Notes: generated by a model not told the origin, from the letters alone. A DNA stretch of 64,000 nt from Bacteroidales bacterium (GCA_049968755.1 JBMFQE010000001.1:75883-139882), one strand, 5' to 3'; positions 1 to 64,000 are shown, numbered from the stretch's first letter. Program-made: numbers and translations.

Positions 1-1
1 C

Positions 2-3000
2 GTTACCGATACCCTTACCGGCTGTGCCACTTCCGATACGGTGAATATAACTTTTGAGATTCGCAATGGAGGAGTTACCAATGCTAACCTGCCGCTTGAA
101 ATTTGTCATGGCGAGCTGAACAGTGTTCAGGTAGAGTTTACCAATACGGGAAATCTCAACATACCGGCAGGTGATACGGTGTTGCTGGGTTACAAGATAA
201 ACAATACGCTATATGTCCCCGACACCCTTATTCTTAGCAATAATCTTACTCCAGGAGGAAAAATTTTGCATCAGTTTACAGGTTTGAACAATCGTCTGGA
301 TACAGGGATTCTGGTGGTTAAGTTTTATTGTAAACTCAGCCAGGATGTACAACGCTCGAACGATACCCTTGTCGACAACCTTACCGTACATCCAACGCCG
401 TACGTCAACTTTGAGTCAGTAAATGATACCATAATATCTACACCGCCCTATGTGCTGCAGGCACCTGTGGGTACGGGTTATACCTACACGTGGACACCCA
501 CGCATTCGGGTAGTTCATATTCGGTTACCAGCAGCGGATGGTATAAGGTACAGGTTGAAACACCCTTTGGATGTAAGGATAGTTCGAAAGTGTATGTCAA
601 TATTTTTGTGCCCGATGGCGGTATAACCAGCATCCTGTCGGTTCCCTCGGCCTGTGCAGGTTATTTTGATACGGTTACCGTTGTGTTCCAAAATCTGGGT
701 ACCACAGTAATTCCTCAGGGTACCGTCGTGGCAATGAAATGCAAGGTTGGTAATAAACCCGAAAAAATAGATTCAGTAGTGGTAAATCGCGATCTTAATC
801 CACCGCAGGGCTCAATTCCCGGCGATACCATTAAACATACTTTCCGTGGATTGAAAACGCTTGTAAGCAATGGAACCAATAATATAAAATACTACTCCCT
901 ATATACGGAAGATGTGGTTCATTCCAATGATACTGCCTATGCAGTGGTTGATATTTACCCTATTCCAACAATAGCACTTGAGGGAGGACAGGATACGGTA
1001 GCCTACATGCCAGGTAATTATCTGTCGGCCAATAAGGGTACAAGTTATGATTATTTGTGGAATACAGGTGCGACTACCGAGCAAATTCTTATTGAAACCG
1101 AAGGAAAATATTGGGTTCGCGTTACGCATAAGACAACGGGCTGCTTCAACAGCGATTCTATTTATGTAAAAATTTTAAATTATGACATTGCCGTTACCCA
1201 GGTAGATCTTCCTGCAAGCATGTGTTATAAAGGTATCGACTCGGTAAACGTAGAAATTACTAACGTAGGGAATGTAGCATTCGATCCGGGAACAGATATT
1301 GATTTAATTTACATGACCGACCAGATGCAGTCGCATTATGCCAGCATTACTCTTGATAATTCTTTTGACCCGGGCGAAAAGCTAATCGTTAAGATTGGCA
1401 AAGTGGCTGAGAAATTGGGTGTTGGTAACCGTACTGTTAAATTTTTCCCCATGTTATCTCCAGAGACCAATCCCGACAATGATACCTTAGTCCATTCCAT
1501 CAACGTAATAGCTTTACCTGCCATCAACTTTGGGGCAACTAACGATACGGTGAAGGGGTATCCTGGATTTACCCTGCAAACGGGTCTCGACAAGAACACT
1601 CATACCTTCCTTTGGAGTAACGGAAAAATGTCCGATACCATTCATGTGGCCACTTCGGGTTATTATTGGGTAAAGGCTACCAACACCAGTACGGGCTGTT
1701 TCAACCGCGACACGGTATATGCTCACGTGCGTATTCCAGATGGAAGCGTAACAGCTGTAGCGGGTACAACAGGTATTTGTTCCAACGAACTCGATGCGCT
1801 GGATGTTACCCTTACTAATTCGGGGAATGAAACCTTAGCCGCTGGAACTATGGTACGCATAGCCATATTAGCAGATAATTCGCTGGCTGTGGTAGATACC
1901 AGCTATTTAACCTCTTCGTTGAACGTGGGTAGCAACAGGAATATAACTATCGGCAATTTGGCGGGCAAAATTTTTGCGTCGAATCCCGTGCTGAAAGTTT
2001 ACGCTATTCTTCCCGAGGATATTGTTCCCTCGAATGATACTTTTGCCTATAGTTCTGGTTTGCTTCCGGCCTATAAGTATACGGTCAACGCAGCCATATG
2101 CGACGGCGATGTATATACGTTGCCTTCGGGTTTACCGGTAACGGTTACAGGGACCTATACCAGCAACCTAACTACCGTTGGCGGATGCGATAGTATCATA
2201 ATAACCCAGTTAACGGTACATCCTACCTATAGTAAGGAACAAAGTATTACCATCTGCCAGGGCAATAGCTACCTGGGGCATACTACCAGCGGTACCTATA
2301 TCGATACGCTCACTACCGTTTATGGCTGTGATAGCGTGGTGACAACGCACCTGACGGTTAACCCCTCGTACCATATTACCGATACCGTGGATATTTGCGA
2401 GGGTAATTCTTATAAGGGACATACTACCAGTGGTACCTATGTTGAGAATTTACAGACCTATTTGGGTTGCGATAGCATCATAACTACTGTTTTGCGGGTA
2501 CATCCAAACTACAACATTGAGCAGGATATTTACATATGTATCGGCGAAACCTATAATGGACATGATACTACAGGTACTTACACGGATCATTTTACCTCTT
2601 ATTGGGGATGCGATAGTACGGTTATTACCCATCTGACCGTTGGTTACAGGGCCAATGTTATAGATACTGCTATATGCGAGGGCGAAAGTTTTATGGGACG
2701 CACACAAACGGGTACCTACTACGATACCATAGCCATGTCGCCAGGATGCGATAGCTTGATTATACTGCATTTGACTGTGCATCCAATACCCAGATTCCAT
2801 CTGGCCGATGGCAGTGAAGAAATTACGACCTATTTCCCCTATACCATTGAGATAAACTTTGAAGGTTCAGAAAATCCCGACGATTTCACTTACCTGTGGA
2901 ACGATACCGGAACCATGCGCAATGCAAGCGTTGATTTTGCAGGTACTTACCGGTTAAAGGTGACAAACAAGACAACCGGTTGTTCCAATACACAACAACT

Positions 3001-3841
3001 TATCCTGCATCAGCCCGAGGAGTATGATATTACCATGTTTGATTTTGATGATTATGATGCCACAACCTGTTTGGGCTCACCCAATCAGCTAACAGTGGTC
3101 ATTAAGAATGTTGGAAACACTTATGTACCCGCAGGTAGTGATGTTGGCATTAAGCTTACTATAAACACTCAGGTGGTTAAAAATGAAACCTTACACTTGA
3201 CTGCTCCCCTATTGAAGAATGCCACGCTGAATTATAGTCTGGGCAATATTGCCTCGCATCTGAAATTGGGCAGCAACACAATCAAAGTCGATCTTACTCT
3301 GGCAGGGGATATCCAGGCTTCAAATAATTTGAAAACGGCCAATATTACAGCCAATCAGTCCCCTGCATTAAATCTGGCTAATGGTAAGGATACTATAACC
3401 TATTCTACCAGCAGCTATACCCTCGATGCAGGCGCGGGTTATGACAATTATCTCTGGAGTACGGGTTCATCAGGTCGTTATTTGGTAGTAAGCAGTACAG
3501 GTAAGTATTGGCTAAGAGTTACCAAAAATGGCTGTACCGCAAGCGATACGGTATTCCTCAAGAAAGTAACTGGAATATCCGAAATGGCTGCTGCCACTTT
3601 TGAAATTTATCCAATCCCTGCAACCGATCAAATTACGCTGAGAGGTAATGGACTTGCTTTGCAGAATCCTGTTATAGAAGTGCATACCACCGAGGGTAAA
3701 TTGTATTATAGAGAAGAATTGAAAGGAAGCTTTGCTGATTTTTCACACGCTATTTCTATCAAGCATTGGGCCAAAGGTATGTACATTTTAAAGCTATATA
3801 CGGGAGAGGGAATAGTGTTCAAGTCAATCATTGTTCAATAG
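2..3841 (+). CDS. Large multidomain cell-surface protein with a T9SS C-terminal sorting domain; 5' end cut by the window edge
   Basis: The frame stays open upstream of the listed GTG back to nt 2, and VTDTLTGCATSDT matches the internal ...TGCxxxDxxxV module ends. There are at least 6 alternating modules (an NxGN...SNDT CARDB-like segment plus an ~85-aa segment ending TGCxxxD) and 5 Cys..GCDS repeats. The last ~80 aa (EIYPIPATDQITL...GMYILKLYTGEG..FKSIIVQ) resemble a Por/T9SS type A CTD. Confidence 0.8.
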   Translation, partial: VTDTLTGCATSDTVNITFEIRNGGVTNANLPLEICHGELNSVQVEFTNTGNLNIPAGDTVLLGYKINNTLYVPDTLILSNNLTPGGKILHQFTGLNNRLDTGILVVKFYCKLSQDVQRSNDTLVDNLTVHPTPYVNFESVNDTIISTPPYVLQAPVGTGYTYTWTPTHSGSSYSVTSSGWYKVQVETPFGCKDSSKVYVNIFVPDGGITSILSVPSACAGYFDTVTVVFQNLGTTVIPQGTVVAMKCKVGNKPEKIDSVVVNRDLNPPQGSIPGDTIKHTFRGLKTLVSNGTNNIKYYSLYTEDVVHSNDTAYAVVDIYPIPTIALEGGQDTVAYMPGNYLSANKGTSYDYLWNTGATTEQILIETEGKYWVRVTHKTTGCFNSDSIYVKILNYDIAVTQVDLPASMCYKGIDSVNVEITNVGNVAFDPGTDIDLIYMTDQMQSHYASITLDNSFDPGEKLIVKIGKVAEKLGVGNRTVKFFPMLSPETNPDNDTLVHSINVIALPAINFGATNDTVKGYPGFTLQTGLDKNTHTFLWSNGKMSDTIHVATSGYYWVKATNTSTGCFNRDTVYAHVRIPDGSVTAVAGTTGICSNELDALDVTLTNSGNETLAAGTMVRIAILADNSLAVVDTSYLTSSLNVGSNRNITIGNLAGKIFASNPVLKVYAILPEDIVPSNDTFAYSSGLLPAYKYTVNAAICDGDVYTLPSGLPVTVTGTYTSNLTTVGGCDSIIITQLTVHPTYSKEQSITICQGNSYLGHTTSGTYIDTLTTVYGCDSVVTTHLTVNPSYHITDTVDICEGNSYKGHTTSGTYVENLQTYLGCDSIITTVLRVHPNYNIEQDIYICIGETYNGHDTTGTYTDHFTSYWGCDSTVITHLTVGYRANVIDTAICEGESFMGRTQTGTYYDTIAMSPGCDSLIILHLTVHPIPRFHLADGSEEITTYFPYTIEINFEGSENPDDFTYLWNDTGTMRNASVDFAGTYRLKVTNKTTGCSNTQQLILHQPEEYDITMFDFDDYDATTCLGSPNQLTVVIKNVGNTYVPAGSDVGIKLTINTQVVKNETLHLTAPLLKNATLNYSLGNIASHLKLGSNTIKVDLTLAGDIQASNNLKTANITANQSPALNLANGKDTITYSTSSYTLDAGAGYDNYLWSTGSSGRYLVVSSTGKYWLRVTKNGCTASDTVFLKKVTGISEMAAATFEIYPIPATDQITLRGNGLALQNPVIEVHTTEGKLYYREELKGSFADFSHAISIKHWAKGMYILKLYTGEGIVFKSIIVQ
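2090..2785 (+). repeat. Five tandem ~38-45 aa coding repeats (C-x2-G-x-[YF]-x-G-x-T-x-[ST]-GTY-x-D...GCDS-x6-L-[TR]-V) inside the surface protein gene
   Basis: Read directly from the translation: CDGDVY..GGCDSIIITQLTVHP / CQGNSYLGHTTSGTY..YGCDSVVTTHLTVNP / CEGNSYKGHTTSGTY..LGCDSIITTVLRVHP / CIGETYNGHDTTGTY..WGCDSTVITHLTV / CEGESFMGRTQTGTY..PGCDSLIILHLTVHP. Confidence 0.8.
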
Positions 3842-3861
3842 CGAGGTTAAGTGGATTTCAT

Positions 3862-3895
3862 AAAAAAAGCGGCCCGAGGGCCGCTTTTCATTTTT
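3862..3895. terminator. Bidirectional intrinsic terminator between convergent genes
   Basis: An A-run is followed by GCGGCC-cgag-GGCCGC and then TTTTCATTTTT. The A-run upstream lets the hairpin work on both strands. Confidence 0.7.
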
Positions 3896-3907
3896 ACTGG
3901 CATGTGC

Positions 3908-4114
3908 TTACTTAGAAGGGGTAGCAGCAGGTTTGCTTTCTTCCTTCTTGGCTTCTTTAGCCTCTTTGGTTGCCTTGTGGGCTTCTTTCTTTACCTCTTT
4001 CTTTTCAGCTTTTGTTTCAGTCTTAGGTTTTTCCTTGTTTTCAGTGGTTTGTGCTAAAACAACACCACCAGCCAGCAATGCCAGCGACAAAACGAAAATA
4101 CTTAATTTTTTCAT
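3908..4114 (-). CDS. Small secreted Lys/Glu-rich low-complexity protein
   Basis: Signal peptide MKKLSIFVLSLALLAGGVVLAQ is followed by a KE-rich tail. A TAACTTTG box lies 29 nt upstream. The opposite-strand ORFs span the terminator and look like artefacts. Confidence 0.6.
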   Translation of the reverse strand: MKKLSIFVLSLALLAGGVVLAQTTENKEKPKTETKAEKKEVKKEAHKATKEAKEAKKEESKPAATPSK

Positions 4115-4142
4115 GGCTTAATTTTTTATTGGTTTAACGAGT

Positions 4143-4150
4143 CAAAGTTA
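4143..4150 (-). promoter_or_regulatory. Bacteroidota -7 promoter box TAACTTTG
   Basis: Exact match to TAnnTTTG on the minus strand, 29 nt upstream of the ATG at 4114. Confidence 0.45.
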
Positions 4151-4268
4151 TGGTAAAACCACTTGCTATGGATAGTATTTTAACCAAAGAAAAGTTAAAA
4201 CCTAAGATGTGAAATATAAATTTTTGTTAAAAATGTTAATTTGGGCATATAAATTTGGGGCAGGAATT

Positions 4269-4919
4269 TTATTCATCCATTTCAATAATTTTATTTTTAA
4301 TAGCCCACATGACCAGGCTGGCAGAATTTTTACAGCCTGTTTTATGGAGAAGATTGGTGCGATGGGTACGAATGGTAGCTGAACTAACATGCAGTTTTTC
4401 GGCAATTTCCTCGTTCGAATATCCGAGTGCTATCCATTTGAGTACTTCCTGCTCTCTCGGCGTAAGTATGGGATGCTCTGGTTGTATCTTCACAGCAACA
4501 TTTTGAATCAATTTGACGAGTAATTCATTGGAAAAATAATTATTGCCTTCTGCCACCGTTTCAATTGCCTTCAATAATTCGCTAATTCCCGATGATTTTA
4601 ATACAAACCCCTTAATGCCTTGCTGAATCATTTGATAGTAATATTTTTCCTCGCCAAACATCGTAAGCGCCAATATTTTTAGGTCGGGCTTCTTTTCCCG
4701 GGCCAATGCCGTTGCCTCAATGCCATCGATTTCGGGCATGGCAATATCCATAAGAATCACATCAGGATTGTGCTGAGTGAATTTTTCCAGAAAGTCTTTT
4801 CCATTGACAGCTTCGCCAACAACTTCAATTCGATTGGTGGTATCTAACAGCGTTTTTACACCTTGCCGAAACATGTCGTGATCATCGACGATGAAGACTT
4901 TTATTTTCTGCCCTACCAT
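4269..4919 (-). CDS. LuxR/NarL-family response regulator (REC + HTH)
   Basis: VDDHD...DIAMPEIDG receiver motifs are present, with a C-terminal LuxR HTH (GYSNEEIAEKLHVSSATIRTHRTNLL). Confidence 0.9.
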   Translation of the reverse strand: MVGQKIKVFIVDDHDMFRQGVKTLLDTTNRIEVVGEAVNGKDFLEKFTQHNPDVILMDIAMPEIDGIEATALAREKKPDLKILALTMFGEEKYYYQMIQQGIKGFVLKSSGISELLKAIETVAEGNNYFSNELLVKLIQNVAVKIQPEHPILTPREQEVLKWIALGYSNEEIAEKLHVSSATIRTHRTNLLHKTGCKNSASLVMWAIKNKIIEMDE

Positions 4920-4981
4920 AGCACGTTGATTTTGTTGATTTATAAAGTTAATATAATTCGTAGAGAAAAAGTGTTAAAAAA

Positions 4982-6409
4982 CTATTCATTGATAGGTAAA
5001 TAAACTTGCATTTCAAACCCTTCACCTGGTCGAGTATTTATGATGCAGTGCCCTTTTAGCGCCTGCACCCTGTTTTGAATGTTGAACAACCCCATACCTT
5101 TACTATCTTGTATTGTTTTGTTATAATCGAAACCTAATCCATTATCCCTGTATTTTACCTGTATTCTATTCTTTTCATGATTTAGCTCGATGCTAATGTG
5201 GTTGGCTCTGGCATATTTTAAAGTGTTGTTGACAGCCTCCAGCAGTATTCGGTATAGGGCTGTTTCCACGGAGGTGGCTAACCTTGAGCTTAGCTGGGCG
5301 TTAAATTGGTAGGTTAAGCCAAATGCATTGGTGGTTTTTTCCAGAAAGTCACCGAGTGCCTGAACTAAACCATACCGTTCAAGCAGGTGTGAGCTCAACT
5401 GATTAGATAAGGTTTTTGCTTGACGTATAGCTTCATCAATGGTTTGCAGGGCATAGTTGATTATTTCCTGGGTATTGGCTGTTTGGGGATTGGCTATCCA
5501 TTCAACGTACATTTTAAGGGTTGAAAGCAAGGGGCCAATTCCGTCGTGCAGCTCCCTGGCATAACGTCGTTGTTCGTTTTCTTGCGTGGCAATAATGGCC
5601 TCCAGAACCTTCTGTTCCACCTCTCTACGTTCGGTAATATCGCGAATAACTGCCAAAATTGCTTTCTCACCCAAAAAGTCAATCATATTGGGTCGTACTT
5701 CCAGGTATCGGCGTTTATTAACCATGCTGGTAATTTCATACTCAAAACTGTTTTGCGCAATAGCCTCTTGCGTAAGTTTTTCGATAAAATCGGAATAGTT
5801 TTCTTGCATTATTCTGCTGCAAGTTGCTATTATTTTTTCCTCGGCTGAAATGGAAAATATTTTTCGAAATGCAGGATTTGCCTCCAGTACCTCATTGTTT
5901 CGGATCACTACAATACCATCACTGCTTTGCTCAAATATGGTAAAAAGTTTGAGTTGTTGTTCCTTAATCTGGTTAAAGGCCTGCTGTATAATACTGTTAT
6001 TACGTTGAAGCTCTTTGAGGAGTCGTTTATTCTCCTGTCGCAGGTTGTATTCTTGAACGGCACGATGAATCGTATCGAGCATGTATGCGTATGAATAGGG
6101 TTTGGCGATATAATGAAATATACCTCCCTGATTTATGGCTTTTATTGCCGATACCTCGTCGGCATAGGCAGTACATAGTATTTTGATAATGTCGGGATAT
6201 GTTTGGTGCACCCGGTTTAAGAAGGTCAAACCATCCTCCTTGGGCATCCGCAGGTCCGATACCAAAACCTTAATAGGATAACGTGATAACGATTCCCATG
6301 CTTGTTGGGGATTCGATTCGATGATAACCGCAAATGAATCGGAAAGGTATTCGGCAAAAAGCCTTAAATTTACCTCATTGTCATCAACATACAGTATGTA
6401 ATCTCTCAT
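4982..6409 (-). CDS. Hybrid sensor kinase: N-terminal receiver + PAS + HisKA_3 + HATPase_c
   Basis: REC motifs (YVDDN, VSDLRMP, IAKP), a coiled-coil/PAS segment, the H-box ELHDGIGPLLS (NarX/DesK type), and ATPase N and G boxes (EAVNNTLKYA, DNGLGF, GMGLFN). Confidence 0.85.
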   Translation of the reverse strand: MRDYILYVDDNEVNLRLFAEYLSDSFAVIIESNPQQAWESLSRYPIKVLVSDLRMPKEDGLTFLNRVHQTYPDIIKILCTAYADEVSAIKAINQGGIFHYIAKPYSYAYMLDTIHRAVQEYNLRQENKRLLKELQRNNSIIQQAFNQIKEQQLKLFTIFEQSSDGIVVIRNNEVLEANPAFRKIFSISAEEKIIATCSRIMQENYSDFIEKLTQEAIAQNSFEYEITSMVNKRRYLEVRPNMIDFLGEKAILAVIRDITERREVEQKVLEAIIATQENEQRRYARELHDGIGPLLSTLKMYVEWIANPQTANTQEIINYALQTIDEAIRQAKTLSNQLSSHLLERYGLVQALGDFLEKTTNAFGLTYQFNAQLSSRLATSVETALYRILLEAVNNTLKYARANHISIELNHEKNRIQVKYRDNGLGFDYNKTIQDSKGMGLFNIQNRVQALKGHCIINTRPGEGFEMQVYLPINE

Positions 6410-6600
6410 ATTTCACATGCTAAACTATTTTAGAAATACCAGGTAAGATTGTCGATGAAAAGCTTGAAAATATAGTGTTATTTAAAGATAACAAAAAATT
6501 ATTAATTCTGCTTGGCGATGCAAAAAAAGATCTAAGGAAGTTAAGTGATATTTAAGACATTCATTAGTAGGTTTGAGATTGTTGGGGGAGGGGAAAAATT

Positions 6601-6628
6601 AAAAGCAGCCACGTTTTATGGCTGCTTT
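6601..6628 (-). terminator. Intrinsic terminator downstream of the tRNA-Met gene
   Basis: The minus strand reads AGCAGCC-ataaaacgt-GGCTGCT followed by TTTT. Confidence 0.6.
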
Positions 6629-6634
6629 ATATAG

Positions 6635-6707
<73 letters not shown>

Positions 6708-6720
6708 GTGTTTTGCGCTG

Positions 6721-6728
6721 CAAAATTA
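6721..6728 (-). promoter_or_regulatory. -7 promoter box TAATTTTG for tRNA-Met
   Basis: TAnnTTTG match 14 nt upstream of the tRNA 5' end. The same octamer precedes tRNA-Pro. Confidence 0.5.
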
Positions 6729-6758
6729 TAATTTGTTTTTAAATTTTACAAATCTTTT

Positions 6759-8024
6759 TTATTTATAAATCAGGGTTGAAAGTCGTTGAGGATCGAAAAT
6801 TTCGTTGGCAACATCCAGCAGCATGCTGGCATCGATATTGTCCAATTTTTGTGCCACTTCTGCAAGACTGTCGAAATGATTATACACGAGAATGCTTTTT
6901 CCCAGTGCCATTAGCAGGTTTTCGTTGTTTTCGACGCTAATAGCCAGCTGCCCCATGAGCTGCCGTTTGGCCAGATGTAATCGTAGGTCGGACATTCTTT
7001 TAGTGCGAAACTGAGTTAATTCCTTATGAATCAAGGTAAGGCATTTATCGAGCTTGCGGGCATCGCAGCCGAAATACACCGAAAATATACCCGTATCGGA
7101 ATAGCTAACATACGACGATTCAATGTTATAGGCGCATGCTCTGCGTTCGCGGAGTTCAACATTGAGACGCGAATTCATGCCCGGCCCTCCAAGTATATCA
7201 TTCAGCAGTAGCAGGGTAAGCCGGCGAGGATTATTGAAACCATAAGCCTGCGTGCCTATAACGCAGTGGGTTTGATTTAAATTCTTTTGCAATTGCACTT
7301 GAAAAAGAGGCGATGCTGGTGGTTTCTCTCGGCTAAAATCTCGTAATCGGGCAGGGTATCCTTCAAAATATTTTTGTGCCAGCCGTTTCAGCTTATCGAA
7401 AGAGTAATTGCCTACTACGCTAACCACCATTTGGTCGGTATGGTAGTTGCGCTCAATAAAATGTAATAGGTGAGAACGTTCAAGTTTTAGTAATGTTTCG
7501 GGTGTACCCAGAATGTTCCTTCCCAATGCTGAGCTCTCGAATAGGCGCTGGTCGAAATCGTCGAATATAACCTCGGCAGGATTGTCGCGAAATGAATTGA
7601 TCTCGTCAATGATGACAGACTTTTCCTTTTCGAGCTCATTTTCGGGAAAGGTAGCATGAAAAATGATGTCGGCCATGAGCTCCCACGCTCGTTCGAGGTA
7701 ATCGTTTAAGAAAGTAGCATGAATGCAGGTTTCTTCTTTGGTGGTGTAAGCATTGAGTTCTCCGCCAACATTTTCCATTCTGCCGATGATGTGGTGAGCT
7801 TTGCGCCGGATTGTTCCCTTAAAAATCATGTGCTCAATTAAATGTGCCAACCCATGTTCATGGGAGAGCTCATCGCGCGAACCGGCATTGATAAAAAATG
7901 CTGTATACGTGATGGGTGAACGGTTGGGTGCAAAGACAATACGAATGCCATTAGAGAGGGTATGTACCAGATAGCTGAACTCGCCCAGGGCAAATTCATG
8001 CTTGATTTTTCCCGCTCTGCTCAT
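6759..8024 (-). CDS. M16-family (pitrilysin/insulinase-like) zinc peptidase
   Basis: HLIEHMIFKGT (HxxEH zinc motif) with a two-domain M16 length. The first ATG is at 8024. The listed start at 8057 is a TTG inside the upstream gene. Confidence 0.85.
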   Translation of the reverse strand: MSRAGKIKHEFALGEFSYLVHTLSNGIRIVFAPNRSPITYTAFFINAGSRDELSHEHGLAHLIEHMIFKGTIRRKAHHIIGRMENVGGELNAYTTKEETCIHATFLNDYLERAWELMADIIFHATFPENELEKEKSVIIDEINSFRDNPAEVIFDDFDQRLFESSALGRNILGTPETLLKLERSHLLHFIERNYHTDQMVVSVVGNYSFDKLKRLAQKYFEGYPARLRDFSREKPPASPLFQVQLQKNLNQTHCVIGTQAYGFNNPRRLTLLLLNDILGGPGMNSRLNVELRERRACAYNIESSYVSYSDTGIFSVYFGCDARKLDKCLTLIHKELTQFRTKRMSDLRLHLAKRQLMGQLAISVENNENLLMALGKSILVYNHFDSLAEVAQKLDNIDASMLLDVANEIFDPQRLSTLIYK

Positions 8025-8436
8025 CCGCTGATGTTTCGGCTTTTTCTGCTTCTTCAAAATGGGTTATTCCATTTCGGACGAGAATATTATACCAGCTCAC
8101 AACTTTTTTCATATCCGATGCATGTACTTTCTCTTTATCGTATTGAGGTACAATTTGTTCGAAGTAAGCTTTAAGTTGTTTTTCATCTACTTTTCCTCCC
8201 ATGGCCAGACCGCCCTGCTCTTTTTCAAAAATTTTTTTAAAAACCTCACGCAGAGGAATTTCTGCATCTACCGTGTAAATGGCAATATCTCCCAGTGAAA
8301 CTACCCGATAGTGGGCGTAAGCTATCATTCGTTTTTTATCCTCGAGGCCTTCGACAATAATTCCATTCCGTGCCTGTGAAACGTACCTGTATAAGCCACT
8401 ATAGCCTGAAATGCTTAAAATATCTTTTAATTCCAT
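7996..8436 (-). CDS. Conserved Bacteroidota hypothetical protein (DUF5606-like)
   Basis: 146-aa ORF with a TAACTTTG box 24 nt upstream. The N-terminus LKDILSISGYSGLYRYVSQARNGIIVE resembles the DUF5606 family from memory. Its 3' end overlaps the M16 gene start by 29 nt. Confidence 0.6.
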   Translation of the reverse strand: MELKDILSISGYSGLYRYVSQARNGIIVEGLEDKKRMIAYAHYRVVSLGDIAIYTVDAEIPLREVFKKIFEKEQGGLAMGGKVDEKQLKAYFEQIVPQYDKEKVHASDMKKVVSWYNILVRNGITHFEEAEKAETSADEQSGKNQA

Positions 8437-8459
8437 GACTTTGAAATTTTCGGACGGTA

Positions 8460-8467
8460 CAAAGTTA
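8460..8467 (-). promoter_or_regulatory. -7 promoter box TAACTTTG
   Basis: TAnnTTTG match 24 nt upstream of the ATG at 8436. Confidence 0.45.
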
Positions 8468-8560
8468 AAATATATTTATTTTGTCGCATGAAAGATTCCT
8501 AAAATCTTGATATCTTGTTTTCGTGAGTGGTAGGGTAGGGGAAAATTAAATAGCTGATTC

Positions 8561-9286
8561 ATGGATAGGCGTAAAGCATTTAAACGTTTATGCCAGAAGG
8601 TTGGGCAAACAGTTTATCGGCAGTCATTGCTGGAACCCAACGACAAAATCCTTGTTGGCATGTCTGGGGGAAAAGATTCGTTTCTTTTGCTTGAACTATT
8701 GGAGGAGCGAAAAAAACATCTTCCTTTTCCCGTTGAAATCGCAGCATTGCACGTTAGTATAAAAGAAATAGGCTATTCTGTTGATATAGAGTTGTTAAAA
8801 GACTTCTGCAATCAGCGAAAAATAGCTTTTTATTACGTTGAGGACAGCATAGGCTCTGACCTGGACCGTGCTGGCAAAGCCCCTTGTTTTGTGTGTTCAT
8901 GGCATCGGAGGAAGAATATTTTTCAGTTTGCTCAATCGATGGGATATAATAAAGTGGCATTAGGACACCATCGCGATGATGCTTTACAAACATTTCTACT
9001 CAATCTTATTTATCATGGTTCCATCAGCTCGCTTCCCTATAAACTTTCCATGTTCGATGGCCAGATTAAGCTTATTCGTCCGCTGCTCGATATTACGGAA
9101 AAAGAAATATTGACCTATACGCGTTTGGCAGGCTATCCGGCTGAAATCAAAGCGTGTACATTTAAACACGATAATAAAAGAGAGCAAATGAAAATGTTGC
9201 TGCAAATCATTCGGAAGCTTCATCCGTTGGCCGAAAGAAATATCTTCCGTTCGATGCGAAACATATACGAAGAGTATTTGCCCTGA
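8561..9286 (+). CDS. ttcA: TtcA-family PP-loop ATPase (tRNA 2-thiocytidine biosynthesis-like)
   Basis: PP-loop SGGKDS plus PCFVCSWHRRK (compare TtcA PCSLCSRLRRG), and the length is typical for the family. Confidence 0.75.
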   Translation: MDRRKAFKRLCQKVGQTVYRQSLLEPNDKILVGMSGGKDSFLLLELLEERKKHLPFPVEIAALHVSIKEIGYSVDIELLKDFCNQRKIAFYYVEDSIGSDLDRAGKAPCFVCSWHRRKNIFQFAQSMGYNKVALGHHRDDALQTFLLNLIYHGSISSLPYKLSMFDGQIKLIRPLLDITEKEILTYTRLAGYPAEIKACTFKHDNKREQMKMLLQIIRKLHPLAERNIFRSMRNIYEEYLP

Positions 9287-9313
9287 AAATTATGCCAGCT
9301 TATAATATTTGAT

Positions 9314-9321
9314 TACATTTG
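9314..9321 (+). promoter_or_regulatory. -7 promoter box TACATTTG
   Basis: TAnnTTTG match 30 nt upstream of the ATG at 9351. Confidence 0.4.
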
Positions 9322-9350
9322 CCCAATCTTGAATCTAAAAATACTGCTTT

Positions 9351-9578
9351 ATGAAATTTTCTAGTCAATTTGCGTGGATATATTTCATTTTTGGCTTGAT
9401 TATTGCATTGTTAATCTCGGTTTTTGGCTTGATACTGTTATTTTCAAAATCATTTTCGTACGTGCCTGAAAATTTTCGTTCGATACTGGGCGTTTTTCTT
9501 ATTGTATATGGACTTTTTCGGGTAATAAGTAACCTGATGAGATTGAAAAAAGATAACGAAAATGAAGACAATCATTAA
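9351..9578 (+). CDS. Small two-TM membrane protein
   Basis: Two hydrophobic helices with a charged C-terminal tail. The ORF overlaps the next gene start by 17 nt. Confidence 0.5.
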   Translation: MKFSSQFAWIYFIFGLIIALLISVFGLILLFSKSFSYVPENFRSILGVFLIVYGLFRVISNLMRLKKDNENEDNH

Positions 9579-10503
9579 AACTATCCTCGTATTCGGAGTA
9601 ATTACCGTATCCTGTACCTATAATCCCCGAGCAGGCCTTGAGGAGGAGACTTCGACCCGTGGGAAGATTCGTATTGGTGTGGACGAGAGCTATACCCTGC
9701 TGGCAGAAGCTGAACTCGATGTTTTTCAGTCGATGTACGAAAATGCCCACATTACTGCCTTGTATAAACCTGAAATAGATGTGATTAACGATTTATTGAA
9801 CGATTCGGTAAGATTAGTGATTCTATCCCGCAAGCTAACCGATGAGGAAAACCAATACTTTGAAAGCCGCAAAATCTTTCCAAAAACCGTTACTATTGCT
9901 TACGATGCCATTGCTTTTATTTTGAATAAAAGCAATAAGGACTCACTATTGCGCTATACCGATATCAAAGGGATTTTTGAAGGAACTGTAAGTAACTGGC
10001 GGCAGATAAATCCGGCACATAATGCTCCAATAAAGGTAGTATTTGATAATAACAAGTCATCGACAGTTCGGTACGTGGTTGAAAAATTTAAGCTGAACAA
10101 TAAGCTACCTTCCTATTGTTATGCGGTGAATAGGAATGAAGAGGTAATTAATTACGTGGAAAAACATTCGAATGCTATTGGGGTCATTGGCGTATCCTGG
10201 ATCAGCGACCGTGACGACAGCGTTGCAAAGGGTTTTCTGAAACGTATCAGGGTTGCAGCCATTTCGTCGCAGGATAACCCCGACGGTAATGAGTTTTATC
10301 GTCCCTACCAGGGATTTATTGCAGACAAGTCGTATCCATTTATTCGGGAGGTTTATATTATTAACAGGGAAAGTTTTACAGGGCTTGGAACTGGTTTTAC
10401 CCAATGGGTAACCTCCGACCAGGGTCAGCGCATTGTACTGAAAATGGGACTAGTACCAGCTACCATGCCTATCAGGTTAATCAAAACAAAAAAAAGCTTC
10501 TAA
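9562..10503 (+). CDS. PstS-like periplasmic substrate-binding lipoprotein (PBP fold)
   Basis: Lipoprotein signal (ILVFGVITVSC), PBP-like motifs (IRIGVDESY..., GVIGVSWI), and a position at the head of the Ton cluster. Confidence 0.65.
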   Translation: MKTIIKTILVFGVITVSCTYNPRAGLEEETSTRGKIRIGVDESYTLLAEAELDVFQSMYENAHITALYKPEIDVINDLLNDSVRLVILSRKLTDEENQYFESRKIFPKTVTIAYDAIAFILNKSNKDSLLRYTDIKGIFEGTVSNWRQINPAHNAPIKVVFDNNKSSTVRYVVEKFKLNNKLPSYCYAVNRNEEVINYVEKHSNAIGVIGVSWISDRDDSVAKGFLKRIRVAAISSQDNPDGNEFYRPYQGFIADKSYPFIREVYIINRESFTGLGTGFTQWVTSDQGQRIVLKMGLVPATMPIRLIKTKKSF

Positions 10504-10543
10504 ACTTTTGCTCAAAAAAGAATTTATATAAATTTGACAACTT

Positions 10544-10551
10544 TAATTTTG
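10544..10551 (+). promoter_or_regulatory. -7 promoter box TAATTTTG
   Basis: TAnnTTTG match 38 nt upstream of the ATG at 10589. Confidence 0.4.
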
Positions 10552-10588
10552 CAATTTGTTGATTGATAAATAGTTTAAAACAAGGCCT

Positions 10589-12463
10589 ATGAAAATGAAG
10601 ACTTTCACTACGCGCATGATGGGAGCTATTTTGCTGAGCATTTTCTCGATGAGTTTTGTACAATCGCAAACGCTTGGAGAGGCCCTTAAACTGATGAGAA
10701 ATGAGAGGCTTGAGGATGCCTATAATATGCTTCGTGAGGTGATTAAAAACGAACCCAATAATGCCGATGCCTATTACTACCTGGGTGAAATTGTACTGAA
10801 AAGTTATCTGAATGATCCATATTCCAATACGCAGGAAGAAGCGGTGAAGGAAGCAAAAGCAAGTTTTCAAAAAGGTATTCAGGTCGATAGTACTAAAATG
10901 CTCAATTACATTGGGATGGGGATGATAGCCCTCATGACAAAGAACGATACCGTGACAGCCGATTATTATTTTTCAAAGGTTGAAAAGACAATACCTACCA
11001 AATTCAAAAAATTTACGGATAATGATTTTACCTTGCTTATCAAGCTGGGACAAGCGCAATTGTATTCGCCTAAGCCCCGTTATTATAAGGCCATAGCATA
11101 TCTTGAAAAAGCCAAGGCAGCCAGTGCTGATCTGGGTACACGTACTAAAAAGCTGTCGAATGAAAAGCCTGAAGTTTACATTGCCCTGGGTGATGTGTAC
11201 CTTGAAATGAATGATGCCTCGGCCGCAGTAGCTAACTACAACAAGGCTACCTTTATCAATCCTGATTTGGCAGAACCTATCGTTAAAATAGGAAGGTTGT
11301 ACATGCGTTCGCGCAACTTGCAGGCTGCACGTAATAATTTTGATCAGGCTAAGGAAATAGACTCAACCTACGCACCGCTTTACAGGGCTTATGGAGAACT
11401 TTATTTGATGAGTTCGGGTACCGCTCAATTTGCCAAAATTAATTTCAAAAAATTCCTGGAACTTTCGGGGAATAATGTGCCAGCAAAGATACAGTATGTT
11501 AACTCGCTTTTTAAATCGAAAGATTATAAGGAATGTCTCGAAAATATTGAGGAGATTCTGGCTTATGATAAATCGCGCAATTATCTGAATCGTGTTGCAG
11601 CCTATTCGGCTTACGAAATGCGGCCGCCCGATTACAATAAGGCCTTGTACTACATTGAGGAATTTTTTAAGAACACTACCCCTGAGAAAATTATTTCTAA
11701 GGATTATGCATACTATGGCCGAATTTTACTTAAGCTTAAGGATAAGGATACCAGCTATGTAAGCAAAGCTTTTGACAATTTGCTAAAGGCATATAACATA
11801 GATTCAACGGATGTTGAGCTTATTACCGATATAGCATACAATGCATATTACAGTAAAATGTTTCCGCTGGCTATTCGAATGTTGCAAAAGAAAATTGAGC
11901 TTGGGCAGGGACAATCTTCGGACTACATGCTGATGGGTAAGGCATACTATCAAATGGCTCAGGGATTGACAGACACTACTGCTCAAAATACAAATTATCG
12001 GGCAGCGCAGGCTGTATTCACACAGTTAGCCAAGCTTGAGCCCGACAATGTGCAGGCATATTTGTGGATAGCCAACACTGCCTACAGCCTTGATCCTGAT
12101 GGAAAGCAGGGGTTGGCTTTGCCTCAGTATCAGAAAGTGATTGAGGTGGCCTCAAACGATACAGTTAAAAATGCAGCTGAACTCTATGAGGCATACCGAT
12201 TCATGGGTTCGTATTACTTTTACAATACAAAACCCGATTACGATCAGGCAGAAAAATATTTTACCAAAATCATTTATCTTGATCCTAAAAAGGATCAGTG
12301 GAAAATAATGGGATATTCTTCACTGGCAGTACTTTACACAAAGAAAAAAGAGTATTCTAAGGCACTTGAAATGTATAACCGGATTCTTGCGCTGGATCCT
12401 AATAATACCGATGTAAAGAAAACCATTGAGGCACTAAAAAAATCGATGAAAGGTCAACAATGA
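10589..12463 (+). CDS. Secreted tetratricopeptide (TPR) repeat protein
   Basis: Signal peptide followed by many TPR-like A/Y/L repeats (DAYYYLGE..., ALEMYNRILALDPNN). Confidence 0.8.
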   Translation: MKMKTFTTRMMGAILLSIFSMSFVQSQTLGEALKLMRNERLEDAYNMLREVIKNEPNNADAYYYLGEIVLKSYLNDPYSNTQEEAVKEAKASFQKGIQVDSTKMLNYIGMGMIALMTKNDTVTADYYFSKVEKTIPTKFKKFTDNDFTLLIKLGQAQLYSPKPRYYKAIAYLEKAKAASADLGTRTKKLSNEKPEVYIALGDVYLEMNDASAAVANYNKATFINPDLAEPIVKIGRLYMRSRNLQAARNNFDQAKEIDSTYAPLYRAYGELYLMSSGTAQFAKINFKKFLELSGNNVPAKIQYVNSLFKSKDYKECLENIEEILAYDKSRNYLNRVAAYSAYEMRPPDYNKALYYIEEFFKNTTPEKIISKDYAYYGRILLKLKDKDTSYVSKAFDNLLKAYNIDSTDVELITDIAYNAYYSKMFPLAIRMLQKKIELGQGQSSDYMLMGKAYYQMAQGLTDTTAQNTNYRAAQAVFTQLAKLEPDNVQAYLWIANTAYSLDPDGKQGLALPQYQKVIEVASNDTVKNAAELYEAYRFMGSYYFYNTKPDYDQAEKYFTKIIYLDPKKDQWKIMGYSSLAVLYTKKKEYSKALEMYNRILALDPNNTDVKKTIEALKKSMKGQQ

Positions 12464-12560
12464 AACTCTACTTGCAAATTAGTGGGGAAAATATTTTATT
12501 TGTGAGCAATTTTTTAAAAGATAACAGGTAATTTATTAAAAACTTAAAACAATTTTTAAT

Positions 12561-13361
12561 ATGAAGGCTTTAAAAGAAATTTTCAGCTCTGTGTTCAATA
12601 CACTGGTTATTTTGGCTTGTTTTGGGATAAGCCTTTACATTTACTTGAAGATTATGGGTAATCCTATCAATTTTATGGAAAACAATCCCAAGGGTCACCC
12701 ACTTCCTGGAAATTATTTGGGGATTATGTACAAAGGGGGGCCTATTGTGCCAGTGCTTTTAACGGTAGTATTAACGCTGTTAACTTTTGTTATTGAACGT
12801 TTTATTTCGTTGAGCAGAGCAAATGGAAAGGGAAGTGTTGTAAAGTTTGTCCGTAACATTCAAGAATTGCTTAAGGAAGATAAGATTGAAGAAGCACGTG
12901 CTTTGTGCGACAAGCAGAAAGGTTCGATTGCAAATGTTATTAAAGGTGGCTTAACTCGTTATCGTGAGTTGCAAAACGATCCTACGCTGGCTAAAGACCA
13001 AAAGATACTTGCTTTGCAGAAAGATCTGGAAGAAGCTACGGCATTGGAACTGCCGGGATTATCGAAAAACATGGTAATTCTTTCAACAGTAGCTTCGATA
13101 TCTGTGTTAATTGGTCTTATCGGTACGGTACTTGGTATGATTCGCGCATTTGCTGCATTGGCCAATCAGGGTGCTCCCGATGCCTTACAGCTGGCAACAG
13201 GTATTTCCGAAGCTCTTGTTAATACTGCATTCGGTATTACCGGTTCAACCATTGCTATTCTTATGTATAACTATTTCTCCTCGAGAGTAGATGCTATGAC
13301 CTATCGCATTGATGAATCGAACTACAGTATTGTTCAAACTTTTGCAGCTAGCCTTAAATAA
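12561..13361 (+). CDS. exbB: MotA/TolQ/ExbB proton-channel protein
   Basis: Three TM segments and the conserved C-terminal ExbB motif (LIGLIGTVLGMIRAF...GISEALVNTAFGI). Confidence 0.9.
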   Translation: MKALKEIFSSVFNTLVILACFGISLYIYLKIMGNPINFMENNPKGHPLPGNYLGIMYKGGPIVPVLLTVVLTLLTFVIERFISLSRANGKGSVVKFVRNIQELLKEDKIEEARALCDKQKGSIANVIKGGLTRYRELQNDPTLAKDQKILALQKDLEEATALELPGLSKNMVILSTVASISVLIGLIGTVLGMIRAFAALANQGAPDALQLATGISEALVNTAFGITGSTIAILMYNYFSSRVDAMTYRIDESNYSIVQTFAASLK

Positions 13362-13428
13362 AGGCGCGGTGGTGTGTATGGGCACTATTTTTAGATTCAT
13401 CAATTGTATAACGCTTAAATAAATAAAT

Positions 13429-14061
13429 ATGGCGAAGGTTAAAATGGCAGTGAGGTCTCCGCGCATCGACATGACGCCGATGGTGGATACCTTTACATTG
13501 CTGCTGACATTCTTTATGATGACCACTACGTTCCGGCCACAAGAAGCTGTGCAGGTGGATACGCCCTCGTCAATATCTGAAAAAACTGCGCCCGAAAAGA
13601 ACGTTATTACTATTTACATTTCTAAGGACAACAAGGTATTTTTCAATATTGATGAAGGAACCGACACATCGTTACACATTCGTGCTAAGGTTCTTCAGGG
13701 GGTTTCGGAACAGCTGAGGGTTCCATTTACCAAGGAACAGATCAGTAAGTTTGAACGTTTGGCATCATTTGGCATGCCCATAAAAGATTTGCCGAAGTGG
13801 ATTGATGCTGAGGATCAAAAAACCAGAGATGAATTGCAGACGGGAATCCCCATTGATTCTACTGATAATCAGCTGGCTATGTGGGTACTGTTTGCCCGTA
13901 AAGCTAATCCTAATGCCGAGGCAAGTATAAAAGGGGATGCCGGTGCTGACTTTAAGGTTGTAAAGCGTGTGCTTGATATTTTGCAGGATTACAAAATTAA
14001 TAAGTTCAATCTTACAACCAACCTGGAGAAAGTAGAAGTAAAACTTGAAGATATTAAATAG
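13429..14061 (+). CDS. exbD: ExbD/TolR family protein (long form)
   Basis: The N-terminal motif IDMTPMVDTFTLLLTFFM is typical of ExbD/TolR. Confidence 0.85.
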   Translation: MAKVKMAVRSPRIDMTPMVDTFTLLLTFFMMTTTFRPQEAVQVDTPSSISEKTAPEKNVITIYISKDNKVFFNIDEGTDTSLHIRAKVLQGVSEQLRVPFTKEQISKFERLASFGMPIKDLPKWIDAEDQKTRDELQTGIPIDSTDNQLAMWVLFARKANPNAEASIKGDAGADFKVVKRVLDILQDYKINKFNLTTNLEKVEVKLEDIK

Positions 14062-14069
14062 AAAAAATC

Positions 14070-14735
14070 ATGGCTGAAATCATCCAAGACGAAGGTGGCG
14101 GAAGGAAAAAAGGCAAAAGAAGACCCAAAAAGCATTCCACGCACATCGACATGACACCGATGGTGGACCTAATGACGCTTTTGCTTACGTTCTTCATGCT
14201 TACCACTGCTTTTAGCAAGCCAAAGGCGATGGAGATAGTGCTTCCTGAAAAAGATCAGAAGGAGAACAAGAAGGAAGACAAAGAAAATCAAATTCCCAAG
14301 TGGCGTGCTGTTAATATCATTCTTGACGAGAACGATAAGATATACTATTACACGGGATTAGTGGAAAAACCACCTTATCCCGAATTGATCGAGACCGATT
14401 TTAGTAAGGATGGTATTCGTAAGTATTTGCTTAAACGTAACCGGACCCTATACGAGAAAATCGATAGCCTGAATGTTGCAGCGCTGAAGAGCCGCAAGCC
14501 AATTCCTCCCGATACGCTGGCTAAGCAAATTCGTGAATTGAAAAAGGCGGATAAGGTAGGGCCTATTGTCCTGATTAAGGCTACCGATAAGGTTAAGTAC
14601 CGCAACATGGTAGATATTATCGACGAAATGGCTATTTGTAATATTGCTCGCTACGCTATTGTCGATATTAATCCTCAAGAGCTAAAAATGCTTGAGGAAT
14701 ATAAGAAGAAGAGTTCTGTAACTGCAAATAAATGA
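14070..14735 (+). CDS. exbD: ExbD/TolR family protein (long form, paralogue)
   Basis: IDMTPMVDLMTLLLTFFM motif, adjacent to the first exbD. Confidence 0.85.
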   Translation: MAEIIQDEGGGRKKGKRRPKKHSTHIDMTPMVDLMTLLLTFFMLTTAFSKPKAMEIVLPEKDQKENKKEDKENQIPKWRAVNIILDENDKIYYYTGLVEKPPYPELIETDFSKDGIRKYLLKRNRTLYEKIDSLNVAALKSRKPIPPDTLAKQIRELKKADKVGPIVLIKATDKVKYRNMVDIIDEMAICNIARYAIVDINPQELKMLEEYKKKSSVTANK

Positions 14736-14741
14736 TTTAGT

Positions 14742-15533
14742 ATGGCAAAGAAGGGTTTACAAGAGGTTGACCCCATCGATTCGCTCGATGATATTGTGTT
14801 CGAGCATAGGAATAAGGAGTATGGGGTTTACCAGTTGAGGAAGAAATACAAGAAGTATCTCCTCATAGGGTTTGCCATCGCTTTCCTCATTTTTAGCGGA
14901 GCAGTTGCATACCCGCTAATTGAAGCATACAAGCTCAAATCGGGAGCTAAAAAACATCTCGAGAAAAATGTGGAAGCTGTGCTGGAAAATTTGCAAAAAG
15001 AAGATATGCCTCCTCCTCCCCCCCCTCCGCCACCACCTGCTGCCCTGGAGCAACAGGTTAAATTTAAGGCACCAGTGGTAGTGGATACGGTAAAGGAAGA
15101 GGTAACGTTGGCTACCATTGAAGAACAAAAGGAGATTGTGAGCAATGAAGCTCCACCCGAACAGATAGTTGTGGAGCAAAAACAAGAAAAAGAAGCAGTT
15201 ATTGAAGATGATGGTCCTGCTTTTGTGGTGGTTGAAGAAAATGCAACTTTCCAGGGTGGTGATATTAACTCTTTCCGTATCTGGGTACAGCAGAATATAG
15301 TGTATCCGACTGCTGCTGCTGAAGCTGGTATATCAGGTAAGGTTATTGTACAGTTTGCAGTCAACTCGAGAGGGCAGGTTGTGGACGTTAAGGTGTTGCG
15401 TGGCGTTCATCCCGAGCTCGACAAGGAAGCTGTACGTTGTATTCTTAGCTCGCCCCGCTGGTCGCCTGGTAAGCAAGGTGGAAAGGCTGTAAAGCAGCAA
15501 TTCGTTATCCCAATTGTGTTTACGCTTCAGTAA
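14742..15533 (+). CDS. tonB: TonB-family energy transducer
   Basis: N-terminal TM segment, a run of 9 consecutive prolines, and a C-terminal TonB domain (GISGKVIVQFAVNSRGQVVDVKVLRG...). Confidence 0.9.
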   Translation: MAKKGLQEVDPIDSLDDIVFEHRNKEYGVYQLRKKYKKYLLIGFAIAFLIFSGAVAYPLIEAYKLKSGAKKHLEKNVEAVLENLQKEDMPPPPPPPPPPAALEQQVKFKAPVVVDTVKEEVTLATIEEQKEIVSNEAPPEQIVVEQKQEKEAVIEDDGPAFVVVEENATFQGGDINSFRIWVQQNIVYPTAAAEAGISGKVIVQFAVNSRGQVVDVKVLRGVHPELDKEAVRCILSSPRWSPGKQGGKAVKQQFVIPIVFTLQ

Positions 15534-15552
15534 AGTCGATTTTACATACAGT

Positions 15553-15588
15553 AAAAAAAGGCCTGAAATCAAATCAGGCCTTTTTTTA
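15553..15588 (+). terminator. Intrinsic terminator after tonB
   Basis: GGCCTGA-aatcaaa-TCAGGCC followed by TTTTTTT. Confidence 0.75.
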
Positions 15589-15738
15589 TTCCCAATGGTC
15601 ATGGCCAAATGTTTTTAATATAATTCCTTTTTAAAAAGATATAAACTAAGTTCGAGCTTAATTTTTGACATCAGGTCGGATTACATTAGACCTGTCAATA
15701 TGAGACTAATTTTTTCCCAGAAAAATAAAATTCTGTTA

Positions 15739-15746
15739 TACCTTTA
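15739..15746 (+). promoter_or_regulatory. -7-like promoter box TACCTTTA
   Basis: One mismatch to TAnnTTTG, 23 nt upstream of the ATG at 15769. The same octamer occurs in three of the four copies of the 104-nt repeat family (D lacks one T). Confidence 0.35.
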
Positions 15747-15768
15747 TAAAAAAGCAAATTCATTGAAT

Positions 15769-18700
15769 ATGAATAAAATACACTATATATTGTCTTGGGT
15801 ATTTACCATTTTTTTGGGGATACTGCCGTTGCCTGTTGTCGCACAGGAAGGAGCAGTTTTTATAAATCATTATTTCCCCTCCAATGAGGCGTATACTGCT
15901 AATTTAGACATGCTGTATAGCTCCGATGGACATATTTTGCTGGCTAATGAGCGGGGTATTCTTATTTTTGACGGGTATCAATGGGAGCTTGTTCCAACCC
16001 CTGATATTCCCACGGTACTGTATGCTCTCCCTCGGTACAATAGGGTAGTGGTAGGGGGACGAAACTTGCTAGGTTGGGTTGAACGAAAAACCAATGGTGA
16101 GTATGTTTTTAATTCGCTCAAGCACGACTCTATAGGTATTATTACCCAGATTGAGGCTGCCGATTCATTTGTTTACTTTCTTACTCCACATCAGATTATT
16201 GTGGCAAACAATACCTTAAGTCAGTTGCGCATACTTTCGGCACGTCCAGGAAAAGTTTTTCAACTTTTGATACCCTTTTTGGATAAGATGTACGTTGACG
16301 ATGGCTCGCCACAGCTTTCACTTATCACCGCCAATGGTTTTAAGCCGCAGATCAATTTCTCGATAGCGGGTAGTGTACTATATGCCCGTCCCTACGATGC
16401 CAAAAAATTGTTTCTTGTAACGACCGACAACAGGTGTTATCTTTTTGATGGGCACAACATGGTTCCCTTCGTCATTGAAGATCAGGTATATCTTAGTCAG
16501 GGTGCAATTAGTCAGGTTATGGTTGTGGGCACCTATATTGCTTTTGCTACCAATCATGGCGGATGCCTTGTGGTAAACCGATCGAATGGACGAACACTGC
16601 ATTATATCAATTATCAGACGGGTTTGCCTGATGATGAAATATACTGTATGACTGCCGACTCTGATGGAGGCATCTGGCTGGGGCATTTTTATGGATTAAG
16701 CCGTGCTGATTTTCAGCTTCCGGTAAAAAACTTCAGTACATATCCTGGTTTACAGGGACGACCTCAATGCATGGCCATGTTCCAGAATACCCTGTTTGTA
16801 GGGACTAATGAGGGTGTTTTTCGTTTGATCAGGAAAGCAAGCTACCAGGCGGTTATTACCCCATCTGTTGTTAAGCCCGTTGTTAGCAGCACACACCACG
16901 AGGAAATAAAAGGAACCGGTAAATCCGAAACTCAAATTGCTGCTGAGGCTCCCGTAAAGAAAGGATTGTTTGCCCGTATTTTTGGCAAAAAGAAGAAGCA
17001 AGAAGAGGAAAAGGCGGAGAAACCCTTAGTCATTGAGCAAAATATTTCAGTTTCCACCGAGCGAAAAGCTTCTGCTCCTAAGGTCACCTATCGTTTGGCA
17101 TCAATTTCTTATCAATATGAAAAATTGCAGGGTATCGGTAAAAAATGTAAGCAATTGGTGGTATTCAAAGATGATATAATTGCTATTACTACGGATGAGT
17201 TGTATAGAGTTCAGAAAGATAGGGCTGTATCCATAGCCAGAAACATTGTTGTTAATGCTATTTATGTTGACCGTGCACGTCAGTGTGTATATCTGGCAAC
17301 TGGCGAGGGAATCAAGAAGATGACTGCAAGCTACAAGCTCGAGGATCTCATTTCAGGCAAGCGTGATCCTGTTGTTTCACTTACGGTTATTGACAATACG
17401 CTTTGGGCGGGTATGGAAAAAATGATTTTAAAAGTAAATCTAACTCGGCCGAATGTTGTCAACAAGGTTATTAGGCTGAAGGGCAACGAAAAGTACCTGC
17501 TTAAAAATATACAGCAAACCCCCTTTGTCTTTGCTGTAAGCGGAGTGTATCGCATAGTAAACGATAGTTTACAATATTTTACAGGGCTCTCGATGCAGTT
17601 GAAAAGCGTAAGCAAATTTTTTTCTCAACAATCCGATCTGATATGGGCAAATGTTGGGAATACATGGCAGGCAATTTCTCCCTCCGACAGTACGAAAATT
17701 ATATCTTACAGTTGGTTGAATCTTTTCGATAACATAAGCTATTTATCTAAGATTGATACCGTGCTATGGGTTATAGAAAATAATCAGAGCCTTTACAGGA
17801 TTTCATTACCACAGTTGGATAAAGCTGGGGGCACATTTCAGGTTTTTATAAAAAAACTTATGGGCAACAATGGGCAGCTTTTTCCTCTGGAACGCATTGA
17901 GCTCAGTCCTAATGAGAATTTTCTCAAGCTAGAGGTTTTTGCGCCGAGTTATATTAAGTCGACCACTACACAATATGCTTTTTATATTGAAAATCTGATG
18001 CAGCAATGGAGTGATTGGAGTCCATCTCCCGAATTCAATATGACATTGCCGCCTGGCCGGTGGAAGGTTCATGTTAAAGCTAAAAATGTTTTTGGTAAGG
18101 AAAGTGAAGAGAAGATTGTTCAGATTGTTATCCTGAAGCCTTTTTATCAGCAATGGTGGTTTTATCTTCTTGTTGGGGCTATAGTTGTGTTGCTGATAGG
18201 GGGAATAGTTTCATTGCGAATTCGTTATCTTGAGAGGGAAAAAGCTATTCTGGAAGCCAAGGTCAAGGAGCGTACCCGGGAGATCGAAGAACAAAAAGAA
18301 GAAATTCTCTCACAACGCGATGCACTGGCCATGCAAAATATGCTGATTGTGGAACAAAAGAATAAGATTGAACATATCAACAAAGAAATTACCGATAGCA
18401 TTCGTTATGCACGGCATATTCAGTCTTCATTGTTACCTAACAAGGCCGAGCTTGATAAAGTTTTTAAACAGTATTTTATCTTATATAAACCCAAGGATAT
18501 TGTGTCGGGTGATTTTTATTGGGCACGACAAAAAGGGGATAAAACTTATGTGGCGGTGGCCGACTGTACGGGGCATGGGGTACCCGGTGGATTTATAACC
18601 ATGCTGGGTATTTCGTATCTCAATGAAATTTTTCATAACGATGGCACAATGTCGGCATACGAGATTCTCAATCGTTTAAGGGAAAAGGTGGTTGGTAGTT

Positions 18701-19137
18701 TGATACGGGAAAATCAGGAGCAACAGGCACAGGATGGGATGGACATAGCGTTTTGCATAATAGATAATAAGCAAAAAAAGATATACTTTGCTGCCGCCAA
18801 CAGTCAGGCTTATCTTATTATGGGTCAGGATATTATAGAGCTTAAGGGAGATAAAATGCCTATTGGTTTGCATGTGAAGATTAACGAAAGTTTTACTGAG
18901 TCGGTGTTTGAATTTCGGCCAGGGAATGAGCTTTTTCTTTTTTCCGACGGATACAAGGACCAGATAGGTGGCGAGAATGAGAAAAGACTTAAGTCGGCTG
19001 CCTTTAAAAAAATATTACTCGATATTTATCCCTATCCGACTGAAACTCAGCAACAGCTTATTGAGCAAGCTCATGAGGAATGGAAAGGTTCGTATGATCA
19101 AACGGATGATATTCTGGTGATGGGTATTAAGCTTTAA
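15769..19137 (+). CDS. Periplasmic beta-propeller/Y_Y_Y sensor fused to a cytoplasmic PP2C (SpoIIE-type) phosphatase
   Basis: Signal peptide at MNKIHYILSWVFTIFLGILPLPVVAQEG and a long propeller-like ectodomain. A TM segment (WWFYLLVGAIVVLLIGGIV) and a coiled coil follow. The SpoIIE motifs are SGDFYW, ADCTGHGVPG and DDILVMG. The listed start at 15700 would include the promoter-like box. Confidence 0.8.
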   Translation: MNKIHYILSWVFTIFLGILPLPVVAQEGAVFINHYFPSNEAYTANLDMLYSSDGHILLANERGILIFDGYQWELVPTPDIPTVLYALPRYNRVVVGGRNLLGWVERKTNGEYVFNSLKHDSIGIITQIEAADSFVYFLTPHQIIVANNTLSQLRILSARPGKVFQLLIPFLDKMYVDDGSPQLSLITANGFKPQINFSIAGSVLYARPYDAKKLFLVTTDNRCYLFDGHNMVPFVIEDQVYLSQGAISQVMVVGTYIAFATNHGGCLVVNRSNGRTLHYINYQTGLPDDEIYCMTADSDGGIWLGHFYGLSRADFQLPVKNFSTYPGLQGRPQCMAMFQNTLFVGTNEGVFRLIRKASYQAVITPSVVKPVVSSTHHEEIKGTGKSETQIAAEAPVKKGLFARIFGKKKKQEEEKAEKPLVIEQNISVSTERKASAPKVTYRLASISYQYEKLQGIGKKCKQLVVFKDDIIAITTDELYRVQKDRAVSIARNIVVNAIYVDRARQCVYLATGEGIKKMTASYKLEDLISGKRDPVVSLTVIDNTLWAGMEKMILKVNLTRPNVVNKVIRLKGNEKYLLKNIQQTPFVFAVSGVYRIVNDSLQYFTGLSMQLKSVSKFFSQQSDLIWANVGNTWQAISPSDSTKIISYSWLNLFDNISYLSKIDTVLWVIENNQSLYRISLPQLDKAGGTFQVFIKKLMGNNGQLFPLERIELSPNENFLKLEVFAPSYIKSTTTQYAFYIENLMQQWSDWSPSPEFNMTLPPGRWKVHVKAKNVFGKESEEKIVQIVILKPFYQQWWFYLLVGAIVVLLIGGIVSLRIRYLEREKAILEAKVKERTREIEEQKEEILSQRDALAMQNMLIVEQKNKIEHINKEITDSIRYARHIQSSLLPNKAELDKVFKQYFILYKPKDIVSGDFYWARQKGDKTYVAVADCTGHGVPGGFITMLGISYLNEIFHNDGTMSAYEILNRLREKVVGSLIRENQEQQAQDGMDIAFCIIDNKQKKIYFAAANSQAYLIMGQDIIELKGDKMPIGLHVKINESFTESVFEFRPGNELFLFSDGYKDQIGGENEKRLKSAAFKKILLDIYPYPTETQQQLIEQAHEEWKGSYDQTDDILVMGIKL

Positions 19138-19189
19138 CTCAGCGAAATTCAGAACAATACCAATATTTTTCGTATGTTTTTCTGAAAAT

Positions 19190-19211
19190 AAGGGCGCTGT
19201 AAAGCGCCCTT
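19190..19211. terminator. Bidirectional hairpin terminator between convergent genes
   Basis: AAGGGCGCT-gtaa-AGCGCCCTT, flanked by A- and T-rich sequence. Confidence 0.65.
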
Positions 19212-19235
19212 GGTGAATTTCTCCTATATGAATGC

Positions 19236-19985
19236 TTAGAACGAACGGGCAATAGCAATAAAACTTTCGGCTTTTAGGGAAGCTCCTCCTATCAAACCGC
19301 CGTCCACATCTGGGTTGGAGAAGAGTTCGGCTGCATTTTTGTCGTTGCAGCTACCGCCATAGAGGATAGAAGTTTCTTTGGCTACTTCTTTTCCATACCT
19401 TTCGGAAATAGCGTTGCGGATAAAATAGTGCATTTCTTGGGCTTGTTCAGAGGTGGCAGTTTTACCGGTACCAATAGCCCACACGGGTTCGTAAGCGATG
19501 ACTATTTTTCCAAAATCTTCAGTGCTAAGGTCGAAAAGTCCTTTTTGCAGCTGCGACTTTACCACATCGAAGTGACGGTTAGCTTCTCTTTCGCTCAGCA
19601 ACTCGCCAATACAGAAAATTGGGGTTAACTGATTGGCCAGTGCCAGCTTAACTTTTTTGGCCAGAATTTCATCGGTTTCGTGAAAGTACGAACGGCGTTC
19701 GGAATGACCGATGATAACGTAATTGGCGCCGGTTGAGGCCACCATGGCAGCTGAAACTTCGCCCGTATATGCACCACTGGCTTCAGAAGCACAATTTTCA
19801 GCGCCCAACAGGGTTCGATTAATTACCTTTTTTACTTCGGTCAAATGTGTAAAGGGTACGCATACAATAAGCGTAACATCCGAAGGAACCTGTGAAGATA
19901 AACTCTCAACTTCGCTGGCCAATTTTATTCCTTCCTGAAGGGTGGTGTTCATCTTCCAGTTTCCGGCAACAATTTTTTTTCTCAT
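19236..19985 (-). CDS. tpiA: Triose-phosphate isomerase
   Basis: AGNWKMN, IGHSERR and [10 protein letters not shown] motifs. The first ATG is at 19985; the listed 19991 is a TTG. Confidence 0.95.
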
Positions 19986-20033
19986 TCTCAATGCTATTTA
20001 AGTCCAACAATTTTTATTGATCCTATAAAGGTA

Positions 20034-20041
20034 CAAAGGTA
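20034..20041 (-). promoter_or_regulatory. -7 promoter box TACCTTTG
   Basis: TAnnTTTG match 49 nt upstream of the tpiA ATG. Confidence 0.35.
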
Positions 20042-20052
20042 AGAAATGTTGA

Positions 20053-20535
20053 TTAAAGAAACTCCTGCAATATTTCCTTTACCGATTCGGGGGCTACGCG
20101 ACCAAATGTTTTGTCTCCTATCATTACTACGGGAGCCAATCCGCATGCGCCTACACAGCGTAAGCAGCTTAAGGAAAATTTACCATCGGGTGTGGTTTCT
20201 CCAATTTTTATTTTCAGTACGTTTTTAATTTCTTCCACCACCTTTTCTGCCCCTCTTACATAGCAGGCAGTTCCCATGCAAACCGATATGGGATACTGAC
20301 CTTTGGGCAGCATGGTAAAAAACGAGTAAAAGGTAACCACTCCATACACTTTTGCAACCGGAATACTGAGTTCGCTGGCTACAAGCTCCTGTACCTCAGC
20401 AGGCAAATAACCAAAGGTATGCTGAACTTTGTGCAGCACATTGATGAGTTCGCCCGGGTCATTGTTAAACTCCCTGCATATTTGCTTTATTTGTTCTACC
20501 TGATGGGGCTTTAATTCTATTTTTACCGTCGACAT
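20053..20535 (-). CDS. hydC: [FeFe]-hydrogenase HydC subunit (NuoE-like, thioredoxin-like [2Fe-2S])
   Basis: NuoE/HndA-type Cys pattern (CMGTACYVRG ... CLRCVGACGLAPV). This is the last gene of the hydrogenase operon. The first ATG is at 20535. Confidence 0.85.
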   Translation of the reverse strand: MSTVKIELKPHQVEQIKQICREFNNDPGELINVLHKVQHTFGYLPAEVQELVASELSIPVAKVYGVVTFYSFFTMLPKGQYPISVCMGTACYVRGAEKVVEEIKNVLKIKIGETTPDGKFSLSCLRCVGACGLAPVVMIGDKTFGRVAPESVKEILQEFL

Positions 20536-20578
20536 AGTTGTTTGTTTAATCGTTAACAATAATCAACTGAATATACCG

Positions 20579-22357
20579 CTATTCCTGGGTAACTATAAAA
20601 TGTTTCTTGCTGCGGTCGAAGTATATGGTGTGCAATAAATGATGGGCTTTTTCGCTCATGGGTTTACCCAGAAATTCCTGATATATTTTTTGTATATAGG
20701 GGTTTTCATGCGATTTGCGGATAGGCTTATTGCTATCCTCGAGGTAAATGGCTTTTTGACGTGCCTTGATAATGCTTGAGTCGCCGTGGTGTAATGGTTG
20801 GCCGCCGCCACCGATACATCCTCCGGGGCAGGCCATGATTTCGATGGCATGGTACTGCGATTTGCCGGCCCGTATTTCTTCGAGCAGCTTTCGAGCATTA
20901 CCCAGTCCGTGAGCGATTCCTATATTTAGCGTTAAGCCATTGAAGTCGATGGAAGCCTGTCGTATTCCATCGAGACCACGCAACTCATAAAAGTCAATTT
21001 TGGGAAGAGGTTTATTTGTGTATAGTTCGTAGGTAGTACGTACGGCGGCTTCGATAACTCCACCTGTAGTACCAAAGATAACACCAGCGCCTGATGATTC
21101 GCCCAGCGGTGCATCAAAGTCTTCATCGGGCAGCGATAAAAAGTCAATATTGCTTTGTTTTATAAGATTGGCCAACTCACGAGTGGTTATCGAAAAATCG
21201 ACATCGGGATTGCCATCTACACTAAATTCGGGGCGTGTACATTCGTACTTTTTAGCCAGGCAGGGCATGATGGAAACTACTACCAGATTTTTACGGTCGA
21301 TGCTCAGCAAGTTGGCAAAGTAGCTTTTGGCTATCGAACCAAACATTTGCTGTGGCGAACGGGCCGAAGAAGGGATGTCGATCAGGTCGGGGAACTGGTG
21401 TTCGAAAAATTTTACCCATGCCGGGCAGCACGAGGTGAGTATGGGGAGAGTTACCGATTTGTCGCCATTGAGGAAGCGAGTCAGCCGGTCAAGCAGTTCG
21501 GTACCTTCCTCCAAGATGGTAAGGTCGGCAGCCCAATCGGTATCGAATACGTAGTGAAATCCAAGTCTGCGCAGGGCAGCTACCAGCTTACCGGTAACCA
21601 GGGTACCGGGGGGTAAACCAAACTCTTCGCCCAGTGCAGCACGCACAGCAGGTGCTGTTTGTACGATAACCGTCTTGGTGGGGTCGGCCAGGGTACGGAT
21701 AAGTTGATTGGTGTGGTCGACCTCGGTGAGTGCTCCGGTGGGACACACCGCAACACACTGACCACAGTAGGTGCAGGGTGAATGGTCGAGATTCTGTTCG
21801 AATGCTGGGGCAACAACTGCCATAAAGCCTCTGTTTACCGCCGAAAGAACACCTACGGTCTGAAAATCGTTGCACATGGTCTCGCATCTGCGGCACATGA
21901 TACACTTATCCATGTCGCGAATGATCGAGGGTGAGGTATCCTCGCGGTAGGTCGATTGTTCGCCCTGGTAATGAATTTTCCGGATACCCAACTGATGGGC
22001 CATGGATTGCAGATCGCAGTTACCCGATTTGGGGCAAATAAGGCAATCGGTGGGGTGATCGCTGAGAATAAGTTCCATTACCGTTTTACGGGCATTGAGT
22101 ACTCGCAGCGAATGGGTATTGATCACCATCCCTTCGGTACATTCGGTGGCGCAGGCGGGTGCTAAATTTCGACGACCTGCTACCTCAACCACGCAAATGC
22201 GGCAACTTGCAGGTTTGTGCTCAATATGTAGATCTTCCAGATGCATGTAGCACAGGGTAGGGATGTGTATCCCAACTTTTTGGGCGGCCTTCAGAATGGT
22301 CGTCCCTTTTTCTACCTGGATGGTTTTGTTGTCGATAGTTATATTTATAGTACTCAT
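20579..22357 (-). CDS. hydA: [FeFe]-hydrogenase catalytic subunit HydA (multimeric NAD(P)-linked/bifurcating type)
   Basis: N-terminal 2Fe-2S and 4Fe-4S Cys clusters plus all three H-cluster motifs: TSCCPAW, MPCLAKKYE and EIMACPGGCIGGGGQP. Confidence 0.92.
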   Translation of the reverse strand: MSTINITIDNKTIQVEKGTTILKAAQKVGIHIPTLCYMHLEDLHIEHKPASCRICVVEVAGRRNLAPACATECTEGMVINTHSLRVLNARKTVMELILSDHPTDCLICPKSGNCDLQSMAHQLGIRKIHYQGEQSTYREDTSPSIIRDMDKCIMCRRCETMCNDFQTVGVLSAVNRGFMAVVAPAFEQNLDHSPCTYCGQCVAVCPTGALTEVDHTNQLIRTLADPTKTVIVQTAPAVRAALGEEFGLPPGTLVTGKLVAALRRLGFHYVFDTDWAADLTILEEGTELLDRLTRFLNGDKSVTLPILTSCCPAWVKFFEHQFPDLIDIPSSARSPQQMFGSIAKSYFANLLSIDRKNLVVVSIMPCLAKKYECTRPEFSVDGNPDVDFSITTRELANLIKQSNIDFLSLPDEDFDAPLGESSGAGVIFGTTGGVIEAAVRTTYELYTNKPLPKIDFYELRGLDGIRQASIDFNGLTLNIGIAHGLGNARKLLEEIRAGKSQYHAIEIMACPGGCIGGGGQPLHHGDSSIIKARQKAIYLEDSNKPIRKSHENPYIQKIYQEFLGKPMSEKAHHLLHTIYFDRSKKHFIVTQE

Positions 22358-22374
22358 AAAGTTTTACTTAAAAG

Positions 22375-24168
22375 TTATTGAACTAATACTGCATTAAATT
22401 TGCATTTTTCGACACAGGTACCACATTTTATGCAAATAAGCTGGTCGATTACGTGGGGCTTTTTCCGTTCGCCGGCAATAGCGTTTACCGGACAGGCCCG
22501 GGCGCAGGCGGTGCATCCTACGCATTGCTCAGGGTCGATGTAATAGTGTACCAGCGCCTTGCATTGTCCTGCCGGACACCGATGGTCGCGAACGTGCGCC
22601 AGATATTCATCGTAAAAGTGTTCCAGCGTCGATAGTACCGGGTTGGGCGATGAGCCTCCCAGCATGCAAAGGGATGTATCCTTGATTACCTGCCCTAAAT
22701 TTCGCAACAATGCCAGATCTTCCTCGGTAGCTTTACCCTCGGTAATTTTTGCCAGTATTTCGTCGAGCCGTTTATTGCCGATGCGACAAGGAGCACATTT
22801 GCCGCACGATTCCTCTACCGTAAAATCGAGGTAAAACTTGGCCATAGCTACCATACAATCGGTTTCGTCCATCACAATCATACCCCCCGAGCCCATCATT
22901 GAACCGGCTTCGGTAAGACTGTCGTAGTCGATAGGGGTGTCGAGATGTTTTTCGGTGAGGAAGCCACCGGAGGGACCACCAATTTGTACCGCTTTAAACT
23001 TTTTATTGTTCTTTATACCACCGCCAATATCATAAATTACGGTGCGTAATTTTGTACCCATGGGAACCTCAATGAGCCCCACATTGTTTATTTTTCCGGC
23101 CAGGGCAAATACCTTGGTACCCTTCGATTTCTCGGTACCAATGCTGGCAAACCATTCGGCACCATTGAGAATAATGGCCGGGACATTTGCAAACGTCTCA
23201 ACATTATTGACATTGGTAGGCTTGCCTTTATAGCCTTTTTCGGCGGGGAAGGGGGGTTTAAAGGTGGGTTCGCCCCGCATCCCCTCCATTGAATGAATCA
23301 AGGCAGTTTCTTCGCCACACACAAAGGCTCCGGCGCCATAGCGAAGGGTAATGTCGAAGTTAAAACCGGTACCCAAAATGTTATTGCCTAGCAGGCCGTA
23401 TTCACGCGCCTGAGTTATGGCAATCTTGAGTCGTTCGATGGCCAGCGGATATTCGGCACGAATATAGATAAGACCCTGTGAGGCTCCAATGCAGTATCCG
23501 CAGATGGCCATGGCTTCGAGCACCGAGTGGGGGTCACCTTCCAGAATAGAGCGATCCATAAAAGCCCCCGGATCGCCTTCGTCGGCATTACATACGACAT
23601 ACTTTTCGTCGCCCGGCACCTTGCTGGCTATTTCCCATTTAAGTCCGGTTGGGAAACCAGCGCCACCCCGTCCGCGTAATCCAGATCGTTTGATGATATC
23701 GATAACCTCTTGCGGTTTCATTTGCGTGAGAACCTTACCCAGTGCCTGATAGGCATTGCGGGCAATGGCTTCGTCAATATTTTCAGGATCGATAAATCCA
23801 CAGTTGCGCAAAGCTATTCGATACTGCTGCTGATAAAAATCCATCCTGCGCGATTCGGTAATTTTTTCACCCGTCGTCGGATCACTATATAGCAGGTTTT
23901 GCACGGGTCGGCCTTTGATAATGTGTTCCTCAACAATGGTTGTTGCATCGGCAGGTTTGACACTGACATAAAAAATATTGTCGGGCAAAACTTTTACGAT
24001 AGGTCCCTTTTCGCAAAATCCAAAGCAGCCGCTCATAACCACCTGTACCTCTTCACTTAGTCCGTGTTGTACCAGGGCCGATCGCAAATTGTGCGCAATC
24101 ATGTCACTTTCAGAGGTTTTGCATCCTGTTCCTCCGCAAACTAATATGTGCATTTTATAGTTAGCCAT
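22375..24168 (-). CDS. hydB: [FeFe]-hydrogenase HydB subunit (NuoF-like flavoprotein with Fe-S domains)
   Basis: GRGGAGFPTGLKW NADH/FMN motif, an N-terminal thioredoxin-like 2Fe-2S domain, the NuoF 4Fe-4S site (ESCGKCAPCR) and two C-terminal ferredoxin CxxCxxCxxxC motifs. Confidence 0.92.
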   Translation of the reverse strand: MANYKMHILVCGGTGCKTSESDMIAHNLRSALVQHGLSEEVQVVMSGCFGFCEKGPIVKVLPDNIFYVSVKPADATTIVEEHIIKGRPVQNLLYSDPTTGEKITESRRMDFYQQQYRIALRNCGFIDPENIDEAIARNAYQALGKVLTQMKPQEVIDIIKRSGLRGRGGAGFPTGLKWEIASKVPGDEKYVVCNADEGDPGAFMDRSILEGDPHSVLEAMAICGYCIGASQGLIYIRAEYPLAIERLKIAITQAREYGLLGNNILGTGFNFDITLRYGAGAFVCGEETALIHSMEGMRGEPTFKPPFPAEKGYKGKPTNVNNVETFANVPAIILNGAEWFASIGTEKSKGTKVFALAGKINNVGLIEVPMGTKLRTVIYDIGGGIKNNKKFKAVQIGGPSGGFLTEKHLDTPIDYDSLTEAGSMMGSGGMIVMDETDCMVAMAKFYLDFTVEESCGKCAPCRIGNKRLDEILAKITEGKATEEDLALLRNLGQVIKDTSLCMLGGSSPNPVLSTLEHFYDEYLAHVRDHRCPAGQCKALVHYYIDPEQCVGCTACARACPVNAIAGERKKPHVIDQLICIKCGTCVEKCKFNAVLVQ

Positions 24169-24188
24169 AACTAAATCCTCCTCCTTGC

Positions 24189-24581
24189 TTAACTCGGTTT
24201 TTTAAAGGTTTGTGGAATGATACCATCGACCAGATCACCGGCCTTCAGGTACTTTTCAATAATTTCGTCGGCCTTTGCCTTATTAACATGGCCAAAAACC
24301 ACCGGTTCTTTTCCGGGTAGCGTTACCTCAATGGTAGGTTCGGCATAGCAATAGCCCATGCATCCTGTTTGGGTTACAACGGCTGCAATGTTCCGTTTGG
24401 GAAGTTCATCGATAAAATAGTCCATTATTTCCTTGGCGCCCGAGGCAATTCCACAGGTTGCCATGGCTACCTTTACCTGAATGAGTTGCTCGGGATGTTC
24501 GCCTTTTTCGCGCAGTTCGAGCCTGGTTCGTAACTCATCCCTGAGCCTGATTAAATCGTCCAACGTTTTTACCTTTATCAT
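24189..24581 (-). CDS. Thioredoxin-like [2Fe-2S] ferredoxin (HndB-like)
   Basis: 130 aa, with the Cys pattern ATCGIASGA ... GCMGYCYAEP. Its start overlaps the upstream gene stop (ATGA). Confidence 0.75.
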   Translation of the reverse strand: MIKVKTLDDLIRLRDELRTRLELREKGEHPEQLIQVKVAMATCGIASGAKEIMDYFIDELPKRNIAAVVTQTGCMGYCYAEPTIEVTLPGKEPVVFGHVNKAKADEIIEKYLKAGDLVDGIIPQTFKKPS

Positions 24582-25144
24582 ATTCCTCCTGAGTTATGTT
24601 GTACATTACTAATGAAAAAGCATTCCATGTTTTCCGATAGGAAAGAAAACAAGTATTGACGTAATTCGCTTTGGAAAACTGGTATCCCATTGAAAATTTC
24701 CCTTATTTTTTTCGATTCAAAGGAAAAAGTGCGAAGTCCACTTCGTATGCAGACATAGAAGTTTATCTGTGGATTCACTGTTATTAGTGTACTTAACACA
24801 TCGGCAATGTTGCCTGGTGGGGGACAATCGATATGCCATAGGTTAAAAGCAAACGAAACGGTTGTTCCCCTATTGGCTTCAGAAACGATATGCAAAAATC
24901 CTCCTGTTTGCTCAACATGTTGCTTAAGCAGAGGAAGGCCCATACCTATCTTTCGGGTAGTACGGGATGTGTAAAAAGGATTTAGGACGTTGTTTAAGAT
25001 TTCTTGCGACATGCCTCGCCCGTTGTCAGCAATAGAGATGCGAAGTTGTTGATTCTTCTCCTCTATATCAATAGATATGCTTGAGGCATGAGCCTCTATA
25101 GCATTCTGAACAATATCGAGCAGGAAGAGTGCAATATTTTCCAT
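24578..25144 (-). CDS. Stand-alone GHKL/HATPase_c ATP-binding protein (no HisKA domain)
   Basis: N box DIVQNAIEAH, G1 DNGRGM and G2 GMGLPL, with no dimerisation/His domain. The first ATG is at 25144. Confidence 0.75.
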   Translation of the reverse strand: MENIALFLLDIVQNAIEAHASSISIDIEEKNQQLRISIADNGRGMSQEILNNVLNPFYTSRTTRKIGMGLPLLKQHVEQTGGFLHIVSEANRGTTVSFAFNLWHIDCPPPGNIADVLSTLITVNPQINFYVCIRSGLRTFSFESKKIREIFNGIPVFQSELRQYLFSFLSENMECFFISNVQHNSGGI

Positions 25145-25151
25145 GTTTGTT

Positions 25152-25892
25152 TTAATCAATCAAAACCATCCGTTCAAATTTCTTTCGCAGAGCCATTTTT
25201 ATTTCTTTAAAGTTTATTTTTTCAAGCAAAAAATGACTTGTATATTGACCAATACTGTGAAGGGTATGGGCATCGGAATTTTTAACAATGGTAAAGTGCG
25301 ATACATGTCCATTTTCCCTGAGAAACTGTACCAGCGACGTTTGGTTAAATATTTCAAGCGCATCGGCTTTAATATTTTCTGGAACGTACCCCAGCTGCGA
25401 TAGTAAGCTGTATTTAACACGATCGACATGGGCGGGGATGAAGATACCATCCATTGCATGAACGGTTTCTTCGATTTCTTCGTACCCTACCTTAAGTGGT
25501 ACTCCCAGATAATAATCGACCTGCTCCAGGACATTGTTTTTGGTATCGAGCACTGCCTGAATACCATGCAAGGCGGGATTGTATTTAATTTTTGGAATAT
25601 TTCGTTCGATAAAGTCCTGAAAACTTTTCAAATTTTCAGGCCCATCAAAAAAGGCCAGGCAATGAATTTCCTCCTTGCTACAGACCTCTGCACCCATGAG
25701 GGTAAATATGCCATATTCTTCGGCAATTTTTTTCACCATCAGGCATTGGAGGGTAGAGTTGTGATCGGTTATGCCGATAATTTTCAATCCTTTTGAAAAG
25801 GCTTTTTGGACGATGGCTACCGGGCTCATATCTACCTCTGCGCAGGGCGAGAGTACCGTGTGGATGTGTAGGTCGGCTTTTACGTTCAACAC
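25152..25892 (-). CDS. PHP-domain metal-dependent phosphoesterase
   Basis: DLHIHTVLSPC ... GITDHNS ... PAHVDR His/Asp pattern of the PHP fold, with a GTG start. Confidence 0.75.
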   Translation of the reverse strand: MLNVKADLHIHTVLSPCAEVDMSPVAIVQKAFSKGLKIIGITDHNSTLQCLMVKKIAEEYGIFTLMGAEVCSKEEIHCLAFFDGPENLKSFQDFIERNIPKIKYNPALHGIQAVLDTKNNVLEQVDYYLGVPLKVGYEEIEETVHAMDGIFIPAHVDRVKYSLLSQLGYVPENIKADALEIFNQTSLVQFLRENGHVSHFTIVKNSDAHTLHSIGQYTSHFLLEKINFKEIKMALRKKFERMVLID

Positions 25893-25974
25893 GATTTAAA
25901 ACTTTTTCTCTAATATACAAAAAATTAGTTGTCGTTGTATCTGCGCATCTCTGGAATTTTTAACTCTTTTTTTC

Positions 25975-26331
25975 TCATGCTTTCTGGGAGATTAGCTGAA
26001 AAATCTGTCCGGCCAGCTGAAATGTAGTCAATGAAGATACCAGAATTGGGATTTGATGAGTATTGCCGGCCTGGACAGTATCAGGGTCGGGTGTCCTACC
26101 TCCCGTAATTACGATAGCCGCCAGATTTTTAAGCGTGGCTACTGCAACAATATTTGGATGGGTATGAAGGGTCATCCATAGATGCAGTTCTTCGGCATGC
26201 CCAACCACATCGCTCAGTAGGTCCGACACATACACCCCACTAACCTTACGGTGCAGATTGTCGCATCCGCTCACGCACTTCAGCTGTAAACGGTCTGCAA
26301 GTTCTTTTACAGTTATTTCCATTTCCTTCAC
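25975..26331 (-). CDS. DRTGG-domain protein
   Basis: ~118 aa with a VITGGRTP core (DRTGG-like) and similarity to the 26765 paralogue. The GTG start overlaps the upstream stop; an alternative ATG is at 26322. Confidence 0.65.
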   Translation of the reverse strand: MKEMEITVKELADRLQLKCVSGCDNLHRKVSGVYVSDLLSDVVGHAEELHLWMTLHTHPNIVAVATLKNLAAIVITGGRTPDPDTVQAGNTHQIPILVSSLTTFQLAGQIFQLISQKA

Positions 26332-26762
26332 AGTATTTCAAAGAACGTATTTGTAAAAAATGTTAATATTATTTGTGTACCTTTATTAATGAGGCTGGAT
26401 ATCCACACGATGTCGGAATTTTTGATGATATTCGACAGGCCCAATCCAGCACCAAATCCTAGTCGTCGGATGTATTCGCTGGCTGTAGTAAAACCCTCGC
26501 GAAGCGCAAGCGGTACGTTTTCAATACCAGGTCCTTCATCATTGGCTATCACGACTACTTTGTCCGCATCGAAAAGAACGCTCACTGTACCCTTGAGTGC
26601 ATAAAGTATAATATTGGTTTCGACTTCAAAAATTGCCACTGCAATGCGTCGTGAATGTTTGGGAACCATGTTCCTCGCATTCATCACCTTTTTGATGGTA
26701 TTCGAAACGTAACCAATATTCTGGTAATCTCCTCCAGTTATTTTAAATTCAAACTTTTCCAT
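26328..26762 (-). CDS. Anti-sigma-factor-like Ser/Thr kinase (SpoIIAB/RsbW-type HATPase)
   Basis: 144 aa, with NDEGPGIEN and GFGAGLGLSNI G boxes. The size is typical of RsbW/SpoIIAB-like kinases. Confidence 0.7.
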   Translation of the reverse strand: MEKFEFKITGGDYQNIGYVSNTIKKVMNARNMVPKHSRRIAVAIFEVETNIILYALKGTVSVLFDADKVVVIANDEGPGIENVPLALREGFTTASEYIRRLGFGAGLGLSNIIKNSDIVWISSLINKGTQIILTFFTNTFFEIL

Positions 26763-26764
26763 TA

Positions 26765-27112
26765 TTAGTAAACCGGTCGAATACCTGCCTGGTACAGGAT
26801 TCCACTTGCTTTAAACATGGAACCTTTGTATTCCATAAGCACTATCTGGTTTTGCCGGGCAAGTTCGATCATTTCGGGCAGGGCTTTCTTTCCGCGAACC
26901 AGCAGGATAACTCCGACATCCATCACTACAGCAGCCCTTATGGTTTGGACGGTTGCCAGACCCGTAATGAGCAAGGTTTTGTTTTTGTCTATTTTAAGCA
27001 GATCACTCAACATGTCGGTTGCAAAGGCATATTTTACCTCTGTCGATAAAATTGCCTCATCGCCTGTAAGGATTTCGGCATCAAGGATATGTGCTATTTC
27101 TTTTATTTGCAT
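26765..27112 (-). CDS. DRTGG-domain protein
   Basis: LLITGLATVQTIRAA core. This is the first gene of the hydrogenase operon. The first ATG is at 27112; the listed 27133 is a TTG. Confidence 0.65.
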   Translation of the reverse strand: MQIKEIAHILDAEILTGDEAILSTEVKYAFATDMLSDLLKIDKNKTLLITGLATVQTIRAAVVMDVGVILLVRGKKALPEMIELARQNQIVLMEYKGSMFKASGILYQAGIRPVY

Positions 27113-27150
27113 GTTGTTTAGTGAATAATACAACTTACAAAAGGGATATG

Positions 27151-27158
27151 CAAATATA
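27151..27158 (-). promoter_or_regulatory. -7 promoter box TATATTTG in front of the hydrogenase operon
   Basis: TAnnTTTG match on the minus strand, 39 nt upstream of the ATG at 27112. An 8-bp inverted repeat GTTATTTT/AAAATAAC lies just beyond it. Confidence 0.4.
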
Positions 27159-27448
27159 CTGCCAATCTGTTATTTTTTTCACAATGTTATCAAAATAACA
27201 CAAAATTCATATTTGTTCTAAATAAAAATTAGACCTAAACACAGTCGATTCAAAACCACATTATCGTTTCTAATGCATGCTGACCGAGGGTACCTCCCAA
27301 AATAATTTTAAGCAGCCATATTTTGTAAAACATATCGATGATTATAAATTTTATCTAAAAAATATTTTATTTTTAAGCAATAAAAATCAATTCTTTTTAA
27401 TTATTTTTCAACATTCCATATAATTAATTACTGTAAATATTTATAAGA

Positions 27449-28099
27449 ATGAAAACAAGAGAAGTTTTACTTAGCTTTAAGCAACACTTTCCTTCAAATG
27501 TTTCACATTTGTGGTTTCCTATTAGGTTGGCAAAATGGTTGTTCGCCTTGCTGTTTTTATTTACCCTCAGCTACTGTGCCAGCGACCACAAGGAGACCGA
27601 TCGCTACTCTTTCTGGAAAGGAGATATTGAGAATTATTATTATATACTTGATATGAACAACCAGCCCTTACAGAAGGTAGTGGGTAAGCCCTACATGATA
27701 ATGGAATATAATCCTGTCAATGGGTATCCCATCAAGATTGAGTTTGGCCTGTACGATGCTCGCAATGAGTATCTTAATGGAGTTGAGGGGGCTATTCCCG
27801 AACCTTTCCTGTCGGCTGGCAATCTCGAATATGCTGGCAAACTTGGTATCTATGGTTCGGTTGATTTACTGTGCAACTGGGAAGGGGTGACTTCGTCGAG
27901 CAAGCTGCCTTCGGGCGATTTTGAGTTCACCATTGACAAGGGCGAAAACTATTTTGGTCACGAAATCTTTCATTTTACCTACACTCCCGATGGCATGGAG
28001 GGTGAAATTATTAATTCTACTGCAATCTGTTGTGGACGTGTATCTAATATCAAGGCCTTTAAATTACTCCGGAAATTTAATAGCTCTTCGGTATATTAA
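27449..28099 (+). CDS. Hypothetical lipoprotein
   Basis: Signal/lipobox LFLFTLSYC. I recognise no other motif. Confidence 0.55.
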   Translation: MKTREVLLSFKQHFPSNVSHLWFPIRLAKWLFALLFLFTLSYCASDHKETDRYSFWKGDIENYYYILDMNNQPLQKVVGKPYMIMEYNPVNGYPIKIEFGLYDARNEYLNGVEGAIPEPFLSAGNLEYAGKLGIYGSVDLLCNWEGVTSSSKLPSGDFEFTIDKGENYFGHEIFHFTYTPDGMEGEIINSTAICCGRVSNIKAFKLLRKFNSSSVY

Positions 28100-28149
28100 T
28101 TTTTTACTTACTATCACTCTGTTGAGATTAAGCCTAATAAATTGTTCCT

Positions 28150-28812
28150 ATGAGAAACATATTTTTTTCAGTTTTTATAAGTTCTCTAATTATACTGAGT
28201 TCCTGCGATAACAAGGACAACTCAACCGGCAGTAAGCCTGCTGCCCCCGATAACCTTCAGTATACTTTGACGTCGAATAAGCTAACCCTTACCTGGATTG
28301 ATAATTCAACCAATGAGGATGAATTTCATATTCAACGAAAAAGCGATCTTGATGGTGATTGGGTAACGATTTGGCGGACTCCTGCCAACGAAACATCATA
28401 TGAAATGAATGTATATCAGGTGTATCCCAATCCTGCTTTCAGGGTTACAGCCTGGAGTATATCGGGTGAGTCGGAACCGTCCAATACCATTTATGTGCCT
28501 ACATACCAGTCGGCCAACCTCATGATTTTCATCTGTCCTAATTTTTACGATGGATGTAGCGCAAGTTACCTCGTTGTGGATCAAAACTGTAGAACCTTGC
28601 AAAATGTAAATCCGGGAGAGTGGTACAATACTGGCTTTCTGCTGACAACAAATCATAATTATGCTATTCAGTTTTGTGGAGGCTGCATTTCAAATTGTGG
28701 AGCAGCTTCGGCCCTCTTAACCCCAAGAGCTTTCCTTACAACAACCTTTTATAGTACAATTTTTGGATTTTGTAAAAATGCCTGCAGCCCTCCCGAAAAC
28801 TCCTACAAGTAA
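28150..28812 (+). CDS. Lipoprotein with an FN3-like domain and a Cys-rich C-terminal half
   Basis: Lipobox LIILSSC, then an FN3-like segment (APDNLQYTLTSNKLTLTWIDNSTNEDEFHIQRK...W), then 8 Cys in the last 100 aa. Confidence 0.6.
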   Translation: MRNIFFSVFISSLIILSSCDNKDNSTGSKPAAPDNLQYTLTSNKLTLTWIDNSTNEDEFHIQRKSDLDGDWVTIWRTPANETSYEMNVYQVYPNPAFRVTAWSISGESEPSNTIYVPTYQSANLMIFICPNFYDGCSASYLVVDQNCRTLQNVNPGEWYNTGFLLTTNHNYAIQFCGGCISNCGAASALLTPRAFLTTTFYSTIFGFCKNACSPPENSYK

Positions 28813-28873
28813 ACAATATATTTTCATTTTTAGCTGAAATATTGTTACTTTGCATAATAATGCCGTGGCAATT

Positions 28874-29650
28874 ATGCAGAGGGCGAAAATATTTCAACGG
28901 GTTATTGTACTTGTAGCTATTATTTTAGCAATTGGTTGCCAGAAGGAAAAGCAGCCATTTGCGCATATCCAGCTTTACCTGAAGGATAGCCAGGTAAAAA
29001 TTGATTCATTACTAATTACTATCTATTCGGTTGAACTACTTTCCGATAGTCTTCGGTACAGCGAAAAAATAATTTTAAAAAAACCGCGACCGATCAATAT
29101 TTTACAATATACCAATGATAAAGATACCTTACTGGCCGAACTGTTTTACGATGCACCCTTCGTTGAAAGAATTATCGTAACTTTTGGTTCTTCGCATTGG
29201 CTCTATCGAAAAGGGAAAGGTTATCCCATTCAACTCAATGATACTGTATATAACTTTAAGCTACGTAATCCCATTGCTTTAAAAAGTGAAACCATAAACA
29301 AGCTTTTTGTCGATTTTGATTGTTACTTTGCTTTGCAGAAGAAGCAAGAGAAATGGATACTAAATCCGGTGGTGCGTTTACAATCGGCAGATAGTACGGG
29401 TGCTGTGAGGGGAAAGATTAAAAGCTCAGGAGAAATGCCGTTTGTATGGCTTATTTCGGCACATGACACCCTGAGCACTTTACCACGCCAGGATGGTTTC
29501 TTTTATATACTTTATGTTCCTCCAGGCAAGTATTCGTTATGGGTATTGGTTTCGGAAGATGAGGAAAACGGTATTCCTACGATGATTATGGACAATATTG
29601 TGGTAGAACCCTCAAGGGTTACTGGTGTGGGAACCCTTTTAATCAATTGA
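28874..29650 (+). CDS. Lipoprotein, DUF4382/carboxypeptidase-regulatory-like fold (tentative)
   Basis: Lipobox AIILAIGC at the ATG 28874 start. The C-terminal GFFYILYVPPGKYSLWV resembles CarboxypepD_reg-like beta-sandwiches. Confidence 0.5.
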   Translation: MQRAKIFQRVIVLVAIILAIGCQKEKQPFAHIQLYLKDSQVKIDSLLITIYSVELLSDSLRYSEKIILKKPRPINILQYTNDKDTLLAELFYDAPFVERIIVTFGSSHWLYRKGKGYPIQLNDTVYNFKLRNPIALKSETINKLFVDFDCYFALQKKQEKWILNPVVRLQSADSTGAVRGKIKSSGEMPFVWLISAHDTLSTLPRQDGFFYILYVPPGKYSLWVLVSEDEENGIPTMIMDNIVVEPSRVTGVGTLLIN

Positions 29651-29653
29651 GTC

Positions 29654-30391
29654 ATGCCCACGGTTTCACAAAAGCGAAGACGCCCTTTTGTTTTTAAGCA
29701 GTTTACCATATATCATGATAGATGCGCCATGCCCTTGAGTACCGACAGCATATTGCTGGGGGCATGGGTCAGTATTGATACCGATCGTTATCTACTCGAT
29801 GTGGGTTCGGGGTGTGGAATTATAAGCCTTATGCTGGCTCAGCGTAATCCATTATGTACTATTGATGCCATTGAAATAGATTTCGAGAGTTACCAGCAGG
29901 GGCTCGAAAATATTAATGCGAGTCGCTGGGTAGGTCGTATTCATGCCTATCATAACAATTTTGTCGATTATGTTAGGCAATGTACCCAAAAGTACGATCA
30001 CGTTGTGTGCAATCCTCCTTTTTTTCAGCATGACTTGCAATCGCCGCACAGCCATCGCACGATTGCCAGGCATGCTCATTCACTCAGTTTTGCCGAACTC
30101 ATTAAGGGGGCTACTGCTATTCTTTCCGATCAAGGTAAATTATCGGTTATTATCCCATACAGTGGGAAGGATGATTTTATTAGGGAATGTTTAAAAAATG
30201 ACCTTTTTTGCATCCGGGCCACCGGCGTCCGTTCAACAATTCGTATGCCCTTCATGCGTAGCCTGTTTACCTTTGCCAGGGTTCCTCGTCCCCTTGAGGA
30301 AACTATACTCACCTTGTATCATAATGGCCCGAAACAACCTACTGCCGAATATGCGCAGCTTACCAAAGCTTTTTACCTAAAAATGGAATGA
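29654..30391 (+). CDS. tRNA1(Val) (adenine37-N6)-methyltransferase-like SAM-dependent methyltransferase
   Basis: FKQFTIYHDRCAMPLSTDSILLGAW, SAM motif DVGSGCGIISLMLAQR, and the catalytic NPPFF. Confidence 0.75.
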   Translation: MPTVSQKRRRPFVFKQFTIYHDRCAMPLSTDSILLGAWVSIDTDRYLLDVGSGCGIISLMLAQRNPLCTIDAIEIDFESYQQGLENINASRWVGRIHAYHNNFVDYVRQCTQKYDHVVCNPPFFQHDLQSPHSHRTIARHAHSLSFAELIKGATAILSDQGKLSVIIPYSGKDDFIRECLKNDLFCIRATGVRSTIRMPFMRSLFTFARVPRPLEETILTLYHNGPKQPTAEYAQLTKAFYLKME

Positions 30392-30491
30392 TTCCAGAAC
30401 ATGAAAGGAATTGGCATTCCAAAAGTTTCAATTCCCTGATGGTATTACTTAATAATTTTATTTCCTTTGCTGCAGCAAAAAAAGATTCCGC

Positions 30492-30499
30492 TAAATTTG
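30492..30499 (+). promoter_or_regulatory. -7 promoter box TAAATTTG
   Basis: TAnnTTTG match 30 nt upstream of the aspS ATG. Confidence 0.45.
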
Positions 30500-30528
30500 C
30501 AAACTCATTAACTAAAAATTTGGAATAG

Positions 30529-32283
30529 ATGTACCGTACTCATACCTGTGGCGAGCTAACGATGAAAAATGTGGGTCAGCAAGTTAAGCTGGCTGGATGG
30601 ATTCAACGAATCAGAAATTTAGGAGGCATGACCTTTATTGACTTACGCGACCGTTACGGTATCACGCAGTTGGTATTCAACATGGAGAAAAATTCCGGGC
30701 TATGTGAAAGAGCTCGTTCACTGGGTCGTGAGTATGTAATTCAAATCGTTGGGAAAGTTGCTGAGCGTGAAAATAAAAATCCCAAGCTGCCTACCGGTGA
30801 CATTGAAATCATAGTTGAGGAATTAAAAATAATCAATCCTTCAGCTATTCCACCTTTTACCATTGAGGACGAGACCGACGGAGGCGAGGAATTGCGCATG
30901 AAGTACCGTTATCTTGATCTGCGTCGCAATCCGTTAAAAAATAATCTATTGTTGCGTCATCGGATGGCCCAGGAGGTACGCCGCTATCTCGACGGGCAGC
31001 AGTTTATAGAGGTAGAGACGCCAGTACTTATGAAATCGACTCCTGAAGGGGCGCGCGATTTTGTGGTACCCTCGCGAATGAATCCGGGTCAGTTTTATGC
31101 TCTTCCTCAGTCGCCCCAAACGCTTAAGCAAATTCTCATGGTAGCCGGTTACGACCGCTATTTCCAGATTGTGAAATGTTTCAGGGACGAAGATTTGCGA
31201 GCCGACCGTCAGCCCGAATTTACCCAGATCGACTGCGAAATGTCGTTTGTAGACCGCGACGATATTCTGCAAACCTTTGAGGGGCTTATTAAGCATTTGT
31301 TTAGGGTGGTTAAAGGTATAGAATTTACGGAGCCTTTTCCGCGCATGAGCTATGCTGATGCCATGGCTTACTATGGGAGCGATAAGCCCGACATTCGCTT
31401 CGAAATGAAAATAGTGGAACTTACCAACATGGCTAAAGGAAAGGGATTTGGGGTGTTCGATCAGGCCGAATATATAGGATGCATCAATGCTACTGGCTGT
31501 GCAGAATATTCCCGCAAAGAGCTGGATGCTCTTACCGACTTCGTAAAACGTCCCCAAATAGGTGCAGCTGGGATGGTTTATGTAAAATACCATGCTGATG
31601 GTAGCATAAAATCTTCGGTCGATAAGTTTTATTCAACGGAGGAATTACGTTCGTGGCTCGATGCCGCAAAGGCACAACCCGGCGATCTGTTGTTGATTCT
31701 CAGTGGCGATAGGGAAAAAATACAAAAAGCTTTGGGGAACTTGCGGCTCGAAATGGCAGATAGGTTAGGCCTACGCAATCAAAACATATTTGCTCCGTTG
31801 TGGGTAATAGATTTTCCACTGCTTGAATGGGACGACGAGTTGCAGCGCTATTTTGCCATGCACCATCCTTTCACCGCTCCAGTAGACGAAGATATTCCGC
31901 TATTCGATACAGATCCTTCAAAAATTAGGGCAAAGGCTTACGACATGGTCATTAACGGGGTTGAGGTTGGAGGGGGCTCGGTGCGAATCCACCAGAAAGA
32001 ACTGCAGGCCAAAATGTTCGAGACCCTGGGCTTTACACGAGACGAGGCCGAATACCAGTTTGGTTTCCTGATGAATGCTTTTCAGTATGGAGCTCCTCCG
32101 CATGCGGGCATAGCATTCGGTTTCGACCGACTGGTTAGCCTTTTTGCGGGTCTCGACAGCATCCGCGATGTTATAGCATTTCCCAAGAACAATGCCGGCC
32201 GCGACCTGATGCTTGATTCACCTTCGTATCTTACCGAAGCCCAGCTCAATGAGTTAAAAATAAAGGTTATCGCCGACGAATAA
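30529..32283 (+). CDS. aspS: Aspartate--tRNA ligase
   Basis: Class II motifs ([35 protein letters not shown]) and a bacterial-type length. Confidence 0.95.
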
Positions 32284-32296
32284 TAGCTTTGAATTT

Positions 32297-33295
32297 TTAG
32301 GCAAGCGACTTAAACTCTTCGATAGCGGTTTCTAACTTTCTCAGTTCGAGCTGAAGATTACTAATGGATCCCATGATATGGCCAAATGTCTGGGCACTGC
32401 CTTCTTTTTGAGCTAATATGAATGCCTGCTGCTTGCTTATTGACTCCAGAATTTCGGCTATTTGACTAATCCGTTCAAGCGTGTGATGTGAAATGTTCAC
32501 TATCTCATTTGCAATGACTCGGAAACCCTTCCCATTATCTCCTGCCATATGCGCTTCAATCGATGCGTTGATGCCTAAAATTTTTGTCTTCTCCGATATT
32601 TCCTTGATAAAAGCAAGAATCTGGTCGGTTCGCTCTATCAACCTATACATCTGATCAATCGAATGATATAAATTGACCAGTTCATTTTGAAAAGCGGCCA
32701 GCTGACGGCGCAGGCTCTCAAAATTATCAATCATAATGTCTACCTTATGTACTAATTGATCGCTCCTGGTTACCCGCTGATGAATATCCGTATCGATGGT
32801 TACCATGTTGCGAATTTGACCATACTCATCGAGAATCGGTACCAATGCTGTTTGTGTCCAAAGTTTCTTGCCTGTCTTAGTAATATTTAGTGCTTCGTAA
32901 CGATAAGGGCGTTTGTGTGTTTTTATAAAGGAAATTCGCTCCTCTACGTTGGGACTAAATGATGTTTGCCGGTAGTTTTTCCCCAGTGCCCTGGTGAATT
33001 CAGCATAATTGTATTCATACATTTTCGAGAAACCCTCATTGATCCAGAGTATATTACCATCGTTGTCCATGAGCATAATAGCATTGGGACTTTGTATTAC
33101 CAGATCAGCCAGCGTTTTATAAGCTTCTTGTTCCGATTGTATTGTTTCCAGTTCTTTTTGCAAATTATGCAGTTCACTTTCAATTTTATCTTTTTCATGT
33201 ACCAGTTGTTGTACTTTTTTCAATAATTTCCTGTTTTTAATCACTATCAACATTGAAAATCCTACCAATAAAACAATTATGCCACTTAGAAACAT
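32297..33295 (-). CDS. Membrane-anchored PAS sensor with a methyl-accepting-chemotaxis-type signalling domain
   Basis: N-terminal TM segment, coiled coil, PAS (LMDNDGNILWINEGF...) and an MCP hairpin-tip-like segment LGINASIEAHMAGDNGKGFRVIANEI. Confidence 0.7.
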   Translation of the reverse strand: MFLSGIIVLLVGFSMLIVIKNRKLLKKVQQLVHEKDKIESELHNLQKELETIQSEQEAYKTLADLVIQSPNAIMLMDNDGNILWINEGFSKMYEYNYAEFTRALGKNYRQTSFSPNVEERISFIKTHKRPYRYEALNITKTGKKLWTQTALVPILDEYGQIRNMVTIDTDIHQRVTRSDQLVHKVDIMIDNFESLRRQLAAFQNELVNLYHSIDQMYRLIERTDQILAFIKEISEKTKILGINASIEAHMAGDNGKGFRVIANEIVNISHHTLERISQIAEILESISKQQAFILAQKEGSAQTFGHIMGSISNLQLELRKLETAIEEFKSLA

Positions 33296-33335
33296 ATAAT
33301 AATATATTATTTTAATTAATTTTATTATCTTTAAT

Positions 33336-33376
33336 TAATATATTAAATAATTTAGTGTTTATTATTTAATATATTA
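33336..33376. repeat. Perfect 16-bp A/T-only inverted repeat with a 9-nt spacer
   Basis: TAATATATTAAATAAT (33336-33351) and ATTATTTAATATATTA (33361-33376) are exact reverse complements, 41-81 nt upstream of the start at 33295. Confidence 0.8.
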
Positions 33377-33489
33377 TTAAAAATGCTGGTTTTTTGTGTT
33401 ACTTTATAAGTTAAAAAAATATACCATGGGGTGAGATAGAAAGAAAAATTTCGGAAAAAAGATGTAAGTTGCTTTTTCTAAAAGCATGA

Positions 33490-33530
33490 AAAAAGAAAAT
33501 TAGGCTTCAACCCTTACCGCTGAAGCCTAA
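33490..33530 (-). terminator. Intrinsic terminator downstream of tRNA-Pro
   Basis: The minus strand reads TTAGGCTTCA-gcggtaagggt-TGAAGCCTAA followed by TTTTCTTTTTT. Confidence 0.65.
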
Positions 33531-33544
33531 TTACCAAATTATTG

Positions 33545-33618
33545 TCGGGGTACCTGGACTCGAACCAGGGGCCTCCTGCTCCCAAAGCAGGCGCGCTAGC
33601 CAACTGCGCCACACCCCG
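33545..33618 (-). tRNA. tRNA-Pro (anticodon UGG)
   Basis: The reverse complement CGGGGTG TG GCGC AGTTGGCTA GCGC G CCTGC TTTGGGA GCAGG AGGCC CCTGG TTCGAGT CCAGG TACCCCG A folds as a canonical cloverleaf. Confidence 0.9.
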
Positions 33619-33634
33619 TATGACATTTATGCCG

Positions 33635-33642
33635 CAAAATTA
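33635..33642 (-). promoter_or_regulatory. -7 promoter box TAATTTTG for tRNA-Pro
   Basis: TAnnTTTG match 17 nt upstream of the tRNA 5' end. Confidence 0.5.
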
Positions 33643-33787
33643 ATGAGACTACTGAATATTACAATAGCTTTACCCATTTTTTTTGCCTAATTGCAAAACA
33701 GATGTAAAACTGCCAACCTATAAACGTTGATGCTGCGGGTATTGCAAGTAAAGGTGGGGTTTAATCAATTTATATCGGGCTTTTGCC

Positions 33788-33795
33788 TATCTTTG
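33788..33795 (+). promoter_or_regulatory. -7 promoter box TATCTTTG
   Basis: TAnnTTTG match 31 nt upstream of the recF TTG start. Confidence 0.4.
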
Positions 33796-33825
33796 CCCTG
33801 AATATGCTGGCAAAATACCTTTAAG

Positions 33826-34947
33826 TTGATTCTCAATAAGCTATCTTTGGTAAATTTCAAGAACTACGAGCAATTGACCATTGAGTTGTCGGACCGGATC
33901 AATTGCTTTGTAGGTAATAATGGGGTGGGCAAGACCAACCTGCTTGATGCTATTTATTATCTGTCGATGTGCCGCTCGTATTTCAACAATGTCGATCTGT
34001 ACAATATCCGCCATAATGCAGAGCTGTTTGTTATTCAGGGTGAATATACTGTTTCCGGCGGATATTCAGAAGAAATTCTTTGCAGCTACAAAAAGAATGG
34101 CCGAAAGGTTGTAAAGCGCAACAAGAAAGAGTATGAAAGACTTTCGGAACATATTGGTCTTATCCCGGTGGTAATGATTACACCCAACGACAGCACTTTG
34201 ATTACCGAAGGAAGCGAAGAGCGTCGGCGCCTGATCGATACAATTATTTCGCAGTACAATAAGAGCTATCTCGAACAGCTGATACAATATAATCGCATTC
34301 TTCAACAACGCAACCGTTTGCTTAAAAATACGTCTGGCCAGGTTGTTACCCCATTCCTCGAAATGTTCGATGTATACGATGAGCAACTGGCCATGGCTGG
34401 GAGGTTGATACATACCGAGCGAAAAAAATTTATCGCTGAATTCCGGGCTATATTTATTGAAATGTACCAACAAATTGCCGGAAACACCGAGCAGGTAGAG
34501 CTGCACTATCAATCGCAGCTTCAAGAAGCCGATCTGCTGCAATTACTCCGACAGAATTTTGCTAAAGACCGACAGTTGGAATATACATCGGCAGGTATAC
34601 ATAAAGACGATTTACTATTGCTCATCGATGGTATGCCCGCCAGGCGGATAGCCTCACAAGGACAGCAGAAAACATTTCTGGTTGCCCTAAAGCTGGCTGA
34701 ATATAGCCTTATTCATAAACACAGTCAGAAAAAACCCCTTCTCCTACTCGACGACCTTTTCGACAAGTTTGACTATCAACGCGTACAACGCCTCATTGAG
34801 CTAACCCAGCAAAATCTTTCGGGGCAAATTTTTATTACCGACACCGAGCTGGCTCGTATTACTCCTATTCTTAAGCAGGTAAGCAACGGCCACTTTGTAT
34901 TTCGAATCGAAAGTAACGAAGCGGTGAGATTGGAATACGTTTTGTAA
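33826..34947 (+). CDS. recF: DNA replication/repair protein RecF
   Basis: LSLVNFKNY N-terminus, Walker A GNNGVGKTN, signature SQGQQKT and Walker B LLLDD. The TTG start sits at the expected N-terminal position. Confidence 0.92.
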   Translation: MILNKLSLVNFKNYEQLTIELSDRINCFVGNNGVGKTNLLDAIYYLSMCRSYFNNVDLYNIRHNAELFVIQGEYTVSGGYSEEILCSYKKNGRKVVKRNKKEYERLSEHIGLIPVVMITPNDSTLITEGSEERRRLIDTIISQYNKSYLEQLIQYNRILQQRNRLLKNTSGQVVTPFLEMFDVYDEQLAMAGRLIHTERKKFIAEFRAIFIEMYQQIAGNTEQVELHYQSQLQEADLLQLLRQNFAKDRQLEYTSAGIHKDDLLLLIDGMPARRIASQGQQKTFLVALKLAEYSLIHKHSQKKPLLLLDDLFDKFDYQRVQRLIELTQQNLSGQIFITDTELARITPILKQVSNGHFVFRIESNEAVRLEYVL

Positions 34948-35008
34948 AATTTTTTATTTAGAATAAATAAAAATTGCTAACTTAGCCAAATGGAAAAACT
35001 TGGGTACC

Positions 35009-35518
35009 ATGGTAAACGATGATGTGAAGGAAACGGTAAAAAAGCTTTTCACAGAATATCTGGAACGGAAGGGGCACCGTAAAACGCCAGAACGATATGC
35101 GATATTGGATGAAATATATTCGCGTACGGGGCATTTCGATATAGAAAGCTTGTACGTTTTTATGAAGAATAAAAACTATCGGGTAAGTCGTGCCACCCTG
35201 TACAATACGATGGAATTATTGCTAGATGCCAATCTGGTAGTGAAACACCAATTTGGCAAAAATATAGCCCAATTTGAGCGTGCTTTTCAGTGCTTGCAGC
35301 ACGATCACCTGGTTGATATGCGCACGGGTAAAGTAATAGAATTCTGCGATCCTCGCATTCAGCTTATCATCAAAACAGCATGCGAGATGAATAATTTTAC
35401 CCCTTCCCATCATACCCTTTACATTTACGGTTATAGCAATGATAATGGGAACGGGGAAGAGGCAATGCCCATGAAAGCCCTTGAGATCAAGGGATCAAAT
35501 GCTGAAAAAACATCATAG
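35009..35518 (+). CDS. Fur-family transcriptional regulator
   Basis: Winged-helix part ([21 protein letters not shown]) and Fur-like length. The ATG is at 35009. Confidence 0.7.
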
Positions 35519-35523
35519 ATTTA

Positions 35524-36459
35524 TTAGATTCCGCCACCAAATTCGAATAATGTTTCCCGAGGCCTTCCCTGAACTACTTTAGAGTAGGGAGGTAAATCCT
35601 GAGTTATCCACACGTTACCTCCAATGATTGATCCTTTTCCTATGGTTACACGTCCCAAAATAGTAGCTCCGGAATAAATGACTACATCGTCTTCAACGAT
35701 GGGATGACGGGGCAATCCGCGCATAGGATTTCCCTCGTTGTCTAATTTAAAACTACGGGCGCCCAGGGTAACTCCTTGATATATACGGACATTGTTGCCA
35801 ATAATCGATGTTTCACCAATTACTACTCCTGTGCCATGATCAATGACAAAGCTTTCCCCAATTTGTGCACCCGGGTGTATGTCGATGCCGGTAGCACTAT
35901 GGGCCATCTCGGAAATAATGCGTGGAATTATGGGCACCTGCAGTTCGTATAGTCGGTGAGCAACCCGGTAATAGGTTAACGCTTTTATTCCCGGATAGGC
36001 AAAAATAATTTCTCCATATCCCTTCGCGGCCGGATCGTACATGTACATGGCCTTCACATCTTTCGATAGTTTTTCGCGAATTTCGGGCAACGACTGGATG
36101 AAAGCCAGCGAAACCGATTCGGTGTCAATCTTGCAAGTATCGCATGCCTCGCAATCTTCGGCAGTGCAGTCGAAACAATAGCCGCGTTTGATCTGTATCA
36201 TCAGCAATTTGAGCAACTGGTCCACATTTACCCCCATATGAAAACGTATGGAATGGGGCTTAATCGACGCATTGCCAAAATATCCCGGAAACAAAATTTC
36301 CTGAACTATTTCCATGATCTCCCTTATTGAGTCGATGGAAAGCATCTCCTCATGCTGCAACGGTTTGTGATACACCTGTTCGTAGCTCTGAGGCATGGAT
36401 AGCTGGTCAACTGTAGCATCAATAGCTTGAATGACTCGTTCGTTGTAATCGATGGTCAT
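35524..36459 (-). CDS. cysE: Serine O-acetyltransferase (long, EpsC-like form)
   Basis: Left-handed hexapeptide repeats (IHPGAQIGESFVIDHGTGVVIGETSIIGNNVRIYQGVTLG) and the SAT N-terminal helical domain. Confidence 0.85.
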   Translation of the reverse strand: MTIDYNERVIQAIDATVDQLSMPQSYEQVYHKPLQHEEMLSIDSIREIMEIVQEILFPGYFGNASIKPHSIRFHMGVNVDQLLKLLMIQIKRGYCFDCTAEDCEACDTCKIDTESVSLAFIQSLPEIREKLSKDVKAMYMYDPAAKGYGEIIFAYPGIKALTYYRVAHRLYELQVPIIPRIISEMAHSATGIDIHPGAQIGESFVIDHGTGVVIGETSIIGNNVRIYQGVTLGARSFKLDNEGNPMRGLPRHPIVEDDVVIYSGATILGRVTIGKGSIIGGNVWITQDLPPYSKVVQGRPRETLFEFGGGI

Positions 36460-36484
36460 GGCAGAATATGTTAAATTTCAGAGG

Positions 36485-36492
36485 CAAAGGTA
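36485..36492 (-). promoter_or_regulatory. -7 promoter box TACCTTTG
   Basis: TAnnTTTG match 26 nt upstream of the cysE ATG. Confidence 0.45.
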
Positions 36493-37037
36493 TGAAAAAT
36501 ATTCCCCTATTTCCCGAAATAAATACAATTTTTGGAATCAAATCATCCGTCAATAGTTTTCACAGATTATAACGCGTGTGAATATTTTTTAATCGTTGCC
36601 GACTGGACTATACGTTTTTATCGGTTATTTCCCAGTAAATTAAGCATATTAATATTTTGTTCCGTATGAACGTAAGAATAGCTAAAATAAAGACTACATT
36701 AATTGAAGAAAAAATAATGAAAACTTTAACCGGAAAACCATTTTTTGTATTAACTTTAATAGTAACAGAACTAGAAGTGGATTTATCTTGTTATAGCAAT
36801 TATTTAGGACGAGATAAAAGCGCTCATATTAAGCAAGGGGTCGGTTAAGGTTAGATCCATATGAGGAGTGGCAACCCAAATGGTTTACCTATGAAAATAA
36901 TTGGCAAGAATATGGAAAAGAAAAATTCAAGGTCCAAAAATCCTTATCATCAGGATCCTATTCCGCTTTCTCAGGAAGACAATATGGCTGAAGAAGAGCT
37001 ACTGATGAAAGATGAGGATATATAGGAGTTTGCATAT

Positions 37038-37829
37038 TTATTTACCTCTGCTGGTAAGCCAGTTCAACCATTGATCCATGCCCATGCCGGATTTCACGGA
37101 AAGCTCAATAATTTTTGCATGCGGATTAATGCGTTGTACGTATGATTTGGCTTTCTGAATATCGAAGTCGAGATAAGGCTGCAGGTCAATTTTGTTGATC
37201 ACGACAAGGTGTGACGAATGAAAAATATTGGGGTATTTCAGGGGTTTATCTTCCCCCTCGGTGACGCTAAAAATAACCACCCGGAAATTTTCGCCTAGAT
37301 CAAACAGGGAAGGGCACACCAGATTCCCTACGTTTTCGATAAAAAGTAACGAGTTTTCTGCGGGATTAAGCTGATGGATAGCCTGATTAACCATGTTTGC
37401 ATCGAGGTGGCAACCATTACCGGTATTCACCTGTACCACATCTACGCCGGTTTGCTGAATACGGCGAGCATCATTGTCGGTCTGCTGGTCGCCCTCAATT
37501 ACGTAACATTTATGTGAGCTGCCAAGGGTTAGCAGGGTTTGTTCGAGCAGACTTGTCTTACCTGCTCCGGGTGAGCTCACTAGGTTGATTGCAAAAATAT
37601 TGCGAGCCTCGAAAAAGCCCCTGTTTCGTTCTGCTATCCTATCGTTAGCGTGCAGAATTTCGGTTTCTAAAGAAATATGACTATGTCCCAAATGCTCATG
37701 GGGATGCGTATGGCTGTGCTCGTGTGTATGAAAAGTAGGTTGCACAACGAGCCCTTGTAAATTACCTTGTCCTGGGCGATAAATTTTGGGTTCATTCTGA
37801 CTTCCCCCACATCCGCAAGTGCTGCACAT
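37038..37829 (-). CDS. hypB: Hydrogenase/urease nickel-insertion GTPase HypB
   Basis: MCSTCGCGG N-terminal Ni site, a His-rich stretch HTHEHSHTHPHEHLGHSH, P-loop SSPGAGKTS, ENVGNLVCP and NKIDL. The start is moved to the ATG at 37829 because a TAACTTTG box lies inside the longer ORF. Confidence 0.9.
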   Translation of the reverse strand: MCSTCGCGGSQNEPKIYRPGQGNLQGLVVQPTFHTHEHSHTHPHEHLGHSHISLETEILHANDRIAERNRGFFEARNIFAINLVSSPGAGKTSLLEQTLLTLGSSHKCYVIEGDQQTDNDARRIQQTGVDVVQVNTGNGCHLDANMVNQAIHQLNPAENSLLFIENVGNLVCPSLFDLGENFRVVIFSVTEGEDKPLKYPNIFHSSHLVVINKIDLQPYLDFDIQKAKSYVQRINPHAKIIELSVKSGMGMDQWLNWLTSRGK

Positions 37830-37844
37830 ACGATTATTTTTTGA

Positions 37845-37852
37845 CAAAGTTA
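37845..37852 (-). promoter_or_regulatory. -7 promoter box TAACTTTG for hypB
   Basis: TAnnTTTG match 16 nt upstream of the ATG at 37829. Confidence 0.45.
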
Positions 37853-38164
37853 GCAATTATTCCGGGCTTTTATCAAAATTCACTAAAAATTGTCCTGAAT
37901 GTTGAATGAAGGACTTAACCTAATTTATTGATTCCAATCAATTTAGAATCATTTTTAATAATCATTTTGTTAAACTTTAAACAGGCTATTTAAAACGATT
38001 TTTTAAATTTTTATTTAGATTAAATTTATAAAGTAATAAAAATATTATTGTAATTTATTGATATTTATTAATTTAAAAATTTAATTTATTTAAAAAAATA
38101 ATGATTATGTAAAAATTCTGGATATTAAGACTTTTTTATCTGTTTAATTTATTTTATTTTTGGT

Positions 38165-38172
38165 TCAACAAA
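38165..38172 (+). promoter_or_regulatory. -7 promoter box TATTTTTG
   Basis: TAnnTTTG match 20 nt upstream of the ATG at 38192. Confidence 0.35.
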
Positions 38173-38191
38173 ATCAAAAAGGAATTGTCCT

Positions 38192-38698
38192 ATGACACTC
38201 GTTGAATTTCAAACTCAGCTGGTAAGTCTTGAAAGCAGTCTTGAACGTTTTGCTTATAGTCTTACATTGAACCGAGAAGATGCCCGCGACCTGGTACAGG
38301 AGACTTTTTTGAAAGCGCTGATGTATAGGGATAAATTTATACATAACGATAATTTTAAGGCCTGGATTTATACGATAATGAAAAATACTTTTATAAACAA
38401 CTATCGTCGCACTATACGTCAGAATACGCACAGGGATCAAACGAAGGAAGGTTATTATCTTAGCCATCCGCAGGCCAGTGGCTACGATGATCCAGCATCC
38501 TCCTTGTCGACTAAAGAGCTGGAAGAGTCGATGCAAAAGTTAGAGGACGATTTGCGGATCCCCCTTCAGCTACATCATGCAGGCTTTAAGTACAAAGAAA
38601 TTGCAGAAATGTTAAATTTAAACATAGGCACCGTAAAAAGTCGTATCTTCTTTTCACGTAAAAAATTGATGGAACAGCTGAAGGATTATGCGGCATAA
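38192..38698 (+). CDS. ECF-type RNA polymerase sigma-70 factor
   Basis: Region 2 (DARDLVQETFLKA...WIYTIMKNTFIN) and region 4 HTH (YKEIAEMLNLNIGTVKSRIFFSRKKL). Confidence 0.85.
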   Translation: MTLVEFQTQLVSLESSLERFAYSLTLNREDARDLVQETFLKALMYRDKFIHNDNFKAWIYTIMKNTFINNYRRTIRQNTHRDQTKEGYYLSHPQASGYDDPASSLSTKELEESMQKLEDDLRIPLQLHHAGFKYKEIAEMLNLNIGTVKSRIFFSRKKLMEQLKDYAA

Positions 38699-38720
38699 AT
38701 AAAGAGTCAGTTTTTCTAAA

Positions 38721-38749
38721 AGAACCTCCTGGTGAGGTTCTTTTTTTTT
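38721..38749 (+). terminator. Intrinsic terminator after the sigma factor gene
   Basis: AGAACCTC-ctggt-GAGGTTCT followed by T9. Confidence 0.8.
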
Positions 38750-38785
38750 GTGAGATTTTTGACACATAATTCTGTGAAAGTGCTA

Positions 38786-38793
38786 CTATCTTT
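38786..38793 (+). promoter_or_regulatory. -7 promoter box TATCTTTG
   Basis: TAnnTTTG match 36 nt upstream of the ATG at 38829. Confidence 0.4.
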
Positions 38794-38828
38794 GCGACTG
38801 TATATTTCTCAAAATTGAACCAGTAAGT

Positions 38829-39440
38829 ATGAAAGAGTTTGATTTGAAAGCCCGCACATGGGACGACAACCCTGTGCATCACGAACGTTCCGAGGCTATT
38901 GCTTCAAAAATCCTTGATCAAATAAGGGTTGAACCAACCATGATTGCGCTTGAATGGGGTGCAGGAACAGGAGTATTAAGCTTTTTGCTGAAGGATAAAT
39001 TTAGGAAAATCATCCTTATGGACAGCTCGCCCGAAATGGTCAGGGTTAGCCAGGAAAAAATACTACAGCACAAGGTAACCAATCTTTTCCCGGTGTATTG
39101 TAATCTTGAGAAAGAGAATTATCAGACTGAAGCTTTTGATGTAATATTTTCGCAGATGGTATTTCATCACATTTCCGATGTGGGAGCTGTGGCCCGAAAA
39201 CTTTATGGTATGTTAAAAGAGGGGGGGTATATTGCCATTGCCGATCTTTATCCGGAAGACGGTAGTTTTCATGGAGAACATTTTGATGGGCACAAGGGGT
39301 TTGATCCAGTGTCATTTAGCAATATCTTTCAATTGGCAGGGTTTAAGGAACTGCAACATGAGACCTGCTACACCATACGGCGAAAAACCGAGGATGGGCA
39401 ACAGGCATATCCGGTTTTTCTTATGATTGGGAGGAAATGA
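38829..39440 (+). CDS. Class I SAM-dependent methyltransferase
   Basis: SAM motif I LEWGAGTGVLSFLL and Rossmann-like spacing of later motifs. Confidence 0.75.
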   Translation: MKEFDLKARTWDDNPVHHERSEAIASKILDQIRVEPTMIALEWGAGTGVLSFLLKDKFRKIILMDSSPEMVRVSQEKILQHKVTNLFPVYCNLEKENYQTEAFDVIFSQMVFHHISDVGAVARKLYGMLKEGGYIAIADLYPEDGSFHGEHFDGHKGFDPVSFSNIFQLAGFKELQHETCYTIRRKTEDGQQAYPVFLMIGRK

Positions 39441-40205
39441 CTATTGTAAAACGAATCGGTAGGTGATAGTTCCTTTCTGCACTGTGCTTTTCGGATTGGT
39501 GCTAAATTTTGATGCCAAAGCGGCTTCTCTGGCAATTTGAAGAAGGTATTCATCGAGGGTAGTAGAACCTTTTACACCAGCTACGGCATTAATAACATTG
39601 CCATTGGGATCTACTGTAATTTCGACGACTACCTTACCGGATGTTTGGAAATTACCACGGGGTTTGATCAATGAAACGGGAGCACGACCTTCAAGACTAA
39701 ACGAGATTCCATCGCCTATGCCGGCTCCTATGCCTTTGCCCTTGCCGGTACCCTCTCCTTCACCAACACCAGAGCCCTGTTCTCCTGAGGTGCCAAAATT
39801 GCCAGCATTTTCGGCACTTTCGGACGGGTTACGTTTTTTAAACAAGGCTTTTTCATTAACAACAGGTTGAGACGGTTCTGACTTGGTTTTCTGAACCTCT
39901 TTTTTATCGGTTTTTGCAGGCTCAACCTTTTGCAAAGCATCGGCCTCTTCGTAATCCTGCGTAAGAATATCCTCCGGCTTTTCTTGCGAAGTAACAACTT
40001 CAGGGGTAGGGGGATTTTCCTCGGCTAATCCATAACCCAGGCTAACCTCAAGCCCCAAACCCTGTCCGCCCTCTTCGGGATAGGGGGGGATCGGAGTACG
40101 GAAGTGCACCCACAGCAGTATTATTAGGATTACTCCCAATACTGCCAAAGTAGCCGTTGTGGCCTTTATTTTATGTTCTGCTCCTAAATACATACGTTCA
40201 GGCAT
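39441..40205 (-). CDS. tonB: TonB-family energy transducer (second copy; Gly-rich linker)
   Basis: N-terminal TM segment, a Pro/Glu-rich and GxGxG linker, and a C-terminal TonB-like domain (GKVVVEITVDPNGNVINAVAGVKGST). Confidence 0.8.
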   Translation of the reverse strand: MPERMYLGAEHKIKATTATLAVLGVILIILLWVHFRTPIPPYPEEGGQGLGLEVSLGYGLAEENPPTPEVVTSQEKPEDILTQDYEEADALQKVEPAKTDKKEVQKTKSEPSQPVVNEKALFKKRNPSESAENAGNFGTSGEQGSGVGEGEGTGKGKGIGAGIGDGISFSLEGRAPVSLIKPRGNFQTSGKVVVEITVDPNGNVINAVAGVKGSTTLDEYLLQIAREAALASKFSTNPKSTVQKGTITYRFVLQ

Positions 40206-40599
40206 TAGGCGCTTTGGTGGCCAGTATCATTCTTATCTTGAGCTTATTGCCTATTTGCAGCACATTGATCAGTTCTTGCACCGGAACATCCTTATCACAG
40301 CGAATCACCACAGTGGCTTTTTCGGGGTCGGGAACTTTACGGGCAAGCTCAGCTTCAAGATTTTCAAATGAAACCTGCTGATTGTTAATATAATATTGAT
40401 GCGTGTTGGTAATAGAAATGGAAACCTCGGTTTTTCGTACCGTTTGATGGTATTTCGAGCTGGGCAGGGTAAGCTTAATTACGCTGGGACTTATCATCGT
40501 GCTGGTAATCAGGAAGAAGAGCATCAAAAAAAACATAATATCGCTTAGTGAGGAGGTGCTCACTTCTGCCCTGAATTTATCTTTTTTTCTAAGGTTCAT
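40198..40599 (-). CDS. exbD: ExbD/TolR family protein
   Basis: 133 aa, with the SLSDIMFFLMLFFLI TM motif. Confidence 0.85.
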   Translation of the reverse strand: MNLRKKDKFRAEVSTSSLSDIMFFLMLFFLITSTMISPSVIKLTLPSSKYHQTVRKTEVSISITNTHQYYINNQQVSFENLEAELARKVPDPEKATVVIRCDKDVPVQELINVLQIGNKLKIRMILATKAPNA

Positions 40600-40606
40600 A
40601 TGCCAA

Positions 40607-41302
40607 TTATTTTACAGGCTCCTGCAACAGATCGATAAAGTTCATAGCATTCAACTCGAGCTTATGGACGACCTTTTCTATTTTCATGTTAAGCCAGTGG
40701 TAAAACACATAGGCAATAATGCCTACCAGCAAACCGGCAGCACTGGTAACCATTTTCTCGTAAAGTCCGCCGGCAATAAGACCGATGCTAATGTTATCGG
40801 CCAGCGAAATATTGTAAAAGATGCGAATAATACCTGCTATGGTTCCAATAAACCCAAACATAGGGGCTACTCCGGCTATCACCCCTAGGATTACCATATT
40901 TTTTTCGAGATTATAAACTTCGAATTTACCCACAATTTCGATAGAGTCTTCAATTTCCTTTATGGGTCGTCCCAGCCGTTTGATACCTTTTTCAATCATT
41001 CGGGCCACTGGCCGGTCGGTTGAAGCACATAGATTGAGTGCTGCTTCAATTTTTCCCTCATGGATATAGTCCTTGATACGGTCGATGAAATTTTCCTCAA
41101 ATTGGGAGGCTTTGCGAATAGCAAAATAGCGTTCAAAGAAGACATACACGGCTACCACTGCGAGTAATGCAATGGGAAGCATTAACCATCCGCCTTTTAA
41201 AGCTAACTCCCAAAGCGACATGGTAGATTCGGTGGGTAAGGTTGCAGGCTGAGCTGCTCCACCGGTAACATTAATCTGCAGAAAAACCCCTAATCCATTC
41301 AT
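40607..41302 (-). CDS. exbB: MotA/TolQ/ExbB proton-channel protein
   Basis: Conserved C-terminal motif (GVAPMFGFIGTIAGIIRIF...GGLYEKMVTSAAGLLVGI). The first ATG is at 41302. Confidence 0.88.
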   Translation of the reverse strand: MNGLGVFLQINVTGGAAQPATLPTESTMSLWELALKGGWLMLPIALLAVVAVYVFFERYFAIRKASQFEENFIDRIKDYIHEGKIEAALNLCASTDRPVARMIEKGIKRLGRPIKEIEDSIEIVGKFEVYNLEKNMVILGVIAGVAPMFGFIGTIAGIIRIFYNISLADNISIGLIAGGLYEKMVTSAAGLLVGIIAYVFYHWLNMKIEKVVHKLELNAMNFIDLLQEPVK

Positions 41303-41491
41303 GAAATTTATTTTTTCGAAGTTTGCAAACAAAAATACACGTAATATTTTATCCTAACAAAGTATTTTTAAAGGCTTCCTTTTTTCACTACCTGGTAAAT
41401 AATAGGTGCTTTGTCAGAAATCATGTTCACTTTTTTCATCCATCATAATGGTTCCATAGAGCTTAAGCCGACAGAAAAATAGTCTGTCCAT

Positions 41492-44400
41492 TTAATTGTT
41501 TTTTACAGATGGTTTTGCTGGCAGCGTATCAGTTTCGTTTTGCTTTTGTTTGAAATATCGTCGTGTCAGTTCTTTCAAGTTAGAAAACTCTTCGCGATAA
41601 ATAATTCCGATACCCCGGGTGTAAATATCGTCCTGAAAATAAAGGATGTCATTGGATCGGTTGAAAGCTTTAAGGCTAAGCCGATCGGTGAGGCGGTATT
41701 CGACATTGACATCTCCTAAAAGTGTTGTCGACTGGCCAGCTGCGGTATTTGTTGCCGATTGTCCAATGATATCGATGCTGCTATTGATAGACATTCGGTT
41801 GTTGAGCAATTGGGTCGAAAGGGCTATTTCAAGGTCTTCGTTGGAATAAACCTGATCGCCGGGCCGATAGCTTACACCAATATCGAAGTCTTTATTGAGG
41901 TTCGATATCCAGCTGCTCAGCTGGCTCGATAGCAGTTCCAGAGATGTGGTAGCTGCTACATCTACACCGAGGTTTGACTCTTGTAGTTTTGTTTGGAGGC
42001 TGCCAGTAGTAGTTGGCAAGAAATTGTTTAATAGCAGCAAGGCCAGAAATTGCTGGCTCATTTCCTGCTCTGAATTAATAACGCTGCGCACTCTGCTTTT
42101 AGTTTCTTCGGTTGCGTTGGGCAAATCGATGCTTAAGCGAATATTAGGTTCCATCAAACGGCCGGTTAAAAAGAGCTGACAATCGACCGGAATACGTTGA
42201 CGGTATTCAAGGTTCGACTCGCCAAAAAGGTTGTACAGGGGGGCCCGGGTATGATATACTGCGGTAACATCGACGTTGGCATCGGTGGGCCGTCCATTGA
42301 AGTAAATCGTACTGTTGCTTTGAATCTCAAATTTCTTATTCATCAGATTGTTCATTGTGAAATTGTACAACCCTTCGGTAAATGTGTATTGGCCGCGTAT
42401 GGAAAAGTTTCCTGCGCGGTCGATTTCGAATTTGAGATTTCCTGTGCCGCGGCCTTTTAACATATCCCCATTTTGAGCGCTGAGTAAAAGTTGAATTTCA
42501 GCTTGGGGGGTTACTTCGAGGTCCATGTTAAGCAGTAACTTGCTTTGTTTCTGGAGTATTGCGGATAAATTTTCGTTTGTGGCCGTTTCTTTTTTATCCA
42601 TCACAGGCGATACAAATTGTATGAAATCGTTATTTCCGGAATAGAAAGTTTGTCCGAGGGCTACCAGAACAATCGAATTTTCCTCAGTTTTGCCCTCTGT
42701 TACGTTTACGGTAATAAAATCGCCGCTGCTGTATATATGGATTTTTCCTGAGGCAAAGGCTTTACCATAAAATGGCAAATCATCGGGTGCTGATTTGTTA
42801 AAGACCAGATTATTGTCGGCCACCAGTGTTAAATCTATTATAAAGTTTTTCAGGTATTTGTTGCGAAGCTGACCATTTAAGCGAAGGGGATGCTGATATT
42901 CGTCGTATAGCGTAAAATTTTTGAATTGAAAGGTATTATGATCGATAAGCAGGGTATTTGAAAAGGTGTAAGATGTGTGCAAGGGAATAAGCTGCAGGCG
43001 GGCATCCTTAATTTCTATTTTTCCATTCAGTACTGGTTTAGAAGCTTCGTCGGACAGGTGAATGCGCCCTGCTACATTTCCCTTGTTTATCTTAAAAGTA
43101 GAGGAAACAATGGGTTCAATAATTTTTAGGGTAACTTCATTAAAATTTATATCAAACTGATAGCCGCTTCGCAAAGGATAGAAATTACCGGTTGCCATCA
43201 GACGGGCAAGGGTATCGGTAGAATTAAGTTGAATTTTCACCGCTTCATTGGACGGATCCCATAGCGCAGTGATTACAACATTTCCAAGCTCGGCCTGATT
43301 GATGGCCAGCGAACGAACCGACAGGTTGCCTACAATATTCCGTTGTTGATAAAAATCGTTAATGATAAGAAGACCATCAACCTTACCAGCAAATCGGAAA
43401 TTTTGAGATTGTAACAGATAATTTAAAAAATTCAAATCAAGATTTTGAAAGGCAATTTGTAAGGAATCGCCTGGACGCTTAGAAATTTGTCCATTGATAG
43501 TAATATTACTTTCCTGATGATTGAGCCGGAAATGATTTATGAATAGCGCCATAGTGTCGAGTGTTAGCGACGTTCCGGCTAATGTCCATGGTTCGCCGCG
43601 AATAAATATCTCGGAGGGTTCAACAGCTATATTTGCTACGAGCTTATTGTTTTCGAAAGCAATGCTATCGGCTTTGAAGCGAATTCCATTGACGTGAGCA
43701 AGCGAATCGTACCATGCCACATATAGTTGAGCACTTTGATAATTCAGATTGAACGAGGACGATAGTCGAGCAAAAGGCATTTGTTCCCCTACATGCACTG
43801 ATGTTGATGTTAGGGTTACCGATAGGGTAGAGTCGAACGAATTGATTTTAAAAATGGGCTGTTCGAAATGCAACGTTTTAAACTGAAAGTAATCAGTTGA
43901 AGCATTTAAGTCCAGTGTACCCTTCATAGGGCTGAAGGTACCCGAAAGGGAAGTACTATCGGCAATTTTAATGGCAGGATAGAAAAAGTCGAAGAAAGGC
44001 TGCGCATGTTTTAAAAGAATGGCAAAAGTAAAATCGTTGCCTTCCATGGCATGGTTATCAACCTTAATGGAAGGAATATATTGTTTGATCAGAGCCATAA
44101 ACCCTTTAGCCAATGTGCCAATGCGATACTTTCCTTTTACCGTCATGTTGAATAAGTCGCTGGATATGATGGTTGCCTGTATGTGCTCGTTGTTAAAAGC
44201 TTGTACTTCAATATTTTTAATTTTAAGGGTGCTTCGCCTATTGGCTATCGTAAGGTTGCTGATGTCGATGTTGCCGTCAAATTCGCTAATACTATTACCC
44301 GTAAAATTGGCTTCAACGTTTGCCTGGACATGACGAATACTATCGTTGGGAAGGATGTGAAACGAAAAAAGATTAACTTTTTTTATTTGAGCGGAGAAAT

Positions 44401-45967
44401 TAAAAGACGGAAAACTATCGAGCAGGCTGTATCGTCCCGAGGACTCTATTTGAAGGTTAGGGTCGTCAATTATGGCCTTTCCCTGAAATACGCTATTTTC
44501 GATAATTCCTTGTGCAGCTAGGTTGTGTAGGGGATAACCATTGATAGAGGTACTAAATATGTTGAGTGTAATATTGCCATTAATATTTTTGCCTTTTACA
44601 AGGTTACCCTGTGCTGAGAGTGTCAGGTGTGTAGGCCCTATGAGTTCGCTTTGTCCGATTAACTCGCCAATTTTAAGCTGAATTGCCTCGAGGGATCCAT
44701 TGTAGGCAATATTTGCTTTGCGGGACGGTTTTAAAGCAATATCGATTTTTAGCGTACCCACAGACGACTGCAGGGTACCGAAGGCAACAAAATCGGAGAG
44801 GAATCCGGTAAAATTTCCCTTGAAATTAAAACGATCCAGTCGCTTAATTACTTCGGGCAATTGAATGGAATCGGCAGAAAATGTGTTTAAGATTCGTTGT
44901 ACTTCGACAGTAGTAGTCCGCATTTCCTTTACATCGAGGTACAAATAGGGTTCGCTTATTTCGGGGATGTGGGTATAATGGACGCTTCCCTTAAAATAAT
45001 TGTCATCGTTGGTAAATAGCATCAAATTTTTAATCTTTAGGTCGTTCATATTACCTTTGGCTCCACCACTAATTTTAACGCTCAGATTTCGTCCTTTCCA
45101 ATTGGGTAAAAAATACCCTATTTCGTTAAGGTTTATTTTCGACAGGTTCAAAACGCCTGTCATAGGTAACTGCTCAAAGGGAAGTGATTTGGAAAGATCG
45201 AATGAGAGCAATTTAATATCGATATCCGAGGCAGGAGTTACTATGCTAAGCTTACTGATTTGAAAGGTTTCGTGTTTTTTATAGGTAACATCCGCGCTCA
45301 AATTTAGCAGACTGAAGCCTGTATGGGCGTTGAACCCAAGCCTATTGATGCGTCCTTCAATGGTATTTTTTCCCAATAACAAATTTTTTATCCGTAGTAC
45401 TACTCCTGAAAGCCTGTTGCTTTGCCATGCCAACAATTGCGTATTGTACCGGAAACCATCCATATAAATTTCAGCATTTTCAAGGGATACATTTCGAAAC
45501 TTATATTGCCATCCGGGGGTATTTGCTGTTGTCAGCGTATCGGCAGAGGACATCGAATTAATTAGCTTTTCCCAGTTAAGTTTTCCATCGGCTTGTTGTT
45601 TCAGGAAAATTTTGGGCTGGTTGAGTTGGACCTGATTAAAAACCAGCTGGCGGTGATTGAAAAATACTGCATGTAAATCGACCACAAGCTCAGGGGCATA
45701 CAGGAGCGTATCGTGTAAAGAATCAGCAATGACGAGTTTGTTAATTAACAGCTTATGAAAAAAAGTGTAATGTACCTTCTCAAAACCGATGATCATACCC
45801 GTACGGTGAGCAAAACGGGTGGCTATTTTTCGTGAAATGGTCTGCTGGAAGTTAGAATTTTGAAGTAATAACAGGGAAGCAAATGGGACAAAAAACAGAA
45901 AACCGAAAAAGTATATCAACCACGAGAGCGAGTTTCGAGGGGCAGAGATATTCGGTTTTTCAGTCAT
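41492..45967 (-). CDS. tamB: Translocation and assembly module protein TamB-like (DUF490)
   Basis: 1491 aa, with an N-terminal membrane anchor, a long beta-rich body and a C-terminal DUF490-like region. Confidence 0.75.
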   Translation of the reverse strand: MTEKPNISAPRNSLSWLIYFFGFLFFVPFASLLLLQNSNFQQTISRKIATRFAHRTGMIIGFEKVHYTFFHKLLINKLVIADSLHDTLLYAPELVVDLHAVFFNHRQLVFNQVQLNQPKIFLKQQADGKLNWEKLINSMSSADTLTTANTPGWQYKFRNVSLENAEIYMDGFRYNTQLLAWQSNRLSGVVLRIKNLLLGKNTIEGRINRLGFNAHTGFSLLNLSADVTYKKHETFQISKLSIVTPASDIDIKLLSFDLSKSLPFEQLPMTGVLNLSKINLNEIGYFLPNWKGRNLSVKISGGAKGNMNDLKIKNLMLFTNDDNYFKGSVHYTHIPEISEPYLYLDVKEMRTTTVEVQRILNTFSADSIQLPEVIKRLDRFNFKGNFTGFLSDFVAFGTLQSSVGTLKIDIALKPSRKANIAYNGSLEAIQLKIGELIGQSELIGPTHLTLSAQGNLVKGKNINGNITLNIFSTSINGYPLHNLAAQGIIENSVFQGKAIIDDPNLQIESSGRYSLLDSFPSFNFSAQIKKVNLFSFHILPNDSIRHVQANVEANFTGNSISEFDGNIDISNLTIANRRSTLKIKNIEVQAFNNEHIQATIISSDLFNMTVKGKYRIGTLAKGFMALIKQYIPSIKVDNHAMEGNDFTFAILLKHAQPFFDFFYPAIKIADSTSLSGTFSPMKGTLDLNASTDYFQFKTLHFEQPIFKINSFDSTLSVTLTSTSVHVGEQMPFARLSSSFNLNYQSAQLYVAWYDSLAHVNGIRFKADSIAFENNKLVANIAVEPSEIFIRGEPWTLAGTSLTLDTMALFINHFRLNHQESNITINGQISKRPGDSLQIAFQNLDLNFLNYLLQSQNFRFAGKVDGLLIINDFYQQRNIVGNLSVRSLAINQAELGNVVITALWDPSNEAVKIQLNSTDTLARLMATGNFYPLRSGYQFDINFNEVTLKIIEPIVSSTFKINKGNVAGRIHLSDEASKPVLNGKIEIKDARLQLIPLHTSYTFSNTLLIDHNTFQFKNFTLYDEYQHPLRLNGQLRNKYLKNFIIDLTLVADNNLVFNKSAPDDLPFYGKAFASGKIHIYSSGDFITVNVTEGKTEENSIVLVALGQTFYSGNNDFIQFVSPVMDKKETATNENLSAILQKQSKLLLNMDLEVTPQAEIQLLLSAQNGDMLKGRGTGNLKFEIDRAGNFSIRGQYTFTEGLYNFTMNNLMNKKFEIQSNSTIYFNGRPTDANVDVTAVYHTRAPLYNLFGESNLEYRQRIPVDCQLFLTGRLMEPNIRLSIDLPNATEETKSRVRSVINSEQEMSQQFLALLLLNNFLPTTTGSLQTKLQESNLGVDVAATTSLELLSSQLSSWISNLNKDFDIGVSYRPGDQVYSNEDLEIALSTQLLNNRMSINSSIDIIGQSATNTAAGQSTTLLGDVNVEYRLTDRLSLKAFNRSNDILYFQDDIYTRGIGIIYREEFSNLKELTRRYFKQKQNETDTLPAKPSVKNN

Positions 45968-46038
45968 AATGATAAGCAGTGATTAGATAAAAACGTATCG
46001 GCTGCTAATTTAGTTTGTAAAATTCATATTTTTCGAAT

Positions 46039-46046
46039 TAAGTTTG
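46039..46046 (+). promoter_or_regulatory. -7 promoter box TAAGTTTG
   Basis: TAnnTTTG match 42-48 nt upstream of the tsaD start. Confidence 0.35.
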
Positions 46047-46093
46047 CACAATCAATTAGGTAGCATTGCATTGGGTTAGCAAAAATTGTGGTG

Positions 46094-47113
46094 ATGGGAA
46101 TCATTATATTAGGCATAGAATCTTCGTGCGATGACACATCGGCTGCCATTGTCGAGGAGGGTTATTTGCTGTCCAATGTTACTGCGAATCAGCAGGTTCA
46201 TGAGGTTTATGGCGGAGTGGTCCCTGAACTTGCTTCAAGGGTTCACCAGCAGCATATTGTACCCGTTGTGGACATGGCTATTAAACAGGCTGGAATCAGG
46301 CTGAAGGACATTTCTGCTGTAGCGTTCACCAGAGGTCCGGGCTTACTGGGTTCGTTATTAGTGGGTACGTCATTTGCCAAAGGTTTTGCCATCGGCTTAA
46401 ATATTCCACTCATCGACGTCAATCACTTACAGGGTCACGTATTAGCCCATTTTATTAAGGAAAAAAATAATGAGTCTGATGAGCCCTCGTTTCCGTTTTT
46501 GTCGTTATTGGTATCTGGTGGGCATACGCAGCTGATTGTAGTCAAGAGCCATCTGGAAATGGAAATTATTGGCCAATCGATCGATGATGCTGCTGGCGAA
46601 GCATTTGATAAGTGTGCCAAAATGATGGGACTTCCTTATCCTGGTGGTCCCGTGATTGATAAACTTGCTCAGCAAGGCGACCCCCATGCCTTTACTTTTG
46701 GAATGCCACAGGTTGCTGATCTTGATTTTAGCTTTTCGGGTCTTAAGACCTCATTCCTGTATTTTTTGAGGGATCGAGTCAAGGAAGAGACTGATTTTAT
46801 TGATAAACACCTGCCCCATCTTTGTGCCTCGTTACAGCGCTCGATAGTGCAAATATTGATGAACAAGCTAATCGAGGCAGCCAGGCTAACGGGTTTAAGT
46901 GAGATAGCGCTGGCTGGAGGGGTAGCCGCCAATTCGGCGCTGCGTAATGCAGTACTGGACGCAGCAGAGCAATATAAATGGAAAGTGTATCTTCCGAAGT
47001 TAGCCTACACTACCGACAATGCTGCCATGATTGCCATTACAGGTTACTATAAGTATCTGGCCGGACAATTTGCTTCCCATAATATTGCCCCAGTTTCGAG
47101 ATTCAGAGATTAA
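46094..47113 (+). CDS. tsaD: tRNA N6-adenosine threonylcarbamoyltransferase
   Basis: ILGIESSCDDTSAAI, VSGGHT and GLPYPGGP motifs. Confidence 0.95.
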   Translation: MGIIILGIESSCDDTSAAIVEEGYLLSNVTANQQVHEVYGGVVPELASRVHQQHIVPVVDMAIKQAGIRLKDISAVAFTRGPGLLGSLLVGTSFAKGFAIGLNIPLIDVNHLQGHVLAHFIKEKNNESDEPSFPFLSLLVSGGHTQLIVVKSHLEMEIIGQSIDDAAGEAFDKCAKMMGLPYPGGPVIDKLAQQGDPHAFTFGMPQVADLDFSFSGLKTSFLYFLRDRVKEETDFIDKHLPHLCASLQRSIVQILMNKLIEAARLTGLSEIALAGGVAANSALRNAVLDAAEQYKWKVYLPKLAYTTDNAAMIAITGYYKYLAGQFASHNIAPVSRFRD

Positions 47114-47130
47114 CTACCCATTATAAACAA

Positions 47131-47159
47131 CATAGGGTATTTCAGATGAATACCCTATG
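47131..47159. terminator. Bidirectional hairpin between convergent genes
   Basis: CATAGGGTAT-ttcagatga-ATACCCTATG, a 10-bp perfect stem. Confidence 0.6.
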
Positions 47160-47205
47160 TAAAAGTTCCTTCACCATTGACAGGTGGGAGGTAGATTATA
47201 AAAAA

Positions 47206-47532
47206 TTATTCCAATTCAATCATGGGATAATTTTTCGGAATACTTTCTCCGGGTTTAACCCTTATTTGCTTGACTATACCATCGGCATGGGCACGAACCC
47301 GGTTCATCATTTTCATTGATTCGAGGATGAGCAGAGTATCTCCGCGCTTAACCTGCTGACCTTCTTCCACCAGCACCTTTTGGACTGTGCCGGGCATAAA
47401 CGAAATAAGTTGTTTTTCGTTCTGAGGCACATAGGGTTTCCGGTTTAGGTATTTTTCGGTAAGCATCGTACGATAATCAGCATCCCATAGCCGGATTACA
47501 CTTAATTCCTTTTTATCTCCTGTATTACTCAT
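47206..47532 (-). CDS. Biotin carboxyl-carrier (biotinyl/lipoyl) domain protein
   Basis: Biotinylation motif LESMKMMN within a barrel-sandwich-size domain. The ATG at 47532 lies 12 nt after the upstream stop. Confidence 0.8.
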   Translation of the reverse strand: MSNTGDKKELSVIRLWDADYRTMLTEKYLNRKPYVPQNEKQLISFMPGTVQKVLVEEGQQVKRGDTLLILESMKMMNRVRAHADGIVKQIRVKPGESIPKNYPMIELE

Positions 47533-47544
47533 ATTTCCTTTCAA

Positions 47545-49089
47545 TTAAAATGGGGGTATACCATGTTTCTTTCGGGGCAGACCGGCATCCTTATTGACCG
47601 AAACCTCAATAGCATGTGCAATATACTTTCGAGTTTCGAAAGGAGCAATAACCGAATCGATATAGCCTTTTGAGGCTGCTACAAAAGGATTGGCAAACTT
47701 TTCGGTATATTCTTTTACTTTTTCCTTGCGCATAGCTTCGGGATCGGGGGCTTCAGCAATTTCTTTCTTGAAGATGATGTTGGCAGCGCCTTCAGGCCCC
47801 ATAACGGCTATCTCGGCAGTTGGCCATGCAAATACAAAATCGGAACGCAGATGTCGCGAACCCATGGCAATGTATCCACCGCCATAAGCTTTACGCAGGA
47901 TGATGGTAATTTTAGGTACAGTAGCCTCGCTGTAACTATACAGTATTTTTGCTCCATGACGGATTACACCCATATGTTCCTGATCGATGCCTGGCAGATA
48001 ACCTGGCAGGTCAACCAGCGTGACGATAGGGATGTTGAAGGCATCGCAATAGCGAATAAAACGGGCAATCTTGTCGGAAGAGTCAACATCGAGTACACCG
48101 GCCAGTACCAATGGTTGGTTAGCCACAAAACCTACCGTTTCGCCATTGATACGTCCAAATCCAATAACAGCATTGGCTGCCCACAGTTCCTGTACTTCAA
48201 AAAAGTCGGAATCATCCACTAATGCTCTAATCACATCGCGTACGTCGTAGGGTTCCTTTGGATCGACAGGGACTATATTTTCTATATTGTATTCTGCCTT
48301 TGGTGGTTTGGGCATTGCACGTGGTGCTTTTTCCTCATTATTCCAGGGAATAAACGAGAGCAGCTTTTTGATCTGCTCAAAACATTCTTGTTCTGAGCGG
48401 GCAAAAAAGTGAGCATTACCCGTTATTTCGGCATGTACCCGTGCACCTCCAAGTTCTTCCTGACTAATTTCTTCGCCCAGCACACTTTTGATAACTTCGG
48501 GACCGGTAATAAACATCTTGGATATTTTATCGACCACAAAGACCCAGTCGGTGAGTGCTGGTGAATACACTGCCCCCCCTGCGCAGGGACCCAAAATAAC
48601 TGAAATCTGAGGAATAACCCCCGAGGCCAGTGTATTGCGGAAAAATATTTCGCCATAGCCAGCCAATGAGTTTACACCCTCCTGAATACGTGCGCCTCCT
48701 GAATCGTTGATACCAATAAGAGGCATGCGCATCTTCAGGGCATGGTCCATAATTTTTGTTATTTTTCCAGCATGCATACGACCCAGTGAACCACCAACTA
48801 CTGTAAAATCCTGGGCAAAAATGCTTATCGGACGACCGTTGATGGTACCTGTTCCCACAATAACGCCATCACCATGGAGTTCCTTCTTTTCCATCCCAAA
48901 ATCTCTGGCATCGTGCAGAACAAACAAATCGTATTCGTGAAATGAGTCGGGATCGAGTAGTGCATTGATCCGGTCACGGGCAGTAAGTTTACCCATAGAT
49001 AGCTGCTTTTCAATGGCCTTGTCGCCACCTCCTTTTGCAGCTATCTCTCTGCGGCGTTGTAGCTCAAGAATTTTGTCCTTTAAATCCAT
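47545..49089 (-). CDS. Acyl-CoA carboxyltransferase (propionyl-CoA carboxylase beta / methylmalonyl-CoA decarboxylase alpha family)
   Basis: 514 aa, with two crotonase-like CT halves and conserved DSGGARIQEG and GGAYV-type segments. Confidence 0.88.
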   Translation of the reverse strand: MDLKDKILELQRRREIAAKGGGDKAIEKQLSMGKLTARDRINALLDPDSFHEYDLFVLHDARDFGMEKKELHGDGVIVGTGTINGRPISIFAQDFTVVGGSLGRMHAGKITKIMDHALKMRMPLIGINDSGGARIQEGVNSLAGYGEIFFRNTLASGVIPQISVILGPCAGGAVYSPALTDWVFVVDKISKMFITGPEVIKSVLGEEISQEELGGARVHAEITGNAHFFARSEQECFEQIKKLLSFIPWNNEEKAPRAMPKPPKAEYNIENIVPVDPKEPYDVRDVIRALVDDSDFFEVQELWAANAVIGFGRINGETVGFVANQPLVLAGVLDVDSSDKIARFIRYCDAFNIPIVTLVDLPGYLPGIDQEHMGVIRHGAKILYSYSEATVPKITIILRKAYGGGYIAMGSRHLRSDFVFAWPTAEIAVMGPEGAANIIFKKEIAEAPDPEAMRKEKVKEYTEKFANPFVAASKGYIDSVIAPFETRKYIAHAIEVSVNKDAGLPRKKHGIPPF

Positions 49090-49152
49090 ATCAAAAAATT
49101 TAATTATAAAAAAAGTATTTGGATAGCCTCCAGGTGGAAGCTAATGTTTACA

Positions 49153-50289
49153 CTACTTTGGGGCTAAACGATAAAGGTAATAGGCAATACCTGCATACAC
49201 GATATTGGGTATCCATACGGCAAGGAGCGGATTAAGAGAACCACTGATTGCAAATTGTGACGAAAACTGCATGAAAACAATATACGAAAAACAGAATGCC
49301 ATGCCAATACCAATATGCAGTCCTGTTCCTCCTCGCGACTTTCGCGACGAGACGCTTACGCCAATGACGGTCAAAATATAGGTAGAAAAGGGTTGCGCAA
49401 CACGCTTGTATTTTTCGATAAAATAGGCTTCGAGATTTTCCCCGCCCTGAAGCTGTTGTTCGCGAATAAAATTATCGAGTTCGTACTTATTCATCGATTC
49501 TACTACATTAACTCTACGTCGGAAATCGGCCGGTGTGATATTCAGGCTGGTATCGATACTTGCCCCTTTTACGATGGTTTCTTTCAGACCATCAATGTTC
49601 CGTATGTAATAATTGTGTACCGACCATTTGTTTTTAACCGAATCCCATACCATGTAATCGGCCATCAATTTTGAAACCAACTTGCCATCAACGAATTTCT
49701 CAATAGAAAATTTATAGGCCGTGTTGGTAAGGTTGCTGTATGTTTCCATGTAAATTACTACTCCCGGAAATACCTGTTTATGAATATTCCGATAATTGTA
49801 ACTTACAGGTTTGTTATGCACATAATGCTCCTCAAAGTCGAGCCTTACTTTATTGGCGTTGGGTACAATATAATTGAGAAAGGCATAGCTAAACAGGGCT
49901 ATCAATGTGGCACCAATGATGTAGGGCCAGAGCATGCGACGATAGCTAATTCCACTGCTGAGAATAGCTATAATTTCGGTGCGGTATGCCAGTTTGGAAG
50001 TAAAAAAAACAACTGCAATAAAGGTAAAAAGGTTGCTATAAAGAATAGCAAAATAGGGGATAAAATTCAGATAATAGTCGAAAACAATAGCCTTCAGGGG
50101 TGCCTGCGATTCCACAAAATCGTCGATTTTTTCGGCCACATCAAATACAACGGCTATGGCAATGATGAGTAGGATGGAATATACAAATGTGCCTATGAAT
50201 TTGCGAATAATATACCAGTCGATAATGCGCAGATGTAGTTTTTTCAGCCACCTATGAAGTAAATCATTATTTATTGTCGACTTCGACAT
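49153..50289 (-). CDS. LptF/LptG-family (YjgP/YjgQ) LPS export permease
   Basis: Six TM topology with a periplasmic beta-jellyroll insert. The family resemblance is from memory. Confidence 0.75.
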   Translation of the reverse strand: MSKSTINNDLLHRWLKKLHLRIIDWYIIRKFIGTFVYSILLIIAIAVVFDVAEKIDDFVESQAPLKAIVFDYYLNFIPYFAILYSNLFTFIAVVFFTSKLAYRTEIIAILSSGISYRRMLWPYIIGATLIALFSYAFLNYIVPNANKVRLDFEEHYVHNKPVSYNYRNIHKQVFPGVVIYMETYSNLTNTAYKFSIEKFVDGKLVSKLMADYMVWDSVKNKWSVHNYYIRNIDGLKETIVKGASIDTSLNITPADFRRRVNVVESMNKYELDNFIREQQLQGGENLEAYFIEKYKRVAQPFSTYILTVIGVSVSSRKSRGGTGLHIGIGMAFCFSYIVFMQFSSQFAISGSLNPLLAVWIPNIVYAGIAYYLYRLAPK

Positions 50290-50301
50290 GCGGTTGGATT
50301 T

Positions 50302-51633
50302 TTAACGTCGAAAATTTTTCATAGCACCCAACATTTTCATTGGATTATTTCCTGAAAACATTTTCATAACTTTTTTGGCATCTTCAAACTGTTTGATAAG
50401 CCGGTTAACCTCCTGGATGGAGGTACCACTACCCATGGCTATTCGTTTGCGCCGGCTGCCATTGAGGATTTCGGGTCGTTCGCGTTCTTCGGGGGTCATA
50501 CTGCGAATGATGGCCTCAATCGATTTAAATGCATTGTCGTCGACGTCGATATCCTTCATCACCTTACCCATGCCGGGAATCATTGAAGCAAGCTCTTTGA
50601 TATTCCCCATTTTTTTAATTTGCTGTATCTGGTCGAAGAAATCGTTGAAATTGAACTGGTTTTTGGCAATCTTCTTTTGTAGCTTTCGGGCTTCTTCAGC
50701 ATCAAATTGTTCCTGAGCACGTTCGACCAGTGTGACAATATCGCCCATGCCCAAAATTCGGTCGGCCATACGGTCGGGGTAGAAAATGTCGATGGCATCG
50801 AGTCGTTCGCCGGTACTTACAAATTTAATTGGCTTATTAACCTCAGCCTTGATCGACAATGCAGCGCCTCCCCTGGTATCTCCATCGAGCTTGGTAAGAA
50901 CTATTCCGTCGAAATTGAGCCGCTCGTTAAAGGCTTTTGCCGTATTTACGGCATCCTGACCGGTCATGGAGTCGACTACAAACAGGATTTCGTGTGGTGA
51001 AATGGCATTTTTAAGGGCTGCAATTTCAGTCATCATTTGCTCATCAATAGCCAGACGTCCTGCCGTGTCGATAATAACTACATTATGACCCCGTGCTTTG
51101 GCTTCCTGTACAGCCTGCCTGGCTATCTTTACCGGGTCTTTTTGTGTGTCGTCGGCATATACAGGTACCGAAATCTGATTTCCTAGCACCTTCAACTGCT
51201 CGATAGCAGCCGGACGATAAACGTCGCATGCAACCAGCAGAGGGTTTCTACCTTTTTTAGTTTTGAGATAGTTGGCCAGCTTGCCCGAGAAGGTAGTTTT
51301 CCCCGAACCCTGCAGACCGGCCATGAGAATCACCGTGGGATTACCCTTGAGGTTGAGTTCCTGGGACTGTCCCCCCATGAGCTCAATCAGCTCGTCGTGT
51401 ACAATCTTAATTAGCATCTGCCCAGGCTTGATGGAGGCCAGTACATTTTGCCCCAAGGCTTTTTGCTTAACAGTATCGGTGAACTGCTTGGCAATTTTAT
51501 AGTTAACGTCGGCATCGATAAGTGCTCTACGAACATCCTTCAGCGTTTCGGCAATATTAATTTCGGTAATTCGACCCTCACCCTTGATAAGCTTAAATGA
51601 CCGCTCGAGCCGCTCGGTAAGATTTTCAAACAT
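50302..51633 (-). CDS. ffh: Signal recognition particle protein Ffh
   Basis: [14 protein letters not shown] and TKLDGD GTPase motifs plus a Met-rich M domain. Confidence 0.95.
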
Positions 51634-51655
51634 AAATGTACTTTTTTTGAAACTG

Positions 51656-51663
51656 CAAAGTTA
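51656..51663 (-). promoter_or_regulatory. -7 promoter box TAACTTTG for ffh
   Basis: TAnnTTTG match 23 nt upstream of the ATG at 51633. Confidence 0.45.
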
Positions 51664-51955
51664 GCAAAATTGATTGTTAACCCAAGTTCCATGTACAAAA
51701 GAATTCTTTTAGGCAAATATAAATTTTATGCGCATGTGCCATAATGGAAGGCATTATAATGAAGTTTCCAATTTTCAGAGTCATTGGTTTGTTACGAATG
51801 TATTAACCTTCTGCGTCGCTGCATTCAATATTGGAAAGATACAAATTGTAAGCAATTCACAACGCTTCGAGATACCGAAAATACTAAAGCTTGTTGAGAG
51901 CTGAAATAGTGATACCAAGGTTTGCACCAGCAATAAATTTCAAAACTACATTCAC

Positions 51956-52279
51956 TTAATCATTGGGGGTGACTAAAATTAGTTTTCTCAGATGTATACC
52001 AGGGGAGACTGTATTTTTTGAGATAATAGTTATTTCTTGTGTACCATGGTCAAGTGGACCCGATAAGGGATAAACGGTTACCCAATTCGGATAGGATGAT
52101 ATCTGAAATTTTCCTGTGGATCCAGAAAAAGGATTGATATACAACTTTTTTATCTCTTCTCCATTAAAAATCAAGCTGTCTGAAGAAAGGGAATATTCTC
52201 TCCGAGGAAATTCTTTCTCGCATCCTAAAATCGACACAATGGCTATTGTTATGAAAATTAGTTTTGTGAATTTCAGTTT
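51956..52279 (-). pseudogene. Small lipoprotein (BACON-like fold?) whose signal peptide has no in-frame ATG; possible 1-nt frameshift at the start or a non-ATG start
   Basis: The frame is open from 52279 and encodes K-L-K-F-T-K-L-I-F-I-T-I-A-I-V-S-I-L-G-C (a perfect lipobox). The only ATGs (52286, 52283) are in the +1 frame across an A4 run (ATGATGAAAACTG), so ATG-AAA-CTG would need one A fewer. The listed GTG start (52237) would remove the signal peptide. Confidence 0.5.
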
Positions 52280-52380
52280 TCATCATAAAAATTAATTTTT
52301 AAAGGTATGATGGAACACCCATGTTTGCAATTTTGTCACTATTGTATTTGCGTTCGCAGGAACATGGGTGTTTTATGATA
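52278..52380 (-). repeat. Copy A of the ~104-nt intergenic repeat family (inverted orientation)
   Basis: The reverse complement reads ...CATAAAACACCCATGTTCCTGCGAACGCAAATACAATAGTGACAAAATTGCAAACATGGGTGTTCCATCATACCTTTAAAAATTAATTTTTATGATGAAA. Confidence 0.9.
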
Positions 52381-52547
52381 AAAGCTGCACTAAAATATAA
52401 AATTTTTCTATTCACCAATGAAGCAAGTTTTTAATTCAGCGTTGAGGTTGTTGGCCTACTCTTTCAGGTTAACATCCGACTTCATAGGGGTCGAATTTGG
52501 GAACCTGCCACGCAATGGTTGGATGCTTTATGCATGCCAAAAAGTGC

Positions 52548-52555
52548 TAACTTTG
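52548..52555 (+). promoter_or_regulatory. -7 promoter box TAACTTTG in front of the men operon
   Basis: TAnnTTTG match 66 nt upstream of the ATG at 52621. Confidence 0.35.
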
Positions 52556-52620
52556 CAAAAATTAAACACTGCCATCAAACCAATGGTAATCATTTTTGTT
52601 AATGCTTAAGAAAGCATGTC

Positions 52621-53049
52621 ATGTTGACGACTGTTGAAGATTTAAATAAGCTGTGTGAGGGGACCTTAATTTCGCATTTATCGATACGATTTACCGAAGT
52701 ATCGGAAGAAAGGATAGTGGCAACCATGCCGGTAGATAGCCGTACCATTCAGCCCATGGGGATCCTCCATGGGGGCGCTATTCTGGCATTAATAGAAACC
52801 GTTGGGAGTGCTGGATCCTACCTTTTCATCGATGAAAGAAACTTCATGGCCGTGGGCATTGAGGTAAATGCTAATCATGTTGCGAATACCCAAACCAAAA
52901 GTGTTTATGCAGTAGGAAAAATACTCCACAAAGGTCGTCGTACGCATGTTTGGAGCGTTGAGGTATACGATAGCGATCATAAGCCTTTGTCGTTTGGCCG
53001 TGTAACCAATATGATTATTGAAAGTAATGAATGGAAGCATGAAGCATAA
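52621..53049 (+). CDS. Hotdog-fold (PaaI-type) thioesterase, probable 1,4-dihydroxy-2-naphthoyl-CoA hydrolase
   Basis: GILHGGAILALIETVGS motif, ~140 aa, first gene of the men cluster. Confidence 0.75.
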   Translation: MLTTVEDLNKLCEGTLISHLSIRFTEVSEERIVATMPVDSRTIQPMGILHGGAILALIETVGSAGSYLFIDERNFMAVGIEVNANHVANTQTKSVYAVGKILHKGRRTHVWSVEVYDSDHKPLSFGRVTNMIIESNEWKHEA

Positions 53050-54178
53050 TAAAAGCGCATGTATAGATGCAGCCAGCTGGGTATTGCACGAGCTTATGAA
53101 AAAAAACATTCCCATGGCTTGCTACCGGCTGCCGGGCGAGGACAGCTTTCAGGTAGTTTTGCAAACCAGTGGAGAACCCGTATTTATTCGATCCCATGCT
53201 GAACTAAATTATGAACAAGGCTTTGTAATTACTCCTTTCGTGCAAGAAGATGAGTTCAGAGCTTTTTTAATCCGTCCAGATATTTTTTTCATCTACCCAT
53301 CCTGTGAGCCTATTGCCGAGTTATCTGACATAATAAAAATTCCAACTGTTGATGAAATATGCTCTGATAACGACAGGACTCATGAAACTACTCGTGAGGA
53401 ATTTATAGATCAAATTAAAGTATCTCAGTCGTACCTACGAGAAGGGCAGCTACAAAAAATAGTTTTGTCGCGGATAGCTATTGAACCTCGGGAACCTACC
53501 CTTGCTTTAGAAGATATTTTTATGTCATTGTGTCATCTGTATCCCGAGGCTTTTGTTTATTTTTTCAGGCTACCTGATAGGGGATGCTGGATGGGTGCTA
53601 CGCCCGAGCCGTTTCTTGTGGTTTCAAATCAGAAAGGACTAATCGAATCGGTGGCTGGTACTCAATGGCTCAATGGACAGCAACCCGAAGAAATTGTTTG
53701 GGGAAGAAAAGAGCTGGAAGAGCAGGAAATCGTCACGCGTTTTATTGAAAATAGGCTTCACCTTTTGGGGATACAGGCTTATCAGAAAGAAGGACCAGCA
53801 ACAACCCGGGCTGGACGTCTGGCACATTTGCGCACTCGATTTACTTTCTCCGAAAAGCTGATAGAAAATCGTATAGGTGAGTTTATTCACACCTTTCATC
53901 CAACCCCATCGGTAGGAGGGTATCCTCAGCAAGAAGCCTGCCGGTTTATTGCTTCCCTTGAAAAACACAAGCGAGAATTTTACACGGGCCTTGTGGGTCC
54001 CCTGCGAATGAATGAAAAAACAGCACTTTTTGCTAATATTCGATGCATGAAGATAGTGCAAAATGCCTATTGGCTTTATCTGGGCGCAGGCATTACACAG
54101 GCCTCAGTTCCTGAGCTGGAATGGGAAGAAACAAATTTTAAAAAAACCACTATACTTGCTGCCGTAAAGCGCAACTAA
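53018..54178 (+). CDS. menF: Isochorismate synthase
   Basis: Chorismate-binding motifs (FHPTPSVGGYP, REFYTGLVG, GAGIT). An alternative ATG is at 53039. Confidence 0.88.
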   Translation: MKVMNGSMKHNKSACIDAASWVLHELMKKNIPMACYRLPGEDSFQVVLQTSGEPVFIRSHAELNYEQGFVITPFVQEDEFRAFLIRPDIFFIYPSCEPIAELSDIIKIPTVDEICSDNDRTHETTREEFIDQIKVSQSYLREGQLQKIVLSRIAIEPREPTLALEDIFMSLCHLYPEAFVYFFRLPDRGCWMGATPEPFLVVSNQKGLIESVAGTQWLNGQQPEEIVWGRKELEEQEIVTRFIENRLHLLGIQAYQKEGPATTRAGRLAHLRTRFTFSEKLIENRIGEFIHTFHPTPSVGGYPQQEACRFIASLEKHKREFYTGLVGPLRMNEKTALFANIRCMKIVQNAYWLYLGAGITQASVPELEWEETNFKKTTILAAVKRN

Positions 54179-54182
54179 AATA

Positions 54183-55871
54183 ATGAATATCGACAACAGT
54201 AACAGGCAGGGAATAAGCCATATACCCTATATATGCAAAGCGTTGGGTATAAAGCATGTGGTTCTTTGCCCGGGTTCAAGGAATGCTCCGCTTATCATGG
54301 CATTTGGCCGAGAGGAGGGTTTCGACTTGTATAGTATAACCGACGAACGTTCGGCAGGTTATTTTGCATTAGGTTTAGGCCAGGTGAGTCAGCAACCCGT
54401 TGCAGTGGTTTGCACCTCTGGTACAGCGGTACTCAATCTGGCACCAGCTGTTGCCGAAGCATATTACCAGTGCATTCCGCTCGTAGTATTGACAGCCGAC
54501 CGCCCCATTGAGCTTATCGATCAGGGCGATGGCCAAACCATCCACCAGCGAAATATTTTTGGTCCCCACGTTAAATTTAGCACCGAACTCCCAACGGATA
54601 CCTCGCTGGAAGCCGACCTGTGGCTCAGCGACCGTCTGGTATCACAGGCCATTGTTACGGCTGCCGAGCATCCTAAGGGACCCGTACACATTAACATCCC
54701 CCTGCGTGAACCTCTTTACACTCCGTTGCCGCAATTAGCCAATCCTAAGATTATCATCACAGCCCAACGAACATATTCGCTGGCAAATATCGACCACGAA
54801 TTAATAAGCCACACCTGGAATAAAGCTGAAAAAAAAATGATTGTGGTAGGAGGAATGGCTACGAAAAATATCCGTTTAAACGAATTGTTGGAAAAACTAT
54901 CCCAACGTTCAGATACCCTGGTGATTGCCGAAAACCTATCCAATGTTTCTCATCCCAATTTTATCTACGACCCCGAAAAATTTCTTGCAGCACTTCCTGC
55001 TTCGGCAAAGGCTCAACTACAACCTCATTTGCTAATTACTATGGGCAACAGCGTGGTGTCGAAACGGTTGAAACTTTTTTTACGCCAGTATCGTCCGCAA
55101 GAACACTGGTTGGTTAGTATGGACCATAGCTTTGTCGATACCTTCATGAGCATGACCCGTAATATTCCCATCCCTGCAGAATTGTTTGCTGAACTGCTTA
55201 CTACTCAAAACAAAGTACATAACATCGGCTATTCGTCCTATTTTCTTGAGCTTCATCAAAAAATTCAGGAACGAATGAAGGGGTTACTTTCGAGTCTTCC
55301 TTTTTCCGATCTAACGGTAGTAGACTTCGTGCTGAACCAACTGAAAGCAGGCACACATTTGCACCTTGCCAATAGCATGCCCGTAAGGTATGCGCAGCTA
55401 TTTGCTACACGTGCCGACATCAGCTATTTTTCGAATCGTGGCACCTCGGGTATCGATGGCTGTACCTCAACCTGTGTAGGAATGGCCGCTGTAATTGACA
55501 ACCCTGCTGTACTTATAACTGGCGACCTTGCATTCCTGTATGATTCCAATGCATTATGGAATAACTACCTTAAATCTAACCTCAAAATTATTGTACTAAA
55601 CAATGGCGGGGGAAATATTTTTCAGATGATCGATACCTCACCCGCAATAGAACCCGTGCTATCTTATTTTACTACGCCCCAGTCAGTGAAAATTAAGTCT
55701 CTTACTGAGGCCTATGGGTTACAATATTTTTATGCCGACAGCCTTAATCAGTTGTCGGATATATTCGATTCGTTTATCAACTTTGCAGCCCCTGCGGTGC
55801 TGGAGGTGAAAACCGACCCCAATATCAATGTGCTGGCATACAAACAATTAATTAAAAATATACAGTTATGA
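54183..55871 (+). CDS. menD: SEPHCHC synthase (ThDP-dependent)
   Basis: MenD-length ThDP enzyme with [15 protein letters not shown] and [12 protein letters not shown]...NNGGGNIF motifs. Confidence 0.92.
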
Positions 55872-56689
55872 GTACCCGTAATTGGACACCCATTAAAACG
55901 TATGAGGAGATAAAATTTGAGTTTTTTGAGGGGATAGCCAAGATCACCATCAACCGGCCGCGGTATCGCAATGCATTTACCCCTCAGACCGTTGCTGAGA
56001 TGTGCGATGCCATGCACATATGCCGTGAGAATTCTGATATTTTTGTTGTAGTATTGACTGGCGAGGGCGACAAGGCATTTTGTGCAGGTGGCGACCAGAA
56101 TTATAAGGGCCGTGCAGGATACGTCGATAAAAATGGGGTTCCACGGCTCAATGTACTTGACCTGCAGAAAATGATCCGTTATTTGCCCAAGCCGGTCATT
56201 GCCATGGTGAATGGTTATGCCATCGGAGGTGGCCATGTATTGCATGTAGTGTGCGATTTGACCATTGCCTCAGAAAATGCCCGCTTTGGACAAACAGGCC
56301 CCAAAGTGGGAAGCTTCGATGCAGGTTTTGGCTCTTCGTATCTGGCCCGCATTGTGGGACAAAAACGCGCCCGCGAATTCTGGTTTCTCTGCGAACAATA
56401 TACTGCTCAAGAAGCCTACCAGATGGGACTGGTCAACAAGGTAGTACCCCTCGAACAGCTGGAAGATGTAACGGTGGAATGGTGCAAAAAAATTATGAAG
56501 AAAAGTCCCTTAGCACTTCGCATGATTAAAGCTGGCTTGAATGCCGAGCTCGATGGTCAGGCAGGTATTCAGGAGCTGGCTGGCAATGCTACCATGCTCT
56601 ACTATATGACCGATGAAGCCCAGGAGGGTAAGAATGCCTTTCTCGAAAAAAGAGACCCTGATTTTACCAAATTTCCAAGGTTACCCTAA
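55868..56689 (+). CDS. menB: 1,4-dihydroxy-2-naphthoyl-CoA synthase
   Basis: Crotonase fold ([20 protein letters not shown]). The start overlaps the menD stop (ATGA). Confidence 0.95.
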
Positions 56690-56701
56690 ATCGTTTCTAT
56701 T

Positions 56702-57607
56702 ATGCAGCCTAATAAGTTAAAAAGCTGGCTCATTGCAGCGCGACTTAGGACGCTCCCACTGGCCTTTGCAGGTCCATTTGCTGGAAGCTGTATGGCCTAC
56801 GCAGGTCAGGGCTTTCGCTGGACAGTGGCCATTGGCTCTATCGTTACTACTCTTTTGCTCCAGGTACTCTCGAACTTTGCCAACGATTATGGTGACTTTG
56901 TTAAGGGGACCGATCGCAACCGAAAGGGGCCTCCTCGGGCATTGCAAAGCAACCTGATTACGGTTTCAGAAATGAAATTTGCCATTTATGTAGTGAGTAT
57001 GTTGGCGCTTGTTTCTGGTGGTATACTCGTATTCTTTTGGGCGGCTCATCTGCCGCTATGGTTGCGGACCCTTTTCTTTCTTTTAGGACTATCGGCCATT
57101 TACGCTGCTGTGAAATATACTGTTGGCGAAAAACCCTATGGCTACCACGGATGGGGCGATGCTGTGGTATTCCTGTTTTTTGGACTGGTTAGTACAATGG
57201 GAACATTCGTTCTTCATACAGGCATTTTCCATCCAATTATTATGTTCCCTGCTATTAGCATGGGTTTGCTAAGCACAGCCGTACTGAATATCAACAACAT
57301 CAGAGACTATAACGAGGATATGCAGCACAATAAAAAAACCATAGCAGTATTTCTCGGCTTGCATAAAGCCAAAATCTATCACCTCGTTCTTATTGCAATT
57401 GCCTGGGTATTGCTTTTGTTTCCTGTCATCCTCAATTATCACAGTCCCTGGCAACTTTTATTTGTTGTCATACTGCCATTTTTTGCCAGAAGCGTTTTAC
57501 AGGTATTCCGGCATTCCGATGCCAGCGAGCTCAATTACGAGCTCAGGCGGCTGGCTCTTTCAACCTTTCTGCTCGCGCTGCTCTGGGGTGTTGGCCAAAT
57601 AATCTGA
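56702..57607 (+). CDS. menA: 1,4-dihydroxy-2-naphthoate polyprenyltransferase
   Basis: UbiA-family Asp-rich motif NFANDYGDFVKGTD and ~8 TM segments. Confidence 0.92.
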   Translation: MQPNKLKSWLIAARLRTLPLAFAGPFAGSCMAYAGQGFRWTVAIGSIVTTLLLQVLSNFANDYGDFVKGTDRNRKGPPRALQSNLITVSEMKFAIYVVSMLALVSGGILVFFWAAHLPLWLRTLFFLLGLSAIYAAVKYTVGEKPYGYHGWGDAVVFLFFGLVSTMGTFVLHTGIFHPIIMFPAISMGLLSTAVLNINNIRDYNEDMQHNKKTIAVFLGLHKAKIYHLVLIAIAWVLLLFPVILNYHSPWQLLFVVILPFFARSVLQVFRHSDASELNYELRRLALSTFLLALLWGVGQII

Positions 57608-57711
57608 CTATGAAACACCCATGTTCCTGCAAACGCAAACACAATAGTGATAAAATTGCGAACATGGCAGTTACATCATACCTTTAAAAAATTAATTTTA
57701 TTATGATGAAA
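57608..57711 (+). repeat. Copy B of the ~104-nt intergenic repeat family
   Basis: Starts on the nucleotide after the menA TGA. Its terminal ATGATGAAA is the menC start codon. The right hairpin arm is degenerate (GAACATGGCAGTTACA). Confidence 0.9.
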
Positions 57712-58749
57712 CTTAGCTATGTTAAGAAAAAATTTTATTTTAACTTCCCTGCATATACCTCAAGGGGTACTATGCTTGAAAGAGATTGCTGGTTTTTAAT
57801 CTTGCATAGTACATCCGATATATTCGTGGGTGAATGTGCTCCTTTGCACGGGTTAAGCAGGGATAATATCGAAGAAATACCCCAACTACTTGATGACATT
57901 TGCCAAAATTTCAATCATCAAACGCATTTTCCAGCGTTTGATGAGCAACTTTTTCCCTCAGTTGCATTTGCCGTCGAATCGCTGAAATTACAAATTGAAC
58001 ACCAGCAGTGTGGTCTGCATTTTCCATCAAGCTTTACGGAGGGGAGAGAAGGGATTGCCATTAACGGACTTATTTGGGCGGGAACCTTCGAACAGGTACT
58101 TGCCCAGGTCGATGAAAAGGTGAGGATGGGCTTCCCTTGCATCAAAATGAAAATTGGAGCATTATCCTTCGACGAAGAGCTTAGCCTGATCCAATCGGTT
58201 CGTAACCATTATCCACATGTCGAAATACGCCTCGATGCCAATGGTGCCTTTACTCCTGCCGATGCGCTGTCGAAAATTGAGCAGCTGGCTAAATTTAACA
58301 TTCATTCACTCGAACAACCCATAGCAACCGGACAATGGACTGCAATGAAACGTATTTGCGCCAATTCCCCCATCCCCATTGCTCTTGACGAAGAGCTTAT
58401 CCCCATTGTTTCTTTGCAGGAACAACATCAAATGCTCGATTATATTCGACCAACCTATATCATTTTAAAGCCTAGTTTGTTAGGCGGTTTCTCTCGTACC
58501 GAGCAGTGGATTCAAACAGCCAATAGCATGCAAATTGGCTGGTGGGTTACCTCCGCACTGGAAAGTAATGTAGGACTCAATGCCATTGCCCAGTGGACCT
58601 ACCGTGTAGCTCCTCATAGGGTGCATGGGCTGGGTACCGGTAGAATTTACAAAAATAACATTACCTCGCCGCTTCGATTACAGCAGGATAAAATTTATTA
58701 CCAACCCCAATATCTCTGGGATTTTAGTTCTTTGTTCCTAAACGAATAA
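57703..58749 (+). CDS. menC: o-Succinylbenzoate synthase (enolase superfamily)
   Basis: KMKIG, RLDANGAF, LEQP and DEEL catalytic motifs, in men operon context. Confidence 0.9.
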   Translation: MMKLSYVKKKFYFNFPAYTSRGTMLERDCWFLILHSTSDIFVGECAPLHGLSRDNIEEIPQLLDDICQNFNHQTHFPAFDEQLFPSVAFAVESLKLQIEHQQCGLHFPSSFTEGREGIAINGLIWAGTFEQVLAQVDEKVRMGFPCIKMKIGALSFDEELSLIQSVRNHYPHVEIRLDANGAFTPADALSKIEQLAKFNIHSLEQPIATGQWTAMKRICANSPIPIALDEELIPIVSLQEQHQMLDYIRPTYIILKPSLLGGFSRTEQWIQTANSMQIGWWVTSALESNVGLNAIAQWTYRVAPHRVHGLGTGRIYKNNITSPLRLQQDKIYYQPQYLWDFSSLFLNE

Positions 58750-58753
58750 TGTG

Positions 58754-59809
58754 ATGCTCAAGCTCAACGGTCGTAAATATACCAGAATAGAGTTGCAGCA
58801 ACTTTGCTTGCGCTACCGCGATCAGGATGACTGGCTGGGCGATATTTTTAGGTTCATTGACGAGTGGCTCGATCAGAGCACCGACTCCATACAGGTGCAA
58901 ACAAGCGGATCAACAGGGGTGCCTAAAATCATTCCTTTAAAAAAGCAACACCTCATCCAGTCGGCTATCCGAACACAAGCATTCTTCAATCTCACGTCAG
59001 ATGATAAAGCGTTGCTGTGCTTACCTGCCCGATATATAGCTGGCAAGATGATGATTGTTCGCGCCTTCGTTGTGGGTTACGACCTGATTACCGTTGCTCC
59101 CTCGGCCAATCCTTTTGAACAGTTGGCACAGCCTATAGATTTTACTGCCATTACTCCTTATCAACTTTCCAGCTCGCTTGAGACCCTAAGGGGGTTGAAC
59201 ATTCGAAACGTTATAGTTGGAGGGGCTGAGGTTCCTCCCCAGCTGGAGGCCAGACTGCAACAATTACCCTCAGCCATTTATGCAACCTACGGCATGACCG
59301 AGACAGGATCGCATGTTGCCCTACGCCCCATCAACGGAAACAATGCCTCGCCCTTGTACGAAGCCCTACCCGATGTAACTTTCAGTGTTGACCGGCACAT
59401 GCGTCTCATTATTCAGGCCGATTACCTTACCTATTCCCCCCTCCAAACCAATGATGTGGTTGAGCTGATAGATAGTAAGCATTTTCGCTGGTTAGGCCGT
59501 TACGACCATGTAATCAATTCGGGTGGCATAAAAATTTTCCCCGAAGAGGTGGAAAGAATAATTGCACCCTTTATTCCTTATTCATTCTTTATTGCTTCTC
59601 AGCCCGATGAGGTATTTTCCGAAGTCGTCTGTCTCTACATTGAACGTTCATCACCATTGTCTGAAACCGAACAACAGGCTTTGCTACAGCAAATAAAACC
59701 CCTGTTAACATCCTACCAGCTTCCCAAAAGAATTGTCGTTTTGCCCAGATTTATATTTTCGGCTAACGGTAAGCTGTTGCGTAAAGAAACCCTATTAAAA
59801 TATCAATAA
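58754..59809 (+). CDS. menE: o-Succinylbenzoate--CoA ligase (short Bacteroidota form)
   Basis: AMP-binding motifs TSGSTGVPK, YGMTE and GRYDHVINSGGIKIFPEEVE. Confidence 0.88.
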   Translation: MLKLNGRKYTRIELQQLCLRYRDQDDWLGDIFRFIDEWLDQSTDSIQVQTSGSTGVPKIIPLKKQHLIQSAIRTQAFFNLTSDDKALLCLPARYIAGKMMIVRAFVVGYDLITVAPSANPFEQLAQPIDFTAITPYQLSSSLETLRGLNIRNVIVGGAEVPPQLEARLQQLPSAIYATYGMTETGSHVALRPINGNNASPLYEALPDVTFSVDRHMRLIIQADYLTYSPLQTNDVVELIDSKHFRWLGRYDHVINSGGIKIFPEEVERIIAPFIPYSFFIASQPDEVFSEVVCLYIERSSPLSETEQQALLQQIKPLLTSYQLPKRIVVLPRFIFSANGKLLRKETLLKYQ

Positions 59810-59945
59810 TACCTTTTATAGGATTTATCTTGCGCCTGTTTTTTCGAATGATTAATGATTCAAGTTTGTTGGAAAAAATCAATATTTTTTGTGATAACCA
59901 TTGTTTATTAATATATTTTTTGCGCGTTGCGGCTAAAGCAAAATA

Positions 59946-59970
59946 GGAACAAAAATTTTTCACTCCCCGT
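59946..59970 (+). promoter_or_regulatory. Candidate ECF-type promoter (GGAAC-N17-CGT)
   Basis: GGAAC at 59946-59950 and CGTA at 59968-59971, 64 nt upstream of the sigma factor start. ECF sigma genes are often autoregulated from GGAAC/CGT-type promoters. Confidence 0.3.
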
Positions 59971-60033
59971 AGGATTTTTTGTAAATTGTCATCTTAATAA
60001 ACAGAAAAAGGACACGCACTAAATCTGTTTTCT

Positions 60034-60630
60034 GTGAATGCTGACGTTGAATCAAAAAAAGCTTTGGCCGACGAAGACATTGTAACGTTTGTACTGGAAG
60101 GTCATACCGATCTATTCAGAATACTGGTCGATCGTTACAAGGATAAGGTTTTTCATACGGGTATGGGTTTTTTGCACAACCGACACGATGCCGAAGATTT
60201 GGTGCAGGAGGTGTTTCTGCAGGTTTATTCTTCCTTGTCGGGTTTTCAACATCGATCAGTTTTTTCGACCTGGCTCTATCGTATTACGGTTAACGCGGCG
60301 TTGAATATGCTACGAAAGAAATCGGGTAAGTCGTTTATAAATTTTGCTAATCTGCACAGGGATCGACCCGATACGTTTCATTCCAATAGCGAAAATCCTG
60401 AACAGAAGATGATACAAGAGGAGGGGAAAGCATGGCTTAGGGAATCCATCACTCGCTTACCCGAAAAGCAGCGGGCAGCCCTTGTGCTTAGCTATTATAA
60501 CGATTTGCCGCAGAAAGAGATTGCCGAAATACTGGGCACCACAGAGGGGGCTGTTGAATCGCTTCTGCAGCGTGCTAAAGAAAATTTAAGAAAAAATATG
60601 GGGATTACCCGTAGGAAAAATCAATTGTAG
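60034..60630 (+). CDS. ECF-type RNA polymerase sigma-70 factor
   Basis: Region 2 (DAEDLVQEVFLQVY...WLYRITVNAALN) and region 4 (QKEIAEILGTTEGAVESLLQRAKENL). GTG start. Confidence 0.85.
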   Translation: MNADVESKKALADEDIVTFVLEGHTDLFRILVDRYKDKVFHTGMGFLHNRHDAEDLVQEVFLQVYSSLSGFQHRSVFSTWLYRITVNAALNMLRKKSGKSFINFANLHRDRPDTFHSNSENPEQKMIQEEGKAWLRESITRLPEKQRAALVLSYYNDLPQKEIAEILGTTEGAVESLLQRAKENLRKNMGITRRKNQL

Positions 60631-60653
60631 GTTTCTTAATAGAAAAATAGCTT

Positions 60654-61109
60654 ATGAACTGCGAAAGTTGCCAAAGATTGCTGTTTACGATAGGGTTTCA
60701 TCGCCTTTCGGACACGCTGAAACAGGAAGTATTGAACCACGTTGATGGTTGCAGCAAATGTGCTGCCTTTTATCAACTCGAACATCAGTTAATCGAGCTT
60801 GTGGAGGAGGAAAAACGATTGCAACCCACCACCGACATTGTCGACCGGGTAATGGATCGTATTGTTGAAAAAGAGCATAAGTCTTTTGCGCATAGGCAGG
60901 GGGTTAGTTTATCGTGGACTGCCGTATGGCGGGCCGTTGCTGCCGGAGTACTGATACTGTTATCCGTGGCAGTAGGTGTTTATATGGGAAACCTCAATCG
61001 CAAAACATTGCAAAATCCGCAGGAATTGACTTTGCTGGATGATGCCCAACTTGAATCATTTTATGTGTACTATGAAACACCCATGTTCCTGCGAACGCAA
61101 ACACAATAG
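60654..61109 (+). CDS. Anti-sigma factor (zf-HC2-like N-terminus, single TM)
   Basis: CESC...H...C..C N-terminal motif and a TM segment AVAAGVLILLSVAVGVYM, immediately downstream of the sigma gene. The last 13 codons lie inside repeat copy C. Confidence 0.7.
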   Translation: MNCESCQRLLFTIGFHRLSDTLKQEVLNHVDGCSKCAAFYQLEHQLIELVEEEKRLQPTTDIVDRVMDRIVEKEHKSFAHRQGVSLSWTAVWRAVAAGVLILLSVAVGVYMGNLNRKTLQNPQELTLLDDAQLESFYVYYETPMFLRTQTQ

Positions 61110-61172
61110 TGATAAAATTGCGAACATGGGTGTTCCATCCTACCTTTAAAAATTAATTTTATTATGATGAAA
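61070..61172 (+). repeat. Copy C of the ~104-nt intergenic repeat family
   Basis: CTATGAAACACCCATGTTCCTGCGAACGCAAACACAATAGTGATAAAATTGCGAACATGGGTGTTCCATCCTACCTTTAAAAATTAATTTTATTATGATGAAA. The arms at 61076-61088 and 61122-61134 are perfect complements (13 bp). Confidence 0.9.
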
Positions 61173-61186
61173 AATAAATTTTTTCC

Positions 61187-61735
61187 ATGGATCTGGTTAA
61201 AAAGCAAAAATGGCTGACGTGGGCTGTAATAGTCCTTGCCGTGATGAATATTTCGACCTGGGGCACGCTTATATACCATCATTATTTTACCAGCGAATTA
61301 ACCCCAGCTTATGTACAGGGTACCCAAGATAATATCAGTCTTAGCGGTCGGTTTTTCAGGCAACAGCTACAGTGGGATGAAGAGCAGATGAATCAGTTCA
61401 GACGCATACACCCCCATTTTCGGCAGCAGGTACAAGATATTCTTGCCCACATGAATCGACATAAATATGCTATGCTCAATATCATGAGATCCGACTCGTG
61501 CGATACGCTTCGACTCAATGCACTATCCGATTCCATTGGTTACTGGCATAGCCAGCTTAAGCGGGCTACCTATTGCTATTATTTTGAGCTTAAAAAAATT
61601 TGCAGGCCCGACCAGCGGTCGCAGCTCGACCAAATATTTACCCGGCTGCTGACAAATGATTCGCAAGCCAGCATGGGTGGAGGACACCGTCGGCGCATGC
61701 AACACCCCATGCATCAACAGGGAAATTCTTATTAA
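61187..61735 (+). CDS. Membrane-anchored periplasmic Spy/CpxP/ZraP-like (heavy-metal-sensor family) protein
   Basis: N-terminal anchor, helical Q/R-rich repeats, and a His-rich tail GGGHRRRMQHPMHQQ. It is in the third-gene position typical of sigma/anti-sigma/Spy-like trios. Confidence 0.6.
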   Translation: MDLVKKQKWLTWAVIVLAVMNISTWGTLIYHHYFTSELTPAYVQGTQDNISLSGRFFRQQLQWDEEQMNQFRRIHPHFRQQVQDILAHMNRHKYAMLNIMRSDSCDTLRLNALSDSIGYWHSQLKRATYCYYFELKKICRPDQRSQLDQIFTRLLTNDSQASMGGGHRRRMQHPMHQQGNSY

Positions 61736-61759
61736 GGTTAAATAATTAAAACAGTAATG

Positions 61760-61862
61760 CTATGAAACACCCATGTTCCTGCGAACGCAAACACAATAGT
61801 GACAAAAGTTCCAACATGGGTGTTCCATCATACCTTAAAAATTAAATTTTATAATTATGAAA
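61760..61862 (+). repeat. Copy D of the ~104-nt intergenic repeat family
   Basis: It has the same 5' 50 nt as copies B and C, arms at 61766-61777 and 61813-61824 (12 bp), and ends in the ATG of the 61857 gene. Confidence 0.9.
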
Positions 61863-62168
61863 AGATTAGTATTTGTAATGGGATTAAGTGCCATGCTTTC
61901 GACAGCATGGCTGAGTGCACAAACTTCAGGCAATAGTGTTTCACAGCCCGTAGGGCAGGGTAGAGGAGCATATGTCGATGCCAACAAAAATGGCGTATGC
62001 GACAACTACGAGGTCAGGCAGGCAACGGTGGCTGGTAAACGTGGGCAGAGAAATAACCCAGGTGGCTACGGCCGTGGATGGGGCGGTTCGCAACGCGGAA
62101 AAAATTTTGTGGATGCCAACAAAAATGGCGTGTGCGACAATTATGAGAATAGAATGCAGCAGAAGTAA
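61857..62168 (+). CDS. Small secreted Gly/Arg-rich protein with two EF-hand-like loops
   Basis: Signal peptide (LSTAWLSAQ) and a duplicated motif VDANKNGVCDNYE that fits the 12-residue EF-hand loop pattern D-x-N-x-N-G-x-x-D-x-x-E. Confidence 0.6.
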   Translation: MKRLVFVMGLSAMLSTAWLSAQTSGNSVSQPVGQGRGAYVDANKNGVCDNYEVRQATVAGKRGQRNNPGGYGRGWGGSQRGKNFVDANKNGVCDNYENRMQQK

Positions 62169-62225
62169 CGGTTAAAAAGGGGGAACCAATATCATTGTAT
62201 GGTTTAAATTTTTGTCATAAGGCTT

Positions 62226-62272
62226 ATATACCTGGCAGATACGTCGAACGCAACTTATCTGCCAGTGTATAT
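62226..62272. terminator. Long hairpin between convergent genes
   Basis: CTGGCAGATA (62232-62241) and TATCTGCCAG (62256-62265) form a perfect 10-bp stem, extendable by ATATAC/GTATAT with one bulge. Confidence 0.5.
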
Positions 62273-62321
62273 AGCAATAATTTTTAGGAATTGGTCAGGT
62301 CACCCGCATCGCCCTGCTTTT

Positions 62322-63656
62322 TTATAGCAACGAGCTGGCTAAATCGGCCAGGTAGCTCCGTTCGCCTTTGACCAGGTTTACATGGGCAAAAATTTCCTGT
62401 CCCCTCATCCTATCGATAAGGTAGCTCAGCCCGTTCGACATGCTGTCGAGATAGGGGGAGTCGATTTGCTGGATATCGCCAGTAAAAACCATTTTGGTCC
62501 CCTCGCCGGCGCGGGTAATGATTGTTTTTACCTCGTGGGGGGTAAGATTCTGAGCCTCGTCAACAATGAAGAAGGCGTTGGAAAGCGTACGACCGCGAAT
62601 GTAGGCCAGCGGAGTTATCAGCAGTTTTTCGTTTTTTTGTAGTTCTTCGATATGGATGTATTCCTTGCTCGAAGCTTTAAATTTATGCTTAATTACAGCC
62701 AGGTTGTCGTAGAGGGGTTGCATGAAGGGAGCAATTTTTTCGCTAACATCGCCCGGTAGAAACCCCATATCGCGATTGGCCAGTGGAATTATGGGACGTG
62801 CCAAATATATTTGTTCGTACTGATTTTCCTGATGAAGCGCAGCGGCAAGTGCGAGAAGTGTTTTGCCCGTTCCTGCCTTGCCCGTTAGCGCTATCAGTTG
62901 AATCTCGGGTCGTAGCAAAGCATCCATGGAAAAAGTCTGCTCGGCATTGCGGGGCTCAATACCATAACATTTACTCTTTTCGATACGCTCTACCCTATGC
63001 CCAAACGGGTTGTAGCGGGCAAGTACACTGGAGTGACCATTTCGCAGCACAAAGTACTGATTGGGCAGGGGCTGACTTTTGACCGGTAAATCAGAAAATG
63101 GAATACCCTCTTTGTTTTCGTAAAGAGCCGATATGATTCGCTGGTCGATATTTTCGATACATTCTATATTTTTCGAAAAGAAGGCAATATCGTGCACCTT
63201 ATCAGATTTGTAGTCCTGAGCCAGAATGCCGATGGATTTGGCCTTCATGCGAAGGTTGATATCCTTGGAGACCAGAATTATTTCGCGCTGTGTGGGTAAA
63301 TACTTATTTCGCAAATAGTCGCAAATAGCCAGAATTCGATGGTCGGGCGTGGGTTCCGGAAAGGAATCGAGCAGGGTCTTTGAAAAAGGTTTTCCGGTTT
63401 CGATGAACAGTTTACCCCGCTTTTTACCCAATGGAATACCTCCCTCGAAGAGCTTTTCGCCCGACAGTAAGTCAAGTTCTCGGGTAAATTCCCTTGCATG
63501 CAGGTTAATCAGATCACTTCCACGTTTTAGCCTATCGAGTTCTTCGAGGACCACAATGGGGAGTACAATGTCGTTTTCTTCAAAATTGTAAATACATTTG
63601 TAGTCGTGCAGAATTACGTTTGTGTCGAGGACAAAAGTCTTTTTGCTTCGTGCCAT
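62322..63656 (-). CDS. PIN-domain + PhoH-like ATPase fusion (PhoH2/YlaK family)
   Basis: N-terminal PIN (VLDTNVILHD), Walker A GKAGTGKT, and PhoH motifs (VDEAQN, TGDIQQID). Confidence 0.88.
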   Translation of the reverse strand: MARSKKTFVLDTNVILHDYKCIYNFEENDIVLPIVVLEELDRLKRGSDLINLHAREFTRELDLLSGEKLFEGGIPLGKKRGKLFIETGKPFSKTLLDSFPEPTPDHRILAICDYLRNKYLPTQREIILVSKDINLRMKAKSIGILAQDYKSDKVHDIAFFSKNIECIENIDQRIISALYENKEGIPFSDLPVKSQPLPNQYFVLRNGHSSVLARYNPFGHRVERIEKSKCYGIEPRNAEQTFSMDALLRPEIQLIALTGKAGTGKTLLALAAALHQENQYEQIYLARPIIPLANRDMGFLPGDVSEKIAPFMQPLYDNLAVIKHKFKASSKEYIHIEELQKNEKLLITPLAYIRGRTLSNAFFIVDEAQNLTPHEVKTIITRAGEGTKMVFTGDIQQIDSPYLDSMSNGLSYLIDRMRGQEIFAHVNLVKGERSYLADLASSLL

Positions 63657-63700
63657 CACATCATATTTAAACTGCTTAAAAATACAAAAATTGTTTGAAA

Positions 63701-64000
63701 ATGAACTATGAATCGTGCCTGGAATTTTTATATGGGCAGTTACCTGTGTTTCAGCAACAGGGGAAAAGAGCGCTTCGTTACGATTTATCTAATATTAGCC
63801 ATTTGTGTGCACATTTTAAGGAACCGCAGCAGCAATTTAAGAGCATTCACATTGCCGGTACCAATGGAAAGGGGTCGGTAAGTCATCAGCTGGCTTCCAT
63901 TCTGCAATCGGCAGGGTATAGGGTAGGATTATACACTTCGCCCCATCTGGTTGATTTTCGGGAGCGAATCAGGGTCAATGGGCAGATGATTGATAAGTCG
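63701..64000 (+). CDS. folC: Folylpolyglutamate synthase/dihydrofolate synthase, 5' part (runs off the window)
   Basis: Not in the ORF track because there is no stop in the window. My translation is [36 protein letters not shown]...[42 protein letters not shown], which contains the Mur-ligase P-loop [10 protein letters not shown]. Confidence 0.85.

Follow-up and report, generated by a model that had tools for sequence, protein, structure and literature searches.

Short non-coding repeats of Bacteroidales that probably form a family of non-autonomous mobile DNA elements inserting 3′ of ATGAA

Introduction

The closest described systems are the derivatives of IS200/IS605 and the REP/REPIN sequences (Y1 HUH enzymes, RAYTs). 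Like the element described here, they are short, non-coding, multi-copy and hairpin-based, they lack terminal inverted repeats, and they insert in one orientation beside a specific sequence of 4-5 nt (3′ of a fixed target of that length in IS200/IS605). Further shared traits are complementarity of the target with a stretch adjacent to the hairpin foot, and genome-specific subfamilies. They are also mobilised by an enzyme in trans, a feature which we infer for the present element. However, IS200/IS605 has two end hairpins with cleavage sites outside them, whereas the present element has one long left hairpin, a 30-nt tail and a weak, different right helix; its left site overlaps the stem foot, and the target sequence recurs unchanged at both end sites. 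In contrast to REP, it lacks the GT[AG]G tag. The REPs of RAYT subclass 2.6 in Bacteroidetes are GC-rich GCTAG hairpins (PMC6006769); the element lacks a tag of this type, and the REP tables of that work do not contain its arm sequence.

Other short repeats are also comparable. Correia elements (CREE) are hairpin-forming mobile repeats of ~100-150 nt, located beside genes and in operons, and ERIC/IRU sequences are imperfect palindromes of ~100-130 nt between genes of one operon, whose mobilisation mechanism is unknown, as in the present case. Correia elements are co-transcribed with their neighbors and may alter expression, while ERIC/IRU have orientation-dependent effects on mRNA; both properties may extend to the present element. 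On the other hand, Correia elements carry 26-bp terminal inverted repeats, produce a TA duplication, are confined to Neisseria and neither target nor rebuild start codons. ERIC/IRU differ in sequence and host phylum, and ERIC has no known pentanucleotide target, start-codon or leader module. The Rickettsia palindromic elements (RPE) are likewise small palindromes, tolerated in expressed genes by means of an open frame, but they lie within the coding sequence and are translated into protein, whereas the present element lies at the 5′ end and normally closes a short frame ahead of a new ATG.

Integron cassettes also show similarities, as attC is an imperfect-palindrome site that folds as a single strand, with AAC...GTT stem ends and a crossover inside one arm, so that part of the palindrome is carried to the opposite end upon integration. 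In contrast to attC, the element has no R/L box pairs with central spacer, extrahelical bases, arrays or integron integrase; its target is a dispersed 5-nt word, its 12-bp stem is continuous, with a single mismatch, and its copies sit singly among housekeeping genes.

In this work, a window of 64 kb (64,000 nucleotides of a 507-kb contig of a Bacteroidales bacterium, GCA_049968755.1) was analysed, together with relatives and metagenomes. The repeats of this window probably belong to a family of ~95-nt non-autonomous, non-coding mobile DNA elements of Bacteroidales, which insert 3′ of ATGAA. The element is not private to the source genome and occurs in many uncultured Bacteroidales.

Copies of the element in the window

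Four copies (A-D) were located (table 1), where a previous sequence-only reading had placed them, and nhmmer revealed no fifth copy in the whole window (E-values of the copies 1e-31 to 1e-35), in accordance with the claim of that reading that the first 52 kb are free of them. The 37-nt core gave four matches with at most one mismatch, against 0 expected from 100 shuffles. The identity of 90-95% estimated by eye was slightly high, as the measured pairwise values are 85-93% over the element and 86-97% for the loop alone. Copies A, C and D have perfect arms (AACACCCATGTT/AACATGGGTGTT), and the change in the right arm of B (AACATGGCAGTT) is uncompensated, as had been described. The same applies to the octamer TACCTTTA in A, B and C (TACCTTAA in D), and to the start codons, ATGATGAAA beginning menC in B and ATGAAAA beginning the 61857 gene in D. 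As for the left edge, proposed to abut or overlap the stop codon of the upstream gene, it abuts the menA stop in B; the anti-sigma ORF (60654-61109) reads into C and now terminates there, and D lies 26 nt past the upstream stop. What the sequence-only reading missed is the boundaries of the unit, namely a direct repeat of ATGAA at both ends.

Table 1. Coordinates of the four copies and their parts in the 64-kb window
Feature	Position	Strand	Remarks
Copy A, whole element with both flanking repeats	52279..52376	-	
Copy A, left repeat	52372..52376	-	ATAAA in the window, ATGAA in strain GCA_049968955.1
Copy A, left arm	52361..52372	-	
Copy A, right arm	52314..52325	-	
Copy A, right ATGAA	52279..52283	-	followed by an extra A
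Copy B, whole element	57610..57710	+	menA stop codon (57605-57607) to the left, menC to the right
Copy B, left ATGAA	57610..57614	+	target; former start codon of menC
Copy B, left arm	57614..57625	+	AACACCCATGTT
Copy B, right arm	57661..57672	+	decayed to AACATGGCAGTT
Copy B, right ATGAA	57706..57710	+	regenerated start codon; menC now starts MMK at 57703
Copy C, whole element	61072..61171	+	within the final codons of the anti-sigma gene
Copy C, left ATGAA	61072..61076	+	
Copy C, left arm	61076..61087	+	
Copy C, right arm	61123..61134	+	AACATGGGTGTT
Copy C, second helix, 5′ half	61136..61142	+	CATCCTA (family consensus CATCATA); pairs with TATGATG at 61163-61169
Copy C, right ATGAA	61167..61171	+	no start role; downstream gene begins at 61187
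Copy D, whole element	61762..61861	+	at the start codon of a 103-aa secreted-protein gene (61857-62168)
Copy D, left ATGAA	61762..61766	+	empty site in L082: GCTATGAAAAGATT
Copy D, left arm	61766..61777	+	
Copy D, right arm	61813..61824	+	
Copy D, right ATGAA	61857..61861	+	start codon of the 103-aa gene

Empty and filled sites

In the syntenic relative L082 (81-91% nucleotide identity), sites B, C and D are empty and their junctions tight. In detail, the blastn blocks between the window and L082 (52526-57603, 57706-61076, 61168-61767 and 61856-62150) break exactly at these three copies. Site B is empty in L002 as well, with the junctions TATGAATC in L082 and TTATGCAG in L002, and copy B represents ~96 nt inserted relative to these genomes. 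An ATGAA(A) direct repeat, duplicated relative to the empty sites, flanks each inserted copy (B, C and D). The empty junctions together with the flanking repeats indicate insertions and not a locally duplicated promoter. Empty sites in relatives, a check which the sequence-only reading had proposed, thus prove insertion; its alternative of a local segmental duplication is contradicted by flanks that are not duplicated and by ~35 further members elsewhere, so the idea of a dispersed element stands.

A fourth, independent pair was found in a separate lineage, at the kaiC|kaiB junction: L133-L136 lack the element (CCT ATGAAAC CCAG), and six diverged loci (L084/85/87/92/115/116) carry it. In all four empty/filled pairs, the insertion point is directly after ATGAA.

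Distribution and architecture of the family

An arms-only scan of metagenomes yielded 39 loci. Of these, ~35 differ in their flanks, have diverged loops and show the complete architecture: ATGAA, 12-bp arm, ~35-nt loop, 12-bp arm, CATCATACCTT, A/T tail and ATGATGAA. The search pattern itself accounts for part of the arm invariance, by ascertainment, and decayed arms exist (window copy B and a PFK locus). The inserted DNA is 93-96 nt and the element itself about 95 nt. As defined by the empty sites, the unit begins with ACACCCATG and ends with TTATTATG(ATGAA), two ends with no mutual inverted repeat; the inverted repeat is internal and offset, its right arm stopping ~30 nt before the right end. 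Since the 3′ end of the element is ...TTATTATGATGAA, ATGAA is found on both sides of every insertion. A second, weak helix (CATCATA/TATGATG) has 198 of 217 cells paired against 188 ± 2.3 in shuffles (reached by 2 of 2000), compensatory changes in L094, L112 and L105, and a covariation score of 0.103 versus 0.061 (8 of 500 shuffles). Several lineages have uncompensated mismatches, and the support for this helix is modest.

The element has been amplified within genomes. The window copies are mutual nearest relatives, as their loops share an identity of 0.86-0.97 with one another and no more than 0.75 with the other members, and metagenome Ga0123519 holds five copies on five separate contigs. The genes downstream of the members are unrelated (PFK, KaiB, GH43, GH28, phytase, M13 peptidase and others).

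Over the window, only two tRNAs reached the gathering threshold of Rfam. With E-values up to 10 in 52000-62200, only rliE (22 bits versus 90) and IS009 (16 versus 117) overlap the elements, and both are noise. The Rfam comparison suggested beforehand thus matched no family, and the view of a dispersed cassette with an unknown mobilisation route, outside known RNA families and REP/MITE types, is supported. The family is apparently undescribed.

No gene for a transposase, recombinase, integrase or Y1 enzyme was detected by Pfam in 40 ORFs of the window and no terminal inverted repeat was found, both as previously noted. The remaining ORFs are partly covered through the Pfam marks on their L082 orthologues, and the orthologues of the men/ECF/Ffh/PhoH region include no transposase or recombinase. 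No recurrent gene adjoins the copies at other loci. Neither an autonomous version nor a viral copy of the element was found, and the plasmids, phages and viral contigs searched yielded no IS with these ends.

Start codons and translation

In ~28 of 31 members, the ATG at the 3′ end of the element is the start of the downstream ORF. It is preceded by A at -3 (94%), -6 (90%), -12 (94%) and -13 (68%), the positions at which A is a reported positive determinant of translation initiation in Bacteroidetes (PMC6847099).

Read from the old ATG, 17 of 20 non-redundant members have no stop codon through the hairpin, where 5.1 would be expected; once the stop-poor loop motif is allowed for, this excess is only weakly significant (p ~0.06). 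In 7 of 31 members, the old ATG reads in frame into the gene. There is no conserved leader peptide, as the arm fixes an MKHPC N-terminus and the remainder occurs in two frames set by loop length (..NMGVPSYL or ..TWVFHHT). The reverse ORF mostly has 5-7 codons and the internal ORF frames differ between members. The element has no coding capacity. In copy A, the extra A after the right ATGAA puts the lipoprotein-like ORF downstream out of frame, which indicates that insertion is sometimes harmful.

Alternative explanations

The sequence-only reading favored a promoter, 5′UTR and terminator cassette, in which the hairpin ends the upstream transcript, TACCTTTA serves as a -7 box and the copies persist by driving genes. 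The element is always oriented toward a gene, the window copies have a TTG 20 nt upstream of the box, and TACCTTTA is one base off TACCTTTG, which is itself promoter-placed upstream of two other genes of the window. The octamer also precedes the ATG at 15769 by 23 nt, as previously reported, and is over-represented (17 occurrences in the window against 3 expected), which equally makes it a common word here. However, the -7 element of the Bacteroidetes sigma-A is TAHHTTTG with a near-invariant final G (PMC6847099), and TAnnTTTG boxes that carry this G sit upstream of other genes in the window, whereas the family box is TACCTTwA with the final G in 0 of 31 members. The -33 TTG of the window copies is not kept across the family, and the pattern TAnnTTTH, with 377 occurrences in the window, is non-specific. 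Most insertions are within operons (menA|menC, kaiC|kaiB, anti-sigma|Metal_resist), where a new promoter is unnecessary. As for termination, the hairpin has a 35-nt loop and is followed by CCAUCAUACC, with no U tract, and a terminator scan gives no flag. The promoter reading is therefore weak, the terminator reading is unsupported, and the cassette as a whole is an unlikely explanation. A common regulator bound to the arms as operators, also suggested earlier, is argued against by the functionally unrelated downstream genes.

A vertically inherited cis-regulatory RNA (leader, thermometer or translational operator), selected for sequestering the start codon and not mobile, is improbable, even though the hairpin fold is strong (z -3.8 to -5.5). 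The second helix, with its compensatory changes, would pair the start codons. Motifs are conserved over many lineages and the element is kept at kaiC|kaiB in the six diverged loci. On the contrary, the arms are conserved at the level of sequence without covariation and match nothing in Rfam at E-values up to 10, presence/absence polymorphism exists at four sites among close relatives, and near-identical copies precede unrelated genes in one genome. A regulatory role could thus be only secondary and co-opted.

There is little probability for a classical MITE, that is, an internally deleted DDE-type IS with a 5-bp target-site duplication and a strong preference for ATGAA. The element is indeed small, non-coding and multi-copy with a direct repeat at every copy, and its 12-bp arms could be taken for the ends of an IS joined by deletion. 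The shared direct repeat spans 5-7 nt, is one and the same word throughout and may therefore consist of the target and an identical element end instead of a duplication; the sequence may fit both a 5-bp DDE target duplication and insertion 3′ of a target by an element with an identical 3′ end. Against a MITE, the mobile unit extends ~30 nt past the right arm, its termini ACACCCATG and TTATTATG do not form an inverted repeat, the orientation relative to the asymmetric target is strict, and the plasmids, phages and viral contigs searched hold no corresponding IS.

Most improbable is the movement of a minimal cassette by a tyrosine recombinase that, as with integron attC or CTX phage, uses a folded single strand, with the crossover in the ATGAA core of a 20-bp stem, since the continuous junction stem with its central mismatch at the crossover, the attC R-box-like stem ends (...AAC and GTT...) and the displacement of a stem portion to the opposite end are countered by a target conservation of just 5-6 nt (too short for recombinase-binding arms), by the absence of an unpaired central spacer and extrahelical bases, of an array and of intI or another integrase among the window ORFs scanned, and by an agreement with RYYYAAC/GTTRRRY limited to the AAC/GTT triplets.

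Proposed mechanism

The preferred explanation remains a non-autonomous mobile element, inserting in a single orientation directly 3′ of the pentanucleotide ATGAA. It would be mobilised in trans by an enzyme encoded elsewhere, which most likely works on single-stranded DNA and is guided by the hairpin. Joining of the right end to the left would produce a continuous 20-bp hairpin stem, whose central mismatch falls at the ATGAA crossover; the permuted right-to-left junction folds to a stem of 7 + 12 bp (z ~ -5). In addition, TTCCAT beside the hairpin foot could base-pair with the target as well as with the two end sites. By analogy, this looks like an HUH mechanism in the style of IS200/IS605 or REP/RAYT, with a single hairpin and guide. 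Promoter activity, if any, would be at most a side effect.

After insertion at a start codon (ATG AAx), the gene would regain an in-frame ATG behind an A/U-rich leader, which probably supplies the translation-initiation signals of Bacteroidetes, and the old start codon would open a short frame, usually running through the hairpin and stopping just before the new ATG. With a rebuilt start and leader, insertions in operons or before genes would be tolerated, and these are the ones observed. In this way the start codon is rebuilt behind the element, and the target gene would survive the insertion.

Insertions at Start Codons

All four copies of the element described by the sequence-only reading were confirmed at their positions (see table). 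A 37-nt core gave four matches with at most one mismatch in the window and none in 100 shuffles. The profile built from copies A to D recovered them at E = 1e-31 to 1e-35 over the 64 kb, with no fifth copy. Of the 222 ATGAA sites in the window, only four are occupied. The source organism is an uncultured Bacteroidales, with its nearest species representative at 65% MenD identity.

Coordinates and setting of the element copies and of other features (window positions unless a contig is named)
Feature	Coordinates	Strand	Setting or content
ffh		minus	first gene of the copy-bearing region
ffh-thioesterase spacer	51706-52525		820 nt, lipoprotein-like ORF and copy A
ffh-thioesterase spacer, contig L082	1615-1985		371 nt, unrelated 74-aa ORF
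Lipoprotein-like ORF	51956-52286	minus	copy A in front
Copy A	52279-52376	minus
men operon			thioesterase, menF, menD, menB, menA, copy B, menC, menE
Copy B	57610-57710	plus
ECF sigma operon			sigma, anti-sigma, copy C, Metal_resist protein, copy D, 103-aa secreted repeat protein
Copy C	61072-61171	plus
Copy D	61762-61861	plus
Direct repeat VDANKNGVCDNYE (two units)	61973-62012, 62108-62147		within the 103-aa secreted protein behind copy D
phoH			last gene of the region, after the ECF sigma operon
Five diverged repeat units	2183-2778		138-141 nt spacing, within a 1035-aa protein
TonB-like gene, 3' end	15276-15533
Match to TonB-like 3' end, contig L082	11537-11794		between 106-aa gene and phoH
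Hydrogenase cluster	20053-27112		HydABC-type [FeFe], then small HATPase and DRTGG genes
Octamer TACCTTTA	e.g., 15739, 20026, 33816		17 sites
Member with nested hairpin, L098	about 1690-1809 (oriented)		family member
Member with nested hairpin, L103	2179-2305		family member
Member with nested hairpin, L125	4141-4287		family member
Contig start, L001	1-73		inside copy C
Contig start, L123	1-30		at element right end
Contig start, L124	1-30		at element right end

A 52-kb Logan contig with the same gene order (L082), found via a homologue of the anti-sigma protein, is 81-91% identical in nucleotides to the window, and the blastn blocks between the two end exactly at the elements. Sites B, C, and D are empty there. 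In detail, menA overlaps menC at ...GATATGAATCTTAGC, the anti-sigma gene ends in ...TACAGTGAATAA with the next gene 12 nt on, and the last gene starts at GCTATGAAAAGATT. Site B is also empty in L002, a more distant MAG. In the window the same three sites hold 95-96 extra bases each with ATGAA(A) on both sides, the shared flank words being ATGAAAC (B), ATGAA A (C), and TATGAAA (D). At C, the final two codons of the anti-sigma gene gave way to the insertion, and the protein now ends in 12 element-encoded residues. In another lineage the kaiC/kaiB junction also occurs in both states: it is filled in L087 (CCG-ATGAAAC-[element]-ATGAAAC-CAAAGAAAGG) and empty in L133 (CCT-ATGAAAC-CCAGAAAAGG). The copies are insertions. 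A second strain (GCA_049968955.1, 99.4-99.7% identical) has copies A, C, and D in common with the window.

At the site of copy A, L082 carries an unrelated 74-aa gene, the only homologue being from the same species. The window and L082 share no homology in the ffh-thioesterase spacer, a small variable island. Behind copy A lies an ORF with a perfect lipoprotein signal (KLKFTKLIFITIAIVSILGC), shifted by one base relative to the ATGATG of the copy owing to a run of four A; an independent assembly (L137) has the same run. The two strains differ in the stop codon of this ORF (93 vs. 117 aa), which is probably a pseudogene and illustrates harmful or imprecise insertion.

No transposase or recombinase was found among the 40 window ORFs scanned with Pfam. 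The men, ECF, ffh, and phoH genes were covered through the Pfam annotation of their orthologues in L082, again with none.

Other Features of the Window

The two repeat units in the gene of the 103-aa secreted protein are 90% identical in DNA, and the protein belongs to no Pfam family. The 1035-aa repeat protein has a C-terminal sorting domain for type IX secretion. The L082 stretch that matches the 3' end of the TonB-like gene does so at about 70% identity; it has no counterpart at the corresponding position in the window and may represent a relocated or duplicated TonB C-terminal segment. The hydrogenase cluster fits a strictly anaerobic, fermentative Bacteroidales.

The Wider Family

The exact 23-nt arm-plus-loop pattern had no match in 186,000 GTDB species-representative genomes and the JGI metagenomes, which shows the loop to be lineage-specific. 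The metagenomes were then scanned with the arms only, separated by a free 20-45-nt spacer. This gave 39 contigs, about 35 of which show the whole architecture: nATGAA-ACACCCATGTT, a 28-36-nt loop with ..AAACACAAACA..AATAGTAATAAAAT.., AACATGGGTGTT-x-CATCATACCTT, an A/T tail, and TTATTATG-ATGAA. At positions not fixed by the search pattern, mean pairwise identity is 0.97 in the left ATGA, 0.86 in the final ATGATGAAA, 0.78 in CATCATACCTT, and 0.59 in the loop. The window copies are one another's closest relatives, and another subfamily is spread over five contigs of one metagenome, which together indicates amplification within genomes. Degenerate members exist, for instance, a PFK-locus copy with a decayed arm and two nested inserts.

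The downstream genes are unrelated, both in the family (PFK, DUF302, KaiB, GH43, GH28, M13 peptidase, phytase, and a ceramidase-like protein) and in the window (menC, Metal_resist, and others). The earlier proposal of a dispersed cassette, spreading by some unspecified mobilization route, holds. Across the 35 loci, there is no recurrent neighboring enzyme gene. Viral contigs gave no match for the pair of arms or for the right arm plus tail, and the 34 matches of the left 16-mer are all unrelated coding sequence. Blastn against plasmids and phages found no element, and a full-text literature search for the arm sequences returned unrelated human primers only.

In some members a small GC-rich hairpin (e.g., CTCCCGCTTTGCGGGAC) is nested just past the right arm, and the PFK-locus copy has a 24-nt insert in its loop. 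The nested hairpins may belong to a second, REP-like repeat family with the element as landing site. Three short-read contigs start within the element or precisely at its right end, as a repeat that interrupts assembly would produce; such breaks are only suggestive of repetitiveness, since the fragmented MAG breaks elsewhere too.

Translation through the Element

In about 28 of the 31 nonredundant members, a downstream ORF of at least 40 aa starts with the last ATG of the element. Signal peptides are frequent among the downstream genes, as the usual MK... start would lead one to expect if the target is ATG AAA. The leader of the regenerated ATG has A at -3 (94%), -6 (90%), -12 (94%), and -13 (68%), all reported positive determinants in Bacteroidetes (PMC6847099).

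The frame of the old ATG, that is, the target start codon left of the element, is open through the hairpin in 27 of 31 members, compared with 1 and 10 for the other two frames. Among 20 nonredundant members it is open in 17, where loop shuffles would give 5.1; if the null is tightened by treating the loop motif as fixed, p is only about 0.06. As a rule this frame meets a stop in the tail 12-25 nt short of the new ATG; in seven members it reads on into the gene in frame. Since the peptides are not conserved, the element is noncoding; coding potential (forward MKHPC... and reverse MMEHPC... ORFs) was rejected as the frames differ among members. Gene callers produce artefacts from it, such as MMK- versus MK- starts, 41-aa ORFs, an N-terminal extension (MLHLTIKINFVR, P0012), and a C-terminal tail (YETPMFLRTQTQ).

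Structure

A long hairpin is predicted in all four copies (folding z -3.8 to -5.5), and the right arm of copy B has three changes, none compensated. Rfam gave no relevant match, whether at the gathering threshold or with E relaxed to 10. Helix P1 combines the two arms with ATG/CAT and has a single compensatory case (L108). In helix P2, CATCATA just 3' of the right arm pairs with TATGATG, the start codons. An anchor-based count found 198 of 217 cells paired versus 188 +/- 2.3 in shuffles (2 of 2000 reach 198), and the covariation score on a MAFFT alignment is 0.103 versus 0.061 +/- 0.014 (8/500 shuffles). Double changes in P2 occur in L094 (C-G to T-A), L112 (T-A to G-C), and L105 (three consecutive pairs). 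Beside the stem, TTCCAT is complementary to both the left and the right ATGAA. When the right end is joined to the left end, a continuous stem of 7 + 12 bp forms, with one central mismatch at the ATGAA boundary.

Promoter and Terminator Functions

The sequence-only reading had also suggested promoter, terminator, or operator functions. TAnnTTTG boxes with a final G (TAACTTTG, TACCTTTG) lie upstream of other window genes, and this G of the -7 element is nearly invariant in Flavobacterium johnsoniae (PMC6847099). The family box is TACCTTwA in 31/31 members, and the -33 TTG is not conserved across the family; the missing G and TTG argue against a promoter. The hairpin was not flagged in a terminator scan and has no U tract, which speaks against termination, and the operator function does not hold either. 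By the tests applied the element is neither promoter nor terminator; some weak promoter activity is conceivable.

The octamer TACCTTTA occurs at 17 sites in the window, where shuffles give about 3, and several of these lie a short way ahead of a gene. It may be a -7 box variant that this lineage tolerates, or may simply reflect base composition.

Classification and Mechanism

The element is best placed, as a new variant, among small nonautonomous mobile repeats; it stands out for targeting and rebuilding start codons. From its asymmetric ends, strict 5-nt asymmetric target, fixed orientation, hairpin, target-complementary stretch, and lack of an accompanying enzyme gene, we infer mobilization in trans on single-stranded DNA, with a logic that would be closest to IS200/IS605 and REP/RAYT. 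Unlike these, the element has neither a GTAG tag nor paired end hairpins, and the REP tables for RAYT subclass 2.6 contain no match to it. It differs from a DDE-type MITE in lacking terminal inverted repeats and from an integron attC in lacking R/L boxes and arrays. An invertible promoter was rejected, the 35-bp spacer being too short and inversion placing TTTG 28 nt from the box. Also rejected were a diversity-generating retroelement repeat (copy differences not adenine-specific, no reverse transcriptase) and a hammerhead-like core (UGAUGA...GAAA; no GAAA after the stem).

In the mechanism proposed, a single hairpin with TTCCAT as its adjacent guide would define three ATGAA sites, namely the target and the two ends. 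On excision, the circle would close into one 20-bp stem with the junction ...TTATTATGATGAA|ACACCCATGTT... Insertion would regenerate the ATG behind a leader with A at -3, -6, -12, and -13, and the old-ATG frame, open through the hairpin, would allow termination and then re-initiation. Such translational transparency would permit colonization of operons and secreted-protein genes of Bacteroidales. That the family forms a new class of hairpin-guided single-stranded DNA mobile elements, homing to start codons and translationally transparent by evolution, is put forward tentatively, as a possibility on the less probable side.

Significance

To our knowledge, good descriptions of small mobile repeats exist for Proteobacteria and Firmicutes, and hardly any for Bacteroidota. 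ATG AAA is the commonest gene start in these AT-rich genomes, and the 5-nt target coincides with it. The element is likely a new substrate for a putative single-stranded DNA enzyme. For annotation and assembly it is a warning, given MMK- starts, spurious 25-40-aa ORFs, C-terminal tails, and contig breaks at or inside it. At the menA/menC and kaiC/kaiB operon junctions, a 95-nt split has been tolerated and the genes were not lost. The insertion in fixed orientation, with the start codon rebuilt behind a near-ideal leader free of Shine-Dalgarno sequence, offers a natural experiment on translation start in Bacteroidetes. If the proposed mechanism is true, the element could be a portable translation-initiation module.
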